A DNA stretch of 64,000 nucleotides from Gemmatimonadota bacterium (GCA_020348925.1 CP070758.1:3673688-3737687), one strand, 5' to 3'; counted from the stretch's first letter, positions 1 to 64,000 are shown. The notes: generated by a model not told the origin, from the sequence alone. Numbers and translations are program-made.

Positions 1-851
1 CTGGCTTTCCCCCAGGAGAGGGTGGCGGACTTCGGGGCGATGCGGCTCAGGAGTGGCGAGAATCCCGCCGCTGCCTGGGCGAAGAAGTCTGGCACATGAA
101 GCGTGACGGCCCTGACTGACAGCACCTCGGCGATGGCGTCCAGCACCTCGGCCCGGGAGTAAGGTTTTTCGTCTCCGATGTAATAGGTCTGTCCTGCGGC
201 TCTTTGACTTTCCGCGGCCATAATGAACCCTCGGACGAGATCCTCCACGAAACAGAGGGTGATGTATTTCTTGCGGCCCAGACCCAAAAGCGGCTTGATC
301 CCTTTTTTCACTATTTGAAAATAGCTCAGTACCATGGTATCCCTGGGACCGTAGACGGCAGGCGGGCGGATGAGGGTCACGGGAATTTTCTCTTTGTAGG
401 AGAGCACCTTTTCTTCGGCCTGGAGGTTGCTGCGCCCGTAATGGGTGATGGGTCGAGGCGGATCGGACTCGTCCACGCATTCTCCCTTGGTGCATGGTCC
501 GGCCGCCGATTGACTGCTGGCGTAAACGAATCTTTTCAGATTGGGGGCATGCTCGAGGCAGGTCTGAAGGAGAAGACCGGTTCCCTGAACATTGACCTCG
601 TAGAAGGTTTCCGCCTCTTTCGCCTCCACGACACCGGCGATATGGTAGACGTAGTCCATCCCGTTCGCGGCCCCGGCCAGAGAGGAGGGATCTCTGACCT
701 CACCGTACACGTATTCCACAGAGACATCCTTCAACCATCTGAGATTGCTTGTCTTCCGGATCAAACACCGGACCTGGTATCCCTTTCTCACCAGGGCTTC
801 GACCAGATGGCTGCCGATGAAGCCATTTCCTCCTGTAATGAGAACACGCAT
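1..851 (-). CDS. NAD-dependent epimerase/dehydratase (extended SDR), candidate ceramide reductase; 3' end runs off the window
   Basis: Absent from the ORF track; manual minus-strand translation from ATG at 851 gives MRVLITGGNGFIGSHLVEAL (TGxxGxxG), FVYASSQSAAG and THYGRSNLQAE; divergent from spt. Confidence 0.88.
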   Translation of the reverse strand, partial: MRVLITGGNGFIGSHLVEALVRKGYQVRCLIRKTSNLRWLKDVSVEYVYGEVRDPSSLAGAANGMDYVYHIAGVVEAKEAETFYEVNVQGTGLLLQTCLEHAPNLKRFVYASSQSAAGPCTKGECVDESDPPRPITHYGRSNLQAEEKVLSYKEKIPVTLIRPPAVYGPRDTMVLSYFQIVKKGIKPLLGLGRKKYITLCFVEDLVRGFIMAAESQRAAGQTYYIGDEKPYSRAEVLDAIAEVLSVRAVTLHVPDFFAQAAAGFSPLLSRIAPKSATLSWGKA

Positions 852-1063
852 ATTAAATTTTCGTTTTAAAAAACTTCTCTTGATTCTGATGAAGGTGATA
901 CGTATATTAAATCCTTGTTTTAAGATACGCCCTTTTGCAAGTCCGTCGTCACGCATAGACTTCGGCCTCTTCGGACCCGGGCGTGTTTCAGGTAAAGTAT
1001 ACCACTTTCCCCCACGGGGCGCAAGTTAAAAATTGGCATGAATTTGGTGTAAGGAGTCTCATT

Positions 1064-2248
1064 ATGGATCTCTTCGCTCGATGTCGCAACTTCACGCGTG
1101 CCAAAGAGGCCATGGAAGCCGGCATATATCCCTACTTCAAACCCATCCAGTCCGGGGCCGGGTCCGAGGTGATCATTGACGGCCGGAAAATGATTATGAT
1201 CGGCTCCAACAATTACCTCGGCCTGACCAATCATCCCAAGGTGAAGGAGGCGGCGGTCAATGCCATCGAGCGCTATGGTACCGGATGTACCGGTTCACGT
1301 TTTCTCAACGGCACCCTGGATATTCACGAGGAGTTGGAGGAGCGGCTGGCTGCCTTCGTTGGGATGGAATCATCGCTCGTCTTCAGCACGGGTTTTCAGA
1401 CGAACCTCGGGACCATAGCGACCATCGTAGGCAAAGACGATCTCATGTTCACCGACCGCTCCGATCACGCTTCCATCGTCGACGGCTGCCGCATGGCCTT
1501 CGGAAAGACTCTCAAGTATAAGCATAATGATATGGAAGATCTGGAACGCGTATTGGAGGCTCACAAGGATAAAGACGTGGGTAAAATCGTCGTGACCGAT
1601 GGAGTGTTCAGCATGGAAGGTGATATCGTCAATCTGCCGGAATTGGTTACCCTGGCGAAAAAATACGAGACGAAGGTATACGTCGACGACGCCCACTCCA
1701 TTGGGGTTCTGGGCGATCACGGACGGGGTACCGCAAATCACTTCGGCATCGGGGACAAGATAGACCTGGTTATGGGTACCTTCAGCAAGTCCTTCGCCTC
1801 ATTGGGTGGTTTCATCGCCGGAGACGAGATCGTCATCCAATACATCAAGCATCACTCCCGGGCTTTCATCTTCAGCGCCAGCATGCCGCCCTCCGCCGTG
1901 GCCACGGTTCTGGCCTGCCTCGAGATTATGGAGAGCGACACCGAGCGCCTGGAACAACTGTGGCACAATACCCGGAAGATGAAGGAGGGATTTGACAGTA
2001 TGGGCTTCAACACCATTCAGAGCCAGACGCCCATTATCCCGATTTTGATCGGTGAGGACGAGGACTGCTTCTATTTCTGGAAACAACTCTTTGAAAACGG
2101 CATCTTCGCCAATACGGCCATCAGTCCGGCGGTTCCGCCTCACGAGGCTCTCATTCGCACCAGTTACATGGCCACGCATACCGAGGATCAACTGGATAAG
2201 GTTTTGAAAGTTTTTCATAAAGTAGGTAAAAACATAGGGATAATATAG
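1064..2248 (+). CDS. spt: Serine palmitoyltransferase-like PLP alpha-oxoamine synthase
   Basis: GSNNYLGL, GSRFLNGT, DGVFSMEGD, DDAHSIG and PLP-lysine motif GTFSKSFAS; AAGGAG RBS before ATG 1064; next to a GNAT gene. Confidence 0.8.
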   Translation: MDLFARCRNFTRAKEAMEAGIYPYFKPIQSGAGSEVIIDGRKMIMIGSNNYLGLTNHPKVKEAAVNAIERYGTGCTGSRFLNGTLDIHEELEERLAAFVGMESSLVFSTGFQTNLGTIATIVGKDDLMFTDRSDHASIVDGCRMAFGKTLKYKHNDMEDLERVLEAHKDKDVGKIVVTDGVFSMEGDIVNLPELVTLAKKYETKVYVDDAHSIGVLGDHGRGTANHFGIGDKIDLVMGTFSKSFASLGGFIAGDEIVIQYIKHHSRAFIFSASMPPSAVATVLACLEIMESDTERLEQLWHNTRKMKEGFDSMGFNTIQSQTPIIPILIGEDEDCFYFWKQLFENGIFANTAISPAVPPHEALIRTSYMATHTEDQLDKVLKVFHKVGKNIGII

Positions 2249-2291
2249 AGGGAACTTCGATCCAATAGATTCACAAGACCCACATCAAACC

Positions 2292-3416
2292 ATGCCGGTG
2301 AACAACCTCACAGTCGAACCTGTCAGAGATAAAAAGGGGCTTCGGCAATTTATTACCTTTCCGTGGGAAGTATATCGTCATGATCCCCTTTGGGTTCCCC
2401 CTCTCATCTCGGAACAGAAGGGCCTTTTCAATCGTAAGAAAAATCCGTTCTTCCGACATGCGCACGTCGAATTCTTCCTGGCCAGAAAAAACGGAAAAGT
2501 TGTCGGCCGGATCGCTTCGATCATCAATCAAAACCATATTTCGTTCCACAATGACAAGACAGGTTTTTTCGGCTTTTTCGAGTGCCACAAAAACATTGAG
2601 GCGGCCCATGCTCTCCTTTCGACTGCCTGCAGTTGGTTACGGGAACGCGGAATGGATACGATGCGGGGGCCGATGAACTTTTCCACAAATGATGAGTGTG
2701 CACTCCTCATCGATGGCTTCGATTCCAGTCCGGTCATTATGATGCCGTACAATCCCAGGTACTACCTGGATTTCATGGACGGGTTCGGGCTGAAAAAAGG
2801 CCGGGATCTCTATGCTTATTCCCTGACAGCAGATCGAGTGCCGCCGGAGGATCTCCGGGTAAAGCTTGAAAAGATCAGGAAAAGAGCCGGTATCATCATC
2901 CGTAAGCTGAACATGAAGGATTATGAGGGGGAGATTCGACGCGTCAAGGAGGTCTATAATGCGGCCTGGAGCAGCAACTGGGGATTTGTCCCCATGACAG
3001 ACGAGGAGATAAATCACCTTGCTTCTCATCTGAAGAAGATAATCGATCCTGACCTTGTTTTCTTTGCGGAAGTCAGGGGGAAACCCATCGGCTTTTCCGT
3101 GGCTCTTCCCGATCTCAATCAGGCTCTAAAAAGGATAAACGGGAGGCTGTTCCCCTTCGGTCTGCTGAAACTCCTGTGGCATTCCAGGAAAATCGATGGT
3201 GTCCGCGTGCCCATAATGGGCGTCATCCATGAGTATCATAACAGGGGCATCGCCGCCATGTTCGGTGTTGAAAGCTTCATGGTCGGGACAAAAAAGGGAT
3301 ACGTCCGCGGGGAGTTATCCTGGATTCTGGAGGATAATATCCCTGTCCAACGGAACCTGGAGCGATTGGGGGCAAAAGTATATAAAACCTACCGGATCTA
3401 TGAGATGTCCATTTGA
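2292..3416 (+). CDS. GNAT-family acyltransferase, bacterial ceramide synthase-like
   Basis: DPLWVPPL, VGRIA, GFFGFFEC, MPYNPRYY, WGFVPM, ELSWILEDN, YKTYRIYE motifs; directly downstream of spt. Confidence 0.78.
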   Translation: MPVNNLTVEPVRDKKGLRQFITFPWEVYRHDPLWVPPLISEQKGLFNRKKNPFFRHAHVEFFLARKNGKVVGRIASIINQNHISFHNDKTGFFGFFECHKNIEAAHALLSTACSWLRERGMDTMRGPMNFSTNDECALLIDGFDSSPVIMMPYNPRYYLDFMDGFGLKKGRDLYAYSLTADRVPPEDLRVKLEKIRKRAGIIIRKLNMKDYEGEIRRVKEVYNAAWSSNWGFVPMTDEEINHLASHLKKIIDPDLVFFAEVRGKPIGFSVALPDLNQALKRINGRLFPFGLLKLLWHSRKIDGVRVPIMGVIHEYHNRGIAAMFGVESFMVGTKKGYVRGELSWILEDNIPVQRNLERLGAKVYKTYRIYEMSI

Positions 3417-3432
3417 ATGAAGGAGTGAATCG

Positions 3433-4452
3433 GTGGAAAGACTCCTTACACGACGTTCGATTCAACACGGCCTGAAGCTCTTTGTTCTCATCAGCCTGGC
3501 CAGTATTCTCCTCCTGGTTTTTCTGACCGGTGGCCAGGAGAGCTGGCTCAGCCTCCGCCATCTGCAGCCCCAATATATCCTCTTAGCCGTTCTTCTTATG
3601 GTATTGAGCTGGGGCTTCAACAGCCTCAAGGTGAAGATTCTGGGATGGGGCATCGACACGGCCATCTCCTACTGGAGCGTTTTCAAGGCCAACCTCGGCA
3701 ATCTTTTCCTGGGCGCCGTCACACCCTTCGGCATGGGTGGGGTTCCCATGCAGGTCTATATTCTCTACCGGGGTGGTGTTGGGTTTGAAGAAGCCTTGGT
3801 CGCAAGCTATGTAGTGAATTACCTGACCCAGGTTATCCTTTTCCTGACGTGCCTGGTGGTCTTGATTTTCCATCAGGGACTTATCTCCTATCTCGGGCTG
3901 AAGATCCTCTTCAGCTTTGTCACCTTCATCTATCTCGCCGTTTTTATCTTCGGGTTGATCGCCATTGTCAAGCCCAGGGAGACGAAGCGGTTTCTGGGTA
4001 AATTCGGACTCATGCTGGAAAAACGGCTCCAGTGGAAGATCTTTCAAACCCGGGCCTGGTTGAAGGCCGCCCTGCGTGGCTTGGATCGTGTTCTCTACTG
4101 TATCGGTATTTATTTTCGACAGGCCAAGGGCAAGCTCATACTGGCCATCCTTATGGGTGCCATTTCCCTCGCTTTCCACCTGTCGACAGCCAGTGCTATT
4201 TTAGCCGGGCTCGGTATCAAGCACAACTTTGCCGATGTGCTCATGATCCAGGTTATCCTTCAGTTTATTCTCTACTTCAGCCCCACCTTCGGCGGCAGCG
4301 GCGTGGCCGAGTTCGGGGCGGCCTCGCTCATGGCGATCTTCATGCCCACAGCCGTGCTGGGTGTCTACGTTCTGCTGTGGCGTTTCTTCTCCTACTTCCT
4401 CGCCGTCGGCCTGGGCGGCGTCGTCGTCCTGGGCACCATTGCCCAGAAATGA
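3433..4452 (+). CDS. Flippase-like (UPF0104 / lysylphosphatidylglycerol synthase TM) membrane protein
   Basis: Multiple TM helices; TPFGMGG, PTFGGSGVAE, LLWRFFSYF motifs; AAGGAG RBS. Confidence 0.82.
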   Translation: MERLLTRRSIQHGLKLFVLISLASILLLVFLTGGQESWLSLRHLQPQYILLAVLLMVLSWGFNSLKVKILGWGIDTAISYWSVFKANLGNLFLGAVTPFGMGGVPMQVYILYRGGVGFEEALVASYVVNYLTQVILFLTCLVVLIFHQGLISYLGLKILFSFVTFIYLAVFIFGLIAIVKPRETKRFLGKFGLMLEKRLQWKIFQTRAWLKAALRGLDRVLYCIGIYFRQAKGKLILAILMGAISLAFHLSTASAILAGLGIKHNFADVLMIQVILQFILYFSPTFGGSGVAEFGAASLMAIFMPTAVLGVYVLLWRFFSYFLAVGLGGVVVLGTIAQK

Positions 4453-4633
4453 GTGTCGATTCTGACAGAGACATCGCAGTCTCAACCTTCGCACTATGAA
4501 ACAATTTTTTATTGCGCCTGTTTTTACCCTGGAAGCGTGTCTTTTGGAGTGCGATAATTATTGTGATATGTGAAACGTTTTGAGGTGACTTTGCGGTGTG
4601 TCGAAGCGATCGATCGTTTCAGTCCGATGGTGA

Positions 4634-4664
4634 GACTTCCGAAGTCTGAAAAACTTCGGAAGTC
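4634..4664. repeat. REP-like perfect palindrome
   Basis: GACTTCCGAAGT-N7-ACTTCGGAAGTC, 12-bp arms, intergenic. Confidence 0.7.
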
Positions 4665-4720
4665 CTGCAGGGTCACGGAAATCCTCCATCTCTCAACCCA
4701 ATAAAAAAACCAAAATGTTC

Positions 4721-4749
4721 TTGACATGCCGCAGAAATGGGGCTATTAT
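4721..4749 (+). promoter_or_regulatory. Sigma70-type promoter
   Basis: TTGACA-N17-TATTAT upstream of the Cys-rich protein. Confidence 0.75.
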
Positions 4750-4931
4750 TGGAATGGTCATAGTTTGTCCGAAATCAACCTTGCGTGATGTGAACGAGCT
4801 CCGAAAAGGGGTTATCCGCAAAAAACGCTGAAAAGGCAACCTGGGACCACCATTCTGAAATCATGAAAACAAAATAATACTGTCTCTTTTTAGTATTGCT
4901 TACTGCCAACCAAAACGTAAGGAGAACAGAG

Positions 4932-7271
4932 ATGGAAAAGAGTACTTCTTATTGTTGTCATACGGTGATGCTTGTTATTATTGCGGTGTGTGGTCTTGTG
5001 ATGCTGGTGACTCCCTTGAAGGTTCTCGGACAGGCGTATGAGGATGCCTGCGAGTGCTGGGACAGTGAAGGCTGCGCTTGCAGCGAAGATTACGACCCGT
5101 CCGGCGATTACACCTTCGACGAATTGTACGCGTGTGAGAGTGTCCCGCAGTGTAGCCTCATTGTATGTAACCAGGCTTACGTCTGCAGTCTGTTCAATGA
5201 AGGTGTGACCTATGAGGAACTCGTGACATGTGTAGAGGAGTTTGTCGATCTGTCTCAGTCCGGTCTGCCTGCAGGATTCTTTTTAGCATTTGCTTTACAA
5301 CAATGCAACTTCTCTATTGAAGAGATACTGGCAGCTGGCTTACCGCCGTGCTACCTGATGCTAAACATTTCCATCGGCGGTGTCACCATTTCCTGTGAGG
5401 TGCTCGATTACGTGACCTTAGAGGGGGTCATCCCATGTTTTACCCAGTTGATTGAGGATATGATATCTTCTGGAATAGGTTTGTTTTCTCCAGAATTAGC
5501 ACCATTCTTCAGTGCTATTATCAATTGCTCTATAGTTGAGCAATGCGATATACCTCCGGATGAGCTCGGTGTAACGGCGTGTGATCTCATGATATGTGAG
5601 ATTCTTAATTTTTTCTTGCAGGGAGGCCCAGGTAGCGGTGATCTCTGCGATCTGATCTATGACGCGACCTTTGACGATCTCGTCGCGTGTAGTGAAGAGT
5701 TGGAAGCTCTGATCGATCTACTCACTCAATTAGGTCAAGGAGGATCAGGATCTGGCGTGGAAATGGACCCGCTGTTTATGGTCCTGTCCATGCTGATGGG
5801 GTGCTCCGATGTTCCCCTGAATGATCTATTGGACTTTGGAATGCCGCCGTGCCTTCTCACGTTCATGCAAACCGCCACTAGCTGTTCTCTGTACGATAAG
5901 GGTGTCACCCCTGACGATTACACAGCGTGTGCCGAAGAGGTCATTCCGCTGTTTGGAGACCAGCTCGGAGGTCTCATCGGAGAAGAGCAGTTGTTGCTCA
6001 TATCGTATTCATATTCGTGCCAATTGCTCCAGGATGAGTGTGTAACTTTGGATTCGTTGCTCACAGAGGGTGTGCCACCGTGCTTTCTCCTTTTTTGTGG
6101 TGTATCCGCCTGTAGCACGTACAAAGCGGGTGCAAGCACACAGGAAATTCTCACATGCTTCGATGATGTTTTTACTGAGGAACTTCTCGCTCTGCTGGGA
6201 AGTATCTTTGGAGGTTTTGAATTAGATATAGAAACTTTGCGTGCATTCATGAGTTGCGATCTCTATCAGCAATGCGATATCCCTCTCGAAGAGATGCTGG
6301 GAAGTGTATCGGCGTGCAGTCTTTTAAAGTGCGTTGAACCTGTCCCTGTCTGCAGTCTGATCAAATCGGGTGTGGACCTCGGAGAGCTTATGTCTTGCGA
6401 AGTCCATGCCTGTAGTATTTATAAATGTGATCCGACAACGCTGTGCGATCTGATTTCAGACGATGTACCCGTCGGGGATCTCCTTGAGTGTGGGGCGCCT
6501 GCCTGCAGCATATATAAGTGTGATTCAAGTAAGCTGTGTGCCCTGCTTACTGAGAACGCAGGTGTCGGGGATCTCCTTGAGTGTGGGGCACCTGCCTGTA
6601 GTATATACAAGTGTGATTCGGGTAAGTTGTGCGATTTGGTCTCCGAAAACGTACCCGTTTCCGAGCTTTTAAAGTGTCCAATACCTCCGGATCCGTGCGA
6701 CATATACGACTGCGATCCGACGAAGCTGTGCGATCTGGTTGATGAAGATGTAGCCGTAGGGGATCTCCTGAATTGCAGTGCCAGTGCCTGTGACATCTAT
6801 ACCTGTGATGGGACGACCCTTCCCGATCTCATCACACAGGGGCAAGCGTGCGATCTCTATTCTCCCCCGTGCGAAGTACCCTTGTGCGACCTGATCGACG
6901 AGGGGGCACAACCGGCGGCGCTTCTCGCCTGCTTGGATAGCCCATGCGAGCTGTGTGATTGCGACGTTGCCGATGTCTGTCCACATCTCACGCCTGGTGA
7001 TGACTGCGATGGTGATTTCGGCCTCAACGGCGACGAATGCAACGGGGGGACAGATCCCTGTGTCTTCGATGACAGGGACGACGACACTGTCTCGGTTTTC
7101 TTCGACAACTGTCCTGACGATCCCAATCATGGTCAGGAGGACGGGGATGTGGACGGGGTGGGTGACGTCTGTGACAACTGTCCGGCGGTATACAATCCCG
7201 GCCAGGAGGATTTCAATGACGACGGTATTGGCAACCACTGCCAGGACTCCGACGACGACGGCGTACTGGAC
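4932..7271 (+). CDS. Secreted cysteine-rich repeat protein with thrombospondin type-3 repeats; truncated by gap
   Basis: AAGGAG RBS, hydrophobic signal segment, 31-aa repeats (CDxxxLCDLxxxxVxVGDLLECGAPACSIYK), C-terminal DNCPxxxNPGQEDxxxDGxG repeats. Confidence 0.85.
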
Positions 7272-7371
7272 NNNNNNNNNNNNNNNNNNNNNNNNNNNNN
7301 NNNNNNNNNNNNNNNNNNNNNNNNNNNNNNNNNNNNNNNNNNNNNNNNNNNNNNNNNNNNNNNNNNNNNNN
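7272..7371. other. 100-N assembly spacer
   Basis: Run of exactly 100 N; ORFs on both sides truncated. Confidence 0.99.
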
Positions 7372-7797
7372 AATGACTCTTCCCAATATCGTTCGGAGTG
7401 ATTCGAGATCCACAATGGCCTGATCGCGCTCACCCAAAGTTTTGAAAACCGCTGCATCGACCTCATCCCATTTCTTCTGAAATTCATCAAAAGAAGCCAT
7501 ATTCGGATATGCTTCCATAATCATGACATCCCAATCGTCAGGATTCGCCGGCCATTTTTTCATGATCTTGTAATCGAGGAGAAAGCCTTTCTCTATGGCC
7601 ACATCCAATTCTTTCCGAAATCTTCCATTCAAATTCTCCATATACCTGTCAAACATACCCGGCTTTGTCCTTACAAAGATTATGAGCCATACCGTGCCTT
7701 CCTCGTAAACACGATCATCTCCAATTACTGACATTGGCAATTGAGCAAACAACAGTAGAAGTAAAAATGAAACTATGAAAAGGTATTTTTTACTCAT
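7372..7797 (-). CDS. Secreted hypothetical protein; truncated by gap
   Basis: AGGAG RBS, signal peptide, YEEGTVWLIIFVRTKPGMFDRYM. Confidence 0.75.
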
Positions 7798-7910
7798 TGT
7801 TTTCTCTCCTTATTCTTGTTCTTGAATTTCGTCTCATCAAAACACCCGGAATCTGGCTCATTTCCCCGGCCTAAGCTAAGGGGAACCATCAGAACTTTTT
7901 CCTTCCAATA

Positions 7911-9635
7911 TTATTCTTCTCTAATGATCTCCCCGTTGTGGATGACCAGTCGAACATCTAATAGAGATTCCAAGTTGTCGAGAGGGTTGCCATTTACTAC
8001 AAGTATATCGGCAATCTTGCACGGTTCAATGGTTCCCAATTTATCTTCGAGACCACATACATGAGCGGCGTGCTTCGTCCCGGCAACTATGATCTGCATG
8101 GGCGTCATCTCCGCCTCAACCATCAACCGAATTTCTGTAATGGGCATGCCTAAATCAAACGGAGTCACGTATCCACTATAATCCGTGCCCAAGGCGACTT
8201 TCCCTCCCGCCTGAACAAAACGCTGAAGATTATCTCTTGCCGCTGCACTCCAATTCAGGTTATGTAACTCGTCCGAACCGTTCCAGAGCTCAAGCGTCGG
8301 CACCCAGTACATATCCTCCTCGATCATGGACGCAATACGCCCATCGGACACATAATTGATGACCATATGATTCACATCGTCCACTCCGCCTTGAATGGCC
8401 ATATCAAGCTGGTAATGTCGGCTGATATGGGCAGTGACCAGTCTCCCCCTGTTATGTGCGGTATCCACAATCCTCGTGATTTCCTCCATGGAGAGCAGGG
8501 GCCACGTCCGACCCTGGAGATTATCCTCAATGGCAATCTTGATGATATCGGCTCCGACATCTATGAGCCAGTGAATGACTTCCTCCGCATCATCCGGTGA
8601 CGTCACCGGATAGTTTCCGTAGCCGCCCACCGTCGTTACAACCGGTCCTGCAGCCACGAGTCGCGCATTTCTATTGTCAGTGAGAAGAGCATCCCGTATG
8701 GAAAAAGTCTCTTCTGGAGAACTTATGACGCCTCCGAGATCGCGCACTGTCGTAACTCCGGATCTCGCCCACTCCTGCAAGTTATCTTCGTTATATGCAT
8801 TGTGCACATGGGTATTCATAAATCCCGGTAATATATACGCTCCCTGGACGTCAATTATTTCTGACCCTGTGGGAATCTCCACACTCGACCCCGTTCCCAC
8901 GGCTTTGATATACTCACCCTCAATGAGAATAACTGCATCCGGTATTGGCTCCGCACCTGTGCCGTCTATTAATAATCCATTCGTTATGGCCATACAGGCA
9001 TCACCCTCTTCACATGGATCGAAGGTACTGATGTGCTCACATTCACCAGTCAAAGGATTACAAGAGTCATCCGTACACGCGTCGCCGTCACCGCAGTCCA
9101 TCGGAGTGTGGCTGCACTCACCGGTATTCGAATCACAGAAATCATCCGTGCACAGATCACCCTCGTCGCAGTCTTTCGGCATCCCTTGACAGATTCCATC
9201 AGCACACGCATCGTTTTCCGTACAAGGGTCGCCATCATCGCATGGTGTTCCAGGATCAAGTAGGTCATGTCGACACTGAACGAGTAACGAATCGCAGTAA
9301 TCCTCAGTACAGGGATTTCCATCGTCGCAGTCCACTTCATCACAGGAGGAAACGCACGTTCCCATCCCCAGAATGAGGTTGACGATACCCAGAGCATCGA
9401 GAACATCGGCTTCTCCGTTACCATCGCAATCGGCCGCCCAGAGATCCTCTTCACTCGGCGGTGGTGACGTTCCCAGAACAATATTTACTGTCCGAAGAGC
9501 GTCCAGAATATTAACCTCTCCATCATCATTGACATCCCCCCTCTCTCTCTGTCCACTCATAATTTGGGAAGAGACGGAGACGACAAAGCCAATGAGGAGT
9601 ACGACGATGCCTGCACGGAAAACTCGCTTTTTCAC
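7911..9635 (-). CDS. Secreted amidohydrolase with N-terminal dockerin and CDDGNPCT-type repeats
   Basis: Signal peptide; GDVNDDGEVNILD...AADCDGNGEADVLD; four CDDGxxCTxDxC repeats; PGFMNTHVH, GVTTVRDLG, ALGTD, ADILVVNGNPL. Confidence 0.9.
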   Translation of the reverse strand: MKKRVFRAGIVVLLIGFVVSVSSQIMSGQRERGDVNDDGEVNILDALRTVNIVLGTSPPPSEEDLWAADCDGNGEADVLDALGIVNLILGMGTCVSSCDEVDCDDGNPCTEDYCDSLLVQCRHDLLDPGTPCDDGDPCTENDACADGICQGMPKDCDEGDLCTDDFCDSNTGECSHTPMDCGDGDACTDDSCNPLTGECEHISTFDPCEEGDACMAITNGLLIDGTGAEPIPDAVILIEGEYIKAVGTGSSVEIPTGSEIIDVQGAYILPGFMNTHVHNAYNEDNLQEWARSGVTTVRDLGGVISSPEETFSIRDALLTDNRNARLVAAGPVVTTVGGYGNYPVTSPDDAEEVIHWLIDVGADIIKIAIEDNLQGRTWPLLSMEEITRIVDTAHNRGRLVTAHISRHYQLDMAIQGGVDDVNHMVINYVSDGRIASMIEEDMYWVPTLELWNGSDELHNLNWSAAARDNLQRFVQAGGKVALGTDYSGYVTPFDLGMPITEIRLMVEAEMTPMQIIVAGTKHAAHVCGLEDKLGTIEPCKIADILVVNGNPLDNLESLLDVRLVIHNGEIIREE

Positions 9636-9710
9636 GACACCTCCTCGATCAGAACTTTTATACTTTGCTTTCGAGAAACCTCCTCAGGTTTCTTCCTTAA
9701 ATATCGAAGT

Positions 9711-12074
9711 TCATTTCATCAATACCATCCGCTTCGTTGCTGTGAATTCATCCGTTGAGAGTCGATAAAAATAGACCCCACTGGGTGCACTCTTGCCAAA
9801 CGCATCCCTCCCGTCCCAGGACACTTCATAAGAACCAGGGTTCCGAATATCATCGACCAGTGTTCTCACACCTTGCCCCAATACATTGTAAATCTTCAAA
9901 GTGACATGGAGGGGGGATTGATCACTGAAGACTGAATACTGAATACTCGTCGAAGGGTTGAAGGGATTGGGATAATTCTGACTGAGCCTGTACTCGATCG
10001 GCATCTGCACTTCCTTGACCAGAGCCATAAACCTGACAAAGTCTTCAACAGGCAGATAAGGCTTCAACGAATTCAGAAACGCAATCACTTCCGGGGTAAT
10101 CCCGGGTCGAGCGGCGTCCGGTTCGCACTGGCCACTCCCCAGAATCACATTCACAATACCGAGAGCATCCAAGACGTTCACGATTCCGTCTCCACTGCAA
10201 TCCGCCGCCCACAATTCATCCTCAGTCGGCGGATCTCCCACTCCCAGGACAATATTCACAACACCCAATACATCCAAAATATCGACAGCACAATCGGAGC
10301 TGACGTCCCCTCTCGTAAATTCTCCGAAGGAGACTGTCCCTCCTTCATGAAACACCAGAAGATCCCCGGTCTGAGCATTCACGAAGTCAACTTCACGAAA
10401 GAAAAGCTGCGTACTTCCACCAACAGGTGCCTCTTCACTGAGAGCGAATTGTACCTCGGCTACGGGTCCGATCCCACATTCAATCGTGTTCCCGGAAATA
10501 CGAAGGGTCAATAAACCAGGATTCGGAATATCCCAACCGAATTCACCGAAATTGATCGTCCTTGCTGTTGCCTCAATCCCGATGGGAGTCAAAAGGTCCT
10601 CATCATATCCCAATTCAAAGTAAGCACTATCCACAGAAACTTCAATCTTCGTTTGATTATCAACATTGATGAAAACAGTAGCCATGCCCCCCGGGGCAGT
10701 ACAGATGTGCGAAGCAGTCACGATAGCCGTCTCGTTGTATAAGCTAAAGATGACGTGGGCGATATTGGTGTTATCGATGTACGGACCACGTTGAATATCA
10801 CTATGTGCCGCATACGCCTCGAAGCGCTCGCTGCCGAAACCTTGGGCAAACAGTGGAATCAGGGAATTTGTGTGGTATCCTGAGTAATATCTGTAGCCCG
10901 GCATAACGCCGGCACCGTTATCCACGATTGGATTGAAGGTTGCCGGCGTACCCGAATCAGGCCCCAAGAGGTACCCGGTCTCATGGTCGCCAGTAACTAT
11001 CACCAAAGCCTCCTCCCAATTACTGTTCGCCTCCACCCATTCGAGTACTGCCTCGAAGGCGTTATCAAAATCGATCTGCTCCTCGATCATACGACCGAGC
11101 TGGTTGGCATGGTTGGCCCAGTCGACGGCACCACCCTCGATCATCAGGAAGAAACCGTCGGGATCGTTGTCAAGAACATTCAAAGCAGCTCTCGTCATCT
11201 CTTCCAGGGTTGGAACGGTCGAGATGAAGGGTTCAGTATACGGAGGTTGAGGATTGTTCGGGCCCGGACCGCCCGGTCGTGCCTGCTGCAATGTCAAACG
11301 TGTCTGGGCCGTGCCAAGAACACGGTCCGGTGTATGACCGTGGGCCAGAGCCTGGAACTCCTCCCGCGTCTGAATAAGAGTCCAGGGATCATCGATGCCG
11401 TCACCATCTCCATCACCACCTGCAACACCAGTTATGAGTTCCTCCCAGGTTGTCTGACCTCCGACGTACTCATAATAAAAACTGCTGCTCAGAAGGTTAC
11501 CCTCCTCATCATACATCGGGTGCCCAGCTCACATGATGACGTCAACAGCGCTGTCGTAAACCATTTCCCTGGCAATTTGAGTGTAGTTATTACGGGAGCG
11601 GTTATGGGCAACAAAACAGGCAGGAGTGCCTTGTGACCACTGGACACTCGTAATCACCCCGGTAGCCATGCCCAGGGCTTCTGCTCGTTCGATCACATGC
11701 TCCAACGGCTGCATTCCCGGACCGAAACAAATCGCTCCTTGATACGTCTTCACACCTGTCGACATGGCCGTTGCAGCGGCTGCAGAGTCTGTGTAGCGCG
11801 AAAGGACATAGTTGAAATCGCTCCAAGCCTGATCCGTATCATAGCTTCCCAACCACATAAAGGTGCTCATGGGGTAAGCACTATTCCAGGATTCATACTC
11901 TCTGACGATGCCTGTCCAGTACCGAGTGGCCGTAATCTGGTTGTATCCCCATCCATCCGCAATCATGACGATGACATGCTTGACTCCGGCATGGGCGATG
12001 CCACACAACAGAAGGATGAGGATAAGGTCTAACAAACACAATCCACTTTTAAAGAGTATTCTTCTCATAGGCAC
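9711..12074 (-). pseudogene. Alkaline phosphatase-cohesin-dockerin-T9SS-like CTD gene interrupted by one in-frame TGA (11529-11531)
   Basis: ORFs 11529..12074 and 9711..11516 share a frame and read VDVIM*AGHPMYD; MIADGWG, TDSAAAATA, EGGAVDWANH, TGDHETG, HTNSLIP all present; C-terminal QNYPNPFNP. Confidence 0.8.
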
Positions 12075-12109
12075 AGATCCTTCTCAAGGTCAGAAAGAGA
12101 GATCCAGAG

Positions 12110-14461
12110 CTATTTCAGCAGGAGCATTCTTCTGGTCGCTGTGAAATCACCCACAGTGAGACGGTAAAAATAGATCCCGCTGGGCGCACTGACGCCCAAC
12201 GCATCCTCCACGTCCCAGGTCACAGTATACTGTCCGGGATTTTGAAGCTCATCCACCAGGGTTCGAATCTCCTGTCCCAGGCTATTGTAAATTTTCAAGC
12301 TGACGTGCGGGAGGGACAGCTCACTGACCACCGAATACTGAATAGTGGTTACAGGATTGAAGGGATTCGGGAAATTTTGCGACAGAAGAAACTGATCCGG
12401 AATCTGCAATCCTTTGACCATGGCCATAAAGCGTGCATACTCTTCAGGAGGAAGATACTGCTGCAGCGATTTCAAAAACGCTCTCACCTCCGGTGTGACT
12501 TTGGGTCTGCCTGCCTCCGGTGCACACTGTCCGATCCCCAGAATCACGTTCACAATCCCCAGGGCATCAAGGACGTTGACACCTCCGTCGCCGTTGCAAT
12601 CGGCCCGCTCCAAAGGGGCACCGGCCAGGGGATGGCTGCCTAATATGTGATTCACCACCGCCAGCACATCCAGGACGTCGCTGCCGCCCTCGCAATTGAT
12701 GTCTCCTCTGTCAACCTCGATCTGGTCAGGATTGAAGGTTTCCGGGCAATTGTCCTCGTCACACGTATTAGTCGAATACCCCGGATCGCCGTATCCGTCG
12801 TCATCGGTATCGGTGCACTGATCGCATGCATCGCCAGTACCATCGTAGTCACCATCGGCCTGATCCGGATTGAAGTCATCCTGACAATTATCGCAGACAT
12901 CGCCAATTTCATCGCCATCCCCATCATCCTGCTCAGGGTTGTAGTCATCGGGACAGTTATCGTTCCAATCGGCGATCCCGTCGTCATCCACATCCCCGCG
13001 TTCCAATTCGACTCGGGTACAATTCAGGTATTGGTCATAGGCGAAAAGGGTGATCTGATGGTTCACCGGTTCAACAGGACCAATGGAGAGCGCAATGTCA
13101 TCGAAGTCCTGGATGACGATTTCCATGAGGCGTACTCCGTCGATGGCCACTTCGAGTTTGGCCACTTCTTCGGTCTCGGTCAATCTCAGATACAACATAT
13201 CGCCCTCTATGGCTGCATAATCGATTTGGAATTCCGGTGGGGTGTCATCGTAAAACTTGGAATATGTCCCGTAGGAACAGCTTTCAAAATCCTCCTTGAC
13301 CTCATCGACCATGACGCCTTCGACCCTGATGAGCTCGGCGTGAGCGCAGCCGGCATGGTCGTTGTGGAGATAGGTCAGGTGGGGCACGTTCAAAGGATCA
13401 TGACGCATGATGAGGGCCGCTATGGCATCCACGGCCACGGCATCCCGGCCGGCCAGAACGAGTCTCATGTTCTTCTGGTCATGCTCGATGTTCGGAGACT
13501 GATATCCTGGTCCACAGTTGCACAGCGGGCCGTGCTGCAGTCCCTGGAGGCCGTCCATGATCACATAGTCGATGGGCCTGCACAGGAAGAAGTCGTGGAG
13601 CCATTGCTGCAGGTAGGTATACTGGTGATCGATCCCCCAGTCCCTTTGCGTCGGGTATTGTCCGCCGAAGTTCCCGTAAATGCTGGCCGGTGTGGCACCG
13701 ATGCCCACATTCTTTATGGCCCCGGTAACGCCGCCTATATAATGATTTTTCAACACAGGCAGGCAGATGAGAACGTCCGCTTCGTAGTAGAGTCTGTTGA
13801 GATAGATGGCCCTCGTTCGGTTCGGTTTCCGATTGTCGGGGTAGAGAGCCAGGGAATCGGGCAGCTCCACGGCGGCCAGTTTGTCGGAATCGTATTCCCG
13901 CCATCCGCCACTCGAGTCCTCGATACAGATGAAGTCGTCCGCATCTTGAATTCTCTGCGGCGTATAGCCCAGGGCTTGAAAATTGTCCCGGGTCCAGCCC
14001 ACACCGGAACCTTCCATGACGTAGATTTCTCCGCTGGGATTGCGCTCGCGGACGAGCTCGGCAACCGCTTTGACGAACCGGTAATCTGTGGTTACTCCGT
14101 TGACCTTTTGAGCCAAGTCTCTCCCCTGCTGTGACATGTCGTACGGCGAAATGAGATTCGGCTTGAGAACAACCACATCACCGTCCTGAATGAGCGTTTC
14201 AAATCCACCCGCTTTGTCGACGGCGTCTTCAATCATGGCCCTGATCTCATCGTACCCAATGTCCTGAGCATCATCCTGGGAAGACCGGACGATACCCACC
14301 GTGGATTGCGGGAGAACGACCTGTTTTTCCGGGAGCCGAACCGTCAACGGTATGCGGACCAAAGCATCATCGATGCTGGCGTTGCCCTGAAACAGGAAGG
14401 ATGCCATCATCAACGTCAGGATGATGCCCAAAAAACCCTTTTGCGGCGCAGAGAGTTTCAT
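12110..14461 (-). CDS. Secreted DUF362-domain protein with TSP3 repeats, dockerin and T9SS-like CTD
   Basis: [38 protein letters not shown] repeats; [23 protein letters not shown]. Confidence 0.87.
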
Positions 14462-14479
14462 GTCTCTCCTCCTTTCTCT

Positions 14480-15367
14480 TTAGTGGTACAACACACCTGC
14501 GATAATCGAATACCCAATCAGACTGAAAATATAGAGAACGATAAAGAGCGGTCGTAACACGGTGGCCAGGGCCATCAGCGGGGTCACGCGGGTTGCCGGG
14601 CCGACGATGAAAAAGGTCAGAGCAGAGCCCTTGCTCATCCCTTTGAGCATCATGGAGCGCACCAGGGGGATTGTTCCTCCACCACAAGGGTAGAGCGGCA
14701 CCCCGAGCAGAGCGGCCATCAGCACCGACGAGGTCTGCCCCGGCTTAAAAAGAGCCGTAAGATATTTGCCGGGCACATACACCTCAACCAGGGACCCCAA
14801 CAGAATTCCGATAACCATGTAAAATCCTATAAATTGCAAACTGTTCCAGACGCTCAGGAGAAATTTTTTCGGCTCCAATCTCTTGGGCGAACCCCCTCTG
14901 CTCTCACTCGGATCCGGATGTTTCGAAAATATGCCAGGATTCAGAATCCACTTCTGCGGAAGCCGCAGGAGGAAGAGACCCAGAAGAATCCCAAGTACGA
15001 GTACCGCACCCGCCCTGATCGCCGCCATCTCCGGGCCGATCCAGAACCAGGTCATGAGAAAAAGCTGGGGATTCATCAATGATGAAACCGCCAAAAACGT
15101 AACCAGAGGCGGCAGAGGAAATCCTGCCTGAAAAAAAGTGATAACCACCGGCACTGTTCCGTAGGTGCATAACGGCGAAATCATGCCCAAAACGGCACAC
15201 ACCACTATCGATACGAGACGGAATTTTGTGCTTCCTTTCGAGATCCATCCTTTCCACGGAACCAGTCTCAAGATTTCTCCCAAAACGAGGCCCGCCAGAA
15301 CGTATGGGAACAGTCCAAAGACAGTCCGCCCGGATATCTGCAAGACGGCTACGATCTGTTCTTCCAT
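14480..15367 (-). CDS. Permease, DUF318/ArsP-like
   Basis: Two hydrophobic halves with PLCTYGTVP and PLYPCGGGTIP motifs. Confidence 0.85.
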   Translation of the reverse strand: MEEQIVAVLQISGRTVFGLFPYVLAGLVLGEILRLVPWKGWISKGSTKFRLVSIVVCAVLGMISPLCTYGTVPVVITFFQAGFPLPPLVTFLAVSSLMNPQLFLMTWFWIGPEMAAIRAGAVLVLGILLGLFLLRLPQKWILNPGIFSKHPDPSESRGGSPKRLEPKKFLLSVWNSLQFIGFYMVIGILLGSLVEVYVPGKYLTALFKPGQTSSVLMAALLGVPLYPCGGGTIPLVRSMMLKGMSKGSALTFFIVGPATRVTPLMALATVLRPLFIVLYIFSLIGYSIIAGVLYH

Positions 15368-15732
15368 AGAGTATACCGTCCTCTGAAGGTTTTTTCAGGA
15401 TCCGCTCGACGTATGTTACAGACGGACTCCCTTGCTTTTTGCTGACATACCTCAGATTTTCTCAATGAATGTCTCTCCTTTGAAAACTTTCCAATGTATT
15501 AATCATCGATGAACACCTTTACAGACAATACGTTTTCAAGTACTCGAGAGGTAAATTTATCCTCATTGCCCAAAAAAGAACGATTGTATCGTAATCCCCC
15601 TAACCCCTTAGACAACAAAAGTCATTCATCGTGACAAACTTTTTACATCAATTCATGCCTTCAAATGACCTGCAACGAGCACCTCTTTCTCCTGACACAG
15701 AGAGCAACTTCACAATGCCGTTTTGTGAATAT

Positions 15733-15750
15733 CCGCAAAACATGTGCCGA
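15733..15750 (-). promoter_or_regulatory. Sigma54 (-24/-12) promoter
   Basis: Minus strand TCGGCACATGTTTTGCGG, GG-N10-GC, pointing at the permease/DUF362/phosphatase genes. Confidence 0.65.
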
Positions 15751-15838
15751 GATTTTTTAAATGTCCTGCTGACAGTCTAAGTCCTTTCTTGTCGGTTTTG
15801 TACGTTTGATGGGATTACCGGAAGAAAAGTTTCTCAGC

Positions 15839-15922
15839 TTTCAGGCGTGCAAAATATTGCACCGAAAATTGATTTCAACCCTCTTCCCCTCGGTATTTTT
15901 TCAGGCGTTCATATATTTGAGA
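15839..15922. promoter_or_regulatory. Candidate enhancer sites for a sigma54 activator
   Basis: TTTCAGGCGT at 15839 and 15899 (60 bp apart); first overlaps palindrome GTGCA-N6-TGCAC (15847-15862). Confidence 0.45.
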
Positions 15923-15961
15923 CTTCCGGCGAGGGCGTTTTTCACATCCGCAGGGTGATTG

Positions 15962-17122
15962 TTACCGCAGCGCCTCTGAGCATCCGGTGTAATCGCGATA
16001 ATAGCTGAAATAATCGAAGAGTTCTTCGGGCAGGAGCGGTTTTCCGTCTAAAATAAGATGGGCCAGGTTTGCGGCCACACCAGGCCCAAGCATGAGGCCC
16101 TGTCCGCACATTCCCACTACCACGTAGAAGCCCTCGACCTCGTCGATCTCATCGATAATAGGTATGCCATCAAGGGTCATGGGGTACAGACCCCGCCAGG
16201 TGCGACGCACTTTGATATTCTGAAGCTTGGGGAACAGACGTATGAGGCGCTGGCCGGCGTCGGGCAAAAAAGAGGAAGTCGCCCGCCGGTCAGTACCCTC
16301 AATAGGGGGATACGGTGTGATGCAAAAAATGAAATGACCTTCGAAGTTTTGATAGAAATAGAAGTTTTTTGAACGAGGAAACTGTCTGATATCCACCACC
16401 ATGGGATCGAGAAAATGTTTGACCGGCTCTGTTACCCCGGCCTCGTGGCAGTCGGGATACACGGGAAGATCAAGGCCAATCATGTCCCCGATCTCTCTGG
16501 CCTGAGCACCGGCTGCATTGATGACCACAGGAGCAGTGTATGTGTCCCTCTCCGTTTTCACTCCGCTCACGGCATCATTGTTTTGAATTATATCTATCAC
16601 TCTCTCCCCGCAACGGAATTCGACTCCCAAGTTTTTCGCCTGTCGATAAAAAGCAGCAGCAGCCTTGATGGGCGAAAGATGGCCGTCCTCCGGTGAATAG
16701 GTTCCCCCCAACAGCCCGTTATGGTTGATGCCCGGTAGCACATCAAGGAGATCCGGACCATCCAGCCAGTCGATATTGAGCCCATAGTGCTTCTGTGTGT
16801 CCAGAAGTGTCTTTAAGTTTGCCGCATCAGTCTCTGTGTAAACCGGGAAGGTATATCCCCCGGGCTCAAAATCGATATCATCTCCGTATTCATCCTTCCA
16901 GGTGGCAAAGATCTCCAAGCTCTTCAGACAGGTCTGAATCTTGGCCGGATCGGAATGGGTAGCACGCACACCGCCGATGGCGCATTTATTCTGGCCCTGC
17001 CCCACTGAAGGATAGATATCCAGTACAAGCACCTTGAGCTTCTCCTTGGCCAGATAGAGAGCAGTGGGAAGTCCAACACTCCCTGCGCCGATGATGATGA
17101 TGTCAAACGTGTTTTTGTTCAT
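15962..17122 (-). CDS. FAD-dependent oxidoreductase, DAO / sarcosine oxidase beta / proline dehydrogenase beta-like
   Basis: IIIGAGSVG, VINAAGA, WRGLYPMTLDGIPII, GMCGQGLMLGP. Confidence 0.9.
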   Translation of the reverse strand: MNKNTFDIIIIGAGSVGLPTALYLAKEKLKVLVLDIYPSVGQGQNKCAIGGVRATHSDPAKIQTCLKSLEIFATWKDEYGDDIDFEPGGYTFPVYTETDAANLKTLLDTQKHYGLNIDWLDGPDLLDVLPGINHNGLLGGTYSPEDGHLSPIKAAAAFYRQAKNLGVEFRCGERVIDIIQNNDAVSGVKTERDTYTAPVVINAAGAQAREIGDMIGLDLPVYPDCHEAGVTEPVKHFLDPMVVDIRQFPRSKNFYFYQNFEGHFIFCITPYPPIEGTDRRATSSFLPDAGQRLIRLFPKLQNIKVRRTWRGLYPMTLDGIPIIDEIDEVEGFYVVVGMCGQGLMLGPGVAANLAHLILDGKPLLPEELFDYFSYYRDYTGCSEALR

Positions 17123-17295
17123 AATATGCGTTTTTAGAATACGTTATTCCAGTTTGATCCCGATACTCTGAGGGTCCAAGGATTCGAGGGTTTCAAGTGG
17201 TCACAAATTCTTGTATCTGAGCTTTCATTCTTAGAACGTTGCAGTTTTTTTGTTTTTCAATTTTCAAATTGTATTTTGCATGTACCTGAAAATAT

Positions 17296-19380
17296 TTATT
17301 CTTCTTTCAGCCCGGCCAACACGTTAAGGGGAACTTCCGCCAGAAGCGGACGCTTCGTATACGGAAAGACCTCTTTCTCATCAATCCCCTCCTGTTTATA
17401 CAAAGAGAGGATTAAAGGCTCGCACGTTTTCCCGCCGCAGGCACCCATACCGCATCGCAGCACTTTCAGTTGATTCATATCCCGCACGCCCTCACGAATG
17501 AGCCGTCGGATCTCCCCTGCGGTGACCCGCTCGCACCGACAGACGACGGTCTCATCGCCGATCTTCGTCTGATACCCTTCGCCTAAAGCCCCATATGGAA
17601 CAACCTCCTTTCTCTTGAATCCTGCAACGGAGGTGGCGATTTCTTTGGGCACCCGCAGAACCACCAGAAGTGTTCGATCGTACGCTCTTCTTTGTATTAC
17701 CTTCTCCACCTTGACCGTAGTGAGTACCCGGCCTTCAATTTCCATGGCGTCTACCTCATCACCCACTTTGATGAGATCCTCGGAGAGCTCGAAGGGTACC
17801 GTAACGAGGCCACTATCTCCCTCCTGCCGCAGATCGACCAGTGTGATGGCCAGTCCGGGACAAAAGGCGACACAGCGGTAACAGCCCGTACATTCGTCCT
17901 TGTGTATCTCAGGGATAGACATGATACCGTCACCTGGGATGACGATCATATCCTTGGGGCAGATTTTTGTGCATGGGTCGCAGGGGATCTCCTGATGGCA
18001 AAAGATGACGGGAAAAAGACCGGAGGGAAAGGACTTCGCTTTCAGGGGAAAGGTCTCTCCCGGCTTGCTCTTCAATATTTCGGCCTTTTGAGACCATTCC
18101 TCGGGAACGGGCTCACCCTTTTCAAGATCCCTGGCGATGTGGCGGCCGGCGATTCGACCGCTGAAAATGGCGGCACTGGCCTCGGCGATCTCCTGGGAGT
18201 CCCCGGCACTGTATACCCTCATGCCCATCCTCTCGGCCTGGAGATAAAGCTCATCAATGGGATCCAAACCGACGGCTATCAGGAGCGTGTCGGCCGCAAA
18301 AGTTCGTTCAGTGCCCTGAATAGGATTGAAGGAAGCGTCAACTCGGGCAATAGTCACTCTCTCTAATCGACCATCACCTCCAGCCCCGAGAACAGTGTGG
18401 GACGTATGGATGGGTACACCGTGGCGCTTCAACTTGTCCGCATGAACCTTATATCCTCCGACTTTGTCCATAACTTCCACGAGACCGACCACATCTATGC
18501 CCGCCTGCAGGGCATGATAACCGGCAATGAGTCCAACGTTTCCGCCGCCAACGATAAAGAGCTTCTCCGAGGAACGCACGAGGTCCCGATTGACCAGGGT
18601 CTGAAATGCCCCGGCTCCGTAAACTCCGGGCAGGTCACAGCCTGGAAAAAGAAGCCCCTTTTCGCGAGCACCTGATGCAATAAGGATGGCTTTAGGAACG
18701 GTCAAAAAATATTCTTCCCCGCGAACAAGCCCGATCTTTCCGTCGCTGAAGACACCCACAGCTTGAGTATTGAGCGAGACACTCGCATGAGGAAACCGCC
18801 CCACCTCCTCAGTCAGTCTGGTCGCAATATCGATACCACGGGTTCCTGCGTATACATCCTCCACAGTGCCGAAAAAGGAGTGGGTTTGGAGTACCAACTT
18901 CCCTCCGAGCCGGTGCTTGTCATCAACAATGAGGACATCCAGACCAGCTTTTCCAAGTTCAATTGCCGCTGCAATCCCAGCCGGACCACCACCGATGATG
19001 AGGACCTCGGTTTCGACCTCACCATGTTGTGCAAACGTGTCAGAAAACGCCCTCACTTCCGGAAGTTCCGGGAGACCATCGCAGGACTGGAGACTCATCT
19101 CCTCCTCGACCCGGATCATGCAGCCTTTCACCGGGACACCATTCGCGATGACGGTGCACTGGGCACATTGTCCGTTGGCGCAGAACATCCCCTGTGGGCT
19201 CGAATCCTTGGGATGATGCCCGAAGATACGGATCCCGTTGGCAAACAGTGCCGATGTGATCACCTCACCCTTGTGAGCATACAATTTTTTCCCGTTGAAG
19301 GTGAAGGATATCCGCTTCGCGGATGTGACTGTAAGTATAGGATGTTTTTCTATTCTGAATATGTCCCGCAGCTCAGACAA
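17296..19380 (-). CDS. Fused 2Fe-2S / FAD-NAD oxidoreductase / 4Fe-4S dicluster / BFD-like protein
   Basis: CANGQCAQC; IIGGGPAG; VGGGNVG; CDPCTKICP and CTGCYRCVAFCP; CRCERV...CGMGACGGKTC. Confidence 0.88.
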   Translation of the reverse strand: MSELRDIFRIEKHPILTVTSAKRISFTFNGKKLYAHKGEVITSALFANGIRIFGHHPKDSSPQGMFCANGQCAQCTVIANGVPVKGCMIRVEEEMSLQSCDGLPELPEVRAFSDTFAQHGEVETEVLIIGGGPAGIAAAIELGKAGLDVLIVDDKHRLGGKLVLQTHSFFGTVEDVYAGTRGIDIATRLTEEVGRFPHASVSLNTQAVGVFSDGKIGLVRGEEYFLTVPKAILIASGAREKGLLFPGCDLPGVYGAGAFQTLVNRDLVRSSEKLFIVGGGNVGLIAGYHALQAGIDVVGLVEVMDKVGGYKVHADKLKRHGVPIHTSHTVLGAGGDGRLERVTIARVDASFNPIQGTERTFAADTLLIAVGLDPIDELYLQAERMGMRVYSAGDSQEIAEASAAIFSGRIAGRHIARDLEKGEPVPEEWSQKAEILKSKPGETFPLKAKSFPSGLFPVIFCHQEIPCDPCTKICPKDMIVIPGDGIMSIPEIHKDECTGCYRCVAFCPGLAITLVDLRQEGDSGLVTVPFELSEDLIKVGDEVDAMEIEGRVLTTVKVEKVIQRRAYDRTLLVVLRVPKEIATSVAGFKRKEVVPYGALGEGYQTKIGDETVVCRCERVTAGEIRRLIREGVRDMNQLKVLRCGMGACGGKTCEPLILSLYKQEGIDEKEVFPYTKRPLLAEVPLNVLAGLKEE

Positions 19381-19425
19381 TGTAAAGTCCCCAATCTATT
19401 TTCTCTTATCCTCATCTATTATCTG

Positions 19426-21138
19426 TTATCTCTTTCCACGCATAAGCCACCGCGAAAGCAAACCCCAGATGGAGCCCAACCGTGTCGGCCACTCCAACTT
19501 TCGCTTTTCGCAGATGGTAGAACCTCCCATGTCGTTGATGGCCGACATGAGTTGTCTCATTTGCTCCCCTTCCACATTCCCCCCTACATCTTTCAGTTCG
19601 TCCACTCGCCTCATGACCCTCACGGATTCCCGGATCTGTGCTGCGATCTCACTCCCCCTTCTCGCATCCAACAACTTGTGGTCCACCCTCATCTGGTTCA
19701 ATTGGAACGCAGCTTCATACGTTGCCTGGGCAATCTCGTCGCGGTTCATCCACGCCGTCTCGTAATTGAGCATGTGCTTCCACGTGGGCTGCAGGAAGGC
19801 CTCCCGGTGCTCCTCCAACGTGCGACAGAAGAATCTGTAGCCGTGTTTCTCAGGCTCCTCGAAAGCCCTGCTCCCCGGATCAACGGAAAGGGCAAGAGGA
19901 GCGATGTAGGGATGGACCCGTTGATCCCTGCCGAATGTCTTGAGAAGATCGCCACAGTATCGGGCGGTTTCAGCGACTGAATGGGGTGTCTGCTTGGGGA
20001 GCCCCACGGTGAAGAATATATCAACTCTCTTCACCCCGTTGGAGAGAGCCTCATCGAGAGCTTTTTCAAGACCATGGTTGTCAATGGCCCGACCGAAGGT
20101 TCTGGCAACCTCAGGATCGTGGGACTCGGGCGAGATCTGCAGGTTACAATTGGGGAACACCCTCGAAAGACGATGAATATAATTGTCCGTTAAAGGATTG
20201 AACAATTCGATGACGACATGGTTCTCCACCGCTTTCTGCTCCATCGCTGCGAAGAATCGATCGACGTAGTCGCCGTTGCCCTGGCGAAGATCCCCCAGGA
20301 CAAAGATGGGCGCTTTCGAGTACGTCGAAATCAACCGGATATCCCGAGCCAGATCCTCCGGTTTTCTGAAGGCAGGGCGTTTCCGCCCGCAGACCCTGCG
20401 ATAGCCCGTCCTCGATCCACCACAGGAGATGCAGTCGTTGAGACACCCTCGCCACAGGGTCACGGCCGTGATGGGATAACGGAGCCAGTCTTTAAAGGGC
20501 ACGTGACCGGCCAGATCGAAATGGCGAAAAACGGACCTGGCCATCCCCTTGTAATCGTAGGAGAGCATATCAAGATCATCGGGCACATGGGAGAGAGGAT
20601 TTTCGAACACCTCACCACGTTCGTCCTTCCAGGTCAGGTTGGGGATATTTTCAGGTTTCCGATCTTTATTGATTGCCTCTAAGAGGCGCCGGAGAGGCTC
20701 TTCAGTGGAATCACCCCGCAAGACGAAATCGACATACGGATAGTCGATCAGCTCCCGATGATAATACGATGCGGAAAATCCACCAAAGATGATGGGACTC
20801 TTGGGATGATGTTTCTTCACAAGCCGAGCAACTTCCATACTTCCCTGGGCGTGAACGAGCCAGTGAAGATCGATGCCGAAGGCCCGTGCCCTCAGGGATC
20901 GTACCAATTTCTCCGGATCAAAACCGGGATCGCTCAGCATTCTGTATGCAAGATTGACCGTTCGAACCCCGAAGCCGTGACTCCTCAAGTAGTTCGTCAT
21001 CGTCAGATAGCCCATGGGATACATCTCAAACACGGGCGTCGAGGGGATCACATCGCTTATTGGCCCAAGCAGAGCCGGACGTGTCCGAAAGTCGTATATG
21101 GCCGGTGCATGTAATAATATCAGATCAGGTTTGCTCAT
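19426..21138 (-). CDS. B12-binding radical SAM protein (resembles TIGR04190 family)
   Basis: DLILLHAPAIYDFR, FEMYPMG, GIDLHWLVHAQG, CxxxCxxC (CLNDCISC), SPESHD. Confidence 0.85.
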   Translation of the reverse strand: MSKPDLILLHAPAIYDFRTRPALLGPISDVIPSTPVFEMYPMGYLTMTNYLRSHGFGVRTVNLAYRMLSDPGFDPEKLVRSLRARAFGIDLHWLVHAQGSMEVARLVKKHHPKSPIIFGGFSASYYHRELIDYPYVDFVLRGDSTEEPLRRLLEAINKDRKPENIPNLTWKDERGEVFENPLSHVPDDLDMLSYDYKGMARSVFRHFDLAGHVPFKDWLRYPITAVTLWRGCLNDCISCGGSRTGYRRVCGRKRPAFRKPEDLARDIRLISTYSKAPIFVLGDLRQGNGDYVDRFFAAMEQKAVENHVVIELFNPLTDNYIHRLSRVFPNCNLQISPESHDPEVARTFGRAIDNHGLEKALDEALSNGVKRVDIFFTVGLPKQTPHSVAETARYCGDLLKTFGRDQRVHPYIAPLALSVDPGSRAFEEPEKHGYRFFCRTLEEHREAFLQPTWKHMLNYETAWMNRDEIAQATYEAAFQLNQMRVDHKLLDARRGSEIAAQIRESVRVMRRVDELKDVGGNVEGEQMRQLMSAINDMGGSTICEKRKLEWPTRLGSIWGLLSRWLMRGKR

Positions 21139-21470
21139 TCCGTGCTGTGATCCTCACCTTTGTTTTGATCATTCAATTCAATGATCGTCGCTCCCCAACC
21201 ACCGTAACCGGCCGGAGCATCGCCAAACCAGAGAACATGAGGATTGCTCCGGAGCGCTTTTCGGACTTCGTATTTCAACCTGCTCTTTCCCTTTCCGTGA
21301 ATGATCCGGAGACTCTTCAAGTTTTTCTCGACGGCGCTCTCTATAAAATTGCGAATGATCTCAGGGATTTGGTCTGGAAAGAATCCGTGAAGGTCGAGAA
21401 CGTCGGTGATTTCGACGGGTTCGGGGACGTGCATCTCTCCATTTTTCATTGTCTCGTTGGATGGCTTCAT
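21135..21470 (-). CDS. Smr-domain protein
   Basis: LDLHGF, IIHGKG, GGWGATI. Confidence 0.9.
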   Translation of the reverse strand: MKPSNETMKNGEMHVPEPVEITDVLDLHGFFPDQIPEIIRNFIESAVEKNLKSLRIIHGKGKSRLKYEVRKALRSNPHVLWFGDAPAGYGGWGATIIELNDQNKGEDHSTE

Positions 21471-21514
21471 GGTAGCAGAGTCACAATTTTATGTTTTGAC
21501 TTTTCGACTTCAAA

Positions 21515-23734
21515 TCAAAGATTCTCCAAAAAATACTCCGTAATCATCTCAAAGAGATGAACCCTCGCTTCCTCACCCAGAATACTGTGGGCTTTCCCAG
21601 GATAGATCATCAAATCGAAATGCTTGCCAGCATTCTGTAATGCCACTGCCAACTGCATCGTGTTCGCCAGATGGACATTATCATCAGAGCTGCCGTGGGC
21701 CAACAACAGTTTCCCCTTGAGACCATCGGCGTACTGCATGACAGAACTCCTTTCATATCCCTCCGGGTTATCCTCAAGCGTACTCATGTAACGTTCAGTA
21801 TAAATGGTATCATAGTTTTTCCAGTCCGTCACCGGTGCGACGGCAACGCCCACCTTGAAATAGTCAGGTTCTTTCAGCATGCACATGCATGTCGTATATC
21901 CACCATAGCTCCAACCCCACATACCTATGCGGTCCTGATCGACATATGGCAAGGTCTGAAGATACTTGATTCCACTCACGTTATCCCTCACCTCATATTC
22001 TCCCAGATTTTTGTATACCGTCCACATCCACTCAGTTCCCCGCCCAAAGGTCCCGCGATTGTCAAGACCGAAAACAATATAACCCTTCTGAGCCATGAGC
22101 TCATGCCACAACCTACCCATACCCTTCTTCCATTCATTTACAACTATCTGCGAAGCAGGCCCCCCGTAAGTATAGATCAGAACCGGATACCTTTTCGACG
22201 GATCGAAATCCGGAGGTTTGATCATAAAGGCATTCAATTGAACACCGTCATCCGAGAGAACGCTCAAAAACTCAGGCGGTGAGAGTGCAAACTCCTCAAA
22301 CAACACCTTCATCTCGTTCGGCTCAAGTATCTCCTTCAAACTTCCAGTGTGCGTATACAACGATACTCTCGGGGGTGATGAAATGCTGGAATACGTATCG
22401 AGGTAATACGCATTGTCCGGTTTCATGTTAATTTCGTGAGAACCATCACCAGTCGTGAGCCTCTCAAGTCCGGCGCCGTCAAGACGTACAACATAGAGAT
22501 GTCGCTCGATAATACTTTTCTCCGTGGCAAGAAAGTATACTCTTCCCCTCTCCTCAGCAAGCGCCACCAACTCCGTCACATCCCAAGGCCCGCTTGTAAG
22601 CTGGCGCACAAACCCTCCCTCCAAATCGTAGAGGGACAAATGGGTATAGCCATCTTGTTGGGACAACCAGAGAAAAGCTTTCTCATGTTCCAGGAAGGTC
22701 AAAACATCATTCATTTCAATCCAGCCGTCCTGCACCTCATCAGTCAAAATGATTCGACTTTGTCCTGTCCTCACATCCGCTAGGAGGAGCTCAAGTTTAT
22801 TCTGTTTTCTATTGAGACGCTGGATAGCCAGTCTCTCGCCATCCGGATGCCAATGAATACGAGGTATGTAAACGTCCCTCTCTGGACCAAGATCCATCCA
22901 GACCGTCGCAAAAGGCCGCTCTATGGGTACGACTCCGATGTCCACGGTCGCATTTCGATCTCCAGGTTTCGGATACCGCACGGGGTGCATCTCATTGTGC
23001 ACAGGGATGAAGTCGACTACGGGAAATTCGGGGATGTGGCGTTCATCAACTTGAAAGTAGGCAATATACTTGCCGCCCGGAGACCAGAAGAATCCCGTCC
23101 TGATATCAAACTCCTCCTCGTAGACCCAGTCGAAGCGCCCGACCAGAAGGTGCGCCGTCCCCTGATTCGTCAATTGCGTCATCGTCCCCGTTTCAATATT
23201 GAGGACATGGAGATTGTCTCTCTTCAGAAAAGCGAGGGAGGTACCATCCGGCGAAAATTGAGGATCACGCTCCTCCTCCTCGTCCTCGGTGAGTCGCTTG
23301 AGGACCCCTGAGGAGAGATGATACAGATAGAGATCCTGTTTGTCGGGAAACAAGATGTCCGCGCCTGTCGGGGACCATATATAATTATCCAGGGTGAACC
23401 GCTTTTCTCGTCTCTGTTCCCCGAGAACGCTCACTTCCTCTGAACTTACGACAAGGGATCGCTGGCCCGAGTCGATATCATAATTCCATATTTCGAGATT
23501 TCCGGTCTCCTCGTCGGTCCGAAGATACGTAACCCCCTTCCCATCCGGTCTCCATTGCACACCGTCGAGAGAAGCGCTTTCGAACTTTTCTTTGCCGTAC
23601 ACCTGCTCCACAGTGAGATGTTTTTGTGCGGCCAGCGGATCGCTTGTGAATAGGAACAGGATCAGTCCCACGAACAGTGAACTTAACCTTTTGAGATGAT
23701 TCATGTTGAAATAGAAATCTTGTTTCTTTGACAT
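21515..23734 (-). CDS. Dipeptidyl peptidase IV (S9 family); start uncertain
   Basis: DWVYEEE, YPKPG, GWSYGG nucleophile motif, DDNVH, YPGKAH; signal peptide. Confidence 0.93.
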   Translation of the reverse strand: MSKKQDFYFNMNHLKRLSSLFVGLILFLFTSDPLAAQKHLTVEQVYGKEKFESASLDGVQWRPDGKGVTYLRTDEETGNLEIWNYDIDSGQRSLVVSSEEVSVLGEQRREKRFTLDNYIWSPTGADILFPDKQDLYLYHLSSGVLKRLTEDEEEERDPQFSPDGTSLAFLKRDNLHVLNIETGTMTQLTNQGTAHLLVGRFDWVYEEEFDIRTGFFWSPGGKYIAYFQVDERHIPEFPVVDFIPVHNEMHPVRYPKPGDRNATVDIGVVPIERPFATVWMDLGPERDVYIPRIHWHPDGERLAIQRLNRKQNKLELLLADVRTGQSRIILTDEVQDGWIEMNDVLTFLEHEKAFLWLSQQDGYTHLSLYDLEGGFVRQLTSGPWDVTELVALAEERGRVYFLATEKSIIERHLYVVRLDGAGLERLTTGDGSHEINMKPDNAYYLDTYSSISSPPRVSLYTHTGSLKEILEPNEMKVLFEEFALSPPEFLSVLSDDGVQLNAFMIKPPDFDPSKRYPVLIYTYGGPASQIVVNEWKKGMGRLWHELMAQKGYIVFGLDNRGTFGRGTEWMWTVYKNLGEYEVRDNVSGIKYLQTLPYVDQDRIGMWGWSYGGYTTCMCMLKEPDYFKVGVAVAPVTDWKNYDTIYTERYMSTLEDNPEGYERSSVMQYADGLKGKLLLAHGSSDDNVHLANTMQLAVALQNAGKHFDLMIYPGKAHSILGEEARVHLFEMITEYFLENL

Positions 23735-23986
23735 TTCGATTATTCTTCTCTCCTGCAAAATAGAAGAGTTCTACCCTTTTCACTCTCAGTGAATCTAAGA
23801 CAGTGTCATCGGGGTCTTATAATATGAGTGAGGTATTGATGTTACCGGCGCCTCGTGCCTTCCTGAGGCCGATGCAAATATAATTAATTTGCCCGGTATA
23901 AACAAGGTGGAACAGGCTGCATCAGTGAGATCGAGGCTTTCTGTGAGTACCCTCGTACTGTTTCTTCCACATTTTTTTATCCACGA

Positions 23987-24013
23987 TGTAACAATTTTCT
24001 CCTGCATACGTCT
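23987..24013 (+). promoter_or_regulatory. ECF-type promoter
   Basis: TGTAAC-N16-CGTCT just before the ECF sigma start codon. Confidence 0.6.
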
Positions 24014-24019
24014 CTTTAG

Positions 24020-24547
24020 GTGAAGAAGATGAAAACGGCTCAATTCAAACGGGTTGCACAGCAGTACAAGGATTTCATTTACAGTTACGCCTACTACTTT
24101 ACAGGCACTCGTGAAGACGCCGAGGATCTGACACAGGAGATGTTGCTCAAGATATGGGAGAACATGGATTCACTCCGCCTTGGACTGACCAAGAGCTGGG
24201 TCACGAAGGTGACCAGAAACCTGTGTATCGACTGGTTGAGGCGAAGGGGGGCAAGGCCTGAAACGCCACCGCCGCTTGATTCGGGTGAACGCGACCCTGA
24301 TCTCCCGGCTCCTTTCGTGGAATCTGATGTTGAGACAGAAGAGTTGAGAAGGAATATCAAAAAGGCGATAGCCAAACTTCCGGAGAAATCGAGGAGCGTG
24401 ATTATTTTGAGAGAGATCGAAGATTTGAAATACGAAGAGATCAGCGAAGTGCTGGACATGCCCATCAACTCTGTCAAATCCTACATTCACCGTGGCCGGC
24501 GCCTGCTGCGCCAGCATCTGAGCGCAATATACGAAAATGATTATTGA
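24020..24547 (+). CDS. ECF RNA polymerase sigma factor
   Basis: DAEDLTQE, RNLCIDWLRR, YEEISEVLDMPINSVKSYIHRGR. Confidence 0.93.
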   Translation: MKKMKTAQFKRVAQQYKDFIYSYAYYFTGTREDAEDLTQEMLLKIWENMDSLRLGLTKSWVTKVTRNLCIDWLRRRGARPETPPPLDSGERDPDLPAPFVESDVETEELRRNIKKAIAKLPEKSRSVIILREIEDLKYEEISEVLDMPINSVKSYIHRGRRLLRQHLSAIYENDY

Positions 24548-24556
24548 ACGGGAAGC

Positions 24557-25126
24557 ATGGAAATGGTAACGTGTAAGAAAATCGACAGTCTCTTGGAATC
24601 CTTTGTGGATGGGGATCTTGCCCTGGATCTCAGTCAGGACATTCGTGATCATGTCGCCGATTGTCCCGACTGTCGGATCAAATTACAGCTGGCCAAGGAC
24701 ATTGCCGCTGAACTCCATTGTTTCCCGCAGCAAACATGTCCTGATTCTGTTGTACAAAAAGTACTCGCTCGGGTGCAAACCAGGCGTAAGACAGTCTTTG
24801 GCCGACTCCTGCCAGCCCTGTCTCAAGTGCGGCCGCGTTACGACCTGGGTTTTTCCTTGGGATTCGTTCTCATTCTTGTGGCTTTTGTTTCTCTCAGCAT
24901 CTATCACCCCAGTCTCATCTTTAAAGACAAGCGGCCCCATTACACCGAAGAGGAAATTGCTCAGGCCAAGAAAGACATTTACATGGCCCTGGGATACGTC
25001 AATTACGCCACAAACCGCATGCAACAGATCATTGAGAAAGAGGTTGTCCCGCAGAAGGTGATCCGTCCCCTTCAAAAAAGTCTCGACGCCATTCATACCA
25101 ACAAAGAGAAAGGAGATACATCATGA
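24557..25126 (+). CDS. Zinc-binding anti-sigma factor with TM helix
   Basis: HxxxCxxC (HVADCPDC), central TM segment, follows ECF sigma. Confidence 0.88.
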   Translation: MEMVTCKKIDSLLESFVDGDLALDLSQDIRDHVADCPDCRIKLQLAKDIAAELHCFPQQTCPDSVVQKVLARVQTRRKTVFGRLLPALSQVRPRYDLGFSLGFVLILVAFVSLSIYHPSLIFKDKRPHYTEEEIAQAKKDIYMALGYVNYATNRMQQIIEKEVVPQKVIRPLQKSLDAIHTNKEKGDTS

Positions 25127-25704
25127 AAAAAGCATTATTCATCTCCGCAGCACTTCTATTGATCCTGTTGGCCTTTAACGCTGGGGCCGATGATGAGAAA
25201 TTGGAAAAGCTCCCCGGCTATTTCGATTTCGGCTCCTTCGATGATTACCAGGACAGAGAGACATCAGTGGAAGTCTATGTCAAAGAGCCGCTTCTTTCAA
25301 TCGTTCGAGTGGCTATGCGCCGTGAGGAGCCCGAACTCGCGGAATTGCTCTCCAAAATCAAGCTGATCAAAGTTCGCACGTTCTCCATCGATGATCAGGA
25401 CACTGACGAAATCAGTACCAGGGTCACCGACATGGGCCAAAAATTGGACAGGGAGGGATGGGAGAAAATCGTCCGGGTGAAGGATTACGACGAACAGGTC
25501 TACGTCTACATGAAGTCGACGAACGGAAATATTGATGGCATGGTCGTCATCGCTGTCGAATACGATGAAGAGGCAGCCTTCGTCAATATCGTCGGCGAGA
25601 TCACTCCGGAATCATTGGAGAAATTGTACGGCCGGTTCAGCATTCCGGAGCTGGATTCGATCCGGACGTCTTCACGTTCCAAAAGAATAGGGAGAATCAG
25701 ATGA
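25123..25704 (+). CDS. DUF4252-like secreted protein
   Basis: Signal peptide, PGYFDF, GWEKIVRVKD, FVNIVGEI; overlaps anti-sigma stop. Confidence 0.8.
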   Translation: MKKALFISAALLLILLAFNAGADDEKLEKLPGYFDFGSFDDYQDRETSVEVYVKEPLLSIVRVAMRREEPELAELLSKIKLIKVRTFSIDDQDTDEISTRVTDMGQKLDREGWEKIVRVKDYDEQVYVYMKSTNGNIDGMVVIAVEYDEEAAFVNIVGEITPESLEKLYGRFSIPELDSIRTSSRSKRIGRIR

Positions 25705-26249
25705 AATCGAGATCGATTATCCTTATCGTAACTCTTGGACTGATCCTTCCACTCGTATCAGGATGTGTTTTTACTCCGGATTTAGATTGCATCCAACGGA
25801 TTGTGGCCACACAGATCGAGCCGGCTACGATGAAAACCCAGGTCAAACTGAATCTGGGGCCGGTGGCCCTGTCACTGGCGAGAATGATCACCGGCTTTGC
25901 CAACGTCGAGGATGAGGTCCAGGATTATCTCTCCTGCATAAAACGGGTCGAGTTGAATGTCCAGGAGATCTCCGGTCTTCACGCCATGCGTTCGATTCGA
26001 TGGCCCAAGGACGTAGAGCACAAGCTGAAGCGCGAAGGGTGGGAAACTCTTGTCAAGGCAAAGGAAGAGGACGAGATTACGTTTATCCTGTACAAGACAC
26101 GCAAGAACAGAATATTGTCATTGTATGTCATCAATCTCAACCTCGATGAGCTTGTTCTCGTGAAGGTGGAGGGGAGGCTCGATACCCTTATCACCCGCGC
26201 GCTGGAGAATCACGGCTTCGTGGTGGACTTGACGGCGGATTTCCATTAG
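25701..26249 (+). CDS. DUF4252-like lipoprotein, paralog of the preceding gene
   Basis: Lipobox-like VSGC, GWETLVKAKE, LVKVEGRLD. Confidence 0.72.
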   Translation: MKSRSIILIVTLGLILPLVSGCVFTPDLDCIQRIVATQIEPATMKTQVKLNLGPVALSLARMITGFANVEDEVQDYLSCIKRVELNVQEISGLHAMRSIRWPKDVEHKLKREGWETLVKAKEEDEITFILYKTRKNRILSLYVINLNLDELVLVKVEGRLDTLITRALENHGFVVDLTADFH

Positions 26250-26273
26250 ACATTCGCGTCATGGGTGGAAAAA

Positions 26274-26315
26274 GGGGACAGGTGACTTTTCCCAGATAAA
26301 ATCACCTTGATCCCC
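26274..26315. repeat. Imperfect palindrome after ECF operon (REP-like or terminator)
   Basis: GGGGACAGGTGACTTTT...AAAATCACCTTGATCCCC. Confidence 0.5.
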
Positions 26316-26763
26316 CGGTTTCTATACGCCGGGCGAATATTGCTACGGGGATATATATTTCATCTCCATTGTGTCCCACTGCCCTTTGTATTTCTAAAAG
26401 AACGGGTTCCTCTCAACAAGTGAGATAAACCATTCGTTTCAGAAAAGCTTGTGTTGCATTTGTTGTGCAAGGAACAATAATAGCTTCCAAAGGAAATTCC
26501 TATACGACCGAGTTACCGCATCAGCGGTTCATCTCTTTGAGTCCCCAGCAGGTAACACATTCCTCAATAAAATTTTCGGGTTAAACTGCACTGTTCTTCG
26601 GCAAAGCTCTGGGTAAAATTTTAATGCAGCGCTATTCGTGACGGCCCTTTGCCAACCGCTCCATACCTTACAACGTATAATAGTATCCATGTGCCGTGGA
26701 AAACACAACCACTCCTCCTACATGTTTCAATGTTGAGGTTCCCGTCATTCCGGGCAAAAGAAA

Positions 26764-26794
26764 ACCTCCCGGGAGTTTTAAAACTTCGGGAGGT
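26764..26794. repeat. REP-like palindrome
   Basis: ACCTCCCGGGAGTTTTAAAACTTCGGGAGGT, resembles 4634-4664. Confidence 0.55.
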
Positions 26795-27442
26795 AACATG
26801 TCTTTTTTCTTATCGATTTCCCGAATTCTCAATTCCGGACTTTTTTCTATCTCCTCTCTTGTTTTGGTGATACGGAAATAACGTATAAATTAACTCTGTA
26901 ACTGATTATTCAAAAGATCTGAAAAATACAATTTCCAAAAAATTCCGCTATGTTCCCTCTTTTCGAAACGGTAAAATCAAAAAGGAATACCGAAATGGTC
27001 GAGTATGCACCTTGTGAGCAAGAGGATGATGTCGTATCCTGAAAAATCGGATCAGGCCTGAATGGTTCCATCAGGATTCCAGAGGAGTGGGCTTTATGAA
27101 TTTCCGCTCCTGCTTTCAAGGGACAAGCATGACAGTTAGAAAAATAACATCTCCCTATTGAGAGACTCAATTCCTCAAACAGTGCATAGGAAGAGATGGA
27201 TAATCACTTGAATGAGCGTAAAAACCTTTATATCAACTCCTTTTCATTATTAAGAGGTTCATCACAGACAAATAAAACAGATGATGATCAAAGAGATCTT
27301 GATCATAGGAATGATGCACAAAAAGCGGGGTGGTTGAATATGACAAATACTATCCTTCCCTCGAAAAGATTTGTATCTCCATTCACGAATCAAGAGCTCA
27401 AAAGGAATCCATCTCTTCACGGAAAACACAAACCTAAGATTT

Positions 27443-28900
27443 TTATATATTAAACAAATTTACTCGTGTTGTCAATATGGTAAGATTATGTACATAATGC
27501 GTACGAAATCTACGCGTTATGAGATGGCGAGTAGTTTTAAGATCTTTGAAGTAGGTGGTTAGGTTGATTTTCTTATTCGACAAACCGAGCTTCTTACGGA
27601 TGTTATTCCGGTGCCTTTCCACGGTCCTGTGCGAGGAATGTTTCAGACGGGCGATCTCCTTGGACGTTAGTCCGCTCCGGATCATGTTGCAGATTTCGAT
27701 CTCCTTGGGGGTCAGGCTGTGCAGCTTTCTCGAAATCCTATTCCCGAAGGAGGATATGAGTTGTTTCACATTTTCTTCTAAGAGTGTGATGTACATACTG
27801 TCAAGAGACGACGTCTCCTTTCGCAGTTTCGTCAAGAGCGGAAGCAAAAGACTGTCAACATTGGCCACGACCTCTCCCTCAATTCTCTCTTTTTCCACCC
27901 TCAACTGCCCTGTCAGTTCCCTGAGAGCAATATTTTTTTCCTGAAAGAGCACATTCTGCTTTGTAAGTTTCCTCTCACTTTTCCTGAGCTCTCCGACCGC
28001 CTTTTTTCGCTCAGCAATCTCCTGGCGAAGTTTCACATTCGCAGCATGCAACTCTGCCGTGCGCTTCATTACCCGCATTTCCAGTTCATCTTTGAGCCTT
28101 TGCAGTGCTTCCTCGGCCCGCTTCCTGTCCGTAATCTCCTGAGAGATGATCTGAACAGCAAATGGCTCGCCGTGTGTCTCCTTGATGGGTCGGATGCTCG
28201 ATGAAAACCAACGTTTGCCAGCAGGGAGTTCAAACGCATCCTCAAAATAATCCCCCTCCCCCGACTCGAAAACCCGACGATTCCTTTCCAGTAGCTCATG
28301 GCCCCTCTCAGGAAAAAGTTCATGCATTGATTTACCCACAAAAGCATCCGGTGCTCCACCGAGATTGAGAGCCCCCTTGGTATTCATCCATAACACGACG
28401 CCATCCCTATTAAAAAGCGTGATGGCCGTGCCTGAATGTTCCACAAGCAACCGATATCTCTCCTCGTTCTCTTTGAGAGCTTCCTCTGCCCGCACCCGCT
28501 CGGTGATGTCTCGAACCGATTCAACAATACCCGTCAATGCACCATCTTCGCTGAACAGCGGCGAGGCAATGATCTCGACAAGGGTTTTCTCTTTGTCTCC
28601 TGAGACGTGTTCGTGTAACATAGTGACAGGGCGTAACGTTTTTCGAACCTGCTCAAAGGGGCAGGGATGAGCAGTGCCATCGCATGGTATTTCCCGATCG
28701 TGGAAAGCCCGATAACAATAGAGGGGTCCGCTTTCTCCACCAATTGGGAGGCTCTTCCAGGCCGCATGGTTCATCAATTTCACTTCGTACTTGTCATTGA
28801 TGAGAAGAATCGGAATATCCACAGCATCTATGATACTGCGCATAAGTGTAGGGGTTGCAAACTTCTCCTTTTCCAACTCTGCGCAATCGATCTTTTCCGG
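27443..28900 (-). CDS. PAS-PAS-LuxR transcriptional regulator; 5' end lost in gap
   Basis: RDITER and QEITDRK PAS/PAC ends, coiled coil, LTPKEIEICNMIRSGLTSKEIA...TVERHRNNIRKKLG. Confidence 0.9.
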   Translation of the reverse strand, partial: PEKIDCAELEKEKFATPTLMRSIIDAVDIPILLINDKYEVKLMNHAAWKSLPIGGESGPLYCYRAFHDREIPCDGTAHPCPFEQVRKTLRPVTMLHEHVSGDKEKTLVEIIASPLFSEDGALTGIVESVRDITERVRAEEALKENEERYRLLVEHSGTAITLFNRDGVVLWMNTKGALNLGGAPDAFVGKSMHELFPERGHELLERNRRVFESGEGDYFEDAFELPAGKRWFSSSIRPIKETHGEPFAVQIISQEITDRKRAEEALQRLKDELEMRVMKRTAELHAANVKLRQEIAERKKAVGELRKSERKLTKQNVLFQEKNIALRELTGQLRVEKERIEGEVVANVDSLLLPLLTKLRKETSSLDSMYITLLEENVKQLISSFGNRISRKLHSLTPKEIEICNMIRSGLTSKEIARLKHSSHRTVERHRNNIRKKLGLSNKKINLTTYFKDLKTTRHLITRRFRTHYVHNLTILTTRVNLFNI

Positions 28901-29000
28901 NNNNNNNNNNNNNNNNNNNNNNNNNNNNNNNNNNNNNNNNNNNNNNNNNNNNNNNNNNNNNNNNNNNNNNNNNNNNNNNNNNNNNNNNNNNNNNNNNNNN
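28901..29000. other. 100-N assembly spacer
   Basis: Run of exactly 100 N. Confidence 0.99.
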
Positions 29001-29579
29001 AACGAACCGGCTTGCGCCTCCGCCTGCCTCGTAGGTGCCTTCAAGAAGACGCCTGAGGGAGCAGTTACATACAATGAGGATATATGTATCGGTTGCCGAT
29101 ACTGCATGACTGCCTGCCCCTTCTACATCCCCGCCTATGACTACGCCAGCCCCTTCAGTCCAAGGGTTAGCAAATGTACGCTCTGCTATGACAGGATTAA
29201 AGGGGGCGATGTGACGGCATGCGCCGAAGCTTGCCCTGCTGAAGCTATCCTATTCGGCAAAAGGAACGAGCTGATCGATATTGCCCGGCAACGGATTCGG
29301 GAAGATCCAGACGCATACGTAAACCATATTTATGGTGAGTATGAAGCCGGGGGAACGAGCTGGTTGTACCTTTCAGCAGTTCCCTTCGAGAAAATCGGAT
29401 TCCAGAAGGACATCGATAAAACTCCACCTCTGGCCCGTGCCGGGGGATTTCTCTCAATGGTTCCTGCCGTACTCGTGATATGGCCGGCTCTTCTGGGAGC
29501 CTTTTATTCTGTGGCAAAACGTCGGGATACAATTGCTGAAGTCACAGACACGACTAAAAAAAGAGAGGGGGTGAAATAA
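29001..29579 (+). CDS. 4Fe-4S dicluster protein, HmcB/HybA-like; 5' partial
   Basis: PACASAC, CIGCRYCMTACP, KCTLC, ACAEACP, IYGEYEAGGTSWLYLS, C-terminal TM helix. Confidence 0.9.
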   Translation, partial: NEPACASACLVGAFKKTPEGAVTYNEDICIGCRYCMTACPFYIPAYDYASPFSPRVSKCTLCYDRIKGGDVTACAEACPAEAILFGKRNELIDIARQRIREDPDAYVNHIYGEYEAGGTSWLYLSAVPFEKIGFQKDIDKTPPLARAGGFLSMVPAVLVIWPALLGAFYSVAKRRDTIAEVTDTTKKREGVK

Positions 29580-30799
29580 TGGAGGAGATCGCCGTTCGTA
29601 CTGGAGACTTTCAATCGTGGGCCAGGGAAAAGGTCTTCATGAGCAAGACCTTTGCTCAATATATGAAATCACTTTTCACCCCATTCAACCTTATCACTGG
29701 ACTGATCCTTCTCTTCGGACTTTCTCTCATTGTACTTCGATACATCCAGGGTCTGACGGTTGTCATGCATCCTTCCAATACGTATCCGTGGGGACTGTTT
29801 ATCGGTTTCGGACTCCTTTGCGTTGTTCCCCTTGCAGCTCCGGGATTTGTTATGGCCTCGGCCGTATATCTGTTTGGTCTCAGAGAATACCGTCCCCTCC
29901 TCAGACCCGCTGTTCTTATAGGTCTATTGGGCTATATTTCCGCCGTCGTCTTTCTTCTTATTGACCTGGGTCGTCCGTGGCGACTTCCTTATCCCATGCT
30001 GGTCTCTTACGGTACCGCCTCGATTCTTTTCTTCGTGTCCTGGTCGGTGGCATCACATGTGTTTCTCTATTTGATCGAGTTCTTTCCGGCCATTTTGGGG
30101 TGGCTTGGTGAGACTCGTTTCCGTCGCTGGATTTCGAAGTTGACTGTCGGTGCTGCCATGTTGGTCGTCATGTTGTCGACACTCCATCAGTCTGGTCTGG
30201 GAGCTCTCTTTCTCCTCATGCCGGGAAAAGTACATCCCCTCTGGTACTCGCCCTATCTTCCCGTGTTCTTCTTCATCTCCTCCATCTTCGCCGGACTTTC
30301 CATGGTTATCCTTGTGAGCACACTCTCTGCGAAACTACTTCGCGACAGAGCCGATGTGAGCTTCCTGGCAAACTTGGACAACCTCACTCTCGGGCTCGGG
30401 AAAGCTGCATCTGTTGTGCTCTTCACCTATTTCGCGATGAAGGTTGTCGGGATTGCCCATGGAAGCCATTGGAACTTCCTGAGCACACCATATGGTCTCT
30501 GGTTTCTTTTCGAGATGGTCTTGTTCGTACTTCTCCCCTGTTTTCTCTTCGCATCTGGCTTCAGAAACAGAAATGTCGCTCTTATACGATTTTCGTCCGT
30601 AATAACCATCGTGGGCCTCATCCTTAACCGGCTAAACGTTTCTATCATCACATTTAATTGGACTCTTCATCATCGTGAGTACCCCAAATGGACGGAATAC
30701 GTTATTGCCGTAACCATTATTACTATAGGAGTTCTCGTTTACAGATGGATTGTGAACCGAATGGCCGTACTCAGAGAATATGGGGGTGAAGAACATTAG
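29579..30799 (+). CDS. NrfD/PsrC-family membrane subunit, HmcC/HybB-like
   Basis: Many TM helices; PWGL, DLGRPWRL, LSTLHQSGLG, HPLWYS, NRLNV; TAATG coupling to upstream gene. Confidence 0.9.
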   Translation: MEEIAVRTGDFQSWAREKVFMSKTFAQYMKSLFTPFNLITGLILLFGLSLIVLRYIQGLTVVMHPSNTYPWGLFIGFGLLCVVPLAAPGFVMASAVYLFGLREYRPLLRPAVLIGLLGYISAVVFLLIDLGRPWRLPYPMLVSYGTASILFFVSWSVASHVFLYLIEFFPAILGWLGETRFRRWISKLTVGAAMLVVMLSTLHQSGLGALFLLMPGKVHPLWYSPYLPVFFFISSIFAGLSMVILVSTLSAKLLRDRADVSFLANLDNLTLGLGKAASVVLFTYFAMKVVGIAHGSHWNFLSTPYGLWFLFEMVLFVLLPCFLFASGFRNRNVALIRFSSVITIVGLILNRLNVSIITFNWTLHHREYPKWTEYVIAVTIITIGVLVYRWIVNRMAVLREYGGEEH

Positions 30800-31083
30800 A
30801 GAAAGGAGGATTATACCTACTAAAATGTGGAGTATACAATTCGCTCACTCATGACCAAAGATGTTCTCATTGGGATTCTCATGTTATGTAATTCTCTTGA
30901 TGAAAGCCCATAGTCAGGAAGGCAGAATGAGTCCATTACCTCTTATTACAATCCATGATGATTGCTCTCCGTTGAAAAGGGCCGCTGATGGAGTTAGTAT
31001 GTTTTTACGGTTTAAGCCGGCGCAGTTTTTTGGAGGGCTGCCCCTGAAAACTACTCACACAATACCTAAGGAGGATATGCATT

Positions 31084-31779
31084 ATGAATACCCTGTTAGA
31101 TTATATGACTCGGACGTTGGGAATTGAGTACCTCATAGCAGTCGTGTTCATTGTCGGATTCGTCCTGTATTGGCGTTTCCTGACGGGTCCGGAGCAGATG
31201 AGAGTGAGAGAGGTCATAAGAAGGATCAGAGATGTCGTTGGTGGATTTGTGCTCCCGGATCACGTCTTCTATCACCAGGGTCATGCCTGGGCAAGAATAG
31301 ACGACAAGAACGTGGCCACCATCGGACTGGACGATTTTGCTCAGAAACTTGTGGGTAAAATCGATGCCGTTCACATGCCGGGCGTCGGTTCCCCACTCAG
31401 ACAGGGGGAGAAGGGATGGTCCTTGGAGGTCAATTCGCGACCAATCGACATGCTTTCGCCGGTAGACGGAGAAATCCTTTCGGTGAATGAAGAACTCATC
31501 AATTCACCCGAAACAGTTAATACTGATCCCTATGGTAAAGGCTGGTTGATGAAGGTTCGTGCACCGAGGATTTCAGCGAATGTCAAAAGTCTCCTGTCTG
31601 GTGATCTTGCCAAAAGGTGGATAGAAGAGGCGAGAGAAAATCTCCTGTCCAGGGGCAATTATGAGCTTGGCCTCATGTATCAAGATGGAGGTTTGCCCGT
31701 TGATGGTATGGCGAGAAACTTAGATCCAGAGAGATGGGATACAATAGCGAAGGAATTTTTTCTCATCACCGAAGAATGA
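31084..31779 (+). CDS. Membrane-anchored GcvH-like protein with HmcD-like N-terminus, no lipoyl lysine
   Basis: TM segment EYLIAVVFIVGFVLYWRFL; YHQGHAWA, IGLDDFA, SPVDGEI..VN, DPYGKGW; lipoyl hairpin reads EVNSR. Confidence 0.85.
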   Translation: MNTLLDYMTRTLGIEYLIAVVFIVGFVLYWRFLTGPEQMRVREVIRRIRDVVGGFVLPDHVFYHQGHAWARIDDKNVATIGLDDFAQKLVGKIDAVHMPGVGSPLRQGEKGWSLEVNSRPIDMLSPVDGEILSVNEELINSPETVNTDPYGKGWLMKVRAPRISANVKSLLSGDLAKRWIEEARENLLSRGNYELGLMYQDGGLPVDGMARNLDPERWDTIAKEFFLITEE

Positions 31780-31855
31780 GAAATAGGTGCGTTGCGCCTT
31801 ATTGACGAAGATTACATTTCTTTTCTTCTTTTAGGTTGAAGGAGACGATGATATT

Positions 31856-32707
31856 GTGAAAAAAGAAAAGGGACGAAAAGAGCGAAAAGGGCGTCTCATC
31901 CCCGAAGGGGAATTGAAGTGTGTCTGGATGGAAGCCGGGGTCGTCTCGTACAAGTTGTGCGATTACGAGTATGAGTGCGAGAGATGTCCCTTTGATCAGG
32001 TTCTGAAAAAGAGAGCAAAAGCATCTGTTTCTCAAAACACACTTTCGGGGAGACACTCAGGCTTACAAAGGATATCGACAGAAAAGGAGGCTGCGAAAAA
32101 TCCACCGGTGGTTAACGAAACCATAAATTTTGACAAGATCTTTCAAGAATTTTACGACATAGAATTTCAAGAGGGTTTATTCTATCACCCCGGACATACC
32201 TGGGTCGATATCGAAAATCCTAACATCGTGAAGATAGGCCTTGACGGTTTTGCTGGGAAATTTCTTCTCGGAATAAAGATGGCCATTCTACCAACAGTGA
32301 GGAATAGAACGGACCGTGGGCAGGTTTGTTGTTGGATTGTTGAAGAGGAGGGAACGCTGCCCATTATTGCTCCACTTACCGGGGCCGTGATTGCCATCAA
32401 CCACCGACTCTCCAGGGAACCAACTCTCATTAACAGAAATCCCTATGAACAGGGTTGGCTCATGAAAATAGAACCTGAAGACTTGCACCGCGACCTTCAA
32501 TACCTCTCTCGTGAACATGAGATACCTCCTCACCATAAAATGGAACTGGAGACATTGAGAACAACACTTGAATCTCACTTGAGAGGAAACTGGAAGCATG
32601 TGGGGCCGACACTGTGTGACGGCGGAAGAATGCTCGATCATATCCGGGATATGATCGGTCCGAAAAGATATTTCGAAATCGTAAGCACCTTTTTCAAGAT
32701 AAAGTAA
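31856..32707 (+). CDS. GcvH-like protein with N-terminal four-Cys domain, no lipoyl lysine
   Basis: CVWMEAGVVSYKLCDYEYECERCPFD; YHPGHTWV, IGLDGFA, APLTGAVIAIN, NPYEQGW; hairpin reads VEEEG. Confidence 0.85.
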   Translation: MKKEKGRKERKGRLIPEGELKCVWMEAGVVSYKLCDYEYECERCPFDQVLKKRAKASVSQNTLSGRHSGLQRISTEKEAAKNPPVVNETINFDKIFQEFYDIEFQEGLFYHPGHTWVDIENPNIVKIGLDGFAGKFLLGIKMAILPTVRNRTDRGQVCCWIVEEEGTLPIIAPLTGAVIAINHRLSREPTLINRNPYEQGWLMKIEPEDLHRDLQYLSREHEIPPHHKMELETLRTTLESHLRGNWKHVGPTLCDGGRMLDHIRDMIGPKRYFEIVSTFFKIK

Positions 32708-32779
32708 GCGGTTTTCAAGCAATCTTCTGTGATCTGAGACACTGGCGAGTGAAACCCCATATAACTAAAATATACAAGT

Positions 32780-32831
32780 ATCCCCTCATTGCACGAGTTC
32801 GTGAGAATCTGAAGCTGAGGGGATCTTTTTT
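32780..32831 (+). terminator. Possible intrinsic terminator
   Basis: ATCCCCTCA...TGAGGGGAT followed by CTTTTTT; long loop. Confidence 0.45.
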
Positions 32832-32933
32832 GCATAATAACGAAAAAATTTCGTTTTTGATTTTAACGTCAGTTTTATATATTAGTATCTGATCGATCGC
32901 ACTCTGACAATCTTTTCACGGCGCAGGAGAACG

Positions 32934-34493
32934 ATGAAATTCACAAGATTACTCAGTTTCCGACTTGTCTGCCTTATGCTAACAGTTATGATCGTCTTTT
33001 TCGGACTCTATACGTATATCAATATTCACGTTCATACCTCCCACCTCATGGAAAACGTACACCTCTCCGCCAACCGGGTCAGTGACGTGATCAAAAGATC
33101 GACCCATTACAGCATGCTCTTGAATCGCAGGGATGACCTGTACCACACAATCCAAACCCTCGGTGACGAACCCGGAATGGACGGGATCAGAATTTACAAC
33201 AAACGGGGTGAAATCATGTTTTCCACCACCCCGGGTGAGGACGGAACAAGTGTCGATCTCCAGGCTGAAGCCTGCTACGTGTGTCACGCCGAGGAGAAAC
33301 CCCTGGAAGCTTTACCCATCACAAAACGCTCCCGAATCTTTTCCTCGCCTCAGGGCCATCGCGTCATGGGCGTCATAAATCCCATCATGAACGAGCCCGG
33401 TTGTTACAACGCCGAATGCCATGCTCATCCCTCCACGCAAGCAGTTCTCGGCGTTCTGGATGTGAAAATGTCCTTGGCTCAGGTGGATACAAGAGTGGCC
33501 GAAAGCAGAACACGAATGATCTCGTATGCGGTTCTCCTGATTGTGATAGTCACCATACTCTCGGCAGGATTCATCTTTTTTATGGTCCACTCTCCTGTGA
33601 AAAAACTCATAGCAGGCACTCAGGAGATTTCCAGCGGCAATCTGAACCATGAAATAGACATCCAATCGTCCGATGAGATAGGTCATCTCGCCCAGTCTTT
33701 CAATCTCATGACGCGCAACCTCTCCAAAGCGCAGGATCACTTGTGTCAGATGGAAAAGATGGCTTCCGTCGGAAAGCTTTCCGCCACAGTCGCTCATGAG
33801 ATCAACAATCCTCTGGCAGGAGTGCTCACCTATACGAAACTCGTCATGAGAATGCTCAAAAAGGAGCGTGTAACATCCGAGGAAAAAAAGTCGGTGGAGA
33901 AGTATCTGACGTTTATTAAAAGCGAAACAGCGCGCTGCGGTGATATTGTTAAGAATTTGCTCCTCTTTTCCAAGAGAACCGGGGGCGATTTCCGGCATGA
34001 GAGTCTCGACACGATCATAGAGAAGAGCCTCCAGTTGGTGAATCACCACCTGGAAATTCAGGGGATCACTCTGGAGAAAGTTCTATGTGAGGAGGACGAC
34101 ATCATTTTCTGCGACGCCAACCAGTTACAACAGGCCTTCATTGCCCTCTTCGTCAACAGTGTCGAGGCCATGCCCAAGGGTGGGACCTTGAAGGTAAAAA
34201 CCGACTGTAAGAAAGGCGATGATACCGTCCGCATTGCCATTTCGGATTCAGGCCACGGAATTCCCGAGGAGGTGAGGCCGAATATCTTTGATCCCTTTTT
34301 CTCAACCAAAAAGGACGAGAAACGGATCGGACTCGGTTTGTCTGTCGTCTACGGAATCATACAGCGACATGGCGGCGCAATTGACGTTCAATCGGAACCT
34401 GACAAGGGAACGATCTTCACTATCACGCTGCCCAGACAAGAACCTGAAAAGGACGAGAAACGCGTTGAATTAATAGAAGAAGCTGTCGCTTAG
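32934..34493 (+). CDS. Sensor histidine kinase with periplasmic c-type heme motifs and HAMP domain
   Basis: Two TM helices flanking CYVCH and CYNAECH; DEIGHLAQSFN; AHEINNPL; DSGHG, FDPFFSTK, GLGLS. Confidence 0.93.
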   Translation: MKFTRLLSFRLVCLMLTVMIVFFGLYTYINIHVHTSHLMENVHLSANRVSDVIKRSTHYSMLLNRRDDLYHTIQTLGDEPGMDGIRIYNKRGEIMFSTTPGEDGTSVDLQAEACYVCHAEEKPLEALPITKRSRIFSSPQGHRVMGVINPIMNEPGCYNAECHAHPSTQAVLGVLDVKMSLAQVDTRVAESRTRMISYAVLLIVIVTILSAGFIFFMVHSPVKKLIAGTQEISSGNLNHEIDIQSSDEIGHLAQSFNLMTRNLSKAQDHLCQMEKMASVGKLSATVAHEINNPLAGVLTYTKLVMRMLKKERVTSEEKKSVEKYLTFIKSETARCGDIVKNLLLFSKRTGGDFRHESLDTIIEKSLQLVNHHLEIQGITLEKVLCEEDDIIFCDANQLQQAFIALFVNSVEAMPKGGTLKVKTDCKKGDDTVRIAISDSGHGIPEEVRPNIFDPFFSTKKDEKRIGLGLSVVYGIIQRHGGAIDVQSEPDKGTIFTITLPRQEPEKDEKRVELIEEAVA

Positions 34494-34509
34494 GGAGTAA
34501 GAAACGGTC

Positions 34510-35853
34510 ATGGAAAATATAGATGTCGGGATCCTGGTTGTGGACGACGAGCTCGTTGTGAGAGACTCGCTGTACAATTGGTTCAAAGAGGACGGCTACC
34601 GGGTGGACACGGCCGAAGACGCCAAAATGGCTTTGAAAAAGCTGCAGGAGAGCTCCTGGGATATCGTGCTCCTGGATATCAAAATGCCTGGTATGGACGG
34701 CATGGAACTCCAGAAGAGAATCAAAGAGATCGACGCCAATATGATTGTGATCATGATTACGGCCTACGCCTCTGTGGACACGGCCGTGCAGGCACTCAAG
34801 GAGGGCGCCTTCGATTACATCACCAAGCCCTTTGATCCGGACGACATGGGCCACCTCATCAGAAATGCCGTTGCCCAGCGAAAACTGACAGAGGAGAACA
34901 TCCAACTCCGCCAAAAAATTGACGAGTTGTCCAAATTCGATGAAATCATCGGCGACAGCCCAGCCATGAAACGGGTCTTTGAGCTGGTCGAAACGGTCGC
35001 GCAATCCGACGCCACTGTCGTCATTCACGGTGAGAGCGGGACCGGCAAGGAACTTGTGGCCCGGGCCGTTCACAGCAACAGCCCGCGCCGCTATTTTCCC
35101 ATCATCCCTGTCAACTGTGGAGCTCTGCCAGAGGGGATACTCGAGAGTGAGATTTTCGGACACGAGAAGGGAGCCTTCACAGGCGCCCAATACCGGCGCA
35201 AAGGGAAACTTGAGATGGCCGACGGAGGCACCCTCTTCCTGGATGAGATCAGCAGTATCGGTACAAAGACGCAGATGGATCTGTTGCGGGCGCTGGAGAC
35301 GAAGCAGTTCACACGTCTGGGCGGAACCAAGGAGATCACTGTCGATTTCAGGATTATATGTGCTACGAACCAGAACCTTGAAAAGATGGTCGAGGAGGGA
35401 ACCTTTCGAGAGGACCTCTATTATCGCATCAATGTCTTCTCCATCTACCTCCCCCCTCTGCGGGAGCGGCGTTCGGACATCCCGCTCCTGGCGAACCACT
35501 TCGCCCAGAAATATGCCTTGGCGATGAACAAAAAAATCACCCAGATCTCACCCGGGGCTTTGGATCTATTGGTTCAGCACGACTGGCCGGGCAATGTCAG
35601 AGAATTGGAGAACGCCATTGAGCGGGCCATGGTTGTCGGCAAACCGCCCCGTATTATGGCAGAGGATCTTCCCTTTCAGCTCAGTGCGAAGAAAACGGAT
35701 CTGACGTCCGATTCCCTGGAGGAAATCGAAAAAACTCATATACAGCATATTTTGGAGCGCATGGAGTGGAACATCACACGCTCTGCCGAGGTCCTCAAAA
35801 TCGATCGTGTCACCCTCTACAACAAAATTAAAAAATACGGCCTGAAAAGATAA
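34510..35853 (+). CDS. Sigma54-dependent NtrC/AtoC-family response regulator
   Basis: VVDDE, LLDIKMP, GESGTGKE, GAFTGA, FREDLYYR, WPGNVREL, Fis-type HTH. Confidence 0.96.
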   Translation: MENIDVGILVVDDELVVRDSLYNWFKEDGYRVDTAEDAKMALKKLQESSWDIVLLDIKMPGMDGMELQKRIKEIDANMIVIMITAYASVDTAVQALKEGAFDYITKPFDPDDMGHLIRNAVAQRKLTEENIQLRQKIDELSKFDEIIGDSPAMKRVFELVETVAQSDATVVIHGESGTGKELVARAVHSNSPRRYFPIIPVNCGALPEGILESEIFGHEKGAFTGAQYRRKGKLEMADGGTLFLDEISSIGTKTQMDLLRALETKQFTRLGGTKEITVDFRIICATNQNLEKMVEEGTFREDLYYRINVFSIYLPPLRERRSDIPLLANHFAQKYALAMNKKITQISPGALDLLVQHDWPGNVRELENAIERAMVVGKPPRIMAEDLPFQLSAKKTDLTSDSLEEIEKTHIQHILERMEWNITRSAEVLKIDRVTLYNKIKKYGLKR

Positions 35854-35858
35854 CGTGA

Positions 35859-36404
35859 ATGGCTTTCATCTGTGTTGTTCCTGTACATCTGCCACAAGAA
35901 TCCCTCCTCATCCCTCTTCTGGAACACATCTCATCATCCTTCCATCGAGAAACACGAATCGTTTTTCTCCCCATCGATCCCTCTTTCGCTTACGACCACT
36001 CCAGGAAACAGCATAACTCTTCCCTGCTCCTGGCCAAGCTGGTGGATATCAAGCCAAAGGACGCTCTCAGGATAGTGGGCGTCACCGATCTCGACCTCTT
36101 CATTCCTATCCTCACCTTCGTTTTCGGCGAAGCCCAGCTCAGCGGTCCTGCCTCCATCGTCTCAACGCAGAGGCTGAGAAACGAATTTTACGGTCTCCCA
36201 AAAAACGACGGACTGTTGCAGCAACGTTTGGAGAAAGAAGCGATCCACGAGCTCGGCCACACCTTCGGCCTCGTCCATTGCCGGAATGATCTGTGCGTGA
36301 TGAGACCCTCAACCTACGTCGAGAACATCGATCTGAAGCCACCGCAACTGTGTTACTCCTGCCTGAAAACCATCGACGAAAAATTGAAGGCCATTCCCCC
36401 CTAA
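35859..36404 (+). CDS. Archaemetzincin-family Zn metalloprotease
   Basis: FVFGEA, HELGHTFGLVHC, CVM, LCYSC. Confidence 0.92.
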   Translation: MAFICVVPVHLPQESLLIPLLEHISSSFHRETRIVFLPIDPSFAYDHSRKQHNSSLLLAKLVDIKPKDALRIVGVTDLDLFIPILTFVFGEAQLSGPASIVSTQRLRNEFYGLPKNDGLLQQRLEKEAIHELGHTFGLVHCRNDLCVMRPSTYVENIDLKPPQLCYSCLKTIDEKLKAIPP

Positions 36405-36505
36405 TCTTTCCGCTCCGAACACCCCTCAAAAATGAAGCGGACTGAAAATCGTAAAGTGCCGGCGTGACATTCTGGGAAGTGAGCCCCCCGAGGGAGAACC
36501 CGAAA

Positions 36506-36623
36506 TGGCGGAAAATGCGAGGGGAGTGTCGTATTTTCCGACAATCGTATAACTCATGAATATAGTAGAAACATACGGCACTTTACGGATATACAACAAA
36601 TTCTATTGTCGGAAAATCCTACG
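36506..36623. promoter_or_regulatory. Array of candidate enhancer-binding-protein sites
   Basis: TGTCG-N7-CGACA (TGT-N11-ACA) at 36527-36543; related 17-mers at 36506 and 36607. Confidence 0.6.
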
Positions 36624-36732
36624 TTTTAATGCTGTTTTCTTCCACTCCAAGACCCACCGTTTTTTTTATTCATCATTCATAATTTATAAATAAACATAGT
36701 CTTAGATTGCAAAGATTTTCGAAGCACGAATT

Positions 36733-36750
36733 CCGGCACACTTCTTGCAA
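36733..36750 (+). promoter_or_regulatory. Sigma54 (-24/-12) promoter
   Basis: CCGGCACACTTCTTGCAA, GG-N10-GC, after an AT-rich spacer and enhancer-like sites. Confidence 0.72.
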
Positions 36751-37200
36751 TTTTATATACCTGACAAGTTTTCAATCAAGGGCACGGTTCAATGAAAAAT
36801 GCACCGGTTTTCACACCCGATGAACTTCGTACAGCGACAAGAAGCAGCGACTCACGTGAACAGGGATTTTCGGATATTAATTTCTCAGAGAATGTCGAAG
36901 AAGGCACTCACTTTTTTCAATCTTTTTAGAAAATCATTCATTGCACGCAATCGAAAAGTGAGTGCCGTGTATTTTTCTTTTCATCGGAGGAATGGGAGAA
37001 TTCTCCTTAAAAAGATTTGAATGGGGGCAGGGGATTCTCCCGTTCCCCACTGAAGAAGTAGAGGGAACATAAAGCGGAGTTAAGTTCAACCTGGGGCAGT
37101 ATGTAATAATTTCTTCCCGCCTCATGGTTCATTCTCTATGATTAGGAACATTTCTCGAAGGGAGAGATGGTTTGCTGCTATCGTATCCGTCGGGTCACAG

Positions 37201-37248
37201 AACGCCTTCTTTCCGCTCGTTTGAAAAAACGAGGAAGGGGCGTTTTTT
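37201..37248 (+). terminator. Intrinsic terminator
   Basis: AACGCC/GGCGTT outer stem, CTCGTTT-GAAA-AAACGAG inner stem, T6 tail. Confidence 0.65.
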
Positions 37249-37358
37249 CACTGTAGGGGTTCGAGGATTCGAGGAGCCTGTTGTCTCCCCTATTATCGTC
37301 CCCCATATCAAGGGGGGACAACAGGAGGGTGTTAAGAACAGGAGAGACATAACAGAGA

Positions 37359-37768
37359 GAAGATTAAAGATCAAAGATGTGACCCCAAATTATGAAGCTT
37401 GAGCCGCAGATGGTCCCGGCGAAGGCTTTGGGTTGGACTTTCTTTTTGCTTCTTCCACCTTTCGGAAATTGTCAATATTTCCGAAAGGTACATCAGGTGG
37501 TTCGGAGGAAAGGATGCACTTTCCTCCGAGGGGTAACAGGATTTCGATGCGAGCTGGCGGAGCATAGAAATCCGCCATAGGGGCGAGAGCCCCTTGGAAG
37601 TGTTGAGCAAAGCGAACACACTTCTTCTTGGCCAGCAAAGAAAAAGAATGGGATTCATATCAACTTAGGGACGTTACCATCAAAAAACTGGGAGGGAAGA
37701 TTAAACTTTAAAGATGCGACCCCAATAGCCTTTTACTAGCAAAGAAAAAGAAGGGCTTTCATATCAAC
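37359..37768. repeat. Composite direct-repeat and multi-hairpin element at contig end
   Basis: Repeat A at 37359-37388 and 37696-37725 (26/30); repeat B at 37634-37664 and 37738-37768 (28/31); five hairpins at 37457-37624. Confidence 0.7.
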
Positions 37769-37868
37769 NNNNNNNNNNNNNNNNNNNNNNNNNNNNNNNN
37801 NNNNNNNNNNNNNNNNNNNNNNNNNNNNNNNNNNNNNNNNNNNNNNNNNNNNNNNNNNNNNNNNNNNN
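37769..37868. other. 100-N assembly spacer
   Basis: Run of exactly 100 N. Confidence 0.99.
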
Positions 37869-38171
37869 AGGCACACACACGGACCGAATTTTGAGACCGA
37901 TATTTCTCTCCTCCAGAAAACGCATGACACCATCCGCAGCGGCCAACCCGAAAGCGCTTCCTCCGGTCAAAAGCACGGCATGAACTTGCTGAACGTGATG
38001 GATGGGGTCAAGGCAGTCCGTTTCCCGAGTACCCGGAGCAGAACCTCGCACATCAACGCCGGCCACCGCCCCATTGTCACAGAGTATGACAGTGCAGCCG
38101 GTCAGGGCTTTCTCATGTGTGGCGTGACCGATCTTTATGCCTGAGACGTCAATAATTGAAGAGCTCGTCAT
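37869..38171 (-). CDS. P1-family (DmpA-like) peptidase; truncated by gap
   Basis: TGCTVIL, VDVRGSAPGTRETD, LTGGSAFGL. Confidence 0.9.
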
Positions 38172-38189
38172 AGCGGAGGCGGATTCTTT

Positions 38190-38921
38190 TCATACGGTTT
38201 TCGTCAACTCTTGAGGTTTGAAGGAGGTAATAATCTCCACAACTTTCTCAACGTCGTCGACGATGTGGAAGAGTTCGTAATCTGATTGGGAAATTTTGTC
38301 CTCTGCAAGAAGTCTTCCTTTTATCCAGTCAATGAGACCTGCCCAGTACTGGCTATCGTACATGATGACGGGAAAGGGCAGTATTTTATTTGGTTGAATG
38401 AGGGTGACCGCTTCGAAGAATTCGTCAAGGGTGCCGAAGCCGCCGGGCATGATGACGAAAGCCTGGGCATATTTGACGAACATGACTTTGCGCACGAAGA
38501 AATAGCGGCAATTGATCAGTTTCGTCAGGTATTTATTCGGTTTCTGTTCCATGGGGAGCTCAATGTTGATGCCGACGGATTCTCCCCCGGCTTCGATGGC
38601 CCCTTTATTGGCCGCCTCCATGATGCCGGGGCCGCCCCCGGTGATGAGGCAATAGCCTTCCTTGACCAGCAGGCGGGCAATCTCTTCGGCTTTGTCGTAG
38701 TCATCGTCTCCGGGCCTGGATCTTGCCGAGCCGAATATGGACACGGCCGGTGGCAGATAGGCCAGATCCTCAAAGCCCTCGACGAACTCGGCCATGATGC
38801 GGAAGATGCGCCACGGATCCTGGTGGGTGAAGTCATCGATAAGATATTGGCCGGGTACTATCTGGTCCGGCCTTTGAGCACGTGGGTCGATTTTTTCCTT
38901 TTTCAAAAGATCCCTCCTCAC
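38190..38921 (-). CDS. LOG-family nucleotide phosphoribohydrolase
   Basis: FGSAR, ITGGGPGIMEAAN, YFFVRKVMF, PGGFGTLDE. Confidence 0.92.
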   Translation of the reverse strand: MRRDLLKKEKIDPRAQRPDQIVPGQYLIDDFTHQDPWRIFRIMAEFVEGFEDLAYLPPAVSIFGSARSRPGDDDYDKAEEIARLLVKEGYCLITGGGPGIMEAANKGAIEAGGESVGINIELPMEQKPNKYLTKLINCRYFFVRKVMFVKYAQAFVIMPGGFGTLDEFFEAVTLIQPNKILPFPVIMYDSQYWAGLIDWIKGRLLAEDKISQSDYELFHIVDDVEKVVEIITSFKPQELTKTV

Positions 38922-38953
38922 TATAAATAAGTGTGTTTTCTGAAACAGTTTGT

Positions 38954-39826
38954 TCAGATCTTGCCGAAGGCAACAATATAGCCGATCATTTTATAAATCA
39001 ACTTTGCCGCTGTGAAGTCGGGGGCAATGTTGCCGGGCTGGGGGCAGAGTTCGACGACGTCGAAGCCGACGATATCTCTTTTTCGAGCGATACCTTGCAC
39101 GAGCTCTAAAACATCGTACCATCCTAATCCGCCTGGTTCGGGCGTGCCGACACTGGGCATGATGCCGGGATCGAAAACATCCAGGTCAATGCTCACATAG
39201 ACATTTTTCCCAAGCTGCGAAATAACTTTTTCCCAAGAGGAATTCTTTCTCATCTCCTGAGCAAAGAAGACAGCGAGGTTTCGCTCTTTTATGGAGTCCG
39301 CTTCTTCTTTACTCAAGCTTCGTACGCCAACTTGAACGATTGGAGCGTACTCCAAAAGCCGCCAGGCGGTGCAGGCGTGATTTAATTTCGAGCCGAGGTA
39401 CTCATCACGAAGATCTGCGTGGGCATCCAGTTGAAGAACGGTTACGTCTTTGATTTTTTCGGTGAAGGCTTTTACGATTCCAACCGTTATGCTATGTTCT
39501 CCACCCAAGGCAATGGGTGTCTTACCCTTTTCCAGGATGTTTGAAACAGATCGGTAGATTTCTTCGAGGGTACCCTGTGGTGATGCATTCGGATCTACAT
39601 CCTGGGCGGTGGAGATTCCAATTGTGTATGGTTCACTACCAAACTCTTCGTCGTAGAGTTCTACCTGTTGAGACGCCTCAATAATAGCCTCTGGTCCGTA
39701 TCGTGTTCCTTTGACATATGTCGTTGTCTGTTCATAAGGAATGGGCAGAACGACAAAGCGTGCATCCGCCTCGGCCGAATACTCTTCAGGTAATCCGAGG
39801 AAATTTTTTCTGGTGTTTGCCGTCAT
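38954..39826 (-). CDS. speB: Agmatinase
   Basis: GGEHSIT, DAHADLR, SIDLDVFDP, GTPEPGG, DVVEL. Confidence 0.95.
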   Translation of the reverse strand: MTANTRKNFLGLPEEYSAEADARFVVLPIPYEQTTTYVKGTRYGPEAIIEASQQVELYDEEFGSEPYTIGISTAQDVDPNASPQGTLEEIYRSVSNILEKGKTPIALGGEHSITVGIVKAFTEKIKDVTVLQLDAHADLRDEYLGSKLNHACTAWRLLEYAPIVQVGVRSLSKEEADSIKERNLAVFFAQEMRKNSSWEKVISQLGKNVYVSIDLDVFDPGIMPSVGTPEPGGLGWYDVLELVQGIARKRDIVGFDVVELCPQPGNIAPDFTAAKLIYKMIGYIVAFGKI

Positions 39827-40857
39827 GATACCGTCATCTCGAGATGTTCACCCAGCCCAAATGTCACAGTGACACCCCGCTGGATATTTTCAGCATTCTC
39901 AGCCAAGGCAGTCACTAGGAAAGGGAGGGCGATGGTTGCATCGCAGTACAGGGTCGCTTTCTTCGCGGACGCCGAGATCTTTCCCCAGGACTGCGCCTCT
40001 TCGAAGGTGCAGCCCGAAAGTCCGCCCCAATAGGGAGCATCGACAATGATCTGTATCGCGTAATCATGGCCCTTCACCGTTCGCCCTTGAACGGAGGCAG
40101 CGACTTCCGTTTGCTGGATAAAGTTTTTGGGAGTACCTCCGCCAATGTATATGACCCCTGTTTTTTTGGAATCGATCACAATGTTCGTCAATTCTTCAAC
40201 ATCACCGATGACATTGAACTGAATTGTTTCTCCCTTCTCTTTCGTCAAGAGTGTCAGGGCGATTCCTATGGATGAATCTCCGATCGCCGGACAATATATG
40301 GGGACGTTCGCCTTTGCCGCCGCTGTTACTATTCCGTCTTCACCCTTGTGCTTTCCGAGCTCTGTTCCAAGACGAGTCAGAAATTCCCTTGTGGTGTAGT
40401 TCTTGTGAGAATCCAACCCTTTGGCAAAATCGGCAATGAACCTGTCGGCATTTCGAAATTCCTCCTCGCTGGCAAAGGTATCGTAGATTTTATCGATCCC
40501 GTGTTGATAGAGGGTGACGTCATCAAAGTTGGGATCCCCTCGAAAGTGAAATTGTCCCAGCGTCTCGTGACAATCGTGGAAGAGGTTCGCCCCGGTCGAA
40601 ACCAAACAATCGATGAGACGGTTCTCGATGAGGTAAACAATGATTTTCCTCATACCGGCCGGCACCATGGCCCCTGAAAGTCCCATGAGTATGGTCGTTT
40701 CGTCCCTCAACATGTCCGCCCAGATGCGAAAGGCGGTACCCATGCTCCGGCCCTGAAAGGAGATAGATTCCATCCTCTGCAGACAGTCTGCCACGGATTC
40801 TCCGGTTTTTACCTCAAAAGGTTTAATGGGGTTTTTCAGCAATGTTTCTTTCTTCAA
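39823..40857 (-). CDS. Deoxyhypusine synthase-like protein (SpeY-like)
   Basis: SGAMVPAG, STGANLFHD, PAIGDSSIG, GGGTPKNF, GGLSGCTFEEAQSWGK. Confidence 0.92.
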   Translation of the reverse strand: MKKETLLKNPIKPFEVKTGESVADCLQRMESISFQGRSMGTAFRIWADMLRDETTILMGLSGAMVPAGMRKIIVYLIENRLIDCLVSTGANLFHDCHETLGQFHFRGDPNFDDVTLYQHGIDKIYDTFASEEEFRNADRFIADFAKGLDSHKNYTTREFLTRLGTELGKHKGEDGIVTAAAKANVPIYCPAIGDSSIGIALTLLTKEKGETIQFNVIGDVEELTNIVIDSKKTGVIYIGGGTPKNFIQQTEVAASVQGRTVKGHDYAIQIIVDAPYWGGLSGCTFEEAQSWGKISASAKKATLYCDATIALPFLVTALAENAENIQRGVTVTFGLGEHLEMTVS

Positions 40858-40993
40858 TAAACTTCTCCTTTGAAATTACAGTCAACTCAAGAGGTTCAGG
40901 ACCTGTGAATTATAGGATATTCGCGCTCGAGAGATGCGTTGAATTGATTTTTACTCGAATCCGTTGATCCTCGACACCTTGAGCCTTCAAATG

Positions 40994-41536
40994 TCATGGT
41001 ACAAAGACAGCCGCGGTGATGACGGATGTCCACAGACCCCCCTTATCCCCTATAGCCGATTGCGTAATGTTTCGGGTTTTTACAATCTTGTCGTGCATGC
41101 GATAAACGTCCCGTCGCTCGTCCCAAGCGAGGTCGGCATCGAATTCGATGCCGAGAGTGGAGGCCAACATGCTGGCCGCCAAATCTTCGGCATAGTCCCC
41201 GGCTGCATCGTCCGTCTGTCCGAAGGTATGGTGTTCGCTCAGGTATCCATATTGCTCCTTTTCGGTTGGGATGGCAATTCCTATGGAGGCCACGAGGAGG
41301 CGATTCCGTTCGTTTGTACTGTTATCACAGATGACGCAAAAGACGATTTCACCTGGTTTGAGCAGACTGAGTCCTTTATCCTTTGAGATGATTTTGCACC
41401 CGGGGGGAAGAATACTGGAGACTCGTACCAGGTTGAATTTTTCAATACCCGCTTTTCTGAGAGCCGCCTCGAAGGATCTCAATTTCTCTTTATGCTTTCC
41501 CACACCTTTGGTGAGAAAGAGTTTCTGTGGAACCAT
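40994..41536 (-). CDS. pdaD: Pyruvoyl-dependent arginine decarboxylase
   Basis: [22 protein letters not shown] (Ser-Ser cleavage site), YGYLSEHH. Confidence 0.92.
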
Positions 41537-41587
41537 AGTCGTGTCTTTCCTTTCTTGGATGAGGGTGGTGTATATGTATGGGACTCA

Positions 41588-42436
41588 TCAATTCGGGATA
41601 AGAAAAACGATCACGGTAAGAAGAGCCCCAATGAGCACAATCAAGGCGAAGGTTTTGTCAGAGACGAAGTTCTTCTCCTTCTCCTTTTGAAAGAACGTTC
41701 CTTTGAAGAGAAACAAAACACCCATCCAGAAGAGAACGAGGAGGAGTGTAAGAGAATCGGTCCTGTCCGTTCCGATGGGTAACCCCTCCCAGATTTTTCC
41801 AAGAGACTGATATTTCACAGCCATATGTAGAGGAATACCACCCAGTAAGAGAAGGATGGCTCCGGCCAGCGTCACCTTCGTCAGAGCCTCCAATTTTTCT
41901 CCGCGTTTGAGAAAAAGATAAGCCCAATATCCCGCCAGCAGGATGAGTAAAAGTCCGATGAGAACAGAGCAGAAGTGAAGAACGTATAAAAACGGTGAAA
42001 CCTGTCCTTTGAAGGTGAAGGCGTATGTCTTCCCCGATGTAATGGCATTTTTAGGCAATGTTAAAGGTGTTCCCGTGACGCTGCTTACCTGGATGTAGTA
42101 GCAGATCCTTGTTCCGGTCGAATGGGAGGGGATCACGGCTGAATATTCATCAGCCTGGTCCATTGAAGTCATGGGCAGTGAGAGAAAATCTCCCCCCTTC
42201 TCTTTATAAAAGAGCTTTACCCCACCTTCTTTCAAATCGAGTGAGGAGATGATTCTGGCCCGGATCTCCTGTCCGCCCGGGCCGGCGTGCTCTCTCACCG
42301 GAGTGTGTTCCAGACGCAAGGTAAGAACCTCTTTCTGTTCGGCTATCTGTGTCTTGTGACAGCTCAATCCGAGCATTGTAAGAAGGCACACACCGACAAG
42401 CATGAATCGGGCAACACGGATCAAATGAGTACCCAT
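41588..42436 (-). CDS. Hypothetical membrane protein
   Basis: Signal/lipobox-like N-terminus, soluble domain (HTP...YYIQV), several C-terminal TM helices; abuts thiL. Confidence 0.78.
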   Translation of the reverse strand: MGTHLIRVARFMLVGVCLLTMLGLSCHKTQIAEQKEVLTLRLEHTPVREHAGPGGQEIRARIISSLDLKEGGVKLFYKEKGGDFLSLPMTSMDQADEYSAVIPSHSTGTRICYYIQVSSVTGTPLTLPKNAITSGKTYAFTFKGQVSPFLYVLHFCSVLIGLLLILLAGYWAYLFLKRGEKLEALTKVTLAGAILLLLGGIPLHMAVKYQSLGKIWEGLPIGTDRTDSLTLLLVLFWMGVLFLFKGTFFQKEKEKNFVSDKTFALIVLIGALLTVIVFLIPN

Positions 42437-42471
42437 TGTCGCATTCTCCTATCACGAATGTGAAACATTGT

Positions 42472-43515
42472 TCAGGATATTTTTCTTCTGACCATTTTTT
42501 TCGAAAAATGATTGTACCCTCGAAAGGGGAGCGACTCTTGATCGCCATTCTCGTCGATGAGTGTTATGCCGCAATGAGCTTCCACAATGGCTCCGACTGT
42601 GGATATTTTCGTTTCTGTCTCTCCCTCGATGATGTCAATGACCTCTTCTGCTCTCTTCTGAGGCAGTGCGAAGAGGAGCTCGTAATCCTCTCCTCCATAA
42701 AGGGCGTAATGATGCGAGGGTGTGCCAAATTCTTGTGCCGCCAGCTTCGTCTGAGAATGGAGGGGGATCTCTCCGGTATAGATTCTTGCCCCTGTTCCAC
42801 TCAAAGCACATATATGATGAATCTCAGAGGCCAGGCCGTCACTGATATCGATCATGGCATGGGCGTTCGTCTCCTCCACGAGAACCCTGGCTTCATGAAT
42901 CCGTGGCAGGGGAAGAAGATGTCTTTCCATAATATATGACCATTTCTCAGGGATCTCTTCTCCTGTTTTTCTTTGCTCTCTCAGGATCTTCAATCCCGCT
43001 ACCGAACTTCCCAAATCACCTGAAACACAGATGACGTCGCCCACTTTTGCTCCGGACCTTGTCGCCATTTGTTTGCCTTCAACTTCACCGGTTAAGGCAA
43101 TGTTGATGACGATTTCTGAGAGGGCGGCCGACGTATCACCACCGACGATGTACCCTCCGAATCGATAGAGTATTTTCTCCATGCCCTCATACATGGCCTC
43201 CACCCACTCCACGTCGGTTTTATCTGGAAGGCAGAGGGAGACAACAGCGGTGCGGGGAATTCCGCCCATGGCCGCGATGTCACTCAGGTTTGCGGCCATG
43301 GCCTTCCAACCGATCTGGTAGGGTGTTGCGTAAGAGGAGTCGAAATGGATGCCCTCGACAAAGACGTCCGTAGTGAGCAGCATCACCATCCCCTTTTTGG
43401 GTACAAAAGCGGCAGCATCATCATCAATACCCAGTCGGATTGCTTCGGATGTGCTGCGCACCTTTTTTTTGATACGGTCAATGAGTCCGAATTCGCCTAT
43501 CTGTCCCACTTTCAT
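42472..43515 (-). CDS. thiL: Thiamine-monophosphate kinase
   Basis: GEFGLI, DDAA, NLSDIAAMGG, IVGGDT, IDISDGL, GGEDYELLF. Confidence 0.96.
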   Translation of the reverse strand: MKVGQIGEFGLIDRIKKKVRSTSEAIRLGIDDDAAAFVPKKGMVMLLTTDVFVEGIHFDSSYATPYQIGWKAMAANLSDIAAMGGIPRTAVVSLCLPDKTDVEWVEAMYEGMEKILYRFGGYIVGGDTSAALSEIVINIALTGEVEGKQMATRSGAKVGDVICVSGDLGSSVAGLKILREQRKTGEEIPEKWSYIMERHLLPLPRIHEARVLVEETNAHAMIDISDGLASEIHHICALSGTGARIYTGEIPLHSQTKLAAQEFGTPSHHYALYGGEDYELLFALPQKRAEEVIDIIEGETETKISTVGAIVEAHCGITLIDENGDQESLPFRGYNHFSKKMVRRKIS

Positions 43516-43595
43516 GATGTTTCAGTCTCTTTGAATAATTGTTCCAGCCTCAGCATGTTTTCCCCCACATGTATAAAAACAGTCGGTAAAGACAC

Positions 43596-45212
43596 TTAGT
43601 CGATCCGAAAGGGATCGTTCCAGTAGAAACGGGTGGCTCCCTGGGGGGTTCCAAACCAAACGTAATCACCGTCAAGGAGGATCGTCTGGACAGTATTATG
43701 TAACAGGCCGTCCTCTATGGAAAAGCGCCGCCACGTGTTTCGGAGTCGATCGAATTTAAGAACGCCTTCATCAGTGGCGATCCACGCCGCGCGATCATTG
43801 ATGGCCAGGTCGTAAATGGTACCGAAGGAATAAATTCCTGGAGGAAAATACTGCTGCCATTGCGAGGACTCTTTATCGAAGACCGACAGAAAGAGGGAGA
43901 TGGGAAGGGATTCCTTCCCGGGTATCGAGGGTCTTCCTGTGATCAACTCGTGGGCTTCCGTTTGGAAAAAGAGTCTCTCATCGATTGCCCAGGATGGCAG
44001 CGCGGCAAACCAAACCGACTCGCTATCGGCGACCATATCGACCACGACGCCACCCAAATGGTCCTGACGATCTTCGAAGTATTCCCATTCCTTTCTCTCT
44101 CTTGGCTTGAAAAAAAGTCCGCGGTTTGTGGCTGCCCAGATTCGATCAGTATCGACTTGGACATCATAAACTATGGCTGTAGCAATGTTCTCATTCGATA
44201 CCTTGGTAATATCGCCGGTTTTTCTGTCCGTGGAACAGAGTCCGAAAGCTGTGCCAATCCAGAGACGTTCCCCATCCAAGGCCAAGTCAATAACTACGTT
44301 ATCGCTCAACCCTTGGAGGATTGTGTAGGTTTTCCACGATTTTTTGTTTTTGTTCAGTTGAGCCAGTCCGTCGTACGTTCCAAACCACACGAATTGAGAA
44401 TCTGCGGCCATGGATGTAACGTTATCGCTTCGCAGACCATCGATGAGGCGGGCCTCGAAATAAGACCATTCGGTGCTGTTTCGATTGAATCTCGTAATTC
44501 CCTGAGAACCCTGGAGTTCACCGATGCCGGCAAACCACATGTCGGAATCGTCGAAGATCATGGAGGCAACATTGGGTTCGATGAGGCCGAATTGCAGCAT
44601 CTCCAGTTTCTGAGTGCGCATGTCGGCGGTACCCGCATTGAGCCCCCAGGTGGCGATCCACATGATGTCCCAGTTGTCAATGACGGACCAATGGATGGGA
44701 TAGGTGCGGAGGTTGCGGTCCTGAAGAGTAGCATTGTATCCCTCAGTAAAAAAAGTATACTTGAAATCGGTAATGAAGTCCGGATACTCAATTGGAGGAG
44801 GATTCGTGAGAAGAAGGCCCGTCGGTATGGAGGAGGTTGTGTGCCACCTTTTTTCCGTGGGGTGATAGTAATTGATGTACCCGGAGCGGGTGAGACACCA
44901 GATGTATTCGTTGGCCGGATCATAGGCGACGCGCTCTATCCAGTTCTCATAGAGCCCGTCGCTCATAGTGTAGGGAGTATCCCAACGACTCAAATAGCGG
45001 TCGTAGCGCGTCACACCGCCCGTTGTTCCAAAATAGATATATTGATGACCGACTGAGATGGAGTTGACATACCTGAAATCCGTGTAACTGACCCAATCTC
45101 CCTCTTCGTAGCGCAACCTGGTTGATTGGCCCGAGGCCAATGAGACGAGCCCCAGAACAATCATAAGAGCGGAGAGAGTAGAGATAGAAAAGATTCTATT
45201 AGCCATGATCAA
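43596..45212 (-). CDS. Secreted beta-propeller repeat protein
   Basis: Signal peptide; repeated (D/Q)GLxxNxV....D...VWFGTxxG blades. Confidence 0.82.
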   Translation of the reverse strand: MIMANRIFSISTLSALMIVLGLVSLASGQSTRLRYEEGDWVSYTDFRYVNSISVGHQYIYFGTTGGVTRYDRYLSRWDTPYTMSDGLYENWIERVAYDPANEYIWCLTRSGYINYYHPTEKRWHTTSSIPTGLLLTNPPPIEYPDFITDFKYTFFTEGYNATLQDRNLRTYPIHWSVIDNWDIMWIATWGLNAGTADMRTQKLEMLQFGLIEPNVASMIFDDSDMWFAGIGELQGSQGITRFNRNSTEWSYFEARLIDGLRSDNVTSMAADSQFVWFGTYDGLAQLNKNKKSWKTYTILQGLSDNVVIDLALDGERLWIGTAFGLCSTDRKTGDITKVSNENIATAIVYDVQVDTDRIWAATNRGLFFKPRERKEWEYFEDRQDHLGGVVVDMVADSESVWFAALPSWAIDERLFFQTEAHELITGRPSIPGKESLPISLFLSVFDKESSQWQQYFPPGIYSFGTIYDLAINDRAAWIATDEGVLKFDRLRNTWRRFSIEDGLLHNTVQTILLDGDYVWFGTPQGATRFYWNDPFRID

Positions 45213-45241
45213 ACGGTCTCACCTCCGTGCACGGGGCTCTC

Positions 45242-46792
45242 TTAAAATGACTTGCTTTTGAGGGAGTGACGGATAGCCGCTGGGATTTTCTCGGCAATGT
45301 CACCAGCGATAACTCCCAATGTTCCCTTTTTCTCAGCGGCTAAATCGCCCGCAGCGCCGTGGAGAAATACTCCGGCTACGGCTGCCTCAGGCCCTTTCAA
45401 TCCCTGAGCCAGCAAACCGGCAATCAAACCGGTGAGAACGTCTCCGCAGCCGGCCGTAGCCATGCCGGCGTTTCCGGTTGAATTGATGTGAACAGTGCCA
45501 GTGGGATCGGCTACAACGGTGGGAGCCCCTTTCAACACGAGCACTACGCCGAGGTCTTCGCCCACTTTTTGGGCCAGACTGATCCGATGCGCTTCGATCT
45601 CACCGATCGGCCGATCGATCAGACGGGACAGTTCTCCCGCGTGGGGGGTAAGGATCAACTCCGCTTTTCTATCTGCCAGACAATCGTGGTGACCCGCAAG
45701 AGCGTTCAGGCCATCGGCGTCAATGACAGTAGGTATCCGCACTTTTCGAGTAATGTTCCGGACCAATTCCTGCGTCTCTTTGTTCAGGGAAAGGCCAGGT
45801 CCGATGGCCAGAACGTCGGCCCAGTCCATAAGCTCTTCAATGCCTGACTCGGCTGCGAGACTCAAGGTCCGTTCCTTCGTTTCGGGCAGAGGCTTCGTCA
45901 TCGTCTCGGTGAGCTTGATCTCCATGACGTCGTTGAGGCTCCTTGGAATTCCAAGAATCGTCATACCGGCCCCCGCTCGCAGTGCGGCCTGACAGGAGAG
46001 TGCGGCAGCACCAGTCATTCCGACGGACCCGGCCACCACAGCCACCCGTCCGCAGTCGCCCTTGTGGGCGTTGGGTGCTCGTCGAGGAATAAGCCGGGCG
46101 ATGCCCTCACGTTCCACATATTCGATGGTGATGCCGGCGCCACCAATGACCTCCGGAGGAACACCGATGTCTACGACTTCCAGTTTGCCGACGTACGATT
46201 TTCCGGGAAATAGCAGCAAACCCACCTTGGGAAGCCCCATCGTCGCTGTCACATCTGCTCGGACACAGGGACCCTCAACTGCCCCTGTATCCGTGTTGAG
46301 ACCCGAAGGAGTATCAACGGCTACGACTGTCCCTTCGAATTTGTTTATGAGGTCAATCACCTCAGCCGGAAAGCCTCTCACAGAGCCCTGTATGCCGGTA
46401 CCCAAGATGGCATCGACGACAATATCGGCCTCCAAGGGCTTGTTGATGTTATCAAGACTGGAGATTTCTTTCACGTTCAGGCCTATGTTTACCGCACGGT
46501 CGAGGTTGACTTTGGCGTCACCGCTGATCTCGCTCTTCTTACCAAGAAGATAGGTCTCGACATCCGCTTCCTTCTCCGTCAATAATCTGGAGACGACAAA
46601 GCCATCGCCACCGTTGTTCCCCTTACCACAAAAGATGATAACCCGACTGTGGCTGATGTCGATGAAGGTCCCTTCAATCGCATTGACGACACCTTGCCCG
46701 GCCGCCTCCATGAGGTCAAGCCCCGGAATTCCAAACTCTTCTATGGTAACACGATCAATTTCCCGCATCTGTTGCGTCGTGACAACTTTCAT
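45242..46792 (-). CDS. nnr: Bifunctional NAD(P)H-hydrate epimerase/dehydratase
   Basis: CGKGNNGGDG, VDAILGTG, HKGDCG, IDADGLN, LTPHAGE, GCGDVLTG. Confidence 0.95.
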   Translation of the reverse strand: MKVVTTQQMREIDRVTIEEFGIPGLDLMEAAGQGVVNAIEGTFIDISHSRVIIFCGKGNNGGDGFVVSRLLTEKEADVETYLLGKKSEISGDAKVNLDRAVNIGLNVKEISSLDNINKPLEADIVVDAILGTGIQGSVRGFPAEVIDLINKFEGTVVAVDTPSGLNTDTGAVEGPCVRADVTATMGLPKVGLLLFPGKSYVGKLEVVDIGVPPEVIGGAGITIEYVEREGIARLIPRRAPNAHKGDCGRVAVVAGSVGMTGAAALSCQAALRAGAGMTILGIPRSLNDVMEIKLTETMTKPLPETKERTLSLAAESGIEELMDWADVLAIGPGLSLNKETQELVRNITRKVRIPTVIDADGLNALAGHHDCLADRKAELILTPHAGELSRLIDRPIGEIEAHRISLAQKVGEDLGVVLVLKGAPTVVADPTGTVHINSTGNAGMATAGCGDVLTGLIAGLLAQGLKGPEAAVAGVFLHGAAGDLAAEKKGTLGVIAGDIAEKIPAAIRHSLKSKSF

Positions 46793-47163
46793 GTTTGCCT
46801 CATCAGGAGCGCTATAGCGACTGCATACTCCGATGTGTGAGAGAGGCTGAGGGCGATGTCTTTTCCCGCGGCCACTTTTTTTGCTTTTCCTCTCAGGATA
46901 ACATGGGGATCACCATCCTGGTTGGTCCCTATCTCGACTTCGGACCAGAGAGGATTATGTCCCTTTTTGAGACCGAGGGTTTTCCAGACCGCTTCTTTGG
47001 CTGCGAAGCGCGCCGCGAAGGAAGCGCTCCGGGCTCGCTTGCCTCGACAGTATCTGATCTCAGCCTGCGTGTAGATCCTTTTTAAAAAGCGGTCCTGCCA
47101 CCTTCGGATCGCATTTTCAATTCTGTGCACCTCAATAATGTCCAGGCCGATTTTCTCGGTCAT
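46789..47163 (-). CDS. acpS: Holo-ACP synthase
   Basis: IGLDII, ARFAAKEA, LSLSH; start reassigned to ATG 47163. Confidence 0.93.
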   Translation of the reverse strand: MTEKIGLDIIEVHRIENAIRRWQDRFLKRIYTQAEIRYCRGKRARSASFAARFAAKEAVWKTLGLKKGHNPLWSEVEIGTNQDGDPHVILRGKAKKVAAGKDIALSLSHTSEYAVAIALLMRQT

Positions 47164-47183
47164 TCTCCCCTCTTTCCAGACAC

Positions 47184-48197
47184 TTAAATCAGATATCTCT
47201 TCAGCACTTGATCCTTGATTGGTCTGACCCTCAGGGTGCCCGTTGGATCCTGGGAATCGAACCAGTATAGTACAGCGACCTCGGCTTGATGACGGCCCGA
47301 GCTGTATCGGGCACATATGGCAGCTGCCCGTTCCATGATCTTTCTTGCCCGACTTCGGCGCAGGACAACGATTGGGCTGCCGTGCTCCTTCGCACTGAAT
47401 TTCAGATCCTCTTCCTTGGCCAAGGCATTCAAATGTTCGTTTTCATCTTCATTTCGACCGGCGATGATCTTCTGGCCGGTCGGGAGCCGGAAATGACGGC
47501 CGATTTTGAGCAGATTGATGTCGTATAACGAATCCTCACCGTGTTCGAAGAGATCCCGGAGTCTGTCCGCGAAACCCTTGTCAGTCAGCAAGCACCCTCC
47601 CGCCGGACAGGCGTAATCGTCTATTCCGCTGTTTTCCGCCAGTTTCATCTGGACCTTCCTCGATCGCCCCTGAATAGCCAGGAACTTTTCACGGTCTATG
47701 AGACCCTCCTCTTCGGGGATTGTCGGCTTCATCAGTTTTGCCGACAGTGGTCGCAATAAGCGACCGTCGAGCCCTGAATCCCGCTCCACAATGCGCATGG
47801 CATCGCGCCGCTGCGACATGGGTCGTTGTCCCAACACTTCGCCAGAAAAGACGAAATCGGCTCCTGTCTCTTCCATGATCTGCCGGGCCTTGGTGAAGGT
47901 CATTATCCGGCAGTCGAGGCATGGATTCATGTTCTTACCATATCCGTATTTGGGTGACTTGAGCATCTCGATATACTCACGCCCTAAGCCGATCCTTCTG
48001 AGAGGGACCTTAAGTTTGTCCGAAACCTCTTTCGCCTCGCATCGACCGGGGCGGTTACAGGTGCAAAAGGGACTGAAAAAGTTGACGGCCAGAACATCGA
48101 TCCCTTGATCACTGATCAGTTTTATCGCCAATGTGCTGTCGAGACCACCGGAGAGCAGGGCTATGGCCTTGACTTTTTTTGATGTTGTGCGTGTCAT
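47184..48197 (-). CDS. PP-loop tRNA thiolase-like protein (ThiI/MnmA-related)
   Basis: SGGLDS, NPCLDC, GEVLGQRPMSQ, PAGGCLLT, GRHFRL. Confidence 0.82.
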   Translation of the reverse strand: MTRTTSKKVKAIALLSGGLDSTLAIKLISDQGIDVLAVNFFSPFCTCNRPGRCEAKEVSDKLKVPLRRIGLGREYIEMLKSPKYGYGKNMNPCLDCRIMTFTKARQIMEETGADFVFSGEVLGQRPMSQRRDAMRIVERDSGLDGRLLRPLSAKLMKPTIPEEEGLIDREKFLAIQGRSRKVQMKLAENSGIDDYACPAGGCLLTDKGFADRLRDLFEHGEDSLYDINLLKIGRHFRLPTGQKIIAGRNEDENEHLNALAKEEDLKFSAKEHGSPIVVLRRSRARKIMERAAAICARYSSGRHQAEVAVLYWFDSQDPTGTLRVRPIKDQVLKRYLI

Positions 48198-48434
48198 CTC
48201 GAAAAAGATCCTTTCCTTTGCACTCAACGTATGATTGAAATTTAACCTAAATGACTTCTTTGGGCAACCAATTTCTACACATCAAACCGTTGTCTTTTCT
48301 TCGATTCCCTTTACCGCGGGAAATTCTGAGAGGGGCGTGTGCAAGGCACCTGTTCGGCGGAGGTGGAAACGGTATGCCGTGTTGTTCCGAGTGTGTCACA
48401 GTGAGCGGTGAATAATCGGGGAGAAATTTTTTCC

Positions 48435-48462
48435 TTGACAGTGAACATATTTTCACTATATT
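48435..48462 (+). promoter_or_regulatory. lexA promoter with palindromic operator
   Basis: TTGACA-N16-TATATT; the spacer is GTGAA-CATATT-TTCAC. Confidence 0.72.
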
Positions 48463-48540
48463 CACAGGAGAAGGTAGGAAGGGGCAAGAAGACGGAGAAT
48501 GCAATGGCACATATGAGGCATAGTGCGATGGAGGTGTCCC

Positions 48541-49152
48541 ATGAAACAGCTTCTCACGGAACGGCAGAAGGCGGTCCTCGAGTACGTCTCCCGGTGTATC
48601 CGGGAGCAGGGGTATCAGCCCACCATGCGGGAGATCGGCGACCATTTCGGCATCCGCTCCACGCACGGCGTGCATCGCCATCTCGACGCTCTCGAACGGA
48701 AGGGGTACCTGAGGCGTGAAGGGGGTCGATCCAGGGCCATCCGCCTGGTCGATCATCCCCTGATCCGGACGTTAGAGCTTCCTATCGTCGGGCGAGTGGC
48801 GGCAGGTGAGCCCAACCTGGCCCTGGAGGATATTGAGGGGACCATCAGCCTTGACAGGCAGTGGGTGAACGGCGATGACTGCTTTCTCCTCCGGGTCAAA
48901 GGTGACAGTATGATCGGCGCCGGCATCCGCCCCGGCGATCTGGTGGTGGTCAGACCGCAGCCGATGGTGGAGAACGGGCAAATTGCCGTGGTCCTCATCG
49001 AGGGTGAGGCGACGGTGAAGCGATTTTACAGGGAGCAGGGGCGCGTCCGCCTGGAGCCGGAGAACCCGGACATGGAGCCGACCATCCTCTCGTGCCGGAC
49101 CGAGAGTGTCTCCGTGATTGGCAAAGTGATCGGGCTTTACCGGGAGATGTGA
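48541..49152 (+). CDS. lexA: LexA repressor
   Basis: LTERQ, PTMREI, VAAG cleavage site, GDSM, ATVKRF; GGAGGT RBS. Confidence 0.96.
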   Translation: MKQLLTERQKAVLEYVSRCIREQGYQPTMREIGDHFGIRSTHGVHRHLDALERKGYLRREGGRSRAIRLVDHPLIRTLELPIVGRVAAGEPNLALEDIEGTISLDRQWVNGDDCFLLRVKGDSMIGAGIRPGDLVVVRPQPMVENGQIAVVLIEGEATVKRFYREQGRVRLEPENPDMEPTILSCRTESVSVIGKVIGLYREM

Positions 49153-49257
49153 AACTCGAGAGGCATAAGAGGGGCAGAAAAGGGCTTGAGAAGGTAGGAG
49201 AAGGCAGAACAAGGCGGAAGCAAGAAGGAAGAGAAGAGGAGGACGGAAGGAGGATTT

Positions 49258-50487
49258 ATGCCCAAGCAGTTGCGTCGATGGATCGTCCACGTCGATGTCG
49301 ATGCTTTTTTCGCCTCTGTGGAGCAGGTGCTCCGGCCGGAGCTGATGGGCAAGCCCGTCATCGTCGGCGGCGTGCCGGAGATCCGGGGGTGCGTCTGCTC
49401 GGCTTCGTATGACGCCCGGGCCCTGGGGGTGAGGGTGGGCATGTCGCTGCGGCAGGCCCAGAAGCTCTGCCCGGATGCGGTCTTTGTGCCGGGACGGTTC
49501 GCCGATTACGACCGGTTTTCGCGGCAGTTGTACAGCTTGCTGTGCACCTTCACGCCCGAGGTGGAGGCCGCTTCCATCGACGACATGTACCTCGACCTGA
49601 CGGGCTGCGAGCGGCTCTACGGGGAGATCGGGCGGACTGCTTCGAGCATACAGGAGAGAACGCTCCAGGAGTTGGGTCTCGGCATCTCGGTGGGCGTTGG
49701 CTCCAGCAAGGTGGTGGCCCGGGTCGCCTCCGGCCTTCGGAAACCGAAGGGGCGGGTGGTGGTGCCGCACGGCCGCGAGGAGCTCTTCTTATCCCCTTTG
49801 CCCCTGTCGGCGTTGCCGGGTATCGGGCGACCGACGGAGCGGCGGCTCCATGAGTTCGGCATTCGCACCATCGGTGAGCTGGCCGTCCTGCCCAAGGAGT
49901 TGTTGCTTCGGACCTTCGGGAGCATCGGCGGCCTGCTCCACGAGCGAGCCCGGGGCCTCGACGGGCGCGTCTTGGTCCGGACTCGCACGCCCAAATCCAT
50001 CTCCCGGGAGACGACCTTCGAGCAGGACACCGTTGACAGGGCCTTCATCCGCTCCGTGCTCAAGTATCTGTGCGAGCGGGTGGGTATGGCGCTGCGTCGT
50101 CTCGGTCGACAATGCCGGACGATCACGAGCAAAATTCGATACGGCGATTTCGGACAGATCGTCCGATCCCGGACGCTCCCCGTCCCGACGAACGACGATG
50201 TGACCCTCTTCCGGGAGGTGCTGGCGCTCTTCTCCCAAATACACACCCGCAAGGTGGCCGTGCGCCTCGTCGGGGTCTCGGCCAGCGGTCTCATCACCGT
50301 CGGCCGACAGAGCGATCTTCTCGACCTGAACGGTGACAAGAGAGGCAGGATCAACGACGGCATCGACCGGATTCGAAGCAAGTACGGGTTCAACGCCATC
50401 GACTACGGTGACATCATGCAACTGCGCCGGTTCTACTCCGAGGACGAGGAGGGCCTGAGGTTGAAGACGCCCTCACTGTCGCGGTGA
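49258..50487 (+). CDS. dinB: Y-family DNA polymerase IV-like
   Basis: HVDVDAFFASVE, ASYDAR, SIDDMYLD, LPGIG, KSISRETTF, VRLVGV, clamp-like QSDLL. Confidence 0.88.
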   Translation: MPKQLRRWIVHVDVDAFFASVEQVLRPELMGKPVIVGGVPEIRGCVCSASYDARALGVRVGMSLRQAQKLCPDAVFVPGRFADYDRFSRQLYSLLCTFTPEVEAASIDDMYLDLTGCERLYGEIGRTASSIQERTLQELGLGISVGVGSSKVVARVASGLRKPKGRVVVPHGREELFLSPLPLSALPGIGRPTERRLHEFGIRTIGELAVLPKELLLRTFGSIGGLLHERARGLDGRVLVRTRTPKSISRETTFEQDTVDRAFIRSVLKYLCERVGMALRRLGRQCRTITSKIRYGDFGQIVRSRTLPVPTNDDVTLFREVLALFSQIHTRKVAVRLVGVSASGLITVGRQSDLLDLNGDKRGRINDGIDRIRSKYGFNAIDYGDIMQLRRFYSEDEEGLRLKTPSLSR

Positions 50488-50576
50488 AATTTTGTGTAGT
50501 AAGTCCATGAACCCTCTCCCCCGCGTTTCGTAGCTCACTACGAACAGGTCTCGAATATCCAAACAGTGAGGTATCC

Positions 50577-53500
50577 ATGTCCTTCACACATCTCCACTGC
50601 CATTCCAACTTCAGCCTCCTGGACGGGGCGGCGAGCATCGACCGGCTCATTGAAGCGGCACAACGCTTCAAGATGCAGGCTCTGGCGATCACGGACCACA
50701 ACGCCCTCTACGCGGGTGTCGAGTTTTACCGGGCAGCCATGGGCCAGGGCATCAAACCGATCCTCGGGGCCGAGGTGATCGTTGCGGGCGGGGGCCATCT
50801 CGTCCTTCTGGCGAGGGATTGGGAGGGGTACGGTAACCTCTGTCGGATCATCACTGAGGCACACCTGAACGGGGGGGGAAAGGAACCGGCAGCACCCCCG
50901 GGGGCTCTGGCGAGATACGCCCGAGGACTCGTTTGTCTTTCAGGATGCCGGCGGGGCGAGATACCGAACCTGCTCCTGAGGGGCGAGACGGAGAAGGCCG
51001 AGGAGATCGCCGCACGGTACAGTGACATCTTCGGGCCTGGAAATTTTTTCATCGAGCTCCAGTGGACGGCGGAGCTGAGTCAGCGGAGGCTCCTCCGCCG
51101 TCTCGTCCGGTTGGCCGGGAGACGCCGACTGCCACTGGTCGCCACGAACAACGTCCATTTTCTCAAACCGGAGGATTACCTCGTCCACCGCACTCTGGCC
51201 TCGATCCGGACCCTGAAGACGCTGAGCGACGCAGTCCCGGGCGAGGTCGCGGACAAGGCCTTTTTCTTGAAATCGGAGGCGGAGATGGAGGCCGTCTTGG
51301 GGGAGATCCCGGAAGCCCTGGCAAACACGGTGAAGATCGCAGGGCGGTGCGAACTGAACCTTCCCTCCGGGGAGCCGATCTTTCCAGGATGTGACGTTCC
51401 TCCGGGGGAGCAAGCCTCCTCGTACCTGCGGAGGCTTGCTTCGAAGGGATTGGCGGAGCGCTACCGAACCGTGACGGGGGACCTGACCGAGCGCCTGGAC
51501 TACGAGCTGAAGATCATCCATCGGATGGGATTTACCGAATACTTTCTCATCGTCTGGGACATCGTCCGGTTTGCCCGGTCGAAAACCATTCCGGCCGTGG
51601 GCCGGGGCTCGGCGGCTTGCAGTCTCGTGGCCTACGCCCTGGGTATCACCGACGCCGATCCCATGCGCTACAACCTGTCCTTCGAGCGGTTCCTCAACCC
51701 TTTCCGGAGCGATCCGCCGGACATCGATCTCGATCTGTGCTGGCGGGGGAGGGACGAGGTGCTGGCGTACGTTTACGAGAAGTACGGTCGCGACAGGGTG
51801 GCCATGATCTGCACCTACGCCACGCTGCGGCTCCGGAGCGCCTTCAGGGAGGTGGCCAAAGTATTCGGGTTGCCGCCATCGGAGATCAACACCCTGGCCA
51901 AACGATTGCCCTCTTTTGGCGTCTCGAAGCTGGACGATGCCATGGGCCGCATTCCCGAATGCCGGGATATTCCCATCGATCAGGAGCCGTACAGGATCAT
52001 TTTTCGCATCAGTGAAAAAATCACCGGTTTTCCCAGGCATCTGGGCATCCACTGCGGCGGCATCGTCATCGGCCGCGAGCCTTTGCCCACCTGGGTTCCC
52101 CTGGAGCGGGCCACAAAGGGAATTGTTGTCACACAGTACGACATGCGCGCCATCGAGGCGCTGGGCCTCGTCAAAATCGATCTGTTGGGACAACGGGCGC
52201 TGACCATTGTGGCCGACACGGTGCGCATGGTGGAGGAGAATTACGGGAGGAGGGTCGACGTGGACCGTCTCCCCGAGGGGGAGGAGAAGACGGCGGCTCT
52301 CATCCGCCAGGGGTTCACGATGGGCTGTTTTCAGATCGAGTCGCCCGGCATGCGGAACCTTCTGCAGCAGATAGAGGCCGAGACGCCTGAGGATGTGATC
52401 GTGGCTCTGTCGCTCATTCGGCCGGGACCGGCCGAGGCGGGCATGAAGGAGCAGTTCGTCCGGTATCGCCGAGGATTGGAGAGGGTGTCCTACCTTCATC
52501 CGAAGATGGAGGAAATTCTGGGAGACACATACGGAATCATGCTCTATCAGGAGGACATCCTCAAGGTGGCCAGTGGAGTGGCCGGTCTCAGTCTGGCTGA
52601 GGCCGACGGACTGCGGCGGGCTGTGACGAAGAGGCGGTCGCCGGAGGAGATGGCTAAGCACAGAAAGGGGTTCATGGTCGGGGCCCGCCGCAGCGGAATC
52701 CCGCAGGCGGTTTCGGAGTCGATCTGGCTCCGGATGGCCAACTTCTCCGCCTACTCCTTCTGCAAGGCCCATGCCGCTACCTACGGGCGCATCGCCTACC
52801 GGTGCTGCTATCTGAAAGCTCACTACCCGGCGGAGTTTCTGGCGGCCGTCCTGACCAACCGGGCCGGCTACTACCCGGCCTCGGCTTACGTTGAGGAGGC
52901 CAGGCGATGGGGCGTAGCGATCCTTGCTCCTGATGTGAACCGGAGCCGGGAGGAGTACACCGCGAGAGAAAACATCTTGCAAATAGGGCTCATGCGGGTG
53001 AAGGATCTGACGGCAAGATCGTTGAGATCCATCTTGAGGCAGAGGGCGCATGCTCCCTTCGGGGCCCTCGACGACTTCTGCCGGCGGGTCGATATCGGTC
53101 GGTCGGAGGTGGAGAACCTTATCAAATGCGGGAGTATGGATGGGTTCGGCAGAACACGGCCGGAACTGCTGTGGGAGCTGAGCCTCATCTTCGAGGGGAT
53201 CCTCGAGGAGAAGAAAAAGGCGGCCGAAGCGACCCTTTTCTCCGTGCCCGAGACATTCAGGATGCCAACGACCGTCCCGAAAATCCCGGATTATCCGGAC
53301 TCTCAAAAAGTGTCCATGGAGCAGGATATCCTGAGTCTGGCTGTCACCTGCCACCCTCTCGCCTTGTATCGGCAAACCCTTGGGAAGGAGGGAATTTTGC
53401 CCAGCACGGATCTGCCTGCTTATGCCGACAGGCGGGTAAAGGTGGCCGGCCGGCTCATTACCTCCCGGCGAGCCAGGACAGCCGGTGGGAAACTCATGAA

Positions 53501-53792
53501 ATTTCTCACTCTGGAGGACGTTCATGGGACCTTCGAGGTCGTCCTTTTTCCCGATGCCTATCAGAGACACGGGGCGAGACTTTTCTCCGAGGGACCGTTC
53601 CTTATTCGAGGAACGGTGAGATGTCAGAACGGAAGCGCGGTCCTGATTGGAGAGGACATCCGAAGCTTGAGGGATATTGTTGCATGTGTGGGGCATTCAC
53701 GTGACGGCACCGGACCCTCGGTCTTCCAGAGGAGACCGGTCTCTCCGGATCGGAATACGGCACTACAGAGATGGCTTTTTGAAAAAAATTGA
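50577..53792 (+). CDS. dnaE2: DNA polymerase III alpha, error-prone DnaE2-like
   Basis: HLHCHSNFSLLDG, GRGSAA, PPDIDLD, FQIESPG, FCKAHA, OB-fold FLTLED; follows lexA and dinB. Confidence 0.88.
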   Translation: MSFTHLHCHSNFSLLDGAASIDRLIEAAQRFKMQALAITDHNALYAGVEFYRAAMGQGIKPILGAEVIVAGGGHLVLLARDWEGYGNLCRIITEAHLNGGGKEPAAPPGALARYARGLVCLSGCRRGEIPNLLLRGETEKAEEIAARYSDIFGPGNFFIELQWTAELSQRRLLRRLVRLAGRRRLPLVATNNVHFLKPEDYLVHRTLASIRTLKTLSDAVPGEVADKAFFLKSEAEMEAVLGEIPEALANTVKIAGRCELNLPSGEPIFPGCDVPPGEQASSYLRRLASKGLAERYRTVTGDLTERLDYELKIIHRMGFTEYFLIVWDIVRFARSKTIPAVGRGSAACSLVAYALGITDADPMRYNLSFERFLNPFRSDPPDIDLDLCWRGRDEVLAYVYEKYGRDRVAMICTYATLRLRSAFREVAKVFGLPPSEINTLAKRLPSFGVSKLDDAMGRIPECRDIPIDQEPYRIIFRISEKITGFPRHLGIHCGGIVIGREPLPTWVPLERATKGIVVTQYDMRAIEALGLVKIDLLGQRALTIVADTVRMVEENYGRRVDVDRLPEGEEKTAALIRQGFTMGCFQIESPGMRNLLQQIEAETPEDVIVALSLIRPGPAEAGMKEQFVRYRRGLERVSYLHPKMEEILGDTYGIMLYQEDILKVASGVAGLSLAEADGLRRAVTKRRSPEEMAKHRKGFMVGARRSGIPQAVSESIWLRMANFSAYSFCKAHAATYGRIAYRCCYLKAHYPAEFLAAVLTNRAGYYPASAYVEEARRWGVAILAPDVNRSREEYTARENILQIGLMRVKDLTARSLRSILRQRAHAPFGALDDFCRRVDIGRSEVENLIKCGSMDGFGRTRPELLWELSLIFEGILEEKKKAAEATLFSVPETFRMPTTVPKIPDYPDSQKVSMEQDILSLAVTCHPLALYRQTLGKEGILPSTDLPAYADRRVKVAGRLITSRRARTAGGKLMKFLTLEDVHGTFEVVLFPDAYQRHGARLFSEGPFLIRGTVRCQNGSAVLIGEDIRSLRDIVACVGHSRDGTGPSVFQRRPVSPDRNTALQRWLFEKN

Positions 53793-53817
53793 CAAGATGG
53801 TAAAAATGTCGTATATT
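53789..53817 (+). promoter_or_regulatory. Sigma70-type promoter
   Basis: TTGACA-N17-TATATT, about 530 bp upstream of the first C25 gene. Confidence 0.62.
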
Positions 53818-54351
53818 GATTTTTCGCCTTCGGGAGAGGGCAACGGAAGAGGTCTTTTCTCGAGTTTCCATCGAGCGAGAACAGTCTGTTATGCTTTAGT
53901 AGGGAGGAGGATATACCCTGGGTTGAAGATGTCATGATGACACTGAGTGGATTCTGTGTTCGTCGTAAGTATGCATCACCAAAAAAAGACTGCAAGGACC
54001 TTCCTCTTTTGCAGTGCAATTCCATGCACCCTTCTTCTTTAGGACTGGCTTTCAAGGCCGCACCTTTTGAGAGACCGCCCTCTTTTTCTATACCCGAGTG
54101 AGATAAAGAGCTTTCCCGGAATTTCTATCGGCAGGATTTTTGCAGTTCGTTCGAAATTGTGGGTGTGAGGGGGAGAGGACATAAGTGTTCTGTGCAATTT
54201 GGGGACGATCAGTTTCCCAGTTGGATTTGGCGAAGGGTTTTTTCTTCGAATGTGCGGGTTTTCTGAAACTTGCGCGATTTTTTTATGTCCAATTCTTTTA
54301 AAGGTTTTGTGAAAGACCTTCACTGATCTTACGGGATACAAGGGGAGAATT

Positions 54352-57300
54352 ATGATGCTGTTGAAACGGGGTGTATGTCTACTTTTGGGCTTGCTGTTCA
54401 TTTTCACCTACCGCTTTGACTCGAAGGCCGAATTTCTGTCTCAGGAGGATGGCGCGAAGTTTTCGTTTGTGGCTTCCGATGATATGGGAGCAGAGGTCCT
54501 GATAGCGTTTCGTGAACCTGAGATTGAGGCGATCCTCGAAGGGGATGAAATTTTTCACAAGGTACGGATGTCCCGGGCTGGTTGGTCGACGGAGCCCGGC
54601 CGGCCGGAGTTGCCCGTTCTGGCCAGACTGGTGGCAGTACCGGCCGGTATCTCCGTGGAGGTGGAGGCCGGACAGGGGGAGTTTACGATCCTGAGAGATA
54701 TACGGGTGCGTTCCAGTCAGGAGGCCGATGTTGCGAGACGGGAGAGGACGGTCATTGATGAAGGGCTGTCTGGTTCGGATGAATTGTATCCTGAAAATGT
54801 TGTGGAGGTGGAAACGCCGGTGCGAATGGGGAGGCTTCGCCTGGTCCCGCTTATTGTGCATCCGGTTCAGTATAATCCGGTTCGTGGAGAGCTCAAGGTG
54901 TATCGGAGCCTAGCGATAACATTGCGATACAGTGAGGCAAGTGGCTCAGGGGTTGGTGATCGTGATGGCCTTGCCCGATCGGAAGCATTCGAGGATTTAT
55001 ACAGGAGCTCGGTGGTCAATTACAGGAGTGTGGAATCGGCAGGGGTCCGTGGGGGATATCTTTTTGTGACCCCTGACGAGTATTACGAGGCGTTGGAGCC
55101 TCTTGTCGAGTGGAAACGGCAGAAAGGCTATCACACGGATGTGCTGCGGTTGTCGCAGCTCGGGTCGAATCCTGACAACAACCGGATACGGAATTCTATC
55201 CGAAACCATTATGCCAACACGCCGGTTCCCCTTGAATATGTTGTTCTTATCGGTGATGTCGAGGTACTGCCGACATTCTTTTACCAGGATGAGATGGAGA
55301 CGGGGAGGGGTTGGGATGCCGCCGATCATCCGTACAGCATGCTGGAGGGGAATGATTATTTCCCCGACGCGTTCGTAGGACGGCTGTCGGTAGCCTCCGT
55401 GAGCCAATTGCATAATGTCGTCAATAAAATTGTATCCTACGAGAGAGATCCGTACATGGTCCAATCGGACTGGTACAAAAGGGCCCTCATGGTGTGCAAC
55501 TACGAGGGCAATGCATCCGCCCGGACGACGAAACTCTGGGTGCGAGAGAAGCTTCTCAATAGCGGCTATACCGATGTGCCCACGTCCTTCTCGTTCGCGA
55601 ATTTTGAAAGCGACATCGGGTTCATTGAAAGTGTCGTGAATTCAGGCGTGTCGTTTATCAACTACCGGGGTGTTCTCGACTGGGGCGGGTGGACGTCTCC
55701 GGATCACTATTATAACATCCTCGGATTACAGAATGGATTCATGCTTCCCGTGGTTACCGACATGGTCTGCCGGGCGGCGGCCTTTTATGATGATTGCCCG
55801 GCCGAGGCGTGGTTGCGGGCCGGGACGGTCATGAGTCCGAGGGGGGGCGTTGCCGTCGTCGGTCCTTCCGCCGTCAATACCAAAGTCTATTTCAATAATG
55901 TGATGGACTGCGGTTTCTATTCCGGTGTCTTTGACGATTCGCTTTCCTCGGTGGGACAAGCTTTGGCCCGAGCAAAAATGGAGCTGTATATGCAGTACCC
56001 GCTGAACCGGGGACCGGGTCACGCCTGGAATTCTGTGGAGTGTTATTTTCACATGTACACCTTGATCGGAGATCCGGGGCTTCACATGTGGACCGATATC
56101 CCACGTTATTTTACGGTCGAACATCCATCTGTGATCGAGGTCGGATCGAGTGTTTTGGGAGTGAGGGTGAAAGATTTGGGAAATCTTCCCACTGCGGGAG
56201 CCTATGTCTGTTTAACGCGTGGCGATGAGATTCTTTCAGGAGAATATACGGGGTCGGATGGTTGGGTTCATCTGCCCCTTTCCGTGGGGGTCGGTGATTT
56301 TGTGACCCTGACGGTGACAAAGCCGAATTTCAAACCATATCAGGCTGTTATGGTCGGTCGGGAGGTTTCGGTTTCCGTGGTTCTTTCGGACTATGGGATC
56401 GATGATGATGCTTCGGGCGGGAGTACGGGAGATGGTGATGGTCGCTCCAATCCCGGCGAACGCTTGGAGTTGTCTCTCTTGCTGGAGAACGTGGCGAGCG
56501 GTGGTGCTGCGGATTCGGTCTCCTGTGTGGTGGAGAGTGATGATCCGTATGTAGTCGTTCATCAGCCCGTGGTGGATTTTGGGAATATTGAGCCGGGGGA
56601 AAGTGTGTGGGGTCGGGAACCATGCGTTCTTTCGATCTCCTCGGATTGTCCTGACAGACAAGAGGTTGCCTTGACGTTGGAGATTGTTGATGGTGACGAA
56701 CGCAGGTGGAGGAACTTCTTGGGCCTTGCGGTTGAGGCCCCAGATTTTGTTCTGTCCGATGTTCAGATTGAAGATTCCGATCAGCTGTTCCCCAACGGGC
56801 GGCTCGATCCTGGCGAAACCGTCCAAGTGGGGGTTGTTCTAACCAATACCGGCGGGAAATCTGGAGACAATGTCTGGGCCGTTCTCAGGACGGCCGACCC
56901 GAGGATCACCATCATCGATTCCACAGCGACCTTCGGTACTCTTCCCGTCGGAGGGGAAGGAACTACGACGGATGATCCCCTTGTGATAAGAGCGGATTTG
57001 AGAACCTTCACCGGCCATCGGGTTCAATTCAGCCTGGTGTGTGAGAGCGGTTCGGGTATGATCGATACAGTCGGGGTGGCACTCACAACAGGAATCCCCT
57101 CCTCATCAGATCCTGTAGGGCCTGACTCGTACGGTTATTTCGCTTACGATAACACTGATTGGCGTTATTATGACAAACCCACGTACGATTGGGTGGAAAT
57201 TGATCCTTCCTACGGTGGTTCCGGGTCTGTGGGGTGGCTCGTTGATCAGCCCGCACCCGAGGATCTCGTATGGATTGATTATCCCCAGGGGGACACGCGT

Positions 57301-59415
57301 GTCTTAACGCTCCCCTTTTCCTTTCGATATTACGGGAGGACGTTCGATCAGATCTCCGTCTGTTCCAACGGGTGGCTCTCCCTGGGATCGACCTGGATGA
57401 CTGACTTTCGGAACTGGTCCATTCCGGCGATTCTCAACCCACCGAACATTATTGCCCCCTTCTGGGATGATCTGTACATGGGGGGTGGGAGGGTCTTTAC
57501 CTATCATGATGTACCGGGCCACAGGTATATTGTAGAGTGGAGCCGAGTGCACAATGATTATGATGATGCACTGGAAACCTTTGAGGTCATATTACATGAT
57601 CCTGAGTATTATGAGACCGTGACCGGAGATGGGGAGATACTCTTTCAGTATCGGAATGTGAGCAACAGCGATTATGCGTGGAATTTTGCCACAGCGGGAA
57701 TTGAGTCGCCGGATAAAAAGGGTGGTGTGGAGTACACGTATGCGGGATTGTATCCGCCCGGGGCACTGGAATTGGGGGATGGAGCGGCGATCAAGTTTAC
57801 AACGGGGAAGGTGCTTCCGGATGGACCATATCTCAATTACTACGATTCCGAGATGGATGATGATGCTGTGGCCGGGAGTCAGGGGGATGGAGATGGGTTG
57901 GCGGATGCCGGTGAGCGTATTGAGCTGCACCTGCGGTTGATCAATTATGGTGAGAAAATGGCGGCGGAGGTGTCAGCAATCTTAAAGAGTGGGGACCCCA
58001 ACGCATTGATCCGGGACAGCGTCCAGACATTTTCCGATATCGGGCCTGGAGATGTGATCCTGGGCAATGGGCCGTTTCTCGTCGATATCGAGCCTGCGTG
58101 TGAGAACGGCCATATCATCCGATTCCTGGTGGAGACACGGACTGCAGGAGCCTACTGCTCCTCCACAAATTTTAATGTTGAGGTGGTCGCTCCTGTCATC
58201 GTATACAAGATCCATGGTGTCGAGGAAATTCAGGGTGATGGGGATGGAAGACCTGAGGCCGGGGAGACGAGTGCGTTGCGGATCACCCTTGAGAATGTTG
58301 GGCATGGTCAGGCAACCGGCGTCTGGGGCAGATTAACAACCGAGGATGTCCACATAACTCTGACCGATGATGCGGCAGATTTTCCGGACATTGCCGCCGC
58401 CGCGATCGGTACGAATCTGAGCGACCCTTTCGTTTTTACGCTCGATGACGAGATATCCCACCATCACGCCTCGTTCGAGCTGTCCGTCTTTTCGAACGGC
58501 GACCATTACAGCACTGTTCTGCAGTTCCGCATTGTCGTCGAACGGGCCCCTATTCTTCTTGTTGATGATGATGGTGGTGATACGCTTGAAACCTATTTTA
58601 CAGAGGCGCTGAGCGCTCAGGATTGGGGGTATGATTATTACGACAGACTCACCGAGGGCGGATTGGATACGTTTATGATCCGTGAGTACAAAACCCTGGT
58701 GTGGTTTGCTGGGAACGAGCGCGATTCGACCCTCACACCCTTCGATCAGGGGAGGCTGAAGGCGTTTCTCCACCGAGGAGGGAGCCTCTTTTTAACCGGC
58801 CAAGATATCGGTTATGATCTGGTTGAAGATGGTACTGCGGAGGATGCGGCCTTTTACCATGATTACCTGCGTGCGGACTATGTGATGGATGCTTCTGGAA
58901 TCGACATTTTAGTGGGGGTGCCGCAGGAGCATTTAATTGCCGGGGTCAGTCAGGCCAATTTTCTCGGCCTTGTCCACGGTGGTGCTGGAAACCAGAATTC
59001 CCCAAGCGTTATTGTTCCCCTCCCTGGAGCCAGCCCGGTGTATACGTATTCTACGACAAATGATGTTGCCGGGCTCAAGTATTACGGTGGGTATAAATTG
59101 GTTTACTTCGCCTTTGGATTTGAGGGGGTCGGTTGCTTTATAGGCCAGGATCATGCTGAGACGCGCGCACGATTGATGAGGAACATCACGGAGTGGTGTA
59201 TGTACGTGGGAGACAAGGGCGATGTCAATGGTGATGGCGTTTTCAACGTTCGTGATGTGATCATGACCGTTCAGATTAGCCATGGCTGTCTCAATCCATC
59301 GGTGAGACAATTGTGGGCAGCGGACAACAATGGTGACGGACAGATCAGTGTTGTAGATATTTTGGGGATCATTGACAAAATATTGACAAAGAGATACCTT
59401 GAAGTAACTCCATGA
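54352..59415 (+). CDS. C25 (gingipain-family) multidomain protein with propeptide, Ig-like repeats and C-terminal dockerin
   Basis: PGRPELP, PVQYNP, WKRQKG, GRLS, KIVSYE, LIGDP, GPDSYGY, APFWDDL, KGDVNGDG. Confidence 0.9.
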   Translation: MMLLKRGVCLLLGLLFIFTYRFDSKAEFLSQEDGAKFSFVASDDMGAEVLIAFREPEIEAILEGDEIFHKVRMSRAGWSTEPGRPELPVLARLVAVPAGISVEVEAGQGEFTILRDIRVRSSQEADVARRERTVIDEGLSGSDELYPENVVEVETPVRMGRLRLVPLIVHPVQYNPVRGELKVYRSLAITLRYSEASGSGVGDRDGLARSEAFEDLYRSSVVNYRSVESAGVRGGYLFVTPDEYYEALEPLVEWKRQKGYHTDVLRLSQLGSNPDNNRIRNSIRNHYANTPVPLEYVVLIGDVEVLPTFFYQDEMETGRGWDAADHPYSMLEGNDYFPDAFVGRLSVASVSQLHNVVNKIVSYERDPYMVQSDWYKRALMVCNYEGNASARTTKLWVREKLLNSGYTDVPTSFSFANFESDIGFIESVVNSGVSFINYRGVLDWGGWTSPDHYYNILGLQNGFMLPVVTDMVCRAAAFYDDCPAEAWLRAGTVMSPRGGVAVVGPSAVNTKVYFNNVMDCGFYSGVFDDSLSSVGQALARAKMELYMQYPLNRGPGHAWNSVECYFHMYTLIGDPGLHMWTDIPRYFTVEHPSVIEVGSSVLGVRVKDLGNLPTAGAYVCLTRGDEILSGEYTGSDGWVHLPLSVGVGDFVTLTVTKPNFKPYQAVMVGREVSVSVVLSDYGIDDDASGGSTGDGDGRSNPGERLELSLLLENVASGGAADSVSCVVESDDPYVVVHQPVVDFGNIEPGESVWGREPCVLSISSDCPDRQEVALTLEIVDGDERRWRNFLGLAVEAPDFVLSDVQIEDSDQLFPNGRLDPGETVQVGVVLTNTGGKSGDNVWAVLRTADPRITIIDSTATFGTLPVGGEGTTTDDPLVIRADLRTFTGHRVQFSLVCESGSGMIDTVGVALTTGIPSSSDPVGPDSYGYFAYDNTDWRYYDKPTYDWVEIDPSYGGSGSVGWLVDQPAPEDLVWIDYPQGDTRVLTLPFSFRYYGRTFDQISVCSNGWLSLGSTWMTDFRNWSIPAILNPPNIIAPFWDDLYMGGGRVFTYHDVPGHRYIVEWSRVHNDYDDALETFEVILHDPEYYETVTGDGEILFQYRNVSNSDYAWNFATAGIESPDKKGGVEYTYAGLYPPGALELGDGAAIKFTTGKVLPDGPYLNYYDSEMDDDAVAGSQGDGDGLADAGERIELHLRLINYGEKMAAEVSAILKSGDPNALIRDSVQTFSDIGPGDVILGNGPFLVDIEPACENGHIIRFLVETRTAGAYCSSTNFNVEVVAPVIVYKIHGVEEIQGDGDGRPEAGETSALRITLENVGHGQATGVWGRLTTEDVHITLTDDAADFPDIAAAAIGTNLSDPFVFTLDDEISHHHASFELSVFSNGDHYSTVLQFRIVVERAPILLVDDDGGDTLETYFTEALSAQDWGYDYYDRLTEGGLDTFMIREYKTLVWFAGNERDSTLTPFDQGRLKAFLHRGGSLFLTGQDIGYDLVEDGTAEDAAFYHDYLRADYVMDASGIDILVGVPQEHLIAGVSQANFLGLVHGGAGNQNSPSVIVPLPGASPVYTYSTTNDVAGLKYYGGYKLVYFAFGFEGVGCFIGQDHAETRARLMRNITEWCMYVGDKGDVNGDGVFNVRDVIMTVQISHGCLNPSVRQLWAADNNGDGQISVVDILGIIDKILTKRYLEVTP

Positions 59416-59512
59416 ATAAGACGGGAAGCCGTGTGTCTCGGATTGCGTTCCCGTAAGAACAAAGAATGGCTGTATCCACAGGCCCGTTTTCACAAGGGAG
59501 GGAAACATTGCC

Positions 59513-62500
59513 ATGAGAAAACGATCTCTTCTTTTTTGTGTTCTTTCCGTTCTCCTTTTTCAATACGGTTCCTCCTCAGAATCTTTGCCGGATAAAGATG
59601 TTCCGGAATTTACGGTCGTCGCCTCCGACAATTTTGGGGCGGAGATTCTGATAGAGTTGGGTGAACCTGCGATTGAGGGAGTTGACGAGGGAGGGGAGAC
59701 TTTTCACAAGGTACGACTGTTCGGAGCCGGCTGGGCGATTGAGGCCGGTCGCCCGGAGTTGCCGGTTGTGGCCAGGTTTGTGTGCGTGCCGCCGGGTGTT
59801 TCCGTTGACGTGGAGACGGGTCATGCGGAGTATACGACTCTGAACGATGTACGGGTGCTTCCGTGTCAGGAGTTAGAGCATTCGAGGAAAGGCAAGAGGG
59901 AGATTACTCGTGACCACGTTTTGTATGCTCGGGATTCCTTTTTCCCGGAGTCGATCGTTGAGGTCGAGACACCGCTCACTATTCGGGGTCTTCGGGTGGT
60001 TCCCCTTATCGTGCATCCCGTTCAGTACAATCCGTTGCGCGGAAAATTGAAGGTTTACCGGAGTCTCACGGTTCGGCTGACATACCGGGGAGCTGGAGTT
60101 CCCTTCACAGGGGGGCGGCGAAGCAGCGGTGAGTCGGAGGCCTTTGAGAAGTTTTACAGAAGTTCAGTCTTGAATTATGATGCTGATTCATCCCAGGAGG
60201 TGGAGCGAGGAGGATATCTCATTGTGACGCCTGATATCTATTATGAAGAACTGCAGCCCCTTGTTGCGTGGAAGCGTCAGAAGGGATATCACACGGACGT
60301 GGTGCGGCTGTCGCAGATTGGATATAATCCGGATAATAATCAGATAAGAAATTATATTGAGAACTATTATTCGAACGCATCTGTCAGCCCGGAGTATGTT
60401 GTTCTGGTTGGAGATGTCGAGGAGCTCCCAACGTTCTTCTACTATGATGAGATGGAGGCGGGTTGGAATCCAAATTGGCCTTGGGATGCAGCCGATCATC
60501 CGTATAGTATGCTGGAGGGAGATGATTATATGCCGGAAGTGTTTTTGGGGCGTTTGTCGGTATCATCAACCTCTGAGCTGCGGACCGTCGTGAATAAGAT
60601 TGTTTCCTACGAGAGGGATCCATACCTGGGACAGACGGACTGGTACAGCAGTGCTCTCATGGTCTGCAATTACGGGGGGACTGCTACCGCCAGGACGACG
60701 AAGCTCTGGGTGCGGGATAAATTGATGGATAACGGCTATGCCCGGGTGGACACAACGTTCCGAATGGATATGGAATGTGATGTGGGCTTTATTAGAAATG
60801 TGATAAATTCAGGTGTCTCTTTTGTCAACTACCGTGGATTTGTCGGTTGGGGAGGATGGACCTCCCCGCCAGGTGACTTTTCCAACATTTATTCCCTGCA
60901 AAATGGTTTCATGTTACCGGTTGTTACTGATATGACCTGCAGTGAGGCGGCTTTTTTTGGGGATTGTGCGGCGGAGGCGTGGCTGCGAGCAGGAACCGTC
61001 ATGAACCCGAGAGGGGGGATCGCCGCAATCGGTCCTTCGGCAGGCAATACGAAGGTGTATTTCAATAACGTTCTGGATGGAGCGTTTTATGCCGGGATCT
61101 TAGACGATTCGCTCACAACAATCGGACAGGCATTTGCCCGGGCCAAGATGGAACTGTACATGCAATACCCTTTGAACAGGGGACCAGGCCATGCCTGGAA
61201 TTCTGTGGAGTGCTATTTTTATATGTACACACTCATCGGAGATCCGAGCCTTGCGATGTGGACGGATATTCCACGGCTCTTTACGGTTGAGCACCCGGCC
61301 GTGATAGAGGTGGGATCGAACATTTTTAAGGTGCGGGTGAGGAATTCGGGTCATCGTCCTGTTGAGGGTGCATATGTCTGTTTGACCGGTGGCGGTGAAA
61401 TACTCTCCGGAGATTTTACAGGATCGGGGGGGGAGGTGCGTTTACCGGTTTCTCCGGAGGCGGGGATTTCTATGACGGTGACAGTGACCGGGCAGAATTA
61501 CAGGCCGTATCAGGCTGTCGTCGTTGCTGAAGAAGCCGCCCTTTCCCTCGCCCTGTCAGATTATGGTGTTGATGATGATACCTCTGGTGAGAGTAAGGGG
61601 GATGGTGACGGGCGTGTCAATCCCGGGGAGCGAGTGGAGGTCTCACTGATGATGGAGAACGTGGGCACCGGAGAGACAGCCTATGCGGTCTCGTGTGTGG
61701 TAGCCAGTGAAGATCCGTATGTAACTGTCCAGCAACCGGTAGTGGAATTCGGGGATATGGAGCCGGGGGAATCGGTGTGGGGTCAGGCTGCGTGTGTTCT
61801 TTCCGTCGCATCGGACTGTCCTGATGGACACGAGGCCGCCCTGTCGCTAAGGATTACTGAGGGGAGCGGCAACACGTGGGATAATATGCTCAGTCTTGCG
61901 GTTGTGGCGCCGGATTTTGTTCAGTCGGACGTTCAGATAGAAGATTCCGATCAGATGTCCCCCAACGGCCTGCTCGATCCCGGTGAGACAGTTCAGTTGG
62001 TGATGACTCTTCGGAATGAGGGGGACAAGAATGGAGAAAATATCCGGGGGATCCTGAGTACGTCCGACCCAGATATTGATCTCATCGATCACGCTGCGGA
62101 CTTCGGATCAATTTCCATCGGGTCCCACGGATGGAATGGGGATGATCCTTTTATCGTCTCAGCAAATCTCAGAACGTATTCGGGACATCAAGCTCAATTT
62201 ACCCTGTATCTCGAGAGCGATTCGGGGATGCGGGATACACAGACCTTTTCTCTGTCCGTTGGTGTTCCATCCCCCTCGGATCCCACGGGGCCGGATTCCT
62301 ACGGATATATGGCGTACGATAACGGGGACTGGCGCTACTACGATCGTCCTACCTACGCGTGGTTCGAGATAGATCCTGAGTATGGTGGCTCCGGGACCGT
62401 ATTGAGCTTCGTTGATGAACCGCTGCCTGAACAAGGGGATTGGGCCGATTATTATCGAGGTGATACGGAGGTGCTGGATTTGCCCTTCACCTTTCGCTAT

Positions 62501-62586
62501 TATGGAGGTACCTACGATGAGATTTCCGTCTGTTCAAACGGATGGCTCTCCATGGGGGCGACGTGGATGACGGACTTTCGGAACTG
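59513..62586 (+). CDS. Tandem C25 paralog; truncated by gap
   Basis: Colinear and highly similar to 54352..59415 (for example KMELYMQYPLNRGPGHAWNSVECYF in both). Confidence 0.9.
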
Positions 62587-62686
62587 NNNNNNNNNNNNNN
62601 NNNNNNNNNNNNNNNNNNNNNNNNNNNNNNNNNNNNNNNNNNNNNNNNNNNNNNNNNNNNNNNNNNNNNNNNNNNNNNNNNNNNNN
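62587..62686. other. 100-N assembly spacer
   Basis: Run of exactly 100 N. Confidence 0.99.
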
Positions 62687-64000
62687 ACGTGAGGAATACG
62701 TCCGACGGGCATTCCAACATAGTGCCTTTAATGGGGACGGATATCATGTGCCAACAATCCGGAGAAAAAGAGAGCGTGTCCGTCCTCTGGATGCACTCAA
62801 TATGTGTCAGTGTTGTATCACGCTCGAAGATATTCCCCACCTTATCCCCGATGACGACGAGATACGTAATCGGCTCGCCGGTTTCAAACGGAATATCGCT
62901 CAGATCGTCTGTTAAAAGAACAGGCGATGCGAGACCAATACTATCAAAACAGCAGTCCTCAATCGGTTCAAGATCATTAAAGAGAGTATCCACGAGTGTC
63001 GTATCGCTGTTCATAATCCTGTACAACTCATAGAAGTCCGTGCCACTTCCCAGACCGCAATTCTCCCCCGTATCATAATCGCTGGGATCATCAAAAGAGA
63101 CATGAATCTGACACCCGTTCACAACATTATAGATCGGTTCGTCCGGCCGAAGCGTAGGTCTCTTTCGATCGACTCTGAACGATCGGGGCGCTGAAGGGAG
63201 AGAATGGCTGCCGTCGGAACCGATCCCCCTGACGCGGAAAAACCATTTCTTATTGTCCCCAAAAACCGTGCGATCGGACAAATCGAGTGGTCGCGAGGAG
63301 CACGTTCCATCAACACAGGAGACGGTATCGATTCGATCGACATAAAATTCGAAGACCGGATAATCCCGCGTCGAATATTCAACCACATATTCATCGACCT
63401 CTTGCATGGATTCCCAGGATAGGACCAATGGTGCTGAAGCGGGCACATAGATATCGGAAACGAGAGAACAGGGTCGAGCGTGTCCGGAAGCGATGAATGG
63501 GTTCAAGGTATCGCACACGATCGAGACGTTTTGCTTATCGTTGGACGTATTTCCGGCAAAATCGAATGTCAATACGGCATACGTATAATCGCACAGGTCT
63601 CCTGTATCGTCCGGCATGGTTTGGGGGCCTCCATCGCAGGCCACGACAACTTTGCTCGAAGAATCGACCCACGATCTGTACCAGGCATAGTGGAGCGTGT
63701 CGACAACGACACCATCTTTTAATATAAAGTAGCCTTTGACATCGTTCGGCCTCAGAATACCATCGAGATTCCATTCGAGCTTCGTGAAAAAGGAAACGCA
63801 ATCGACTCTGTTTCCTTCATTTTGAACAAACGGAAAAAATTCGCTGAACACACCATCTATTATTTCCACCCGCAGGTCCACCGAGGGAGGTGGTATCGGA
63901 TCCTGCCAGCAGCACACGGTGTCCGACCAGGCGCTCTCATTCCCGACGGAGTCCTTCACTTGTATCGTATAATAATATTTCTCCCCGGACAATGGAGGCT
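62687..64000 (-). CDS. Fibronectin type III-like repeat protein, partial at both ends
   Basis: Open frame to the window edge; repeated YxYxV...DxxGNxS strand motifs; ends in WHMISVP. Confidence 0.7.

Follow-up and report, generated by a model that had tools for sequence, protein, structure and literature searches.

The window analysed here is a stretch of 64,000 nucleotides from a Gemmatimonadota bacterium, numbered from its first letter. Between 29001 and 36404 it holds seven genes, all co-oriented on the + strand, with a sigma-54-type promoter and inverted repeats beyond the last of them, as a sequence-only reading of the window had described. They encode the 3' part of an HmcB-like Fe-S protein, an HmcC-like membrane subunit, two proteins with the H-protein (GcvH-like) fold, hereafter H-fold proteins, a sensor histidine kinase, an NtrC-type activator and an archaemetzincin-family protease (Table 1).

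Table 1. Features of the contig that carries the locus (positions in the window)
Feature	Position	Strand	Remarks
100-N spacer joining two contigs	28901..29000	none	Not a sequencing gap inside the locus
HmcB/HybA-like four-cluster Fe-S protein, 3' part, 191 codons	29001..29579 (in frame from 29004)	+	NF045715, Fer4_11
HmcC/HybB-like NrfD-family integral membrane subunit, 406 aa	29579..30799	+	PF03916, NF045714
H-fold protein 1: anchored by one HmcD-like helix, GcvH domain, invariant DGG in a C-terminal extension	31084..31779	+	PF01597
H-fold protein 2: soluble, N-terminal Cys module, GcvH domain, C-terminal DGG extension	31856..32707	+	PF01597
Terminator-like hairpin with U-run, at the boundary of effector and regulatory genes	32776..32835	+	-20.6 kcal/mol
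Sensor histidine kinase: helix, Cache/PAS-like periplasmic domain, helix, HAMP, HisKA, HATPase_c	32934..34493	+	
NtrC-type sigma-54 activator: receiver, AAA+ with GAFTGA, Fis-type HTH	34510..35853	+	
Archaemetzincin-family zinc protease (peptidase M54), four-Cys motif	35859..36404	+	NF033823 155.2 bits (cut-off 145)
Enhancer-like inverted repeats	36450..36622	none	Palindrome and inverted arms
Sigma-54-type -24/-12 element CGGCAC-N5-TTGCA, CGGCACACTTCTTGCA	36734..36749	+	One mismatch to TGGCAC-N5-TTGCW
45-codon ORF 3' of the promoter	36792..36929	+	Gene status without support
Dispersed short repeats of this genome, closing the contig	37190..37768	none	57 more BLASTN matches in the rest of the genome

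The 5.04-Mb record contains about 200 runs of exactly 100 N and is a concatenated assembly. The true contig is 29001-37768 (8.8 kb), so that the sequence before 28901 or after 37868 belongs to other contigs and provides no real neighbours. The 5' part of the operon had been considered lost in a gap, with recovery of the upstream contig recommended; the N run is an assembly spacer, and the missing part is most likely to be found on L001, a different contig of this assembly. The join was inferred from alleles, not read through. L001 has the start of the HmcB-like gene, including a Tat signal (motif RRDFLK; L001:9584-10366), together with a third H-fold protein, which is membrane-anchored, and a sigma-54-type promoter. 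Both there and at a paralogous locus of the same genome (L002), the gene before HmcB encodes an H-fold protein, while farther upstream lie an alkaline phosphatase and an LRR protein, respectively. At the other end, the contig tail has no Rfam family at or above the gathering score, and neither the fetched loci nor the genome contain a relative of the 45-codon ORF.

The first two genes form an Fe-S/NrfD pair of the Hmc/Hyb kind, in line with the earlier description: HmcB and HmcC are the top-scoring NCBIfam models, and those of HybA/HybB (E. coli hydrogenase 2) and QrcC/QrcD come second. The HmcC-like protein, with nine hydrophobic segments in a crude scan, belongs to the NrfD/PsrC family (PF03916, 77.4 bits vs a gathering score of 25.8). 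The HmcB-like fragment matches NF045715 over profile positions 112-291 and has a predicted C-terminal membrane helix (fragment residues 149-167). Neither reaches its NCBI equivalog cut-off, so that Hmc function is transferable by analogy only. For NF045715 (cut-off 420), the window fragment scores 270.7 bits, the 3'-truncated part on L001 382.4, the complete orthologue (L015/G025) 358.3 and the paralogue 257.3; for NF045714 (cut-off 550), the window protein scores 436.6 and its relatives 440.8 and 329.6.

As in Hmc of Desulfovibrio, the gene order B-C-D is retained, with the place of the small subunit HmcD after HmcC taken by H-fold protein 1, whose residues 2-35 match HmcD (NF045712, 41.4 bits, cut-off 34); the match was not seen for the G025 orthologue at E 1e-5. 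Several features set the locus apart from the Desulfovibrio transmembrane redox complexes Hmc and Nhc, which comprise HmcABCDEF and NhcABCD, respectively. HmcD is here fused to an H-fold domain in a 231-aa protein, and further H-fold subunits are present. The multihaem HmcA/NhcA is absent from both copies in this genome (no HmcA cytochrome was found on the L001 upstream part), and so are the cytochrome b HmcE and the CCG-domain Fe-S protein HmcF, neither of which was found by Pfam or NCBIfam among the genes of the contig or the paralogous locus. A dedicated putative haem kinase, a sigma-54 activator and a protease are present as well. To our knowledge, H-fold subunits do not occur in the HybA/HybB and QrcC/QrcD systems, which have the two-subunit Fe-S/NrfD quinone module in common with this locus; unlike them, it has no hydrogenase or cytochrome subunit genes. 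According to one report, HmcC is the NrfD-like subunit of Hmc, and Nhc is without hmcE and hmcF (PMC4215793). A second report shows QrcD to be electrogenic, proposes the same for HybB and HmcC, and finds the quinone-site and proton-path residues of QrcD mostly conserved in both (PMC6303296).

Alternatively, the pair might do no more than anchor a periplasmic enzyme, a molybdoenzyme or a hydrogenase, whose genes lie elsewhere, with the H-fold proteins as assembly factors of that enzyme. In a sister genus, mobA, fdhD, fdhE and a gene for a Tat-signal molybdopterin oxidoreductase come after the operon, and in one metagenome locus (L030) a molybdopterin Fe4S4-domain gene lies directly upstream of the HmcB-like gene. 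In addition, several HmcB copies lack a Tat signal and might reach the periplasm by hitch-hiking with a partner of this sort, a route established for FdnH-type subunits. However, no such enzyme gene adjoins the module in G000 (both copies), G011, G025, L021 or L022, two other loci, and only these, carry cytochromes c in its stead, and the window HmcB bears its own Tat signal. We regard this explanation as improbable.

The two H-fold proteins score 88.1 and 65.9 bits, respectively, against PF01597 (GCV_H), which assigns both to the H-protein fold. In the AF2 model of protein 2, the core fits Thermus thermophilus GcvH (1onl) with a TM of 0.93 and an rmsd of 1.3 Å, and Foldseek returns E values of 5e-11 for 1onl and 1e-5 for GcvH-L (5a35). 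Unlike GcvH, LbpA and GcvH-L, the proteins have no lipoyl lysine, carry an added N-terminal anchor or Cys4 module and a C-terminal helical extension of about 50 residues with an invariant DGG, and are not accompanied by gcvP/T or sHdr genes. The Cys4 module of protein 2, C-x12-C-x5-C-x2-C, is probably metal-binding. At least one membrane-anchored and exactly one Cys-rich H-fold protein occur in each of the five genome-derived modules. The sequence-only reading had also remarked on the lack of gcvP, gcvT, lpd and lipoate ligase; none is among the seven genes, but a contig of 8.8 kb makes this absence say little on its own.

The lipoyl-lysine column holds Ser in protein 1 (HMMER alignment to E. 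coli GcvH, 3a8i) and Glu in protein 2 (13-sequence alignment). Judged from these alignments, both proteins cannot be lipoylated at the canonical site, as had been proposed. Among the best 120 of 1260 clusters of the protein-1 family, this position is Ser in 110, and among the best 120 of 354 clusters of the protein-2 family it is Glu in 94 and Asp in 16, with the four N-terminal cysteines kept in 116-119 and Cys159 in 117. One may still ask whether these proteins are cytoplasmic carriers in the manner of GcvH, LbpA or DsrC. A swinging-arm cofactor or a reactive group would then be attached to the Lys that comes directly after the canonical position, or else to the conserved Cys close to the hairpin. 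Such a role would fit the constancy of Cys159, the Lys that follows the canonical position in 104 of those 120 protein-1 relatives, and the Lys at the canonical column of both membrane-anchored H-fold proteins in the sister genus. It is at odds with several facts. Arg takes the place of that following Lys in 14 of the 120 relatives and in the window, indicating that a basic residue, rather than Lys, is kept, and the three H-fold proteins, including the one on L001, read Ser-Arg, Asn-Arg and Glu-Gly at this place. In lipoyl domains, shifting the lysine by a single place abolishes lipoylation. Every H-fold score is below the GcvH cut-offs (NF002270, 117; TIGR00527, 115.85), with 97.7 and 89.1 for protein 1 and 67.5 and 57.8 for protein 2, and a canonical GcvH elsewhere in the genome scores 164.5 bits to Pfam. 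Lastly, no lipoate ligase is conserved nearby; one was seen in L022, where it adjoins an E1 dehydrogenase gene. A carrier function is accordingly very hard to credit.

The kinase carries two motifs, CYVCH (CxxCH) and CYNAECH (Cx4CH), between its two predicted membrane helices. Both, together with Met61, are invariant in 17 of 17 relatives, which bears out and extends the earlier mention of a CxxCH kinase, and the sensor would thus bind two c-type haems. It has no Pfam family match, and its fold matches the sensors of WalK, KinD, DctB and CitA. For the kinase, 506 representatives match at E 1e-30 or better. The Geobacter haem-c chemoreceptors GSU0935 and GSU0582 (3b42, 3b47), which likewise combine an extracytoplasmic PAS/Cache-like fold with CxxCH, are among its Foldseek matches (E 2e-5 and 8e-3). 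They differ in that their superposition on the kinase sensor is weak (TM 0.26-0.42), in that the kinase has two haem motifs, one of them Cx4CH, and in output, theirs being that of a chemoreceptor. The activator has the receiver (PF00072, 116 bits), Sigma54_activat (PF00158, 235 bits) and HTH_8 (PF02954, 49 bits) domains and the GAFTGA motif of NtrC-type enhancer-binding proteins. For kinase core and activator, the best NCBIfam models are of the AtoSC/ZraSR type and the domain order is equal, but every score is below the equivalog cut-offs, the sensor domain is different and a protease gene lies within the unit. This protease shows the archaemetzincin motif HELGHTFGLVHC...C.M...C..C, with HExxHxxGxxH intact.

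The promoter element CGGCACACTTCTTGCA is the only match with at most one mismatch to TGGCAC-N5-TTGCW in the 64-kb window; when two mismatches are allowed, 26 matches are found vs 24 expected, which makes the pattern alone weak. No recognisable gene lies 3' of it before the contig end. In the repeat region, the palindrome TGTCG-N7-CGACA at 36527-36543 is the only perfect one in the window, and inverted arms of 23 nt (36528-36550 / 36600-36622) and perfect ones of 12 nt (36450-36461 / 36576-36587) are present. The motif TGTCGGAWWATCCTACG from this region occurs also upstream of the paralogous operon. Five loci (L001, L002, L003, L015 and L016) have GG-N10-GC elements ahead of their first H-fold gene, at a distance of 30-160 nt and in agreement with the consensus at 9-11 of 11 letters. 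The hairpin between the two halves of the locus has a z of -2.76, with 3 of 200 shuffles folding equally well; it was not listed by a generic terminator scan.

The gene set recurs elsewhere. The paralogous locus holds all of it in the order membrane-anchored H-fold protein, HmcB, HmcC, Cys-rich H-fold protein, kinase, activator, protease, with identities of 42% (kinase), 65% (activator) and 49% (protease). Two genomes related to this one only at the domain level have full sets in another arrangement, kinase-protease-activator with the effector operon on the opposite strand. In a sample of 41 genomes, strong sensor matches occur in four, and the same four hold clustered long H-fold genes and the protease. 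From metagenomes, 80 loci were fetched by generic motifs of the kinase core. One or more of the four families protease, H-fold, HmcB and HmcC are present in 12 of them (four with the full set, eight with a part of it). None of the four was found in the other 68, of which 65 have ordinary kinases and serve as controls. The kinases of the 12 have the two-haem sensor in nine cases and are cut by the contig end in one, the other two being PAS kinases beside activator and protease. The remaining three of the 68 loci (L034 and the short L078 and L088) have the two-haem sensor yet none of the four families. Literature searches found no published description of the set, which had not been known to the sequence-only reading either; it is widely conserved and apparently undescribed.

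The H-fold proteins had been read as an adaptor or signalling link between the membrane complex and the two-component system. In a fuller form of this view, they would be signalling adaptors through which kinase, activator or protease sense how the membrane module stands, and the protease would act on them, such as by setting the anchored one free or degrading it. In two loci (L028 and L029), a PAS kinase, an activator and a protease are paired with an H-fold gene with two Cys4 modules, with no HmcB/HmcC within 5 kb, and in G003:C68 the protease lies about 1.5 kb from a long H-fold gene, with no HmcB/HmcC within reach. The tie of H-fold proteins to the regulators may thus exceed what we have assumed. 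Moreover, the protease, always in the regulatory unit, retains HExxHxxGxxH in 10 of 11 module copies. Yet wherever transcription is split, the H-fold genes are always with HmcB/HmcC behind a sigma-54-type promoter, and kinase, protease and activator make up the other unit. In the window itself the hairpin parts the two halves, and the HmcD-like anchor on one H-fold protein points to a subunit of the membrane complex. Fusions of H-fold with kinase or protease were not found, which is weak evidence. The adaptor claim in its stated form is unsupported and, in our judgement, unlikely to be right, though the H-fold proteins may have some link to protease or regulator.

We propose that the locus is most likely a redox-sensing two-component system that switches on a periplasm-to-quinone electron module. 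The complete two-part scheme, with the H-fold proteins as structural or regulatory subunits, we hold to be somewhat better than an even prospect. Its regulatory part would consist of the membrane kinase with two putative c-type haems, the NtrC-type activator and the cytoplasmic archaemetzincin. From the sigma-54 promoter, the effector part would provide the periplasmic, Tat-exported four-cluster HmcB-like protein, the haem-less, quinone-interacting HmcC-like subunit and two kinds of cytoplasmic H-fold subunits, one anchored through a single helix that resembles HmcD in the window protein, the other soluble with four cysteines. The haems would report periplasmic redox state or a haem ligand, upon which the kinase would phosphorylate the activator and turn on the effector operon; in the co-linear arrangement, the activator would switch on itself too. 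The Fe-S/NrfD module would then link the menaquinone pool, by electron transfer, to carriers or enzymes in the periplasm, with protons taken up from the cytoplasm by analogy with QrcD. Its periplasmic partners would vary by genome, as c3-type or tetrahaem cytochromes or a formate-dehydrogenase-like molybdoenzyme. The H-fold proteins would sit at the cytoplasmic face in the place of HmcE/HmcF, not as lipoyl carriers. What the analysis establishes directly is which genes are present, how they are conserved, which domains and motifs they have and which promoter elements accompany them; haem binding, the direction of electron flow, and where the H-fold proteins and the protease sit and what they do are what we infer.

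Finally, the membrane-anchored and Cys4 H-fold proteins might be a cytoplasmic relay, based on metal or thiols, that docks on the haem-less NrfD subunit in place of HmcE/HmcF. Through it the quinone site would make its state felt in the cytoplasm, whether by a conformational signal or by a new redox or persulfide carrier sited where the lipoyl arm used to be, and the archaemetzincin would process these proteins. NrfD subunits like this one are not known to have a cofactor for electron transfer through the membrane, so that a redox role of the cytoplasmic Cys-rich H-fold proteins would be without an obvious electron path. We consider the relay a long shot. If true, it would be a new role for the H-protein fold, and a prokaryotic archaemetzincin would for the first time have a physiological substrate.

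Seven open frames in one orientation, identified with Pfam and NCBIfam profiles, make up the gene set, as the sequence-only reading had proposed. The HmcB/HmcC-, Hyb- and GcvH-type matches of the window proteins all lie below the NCBI equivalog cut-offs, and the archaemetzincin match lies above its NCBIfam cut-off.

Genes of the set in the window, with the profile collections that identified them
Feature	Position	Strand	Identified with
HmcB/HybA-like Fe-S protein, 3' part	29004-29579	+	Pfam + NCBIfam
HmcC/HybB-like NrfD membrane protein	29579-30799	+	Pfam + NCBIfam
Protein 1, GCV_H domain	31084-31779	+	Pfam + NCBIfam
Protein 2, GCV_H domain	31856-32707	+	Pfam + NCBIfam
Histidine kinase, HAMP-HisKA-HATPase	32934-34493	+	Pfam + NCBIfam
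Activator, receiver/sigma-54-AAA+/HTH_8	34510-35853	+	Pfam + NCBIfam
Archaemetzincin	35859-36404	+	Pfam + NCBIfam

How far this neighbourhood extends is set by the assembly. The genome record (5.04 Mb) consists of about 200 contigs with spacers of exactly 100 N each, and the window contains at least four of them, with N spacers at 7272-7371, 28901-29000, 37769-37868 and 62587-62686. Gene neighbourhoods that span these spacers are artefacts. A minus-strand PAS/LuxR gene left of 29001, as well as all sequence right of 37868, belongs to other contigs and is not a neighbour; the former, a regulator gene with PAS, coiled-coil and LuxR-type domains (read by eye from the translation) at 27443-28900 (-), enters the spacer and has no connection with the gene set, whose contig covers 29001-37768. 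Short dispersed repeats, with 57 more matches across the genome, make up the last 580 bases of this contig (37190-37768) and explain the assembly break at this end. Repeat copies with 80-100% identity occur by the dozen in the genome, several of them ending contigs, and one lies upstream of a paralogous operon in the same genome (L002, ~5380-5480).

The 5' part of the operon had been regarded as lost in the gap. The 5' end of HmcB is indeed absent from the window contig, but its probable counterpart sits on another contig of this genome, L001. In a tblastn search of the seven proteins against the genome, L001 was found to terminate in the 5' part of HmcB; its final 443 nt and the opening 443 nt of the window contig share 94.1% identity. 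The HmcB on L001 has a twin-arginine start motif, RRDFLK. Ahead of it lie a sigma-54-type element, TGGCACACTCTTTGCG, and a third H-fold gene, whose product is membrane-anchored; no cytochrome was found upstream on L001, where there are divergent housekeeping genes instead. The genome holds two HmcC-like genes, two haem-sensor kinases and five long H-fold genes, a tally that fits two modules, not three. Among the public contigs of sequencing run X1, a single 7730-nt contig spans L001:8400-10368 and extends 5.6 kb further, and in the 443-nt overlap eight of its ten differences from L001 are the window letters. In run X2, both variants are present, as short contigs. From these sequence comparisons, the L001 end and the start of the window contig are probably alleles of one locus, split by strain variation.

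All H-fold proteins have in common a GcvH core, an HxW motif, PYxxGW and a C-terminal helical extension of ~50 residues that contains an invariant DGG. The AlphaFold2 model of protein 2 has a mean pLDDT of 74.5, with most of the core and the C-terminal extension >90, the DGG loop at ~60-67 and the N-terminal 90 residues of low confidence; its core matches solved H-proteins with TM-scores up to 0.93. Protein 1 starts with a single hydrophobic helix, in the region of its HmcD match (residues 2-35), followed by a net positive stretch, and by this arrangement its H-domain should be cytoplasmic. Protein 2 carries four N-terminal cysteines, Cys22, Cys35, Cys41 and Cys44, in the pattern C-x12-C-x5-C-x2-C-P, each present in 116-119 of the best 120 of 354 clusters, and Cys159 in 117 of the same 120. 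In two metagenome loci (L028 and L029), an H-fold protein has a tandem pair of this Cys4 module. PF28260 is precomputed on most relatives of protein 1; Pfam searches with the Cys4 module and the C-terminal extension gave no meaningful match at E up to 10. All five genome-derived modules encode at least one anchored H-fold protein and exactly one Cys-rich one. No fused forms >405 aa with the H-domain region were found, in a search that counts as weak evidence. Complex prediction of HmcC with protein 1, both entered as alignments, scored 0.10 against a mark of 0.32, which is not evidence either way.

The proposal that these GcvH proteins are non-lipoylatable stands for the bulk of both families. 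The lipoyl column is Ser in 110 of the best 120 of 1260 clusters for protein 1, with the next residue Lys in 104 and Arg, as in the window, in 14; for protein 2, it is Glu or Asp in 110 of the best 120 of 354 clusters. It does not extend to the two anchored H-fold proteins of the sister genus, which have Lys at the canonical column. Judged by these residues, some family members could be lipoylated.

The 'heme kinase' designation is borne out at the level of motifs, since CxxCH and Cx4CH, along with one Met, are invariant in 17/17 kinases; we accordingly speak of a putative two-haem sensor. Two hydrophobic helices flank the sensor domain. Its model (pLDDT 83.8) shows a PAS/Cache-like sheet along with a long stalk helix, and matches the sensors of WalK, KinD, DctB and CitA; the matches to the haem-c sensors GSU0935 and GSU0582 are weaker. 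No Pfam family covers the sensor at E up to 10. In the protease, HExxHxxGxxH is present in 10/11 module copies and a four-Cys motif in 9/11. A third, stand-alone archaemetzincin lies outside the system in the same genome (G000:C1:332469-332996), immediately downstream of two genes whose N-termini, by eye, resemble archaeal-type phenylalanyl-tRNA synthetase subunits. Two other genomes, G001 and G025, have equally high-scoring archaemetzincin matches on contigs separate from their modules. Bacterial archaemetzincins may have at least two genetic contexts.

Where the set is split, the H-fold genes always stay with HmcB/HmcC, and the protease with kinase and activator. In the window, the genes for protein 2 and the kinase are separated by a hairpin with a U-run (-20.6 kcal/mol; 3/200 shuffles fold equally well); scanning the contig for generic sigma-70 promoters and terminators gave nothing above shuffles. 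Good GG-N10-GC elements are found 30-160 nt 5' of the first H-fold gene in L001, L002, the sister-genus operon (L003) and two further genome-derived loci (L015 and L016). The sigma-54 promoter with enhancer-like sites that had been noticed after the genes is recovered as a predicted element at 36734-36749, with inverted repeats 110-285 nt upstream. The motif TGTCGGAWWATCCTACG is common to the window tail and the region upstream of the L002 operon, and by this recurrence the element is probably the target of the same kind of activator. No one enhancer motif universal to all loci was found. An 18-nt motif, ATGTAAATWATTTCAACA, which differs from the TGTCGG motif that L002 and the window tail share, occurs upstream of the sigma-54 promoters of orthologous operons (L001 8100-8350 and L003 4000-4130) and may be an IHF-like site or a site for a second regulator.

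Between the element at 36734-36749 and the contig-end repeats, neither a gene nor a known RNA was found. No Rfam family reached its gathering score in the window; in the tail, a snoRNA family was the sole match at E up to 1 and, being below the gathering score, was taken as chance. A 45-codon open frame 3' of the promoter and a 73-codon frame gave no relative. The candidate promoter could drive a small RNA, a small protein or a gene past the contig end.

Non-conservation of the gene set had been named in the sequence-only reading as its own refutation; the set proved to be conserved, in three settings. First, the same genome carries a complete second copy (L002), with anchored H-fold, HmcB, HmcC, Cys-rich H-fold, kinase, activator and protease genes in this order. 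Second, the sampled species genomes, comprising one family-level relative and otherwise genomes related at domain level only, include two distant ones with the full set (G011 and G025), in which kinase, protease and activator lie in that order on one strand and the H-fold/HmcB/HmcC operon on the other. In the sister genus, kinase and protease are together on a contig separate from the effector operon. Third, 80 loci came from scanning metagenomes with the kinase alignment, seeded on its generic kinase motifs, and were scored with self-built profiles. The two-haem sensor is present in 12, of which nine also carry at least one of protease, H-fold, HmcB and HmcC; the other three are L034, L078 and L088, the latter two being short contigs. 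Three more loci have such genes with the kinase cut at the contig end (L027) or PAS-bearing instead (L028 and L029), and the full set is found in four of the 80 (L021, L022, L027 and L030). None of protease, H-fold, HmcB or HmcC was detected in the remaining 65, which the generic seeding turned into an unplanned control.

At the level of single proteins, the protein 1 family numbers 1260 clusters at E <=1e-10, with source names including KSB1, Syntrophaceae, Thermodesulfobacteriota and Nitrospinae, the protein 2 family 354 clusters, and the kinase sensor 506 representatives at E <=1e-30. The protein atlas holds clusters of similar proteins in Thermodesulfobacteriota, Bacteroidota and Ignavibacteriota. 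Protein 2 searched alone against the genome collection returned two loci only, by a method that is weak for single proteins.

We propose that the haem kinase would sense a haem ligand or the redox state of the periplasm, and that the activator would in turn switch on the effector operon at its sigma-54 promoter. Periplasmic electron carriers, differing between genomes, would be linked to the quinone pool by the Fe-S/NrfD module; the H-fold proteins, for which, as for the protease, we infer the role, would replace HmcE/HmcF on the cytoplasmic face. The sister-genus operon is followed, at L003 8801-11937, by mobA, fdhD, fdhE and a gene for a molybdopterin oxidoreductase with a Tat signal, which suggests a formate-dehydrogenase-like partner there. 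L021 carries a second module (290-5527, -), arranged back to back with its first, that encodes a Tat-HmcB, HmcC, a class III multihaem cytochrome of 383 aa and the second two-haem kinase of this locus; no H-fold gene was detected in it, and it may stand as an intermediate between the Nhc-type complexes and those of the H-fold type.

By analogy, the system would resemble a trimmed version of the electron arm of Hmc/Nhc or Hyb, with a switch similar to ZraSR/AtoSC; tested for membership, it came out as neither Hmc nor GcvH. The portions of PMC6303296 drawn on here place the source of protons for quinone reduction by QrcD in the cytoplasm, and report that HybB and HmcC keep most of the residues of its quinone site and proton path. 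Those of PMC4215793 describe the make-up of Hmc and Nhc, give the cytoplasmic partner of Hmc as unknown, and note that Hmc matters under oxygen stress, for survival.

No publication on this gene set was found in the full-text literature outside subscription journals. Three of its domains, namely the Cys4 module, the C-terminal extension of the H-fold and the two-haem sensor, are undescribed. Among the quinone-coupling modules of anaerobic respiration, Fe-S/NrfD pairs are the commonest; the pair described here is accompanied by two new kinds of H-protein-fold subunit and by a two-haem sensor system of its own. In the H-fold families, thousands of database proteins bear the name 'glycine cleavage system protein H', which is almost certainly wrong for these families, and the misnaming inflates the annotation of glycine cleavage in metagenomes of sediments and anaerobes. 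We know of no role established for bacterial archaemetzincins; the gene set provides a fixed, testable genetic context for them.
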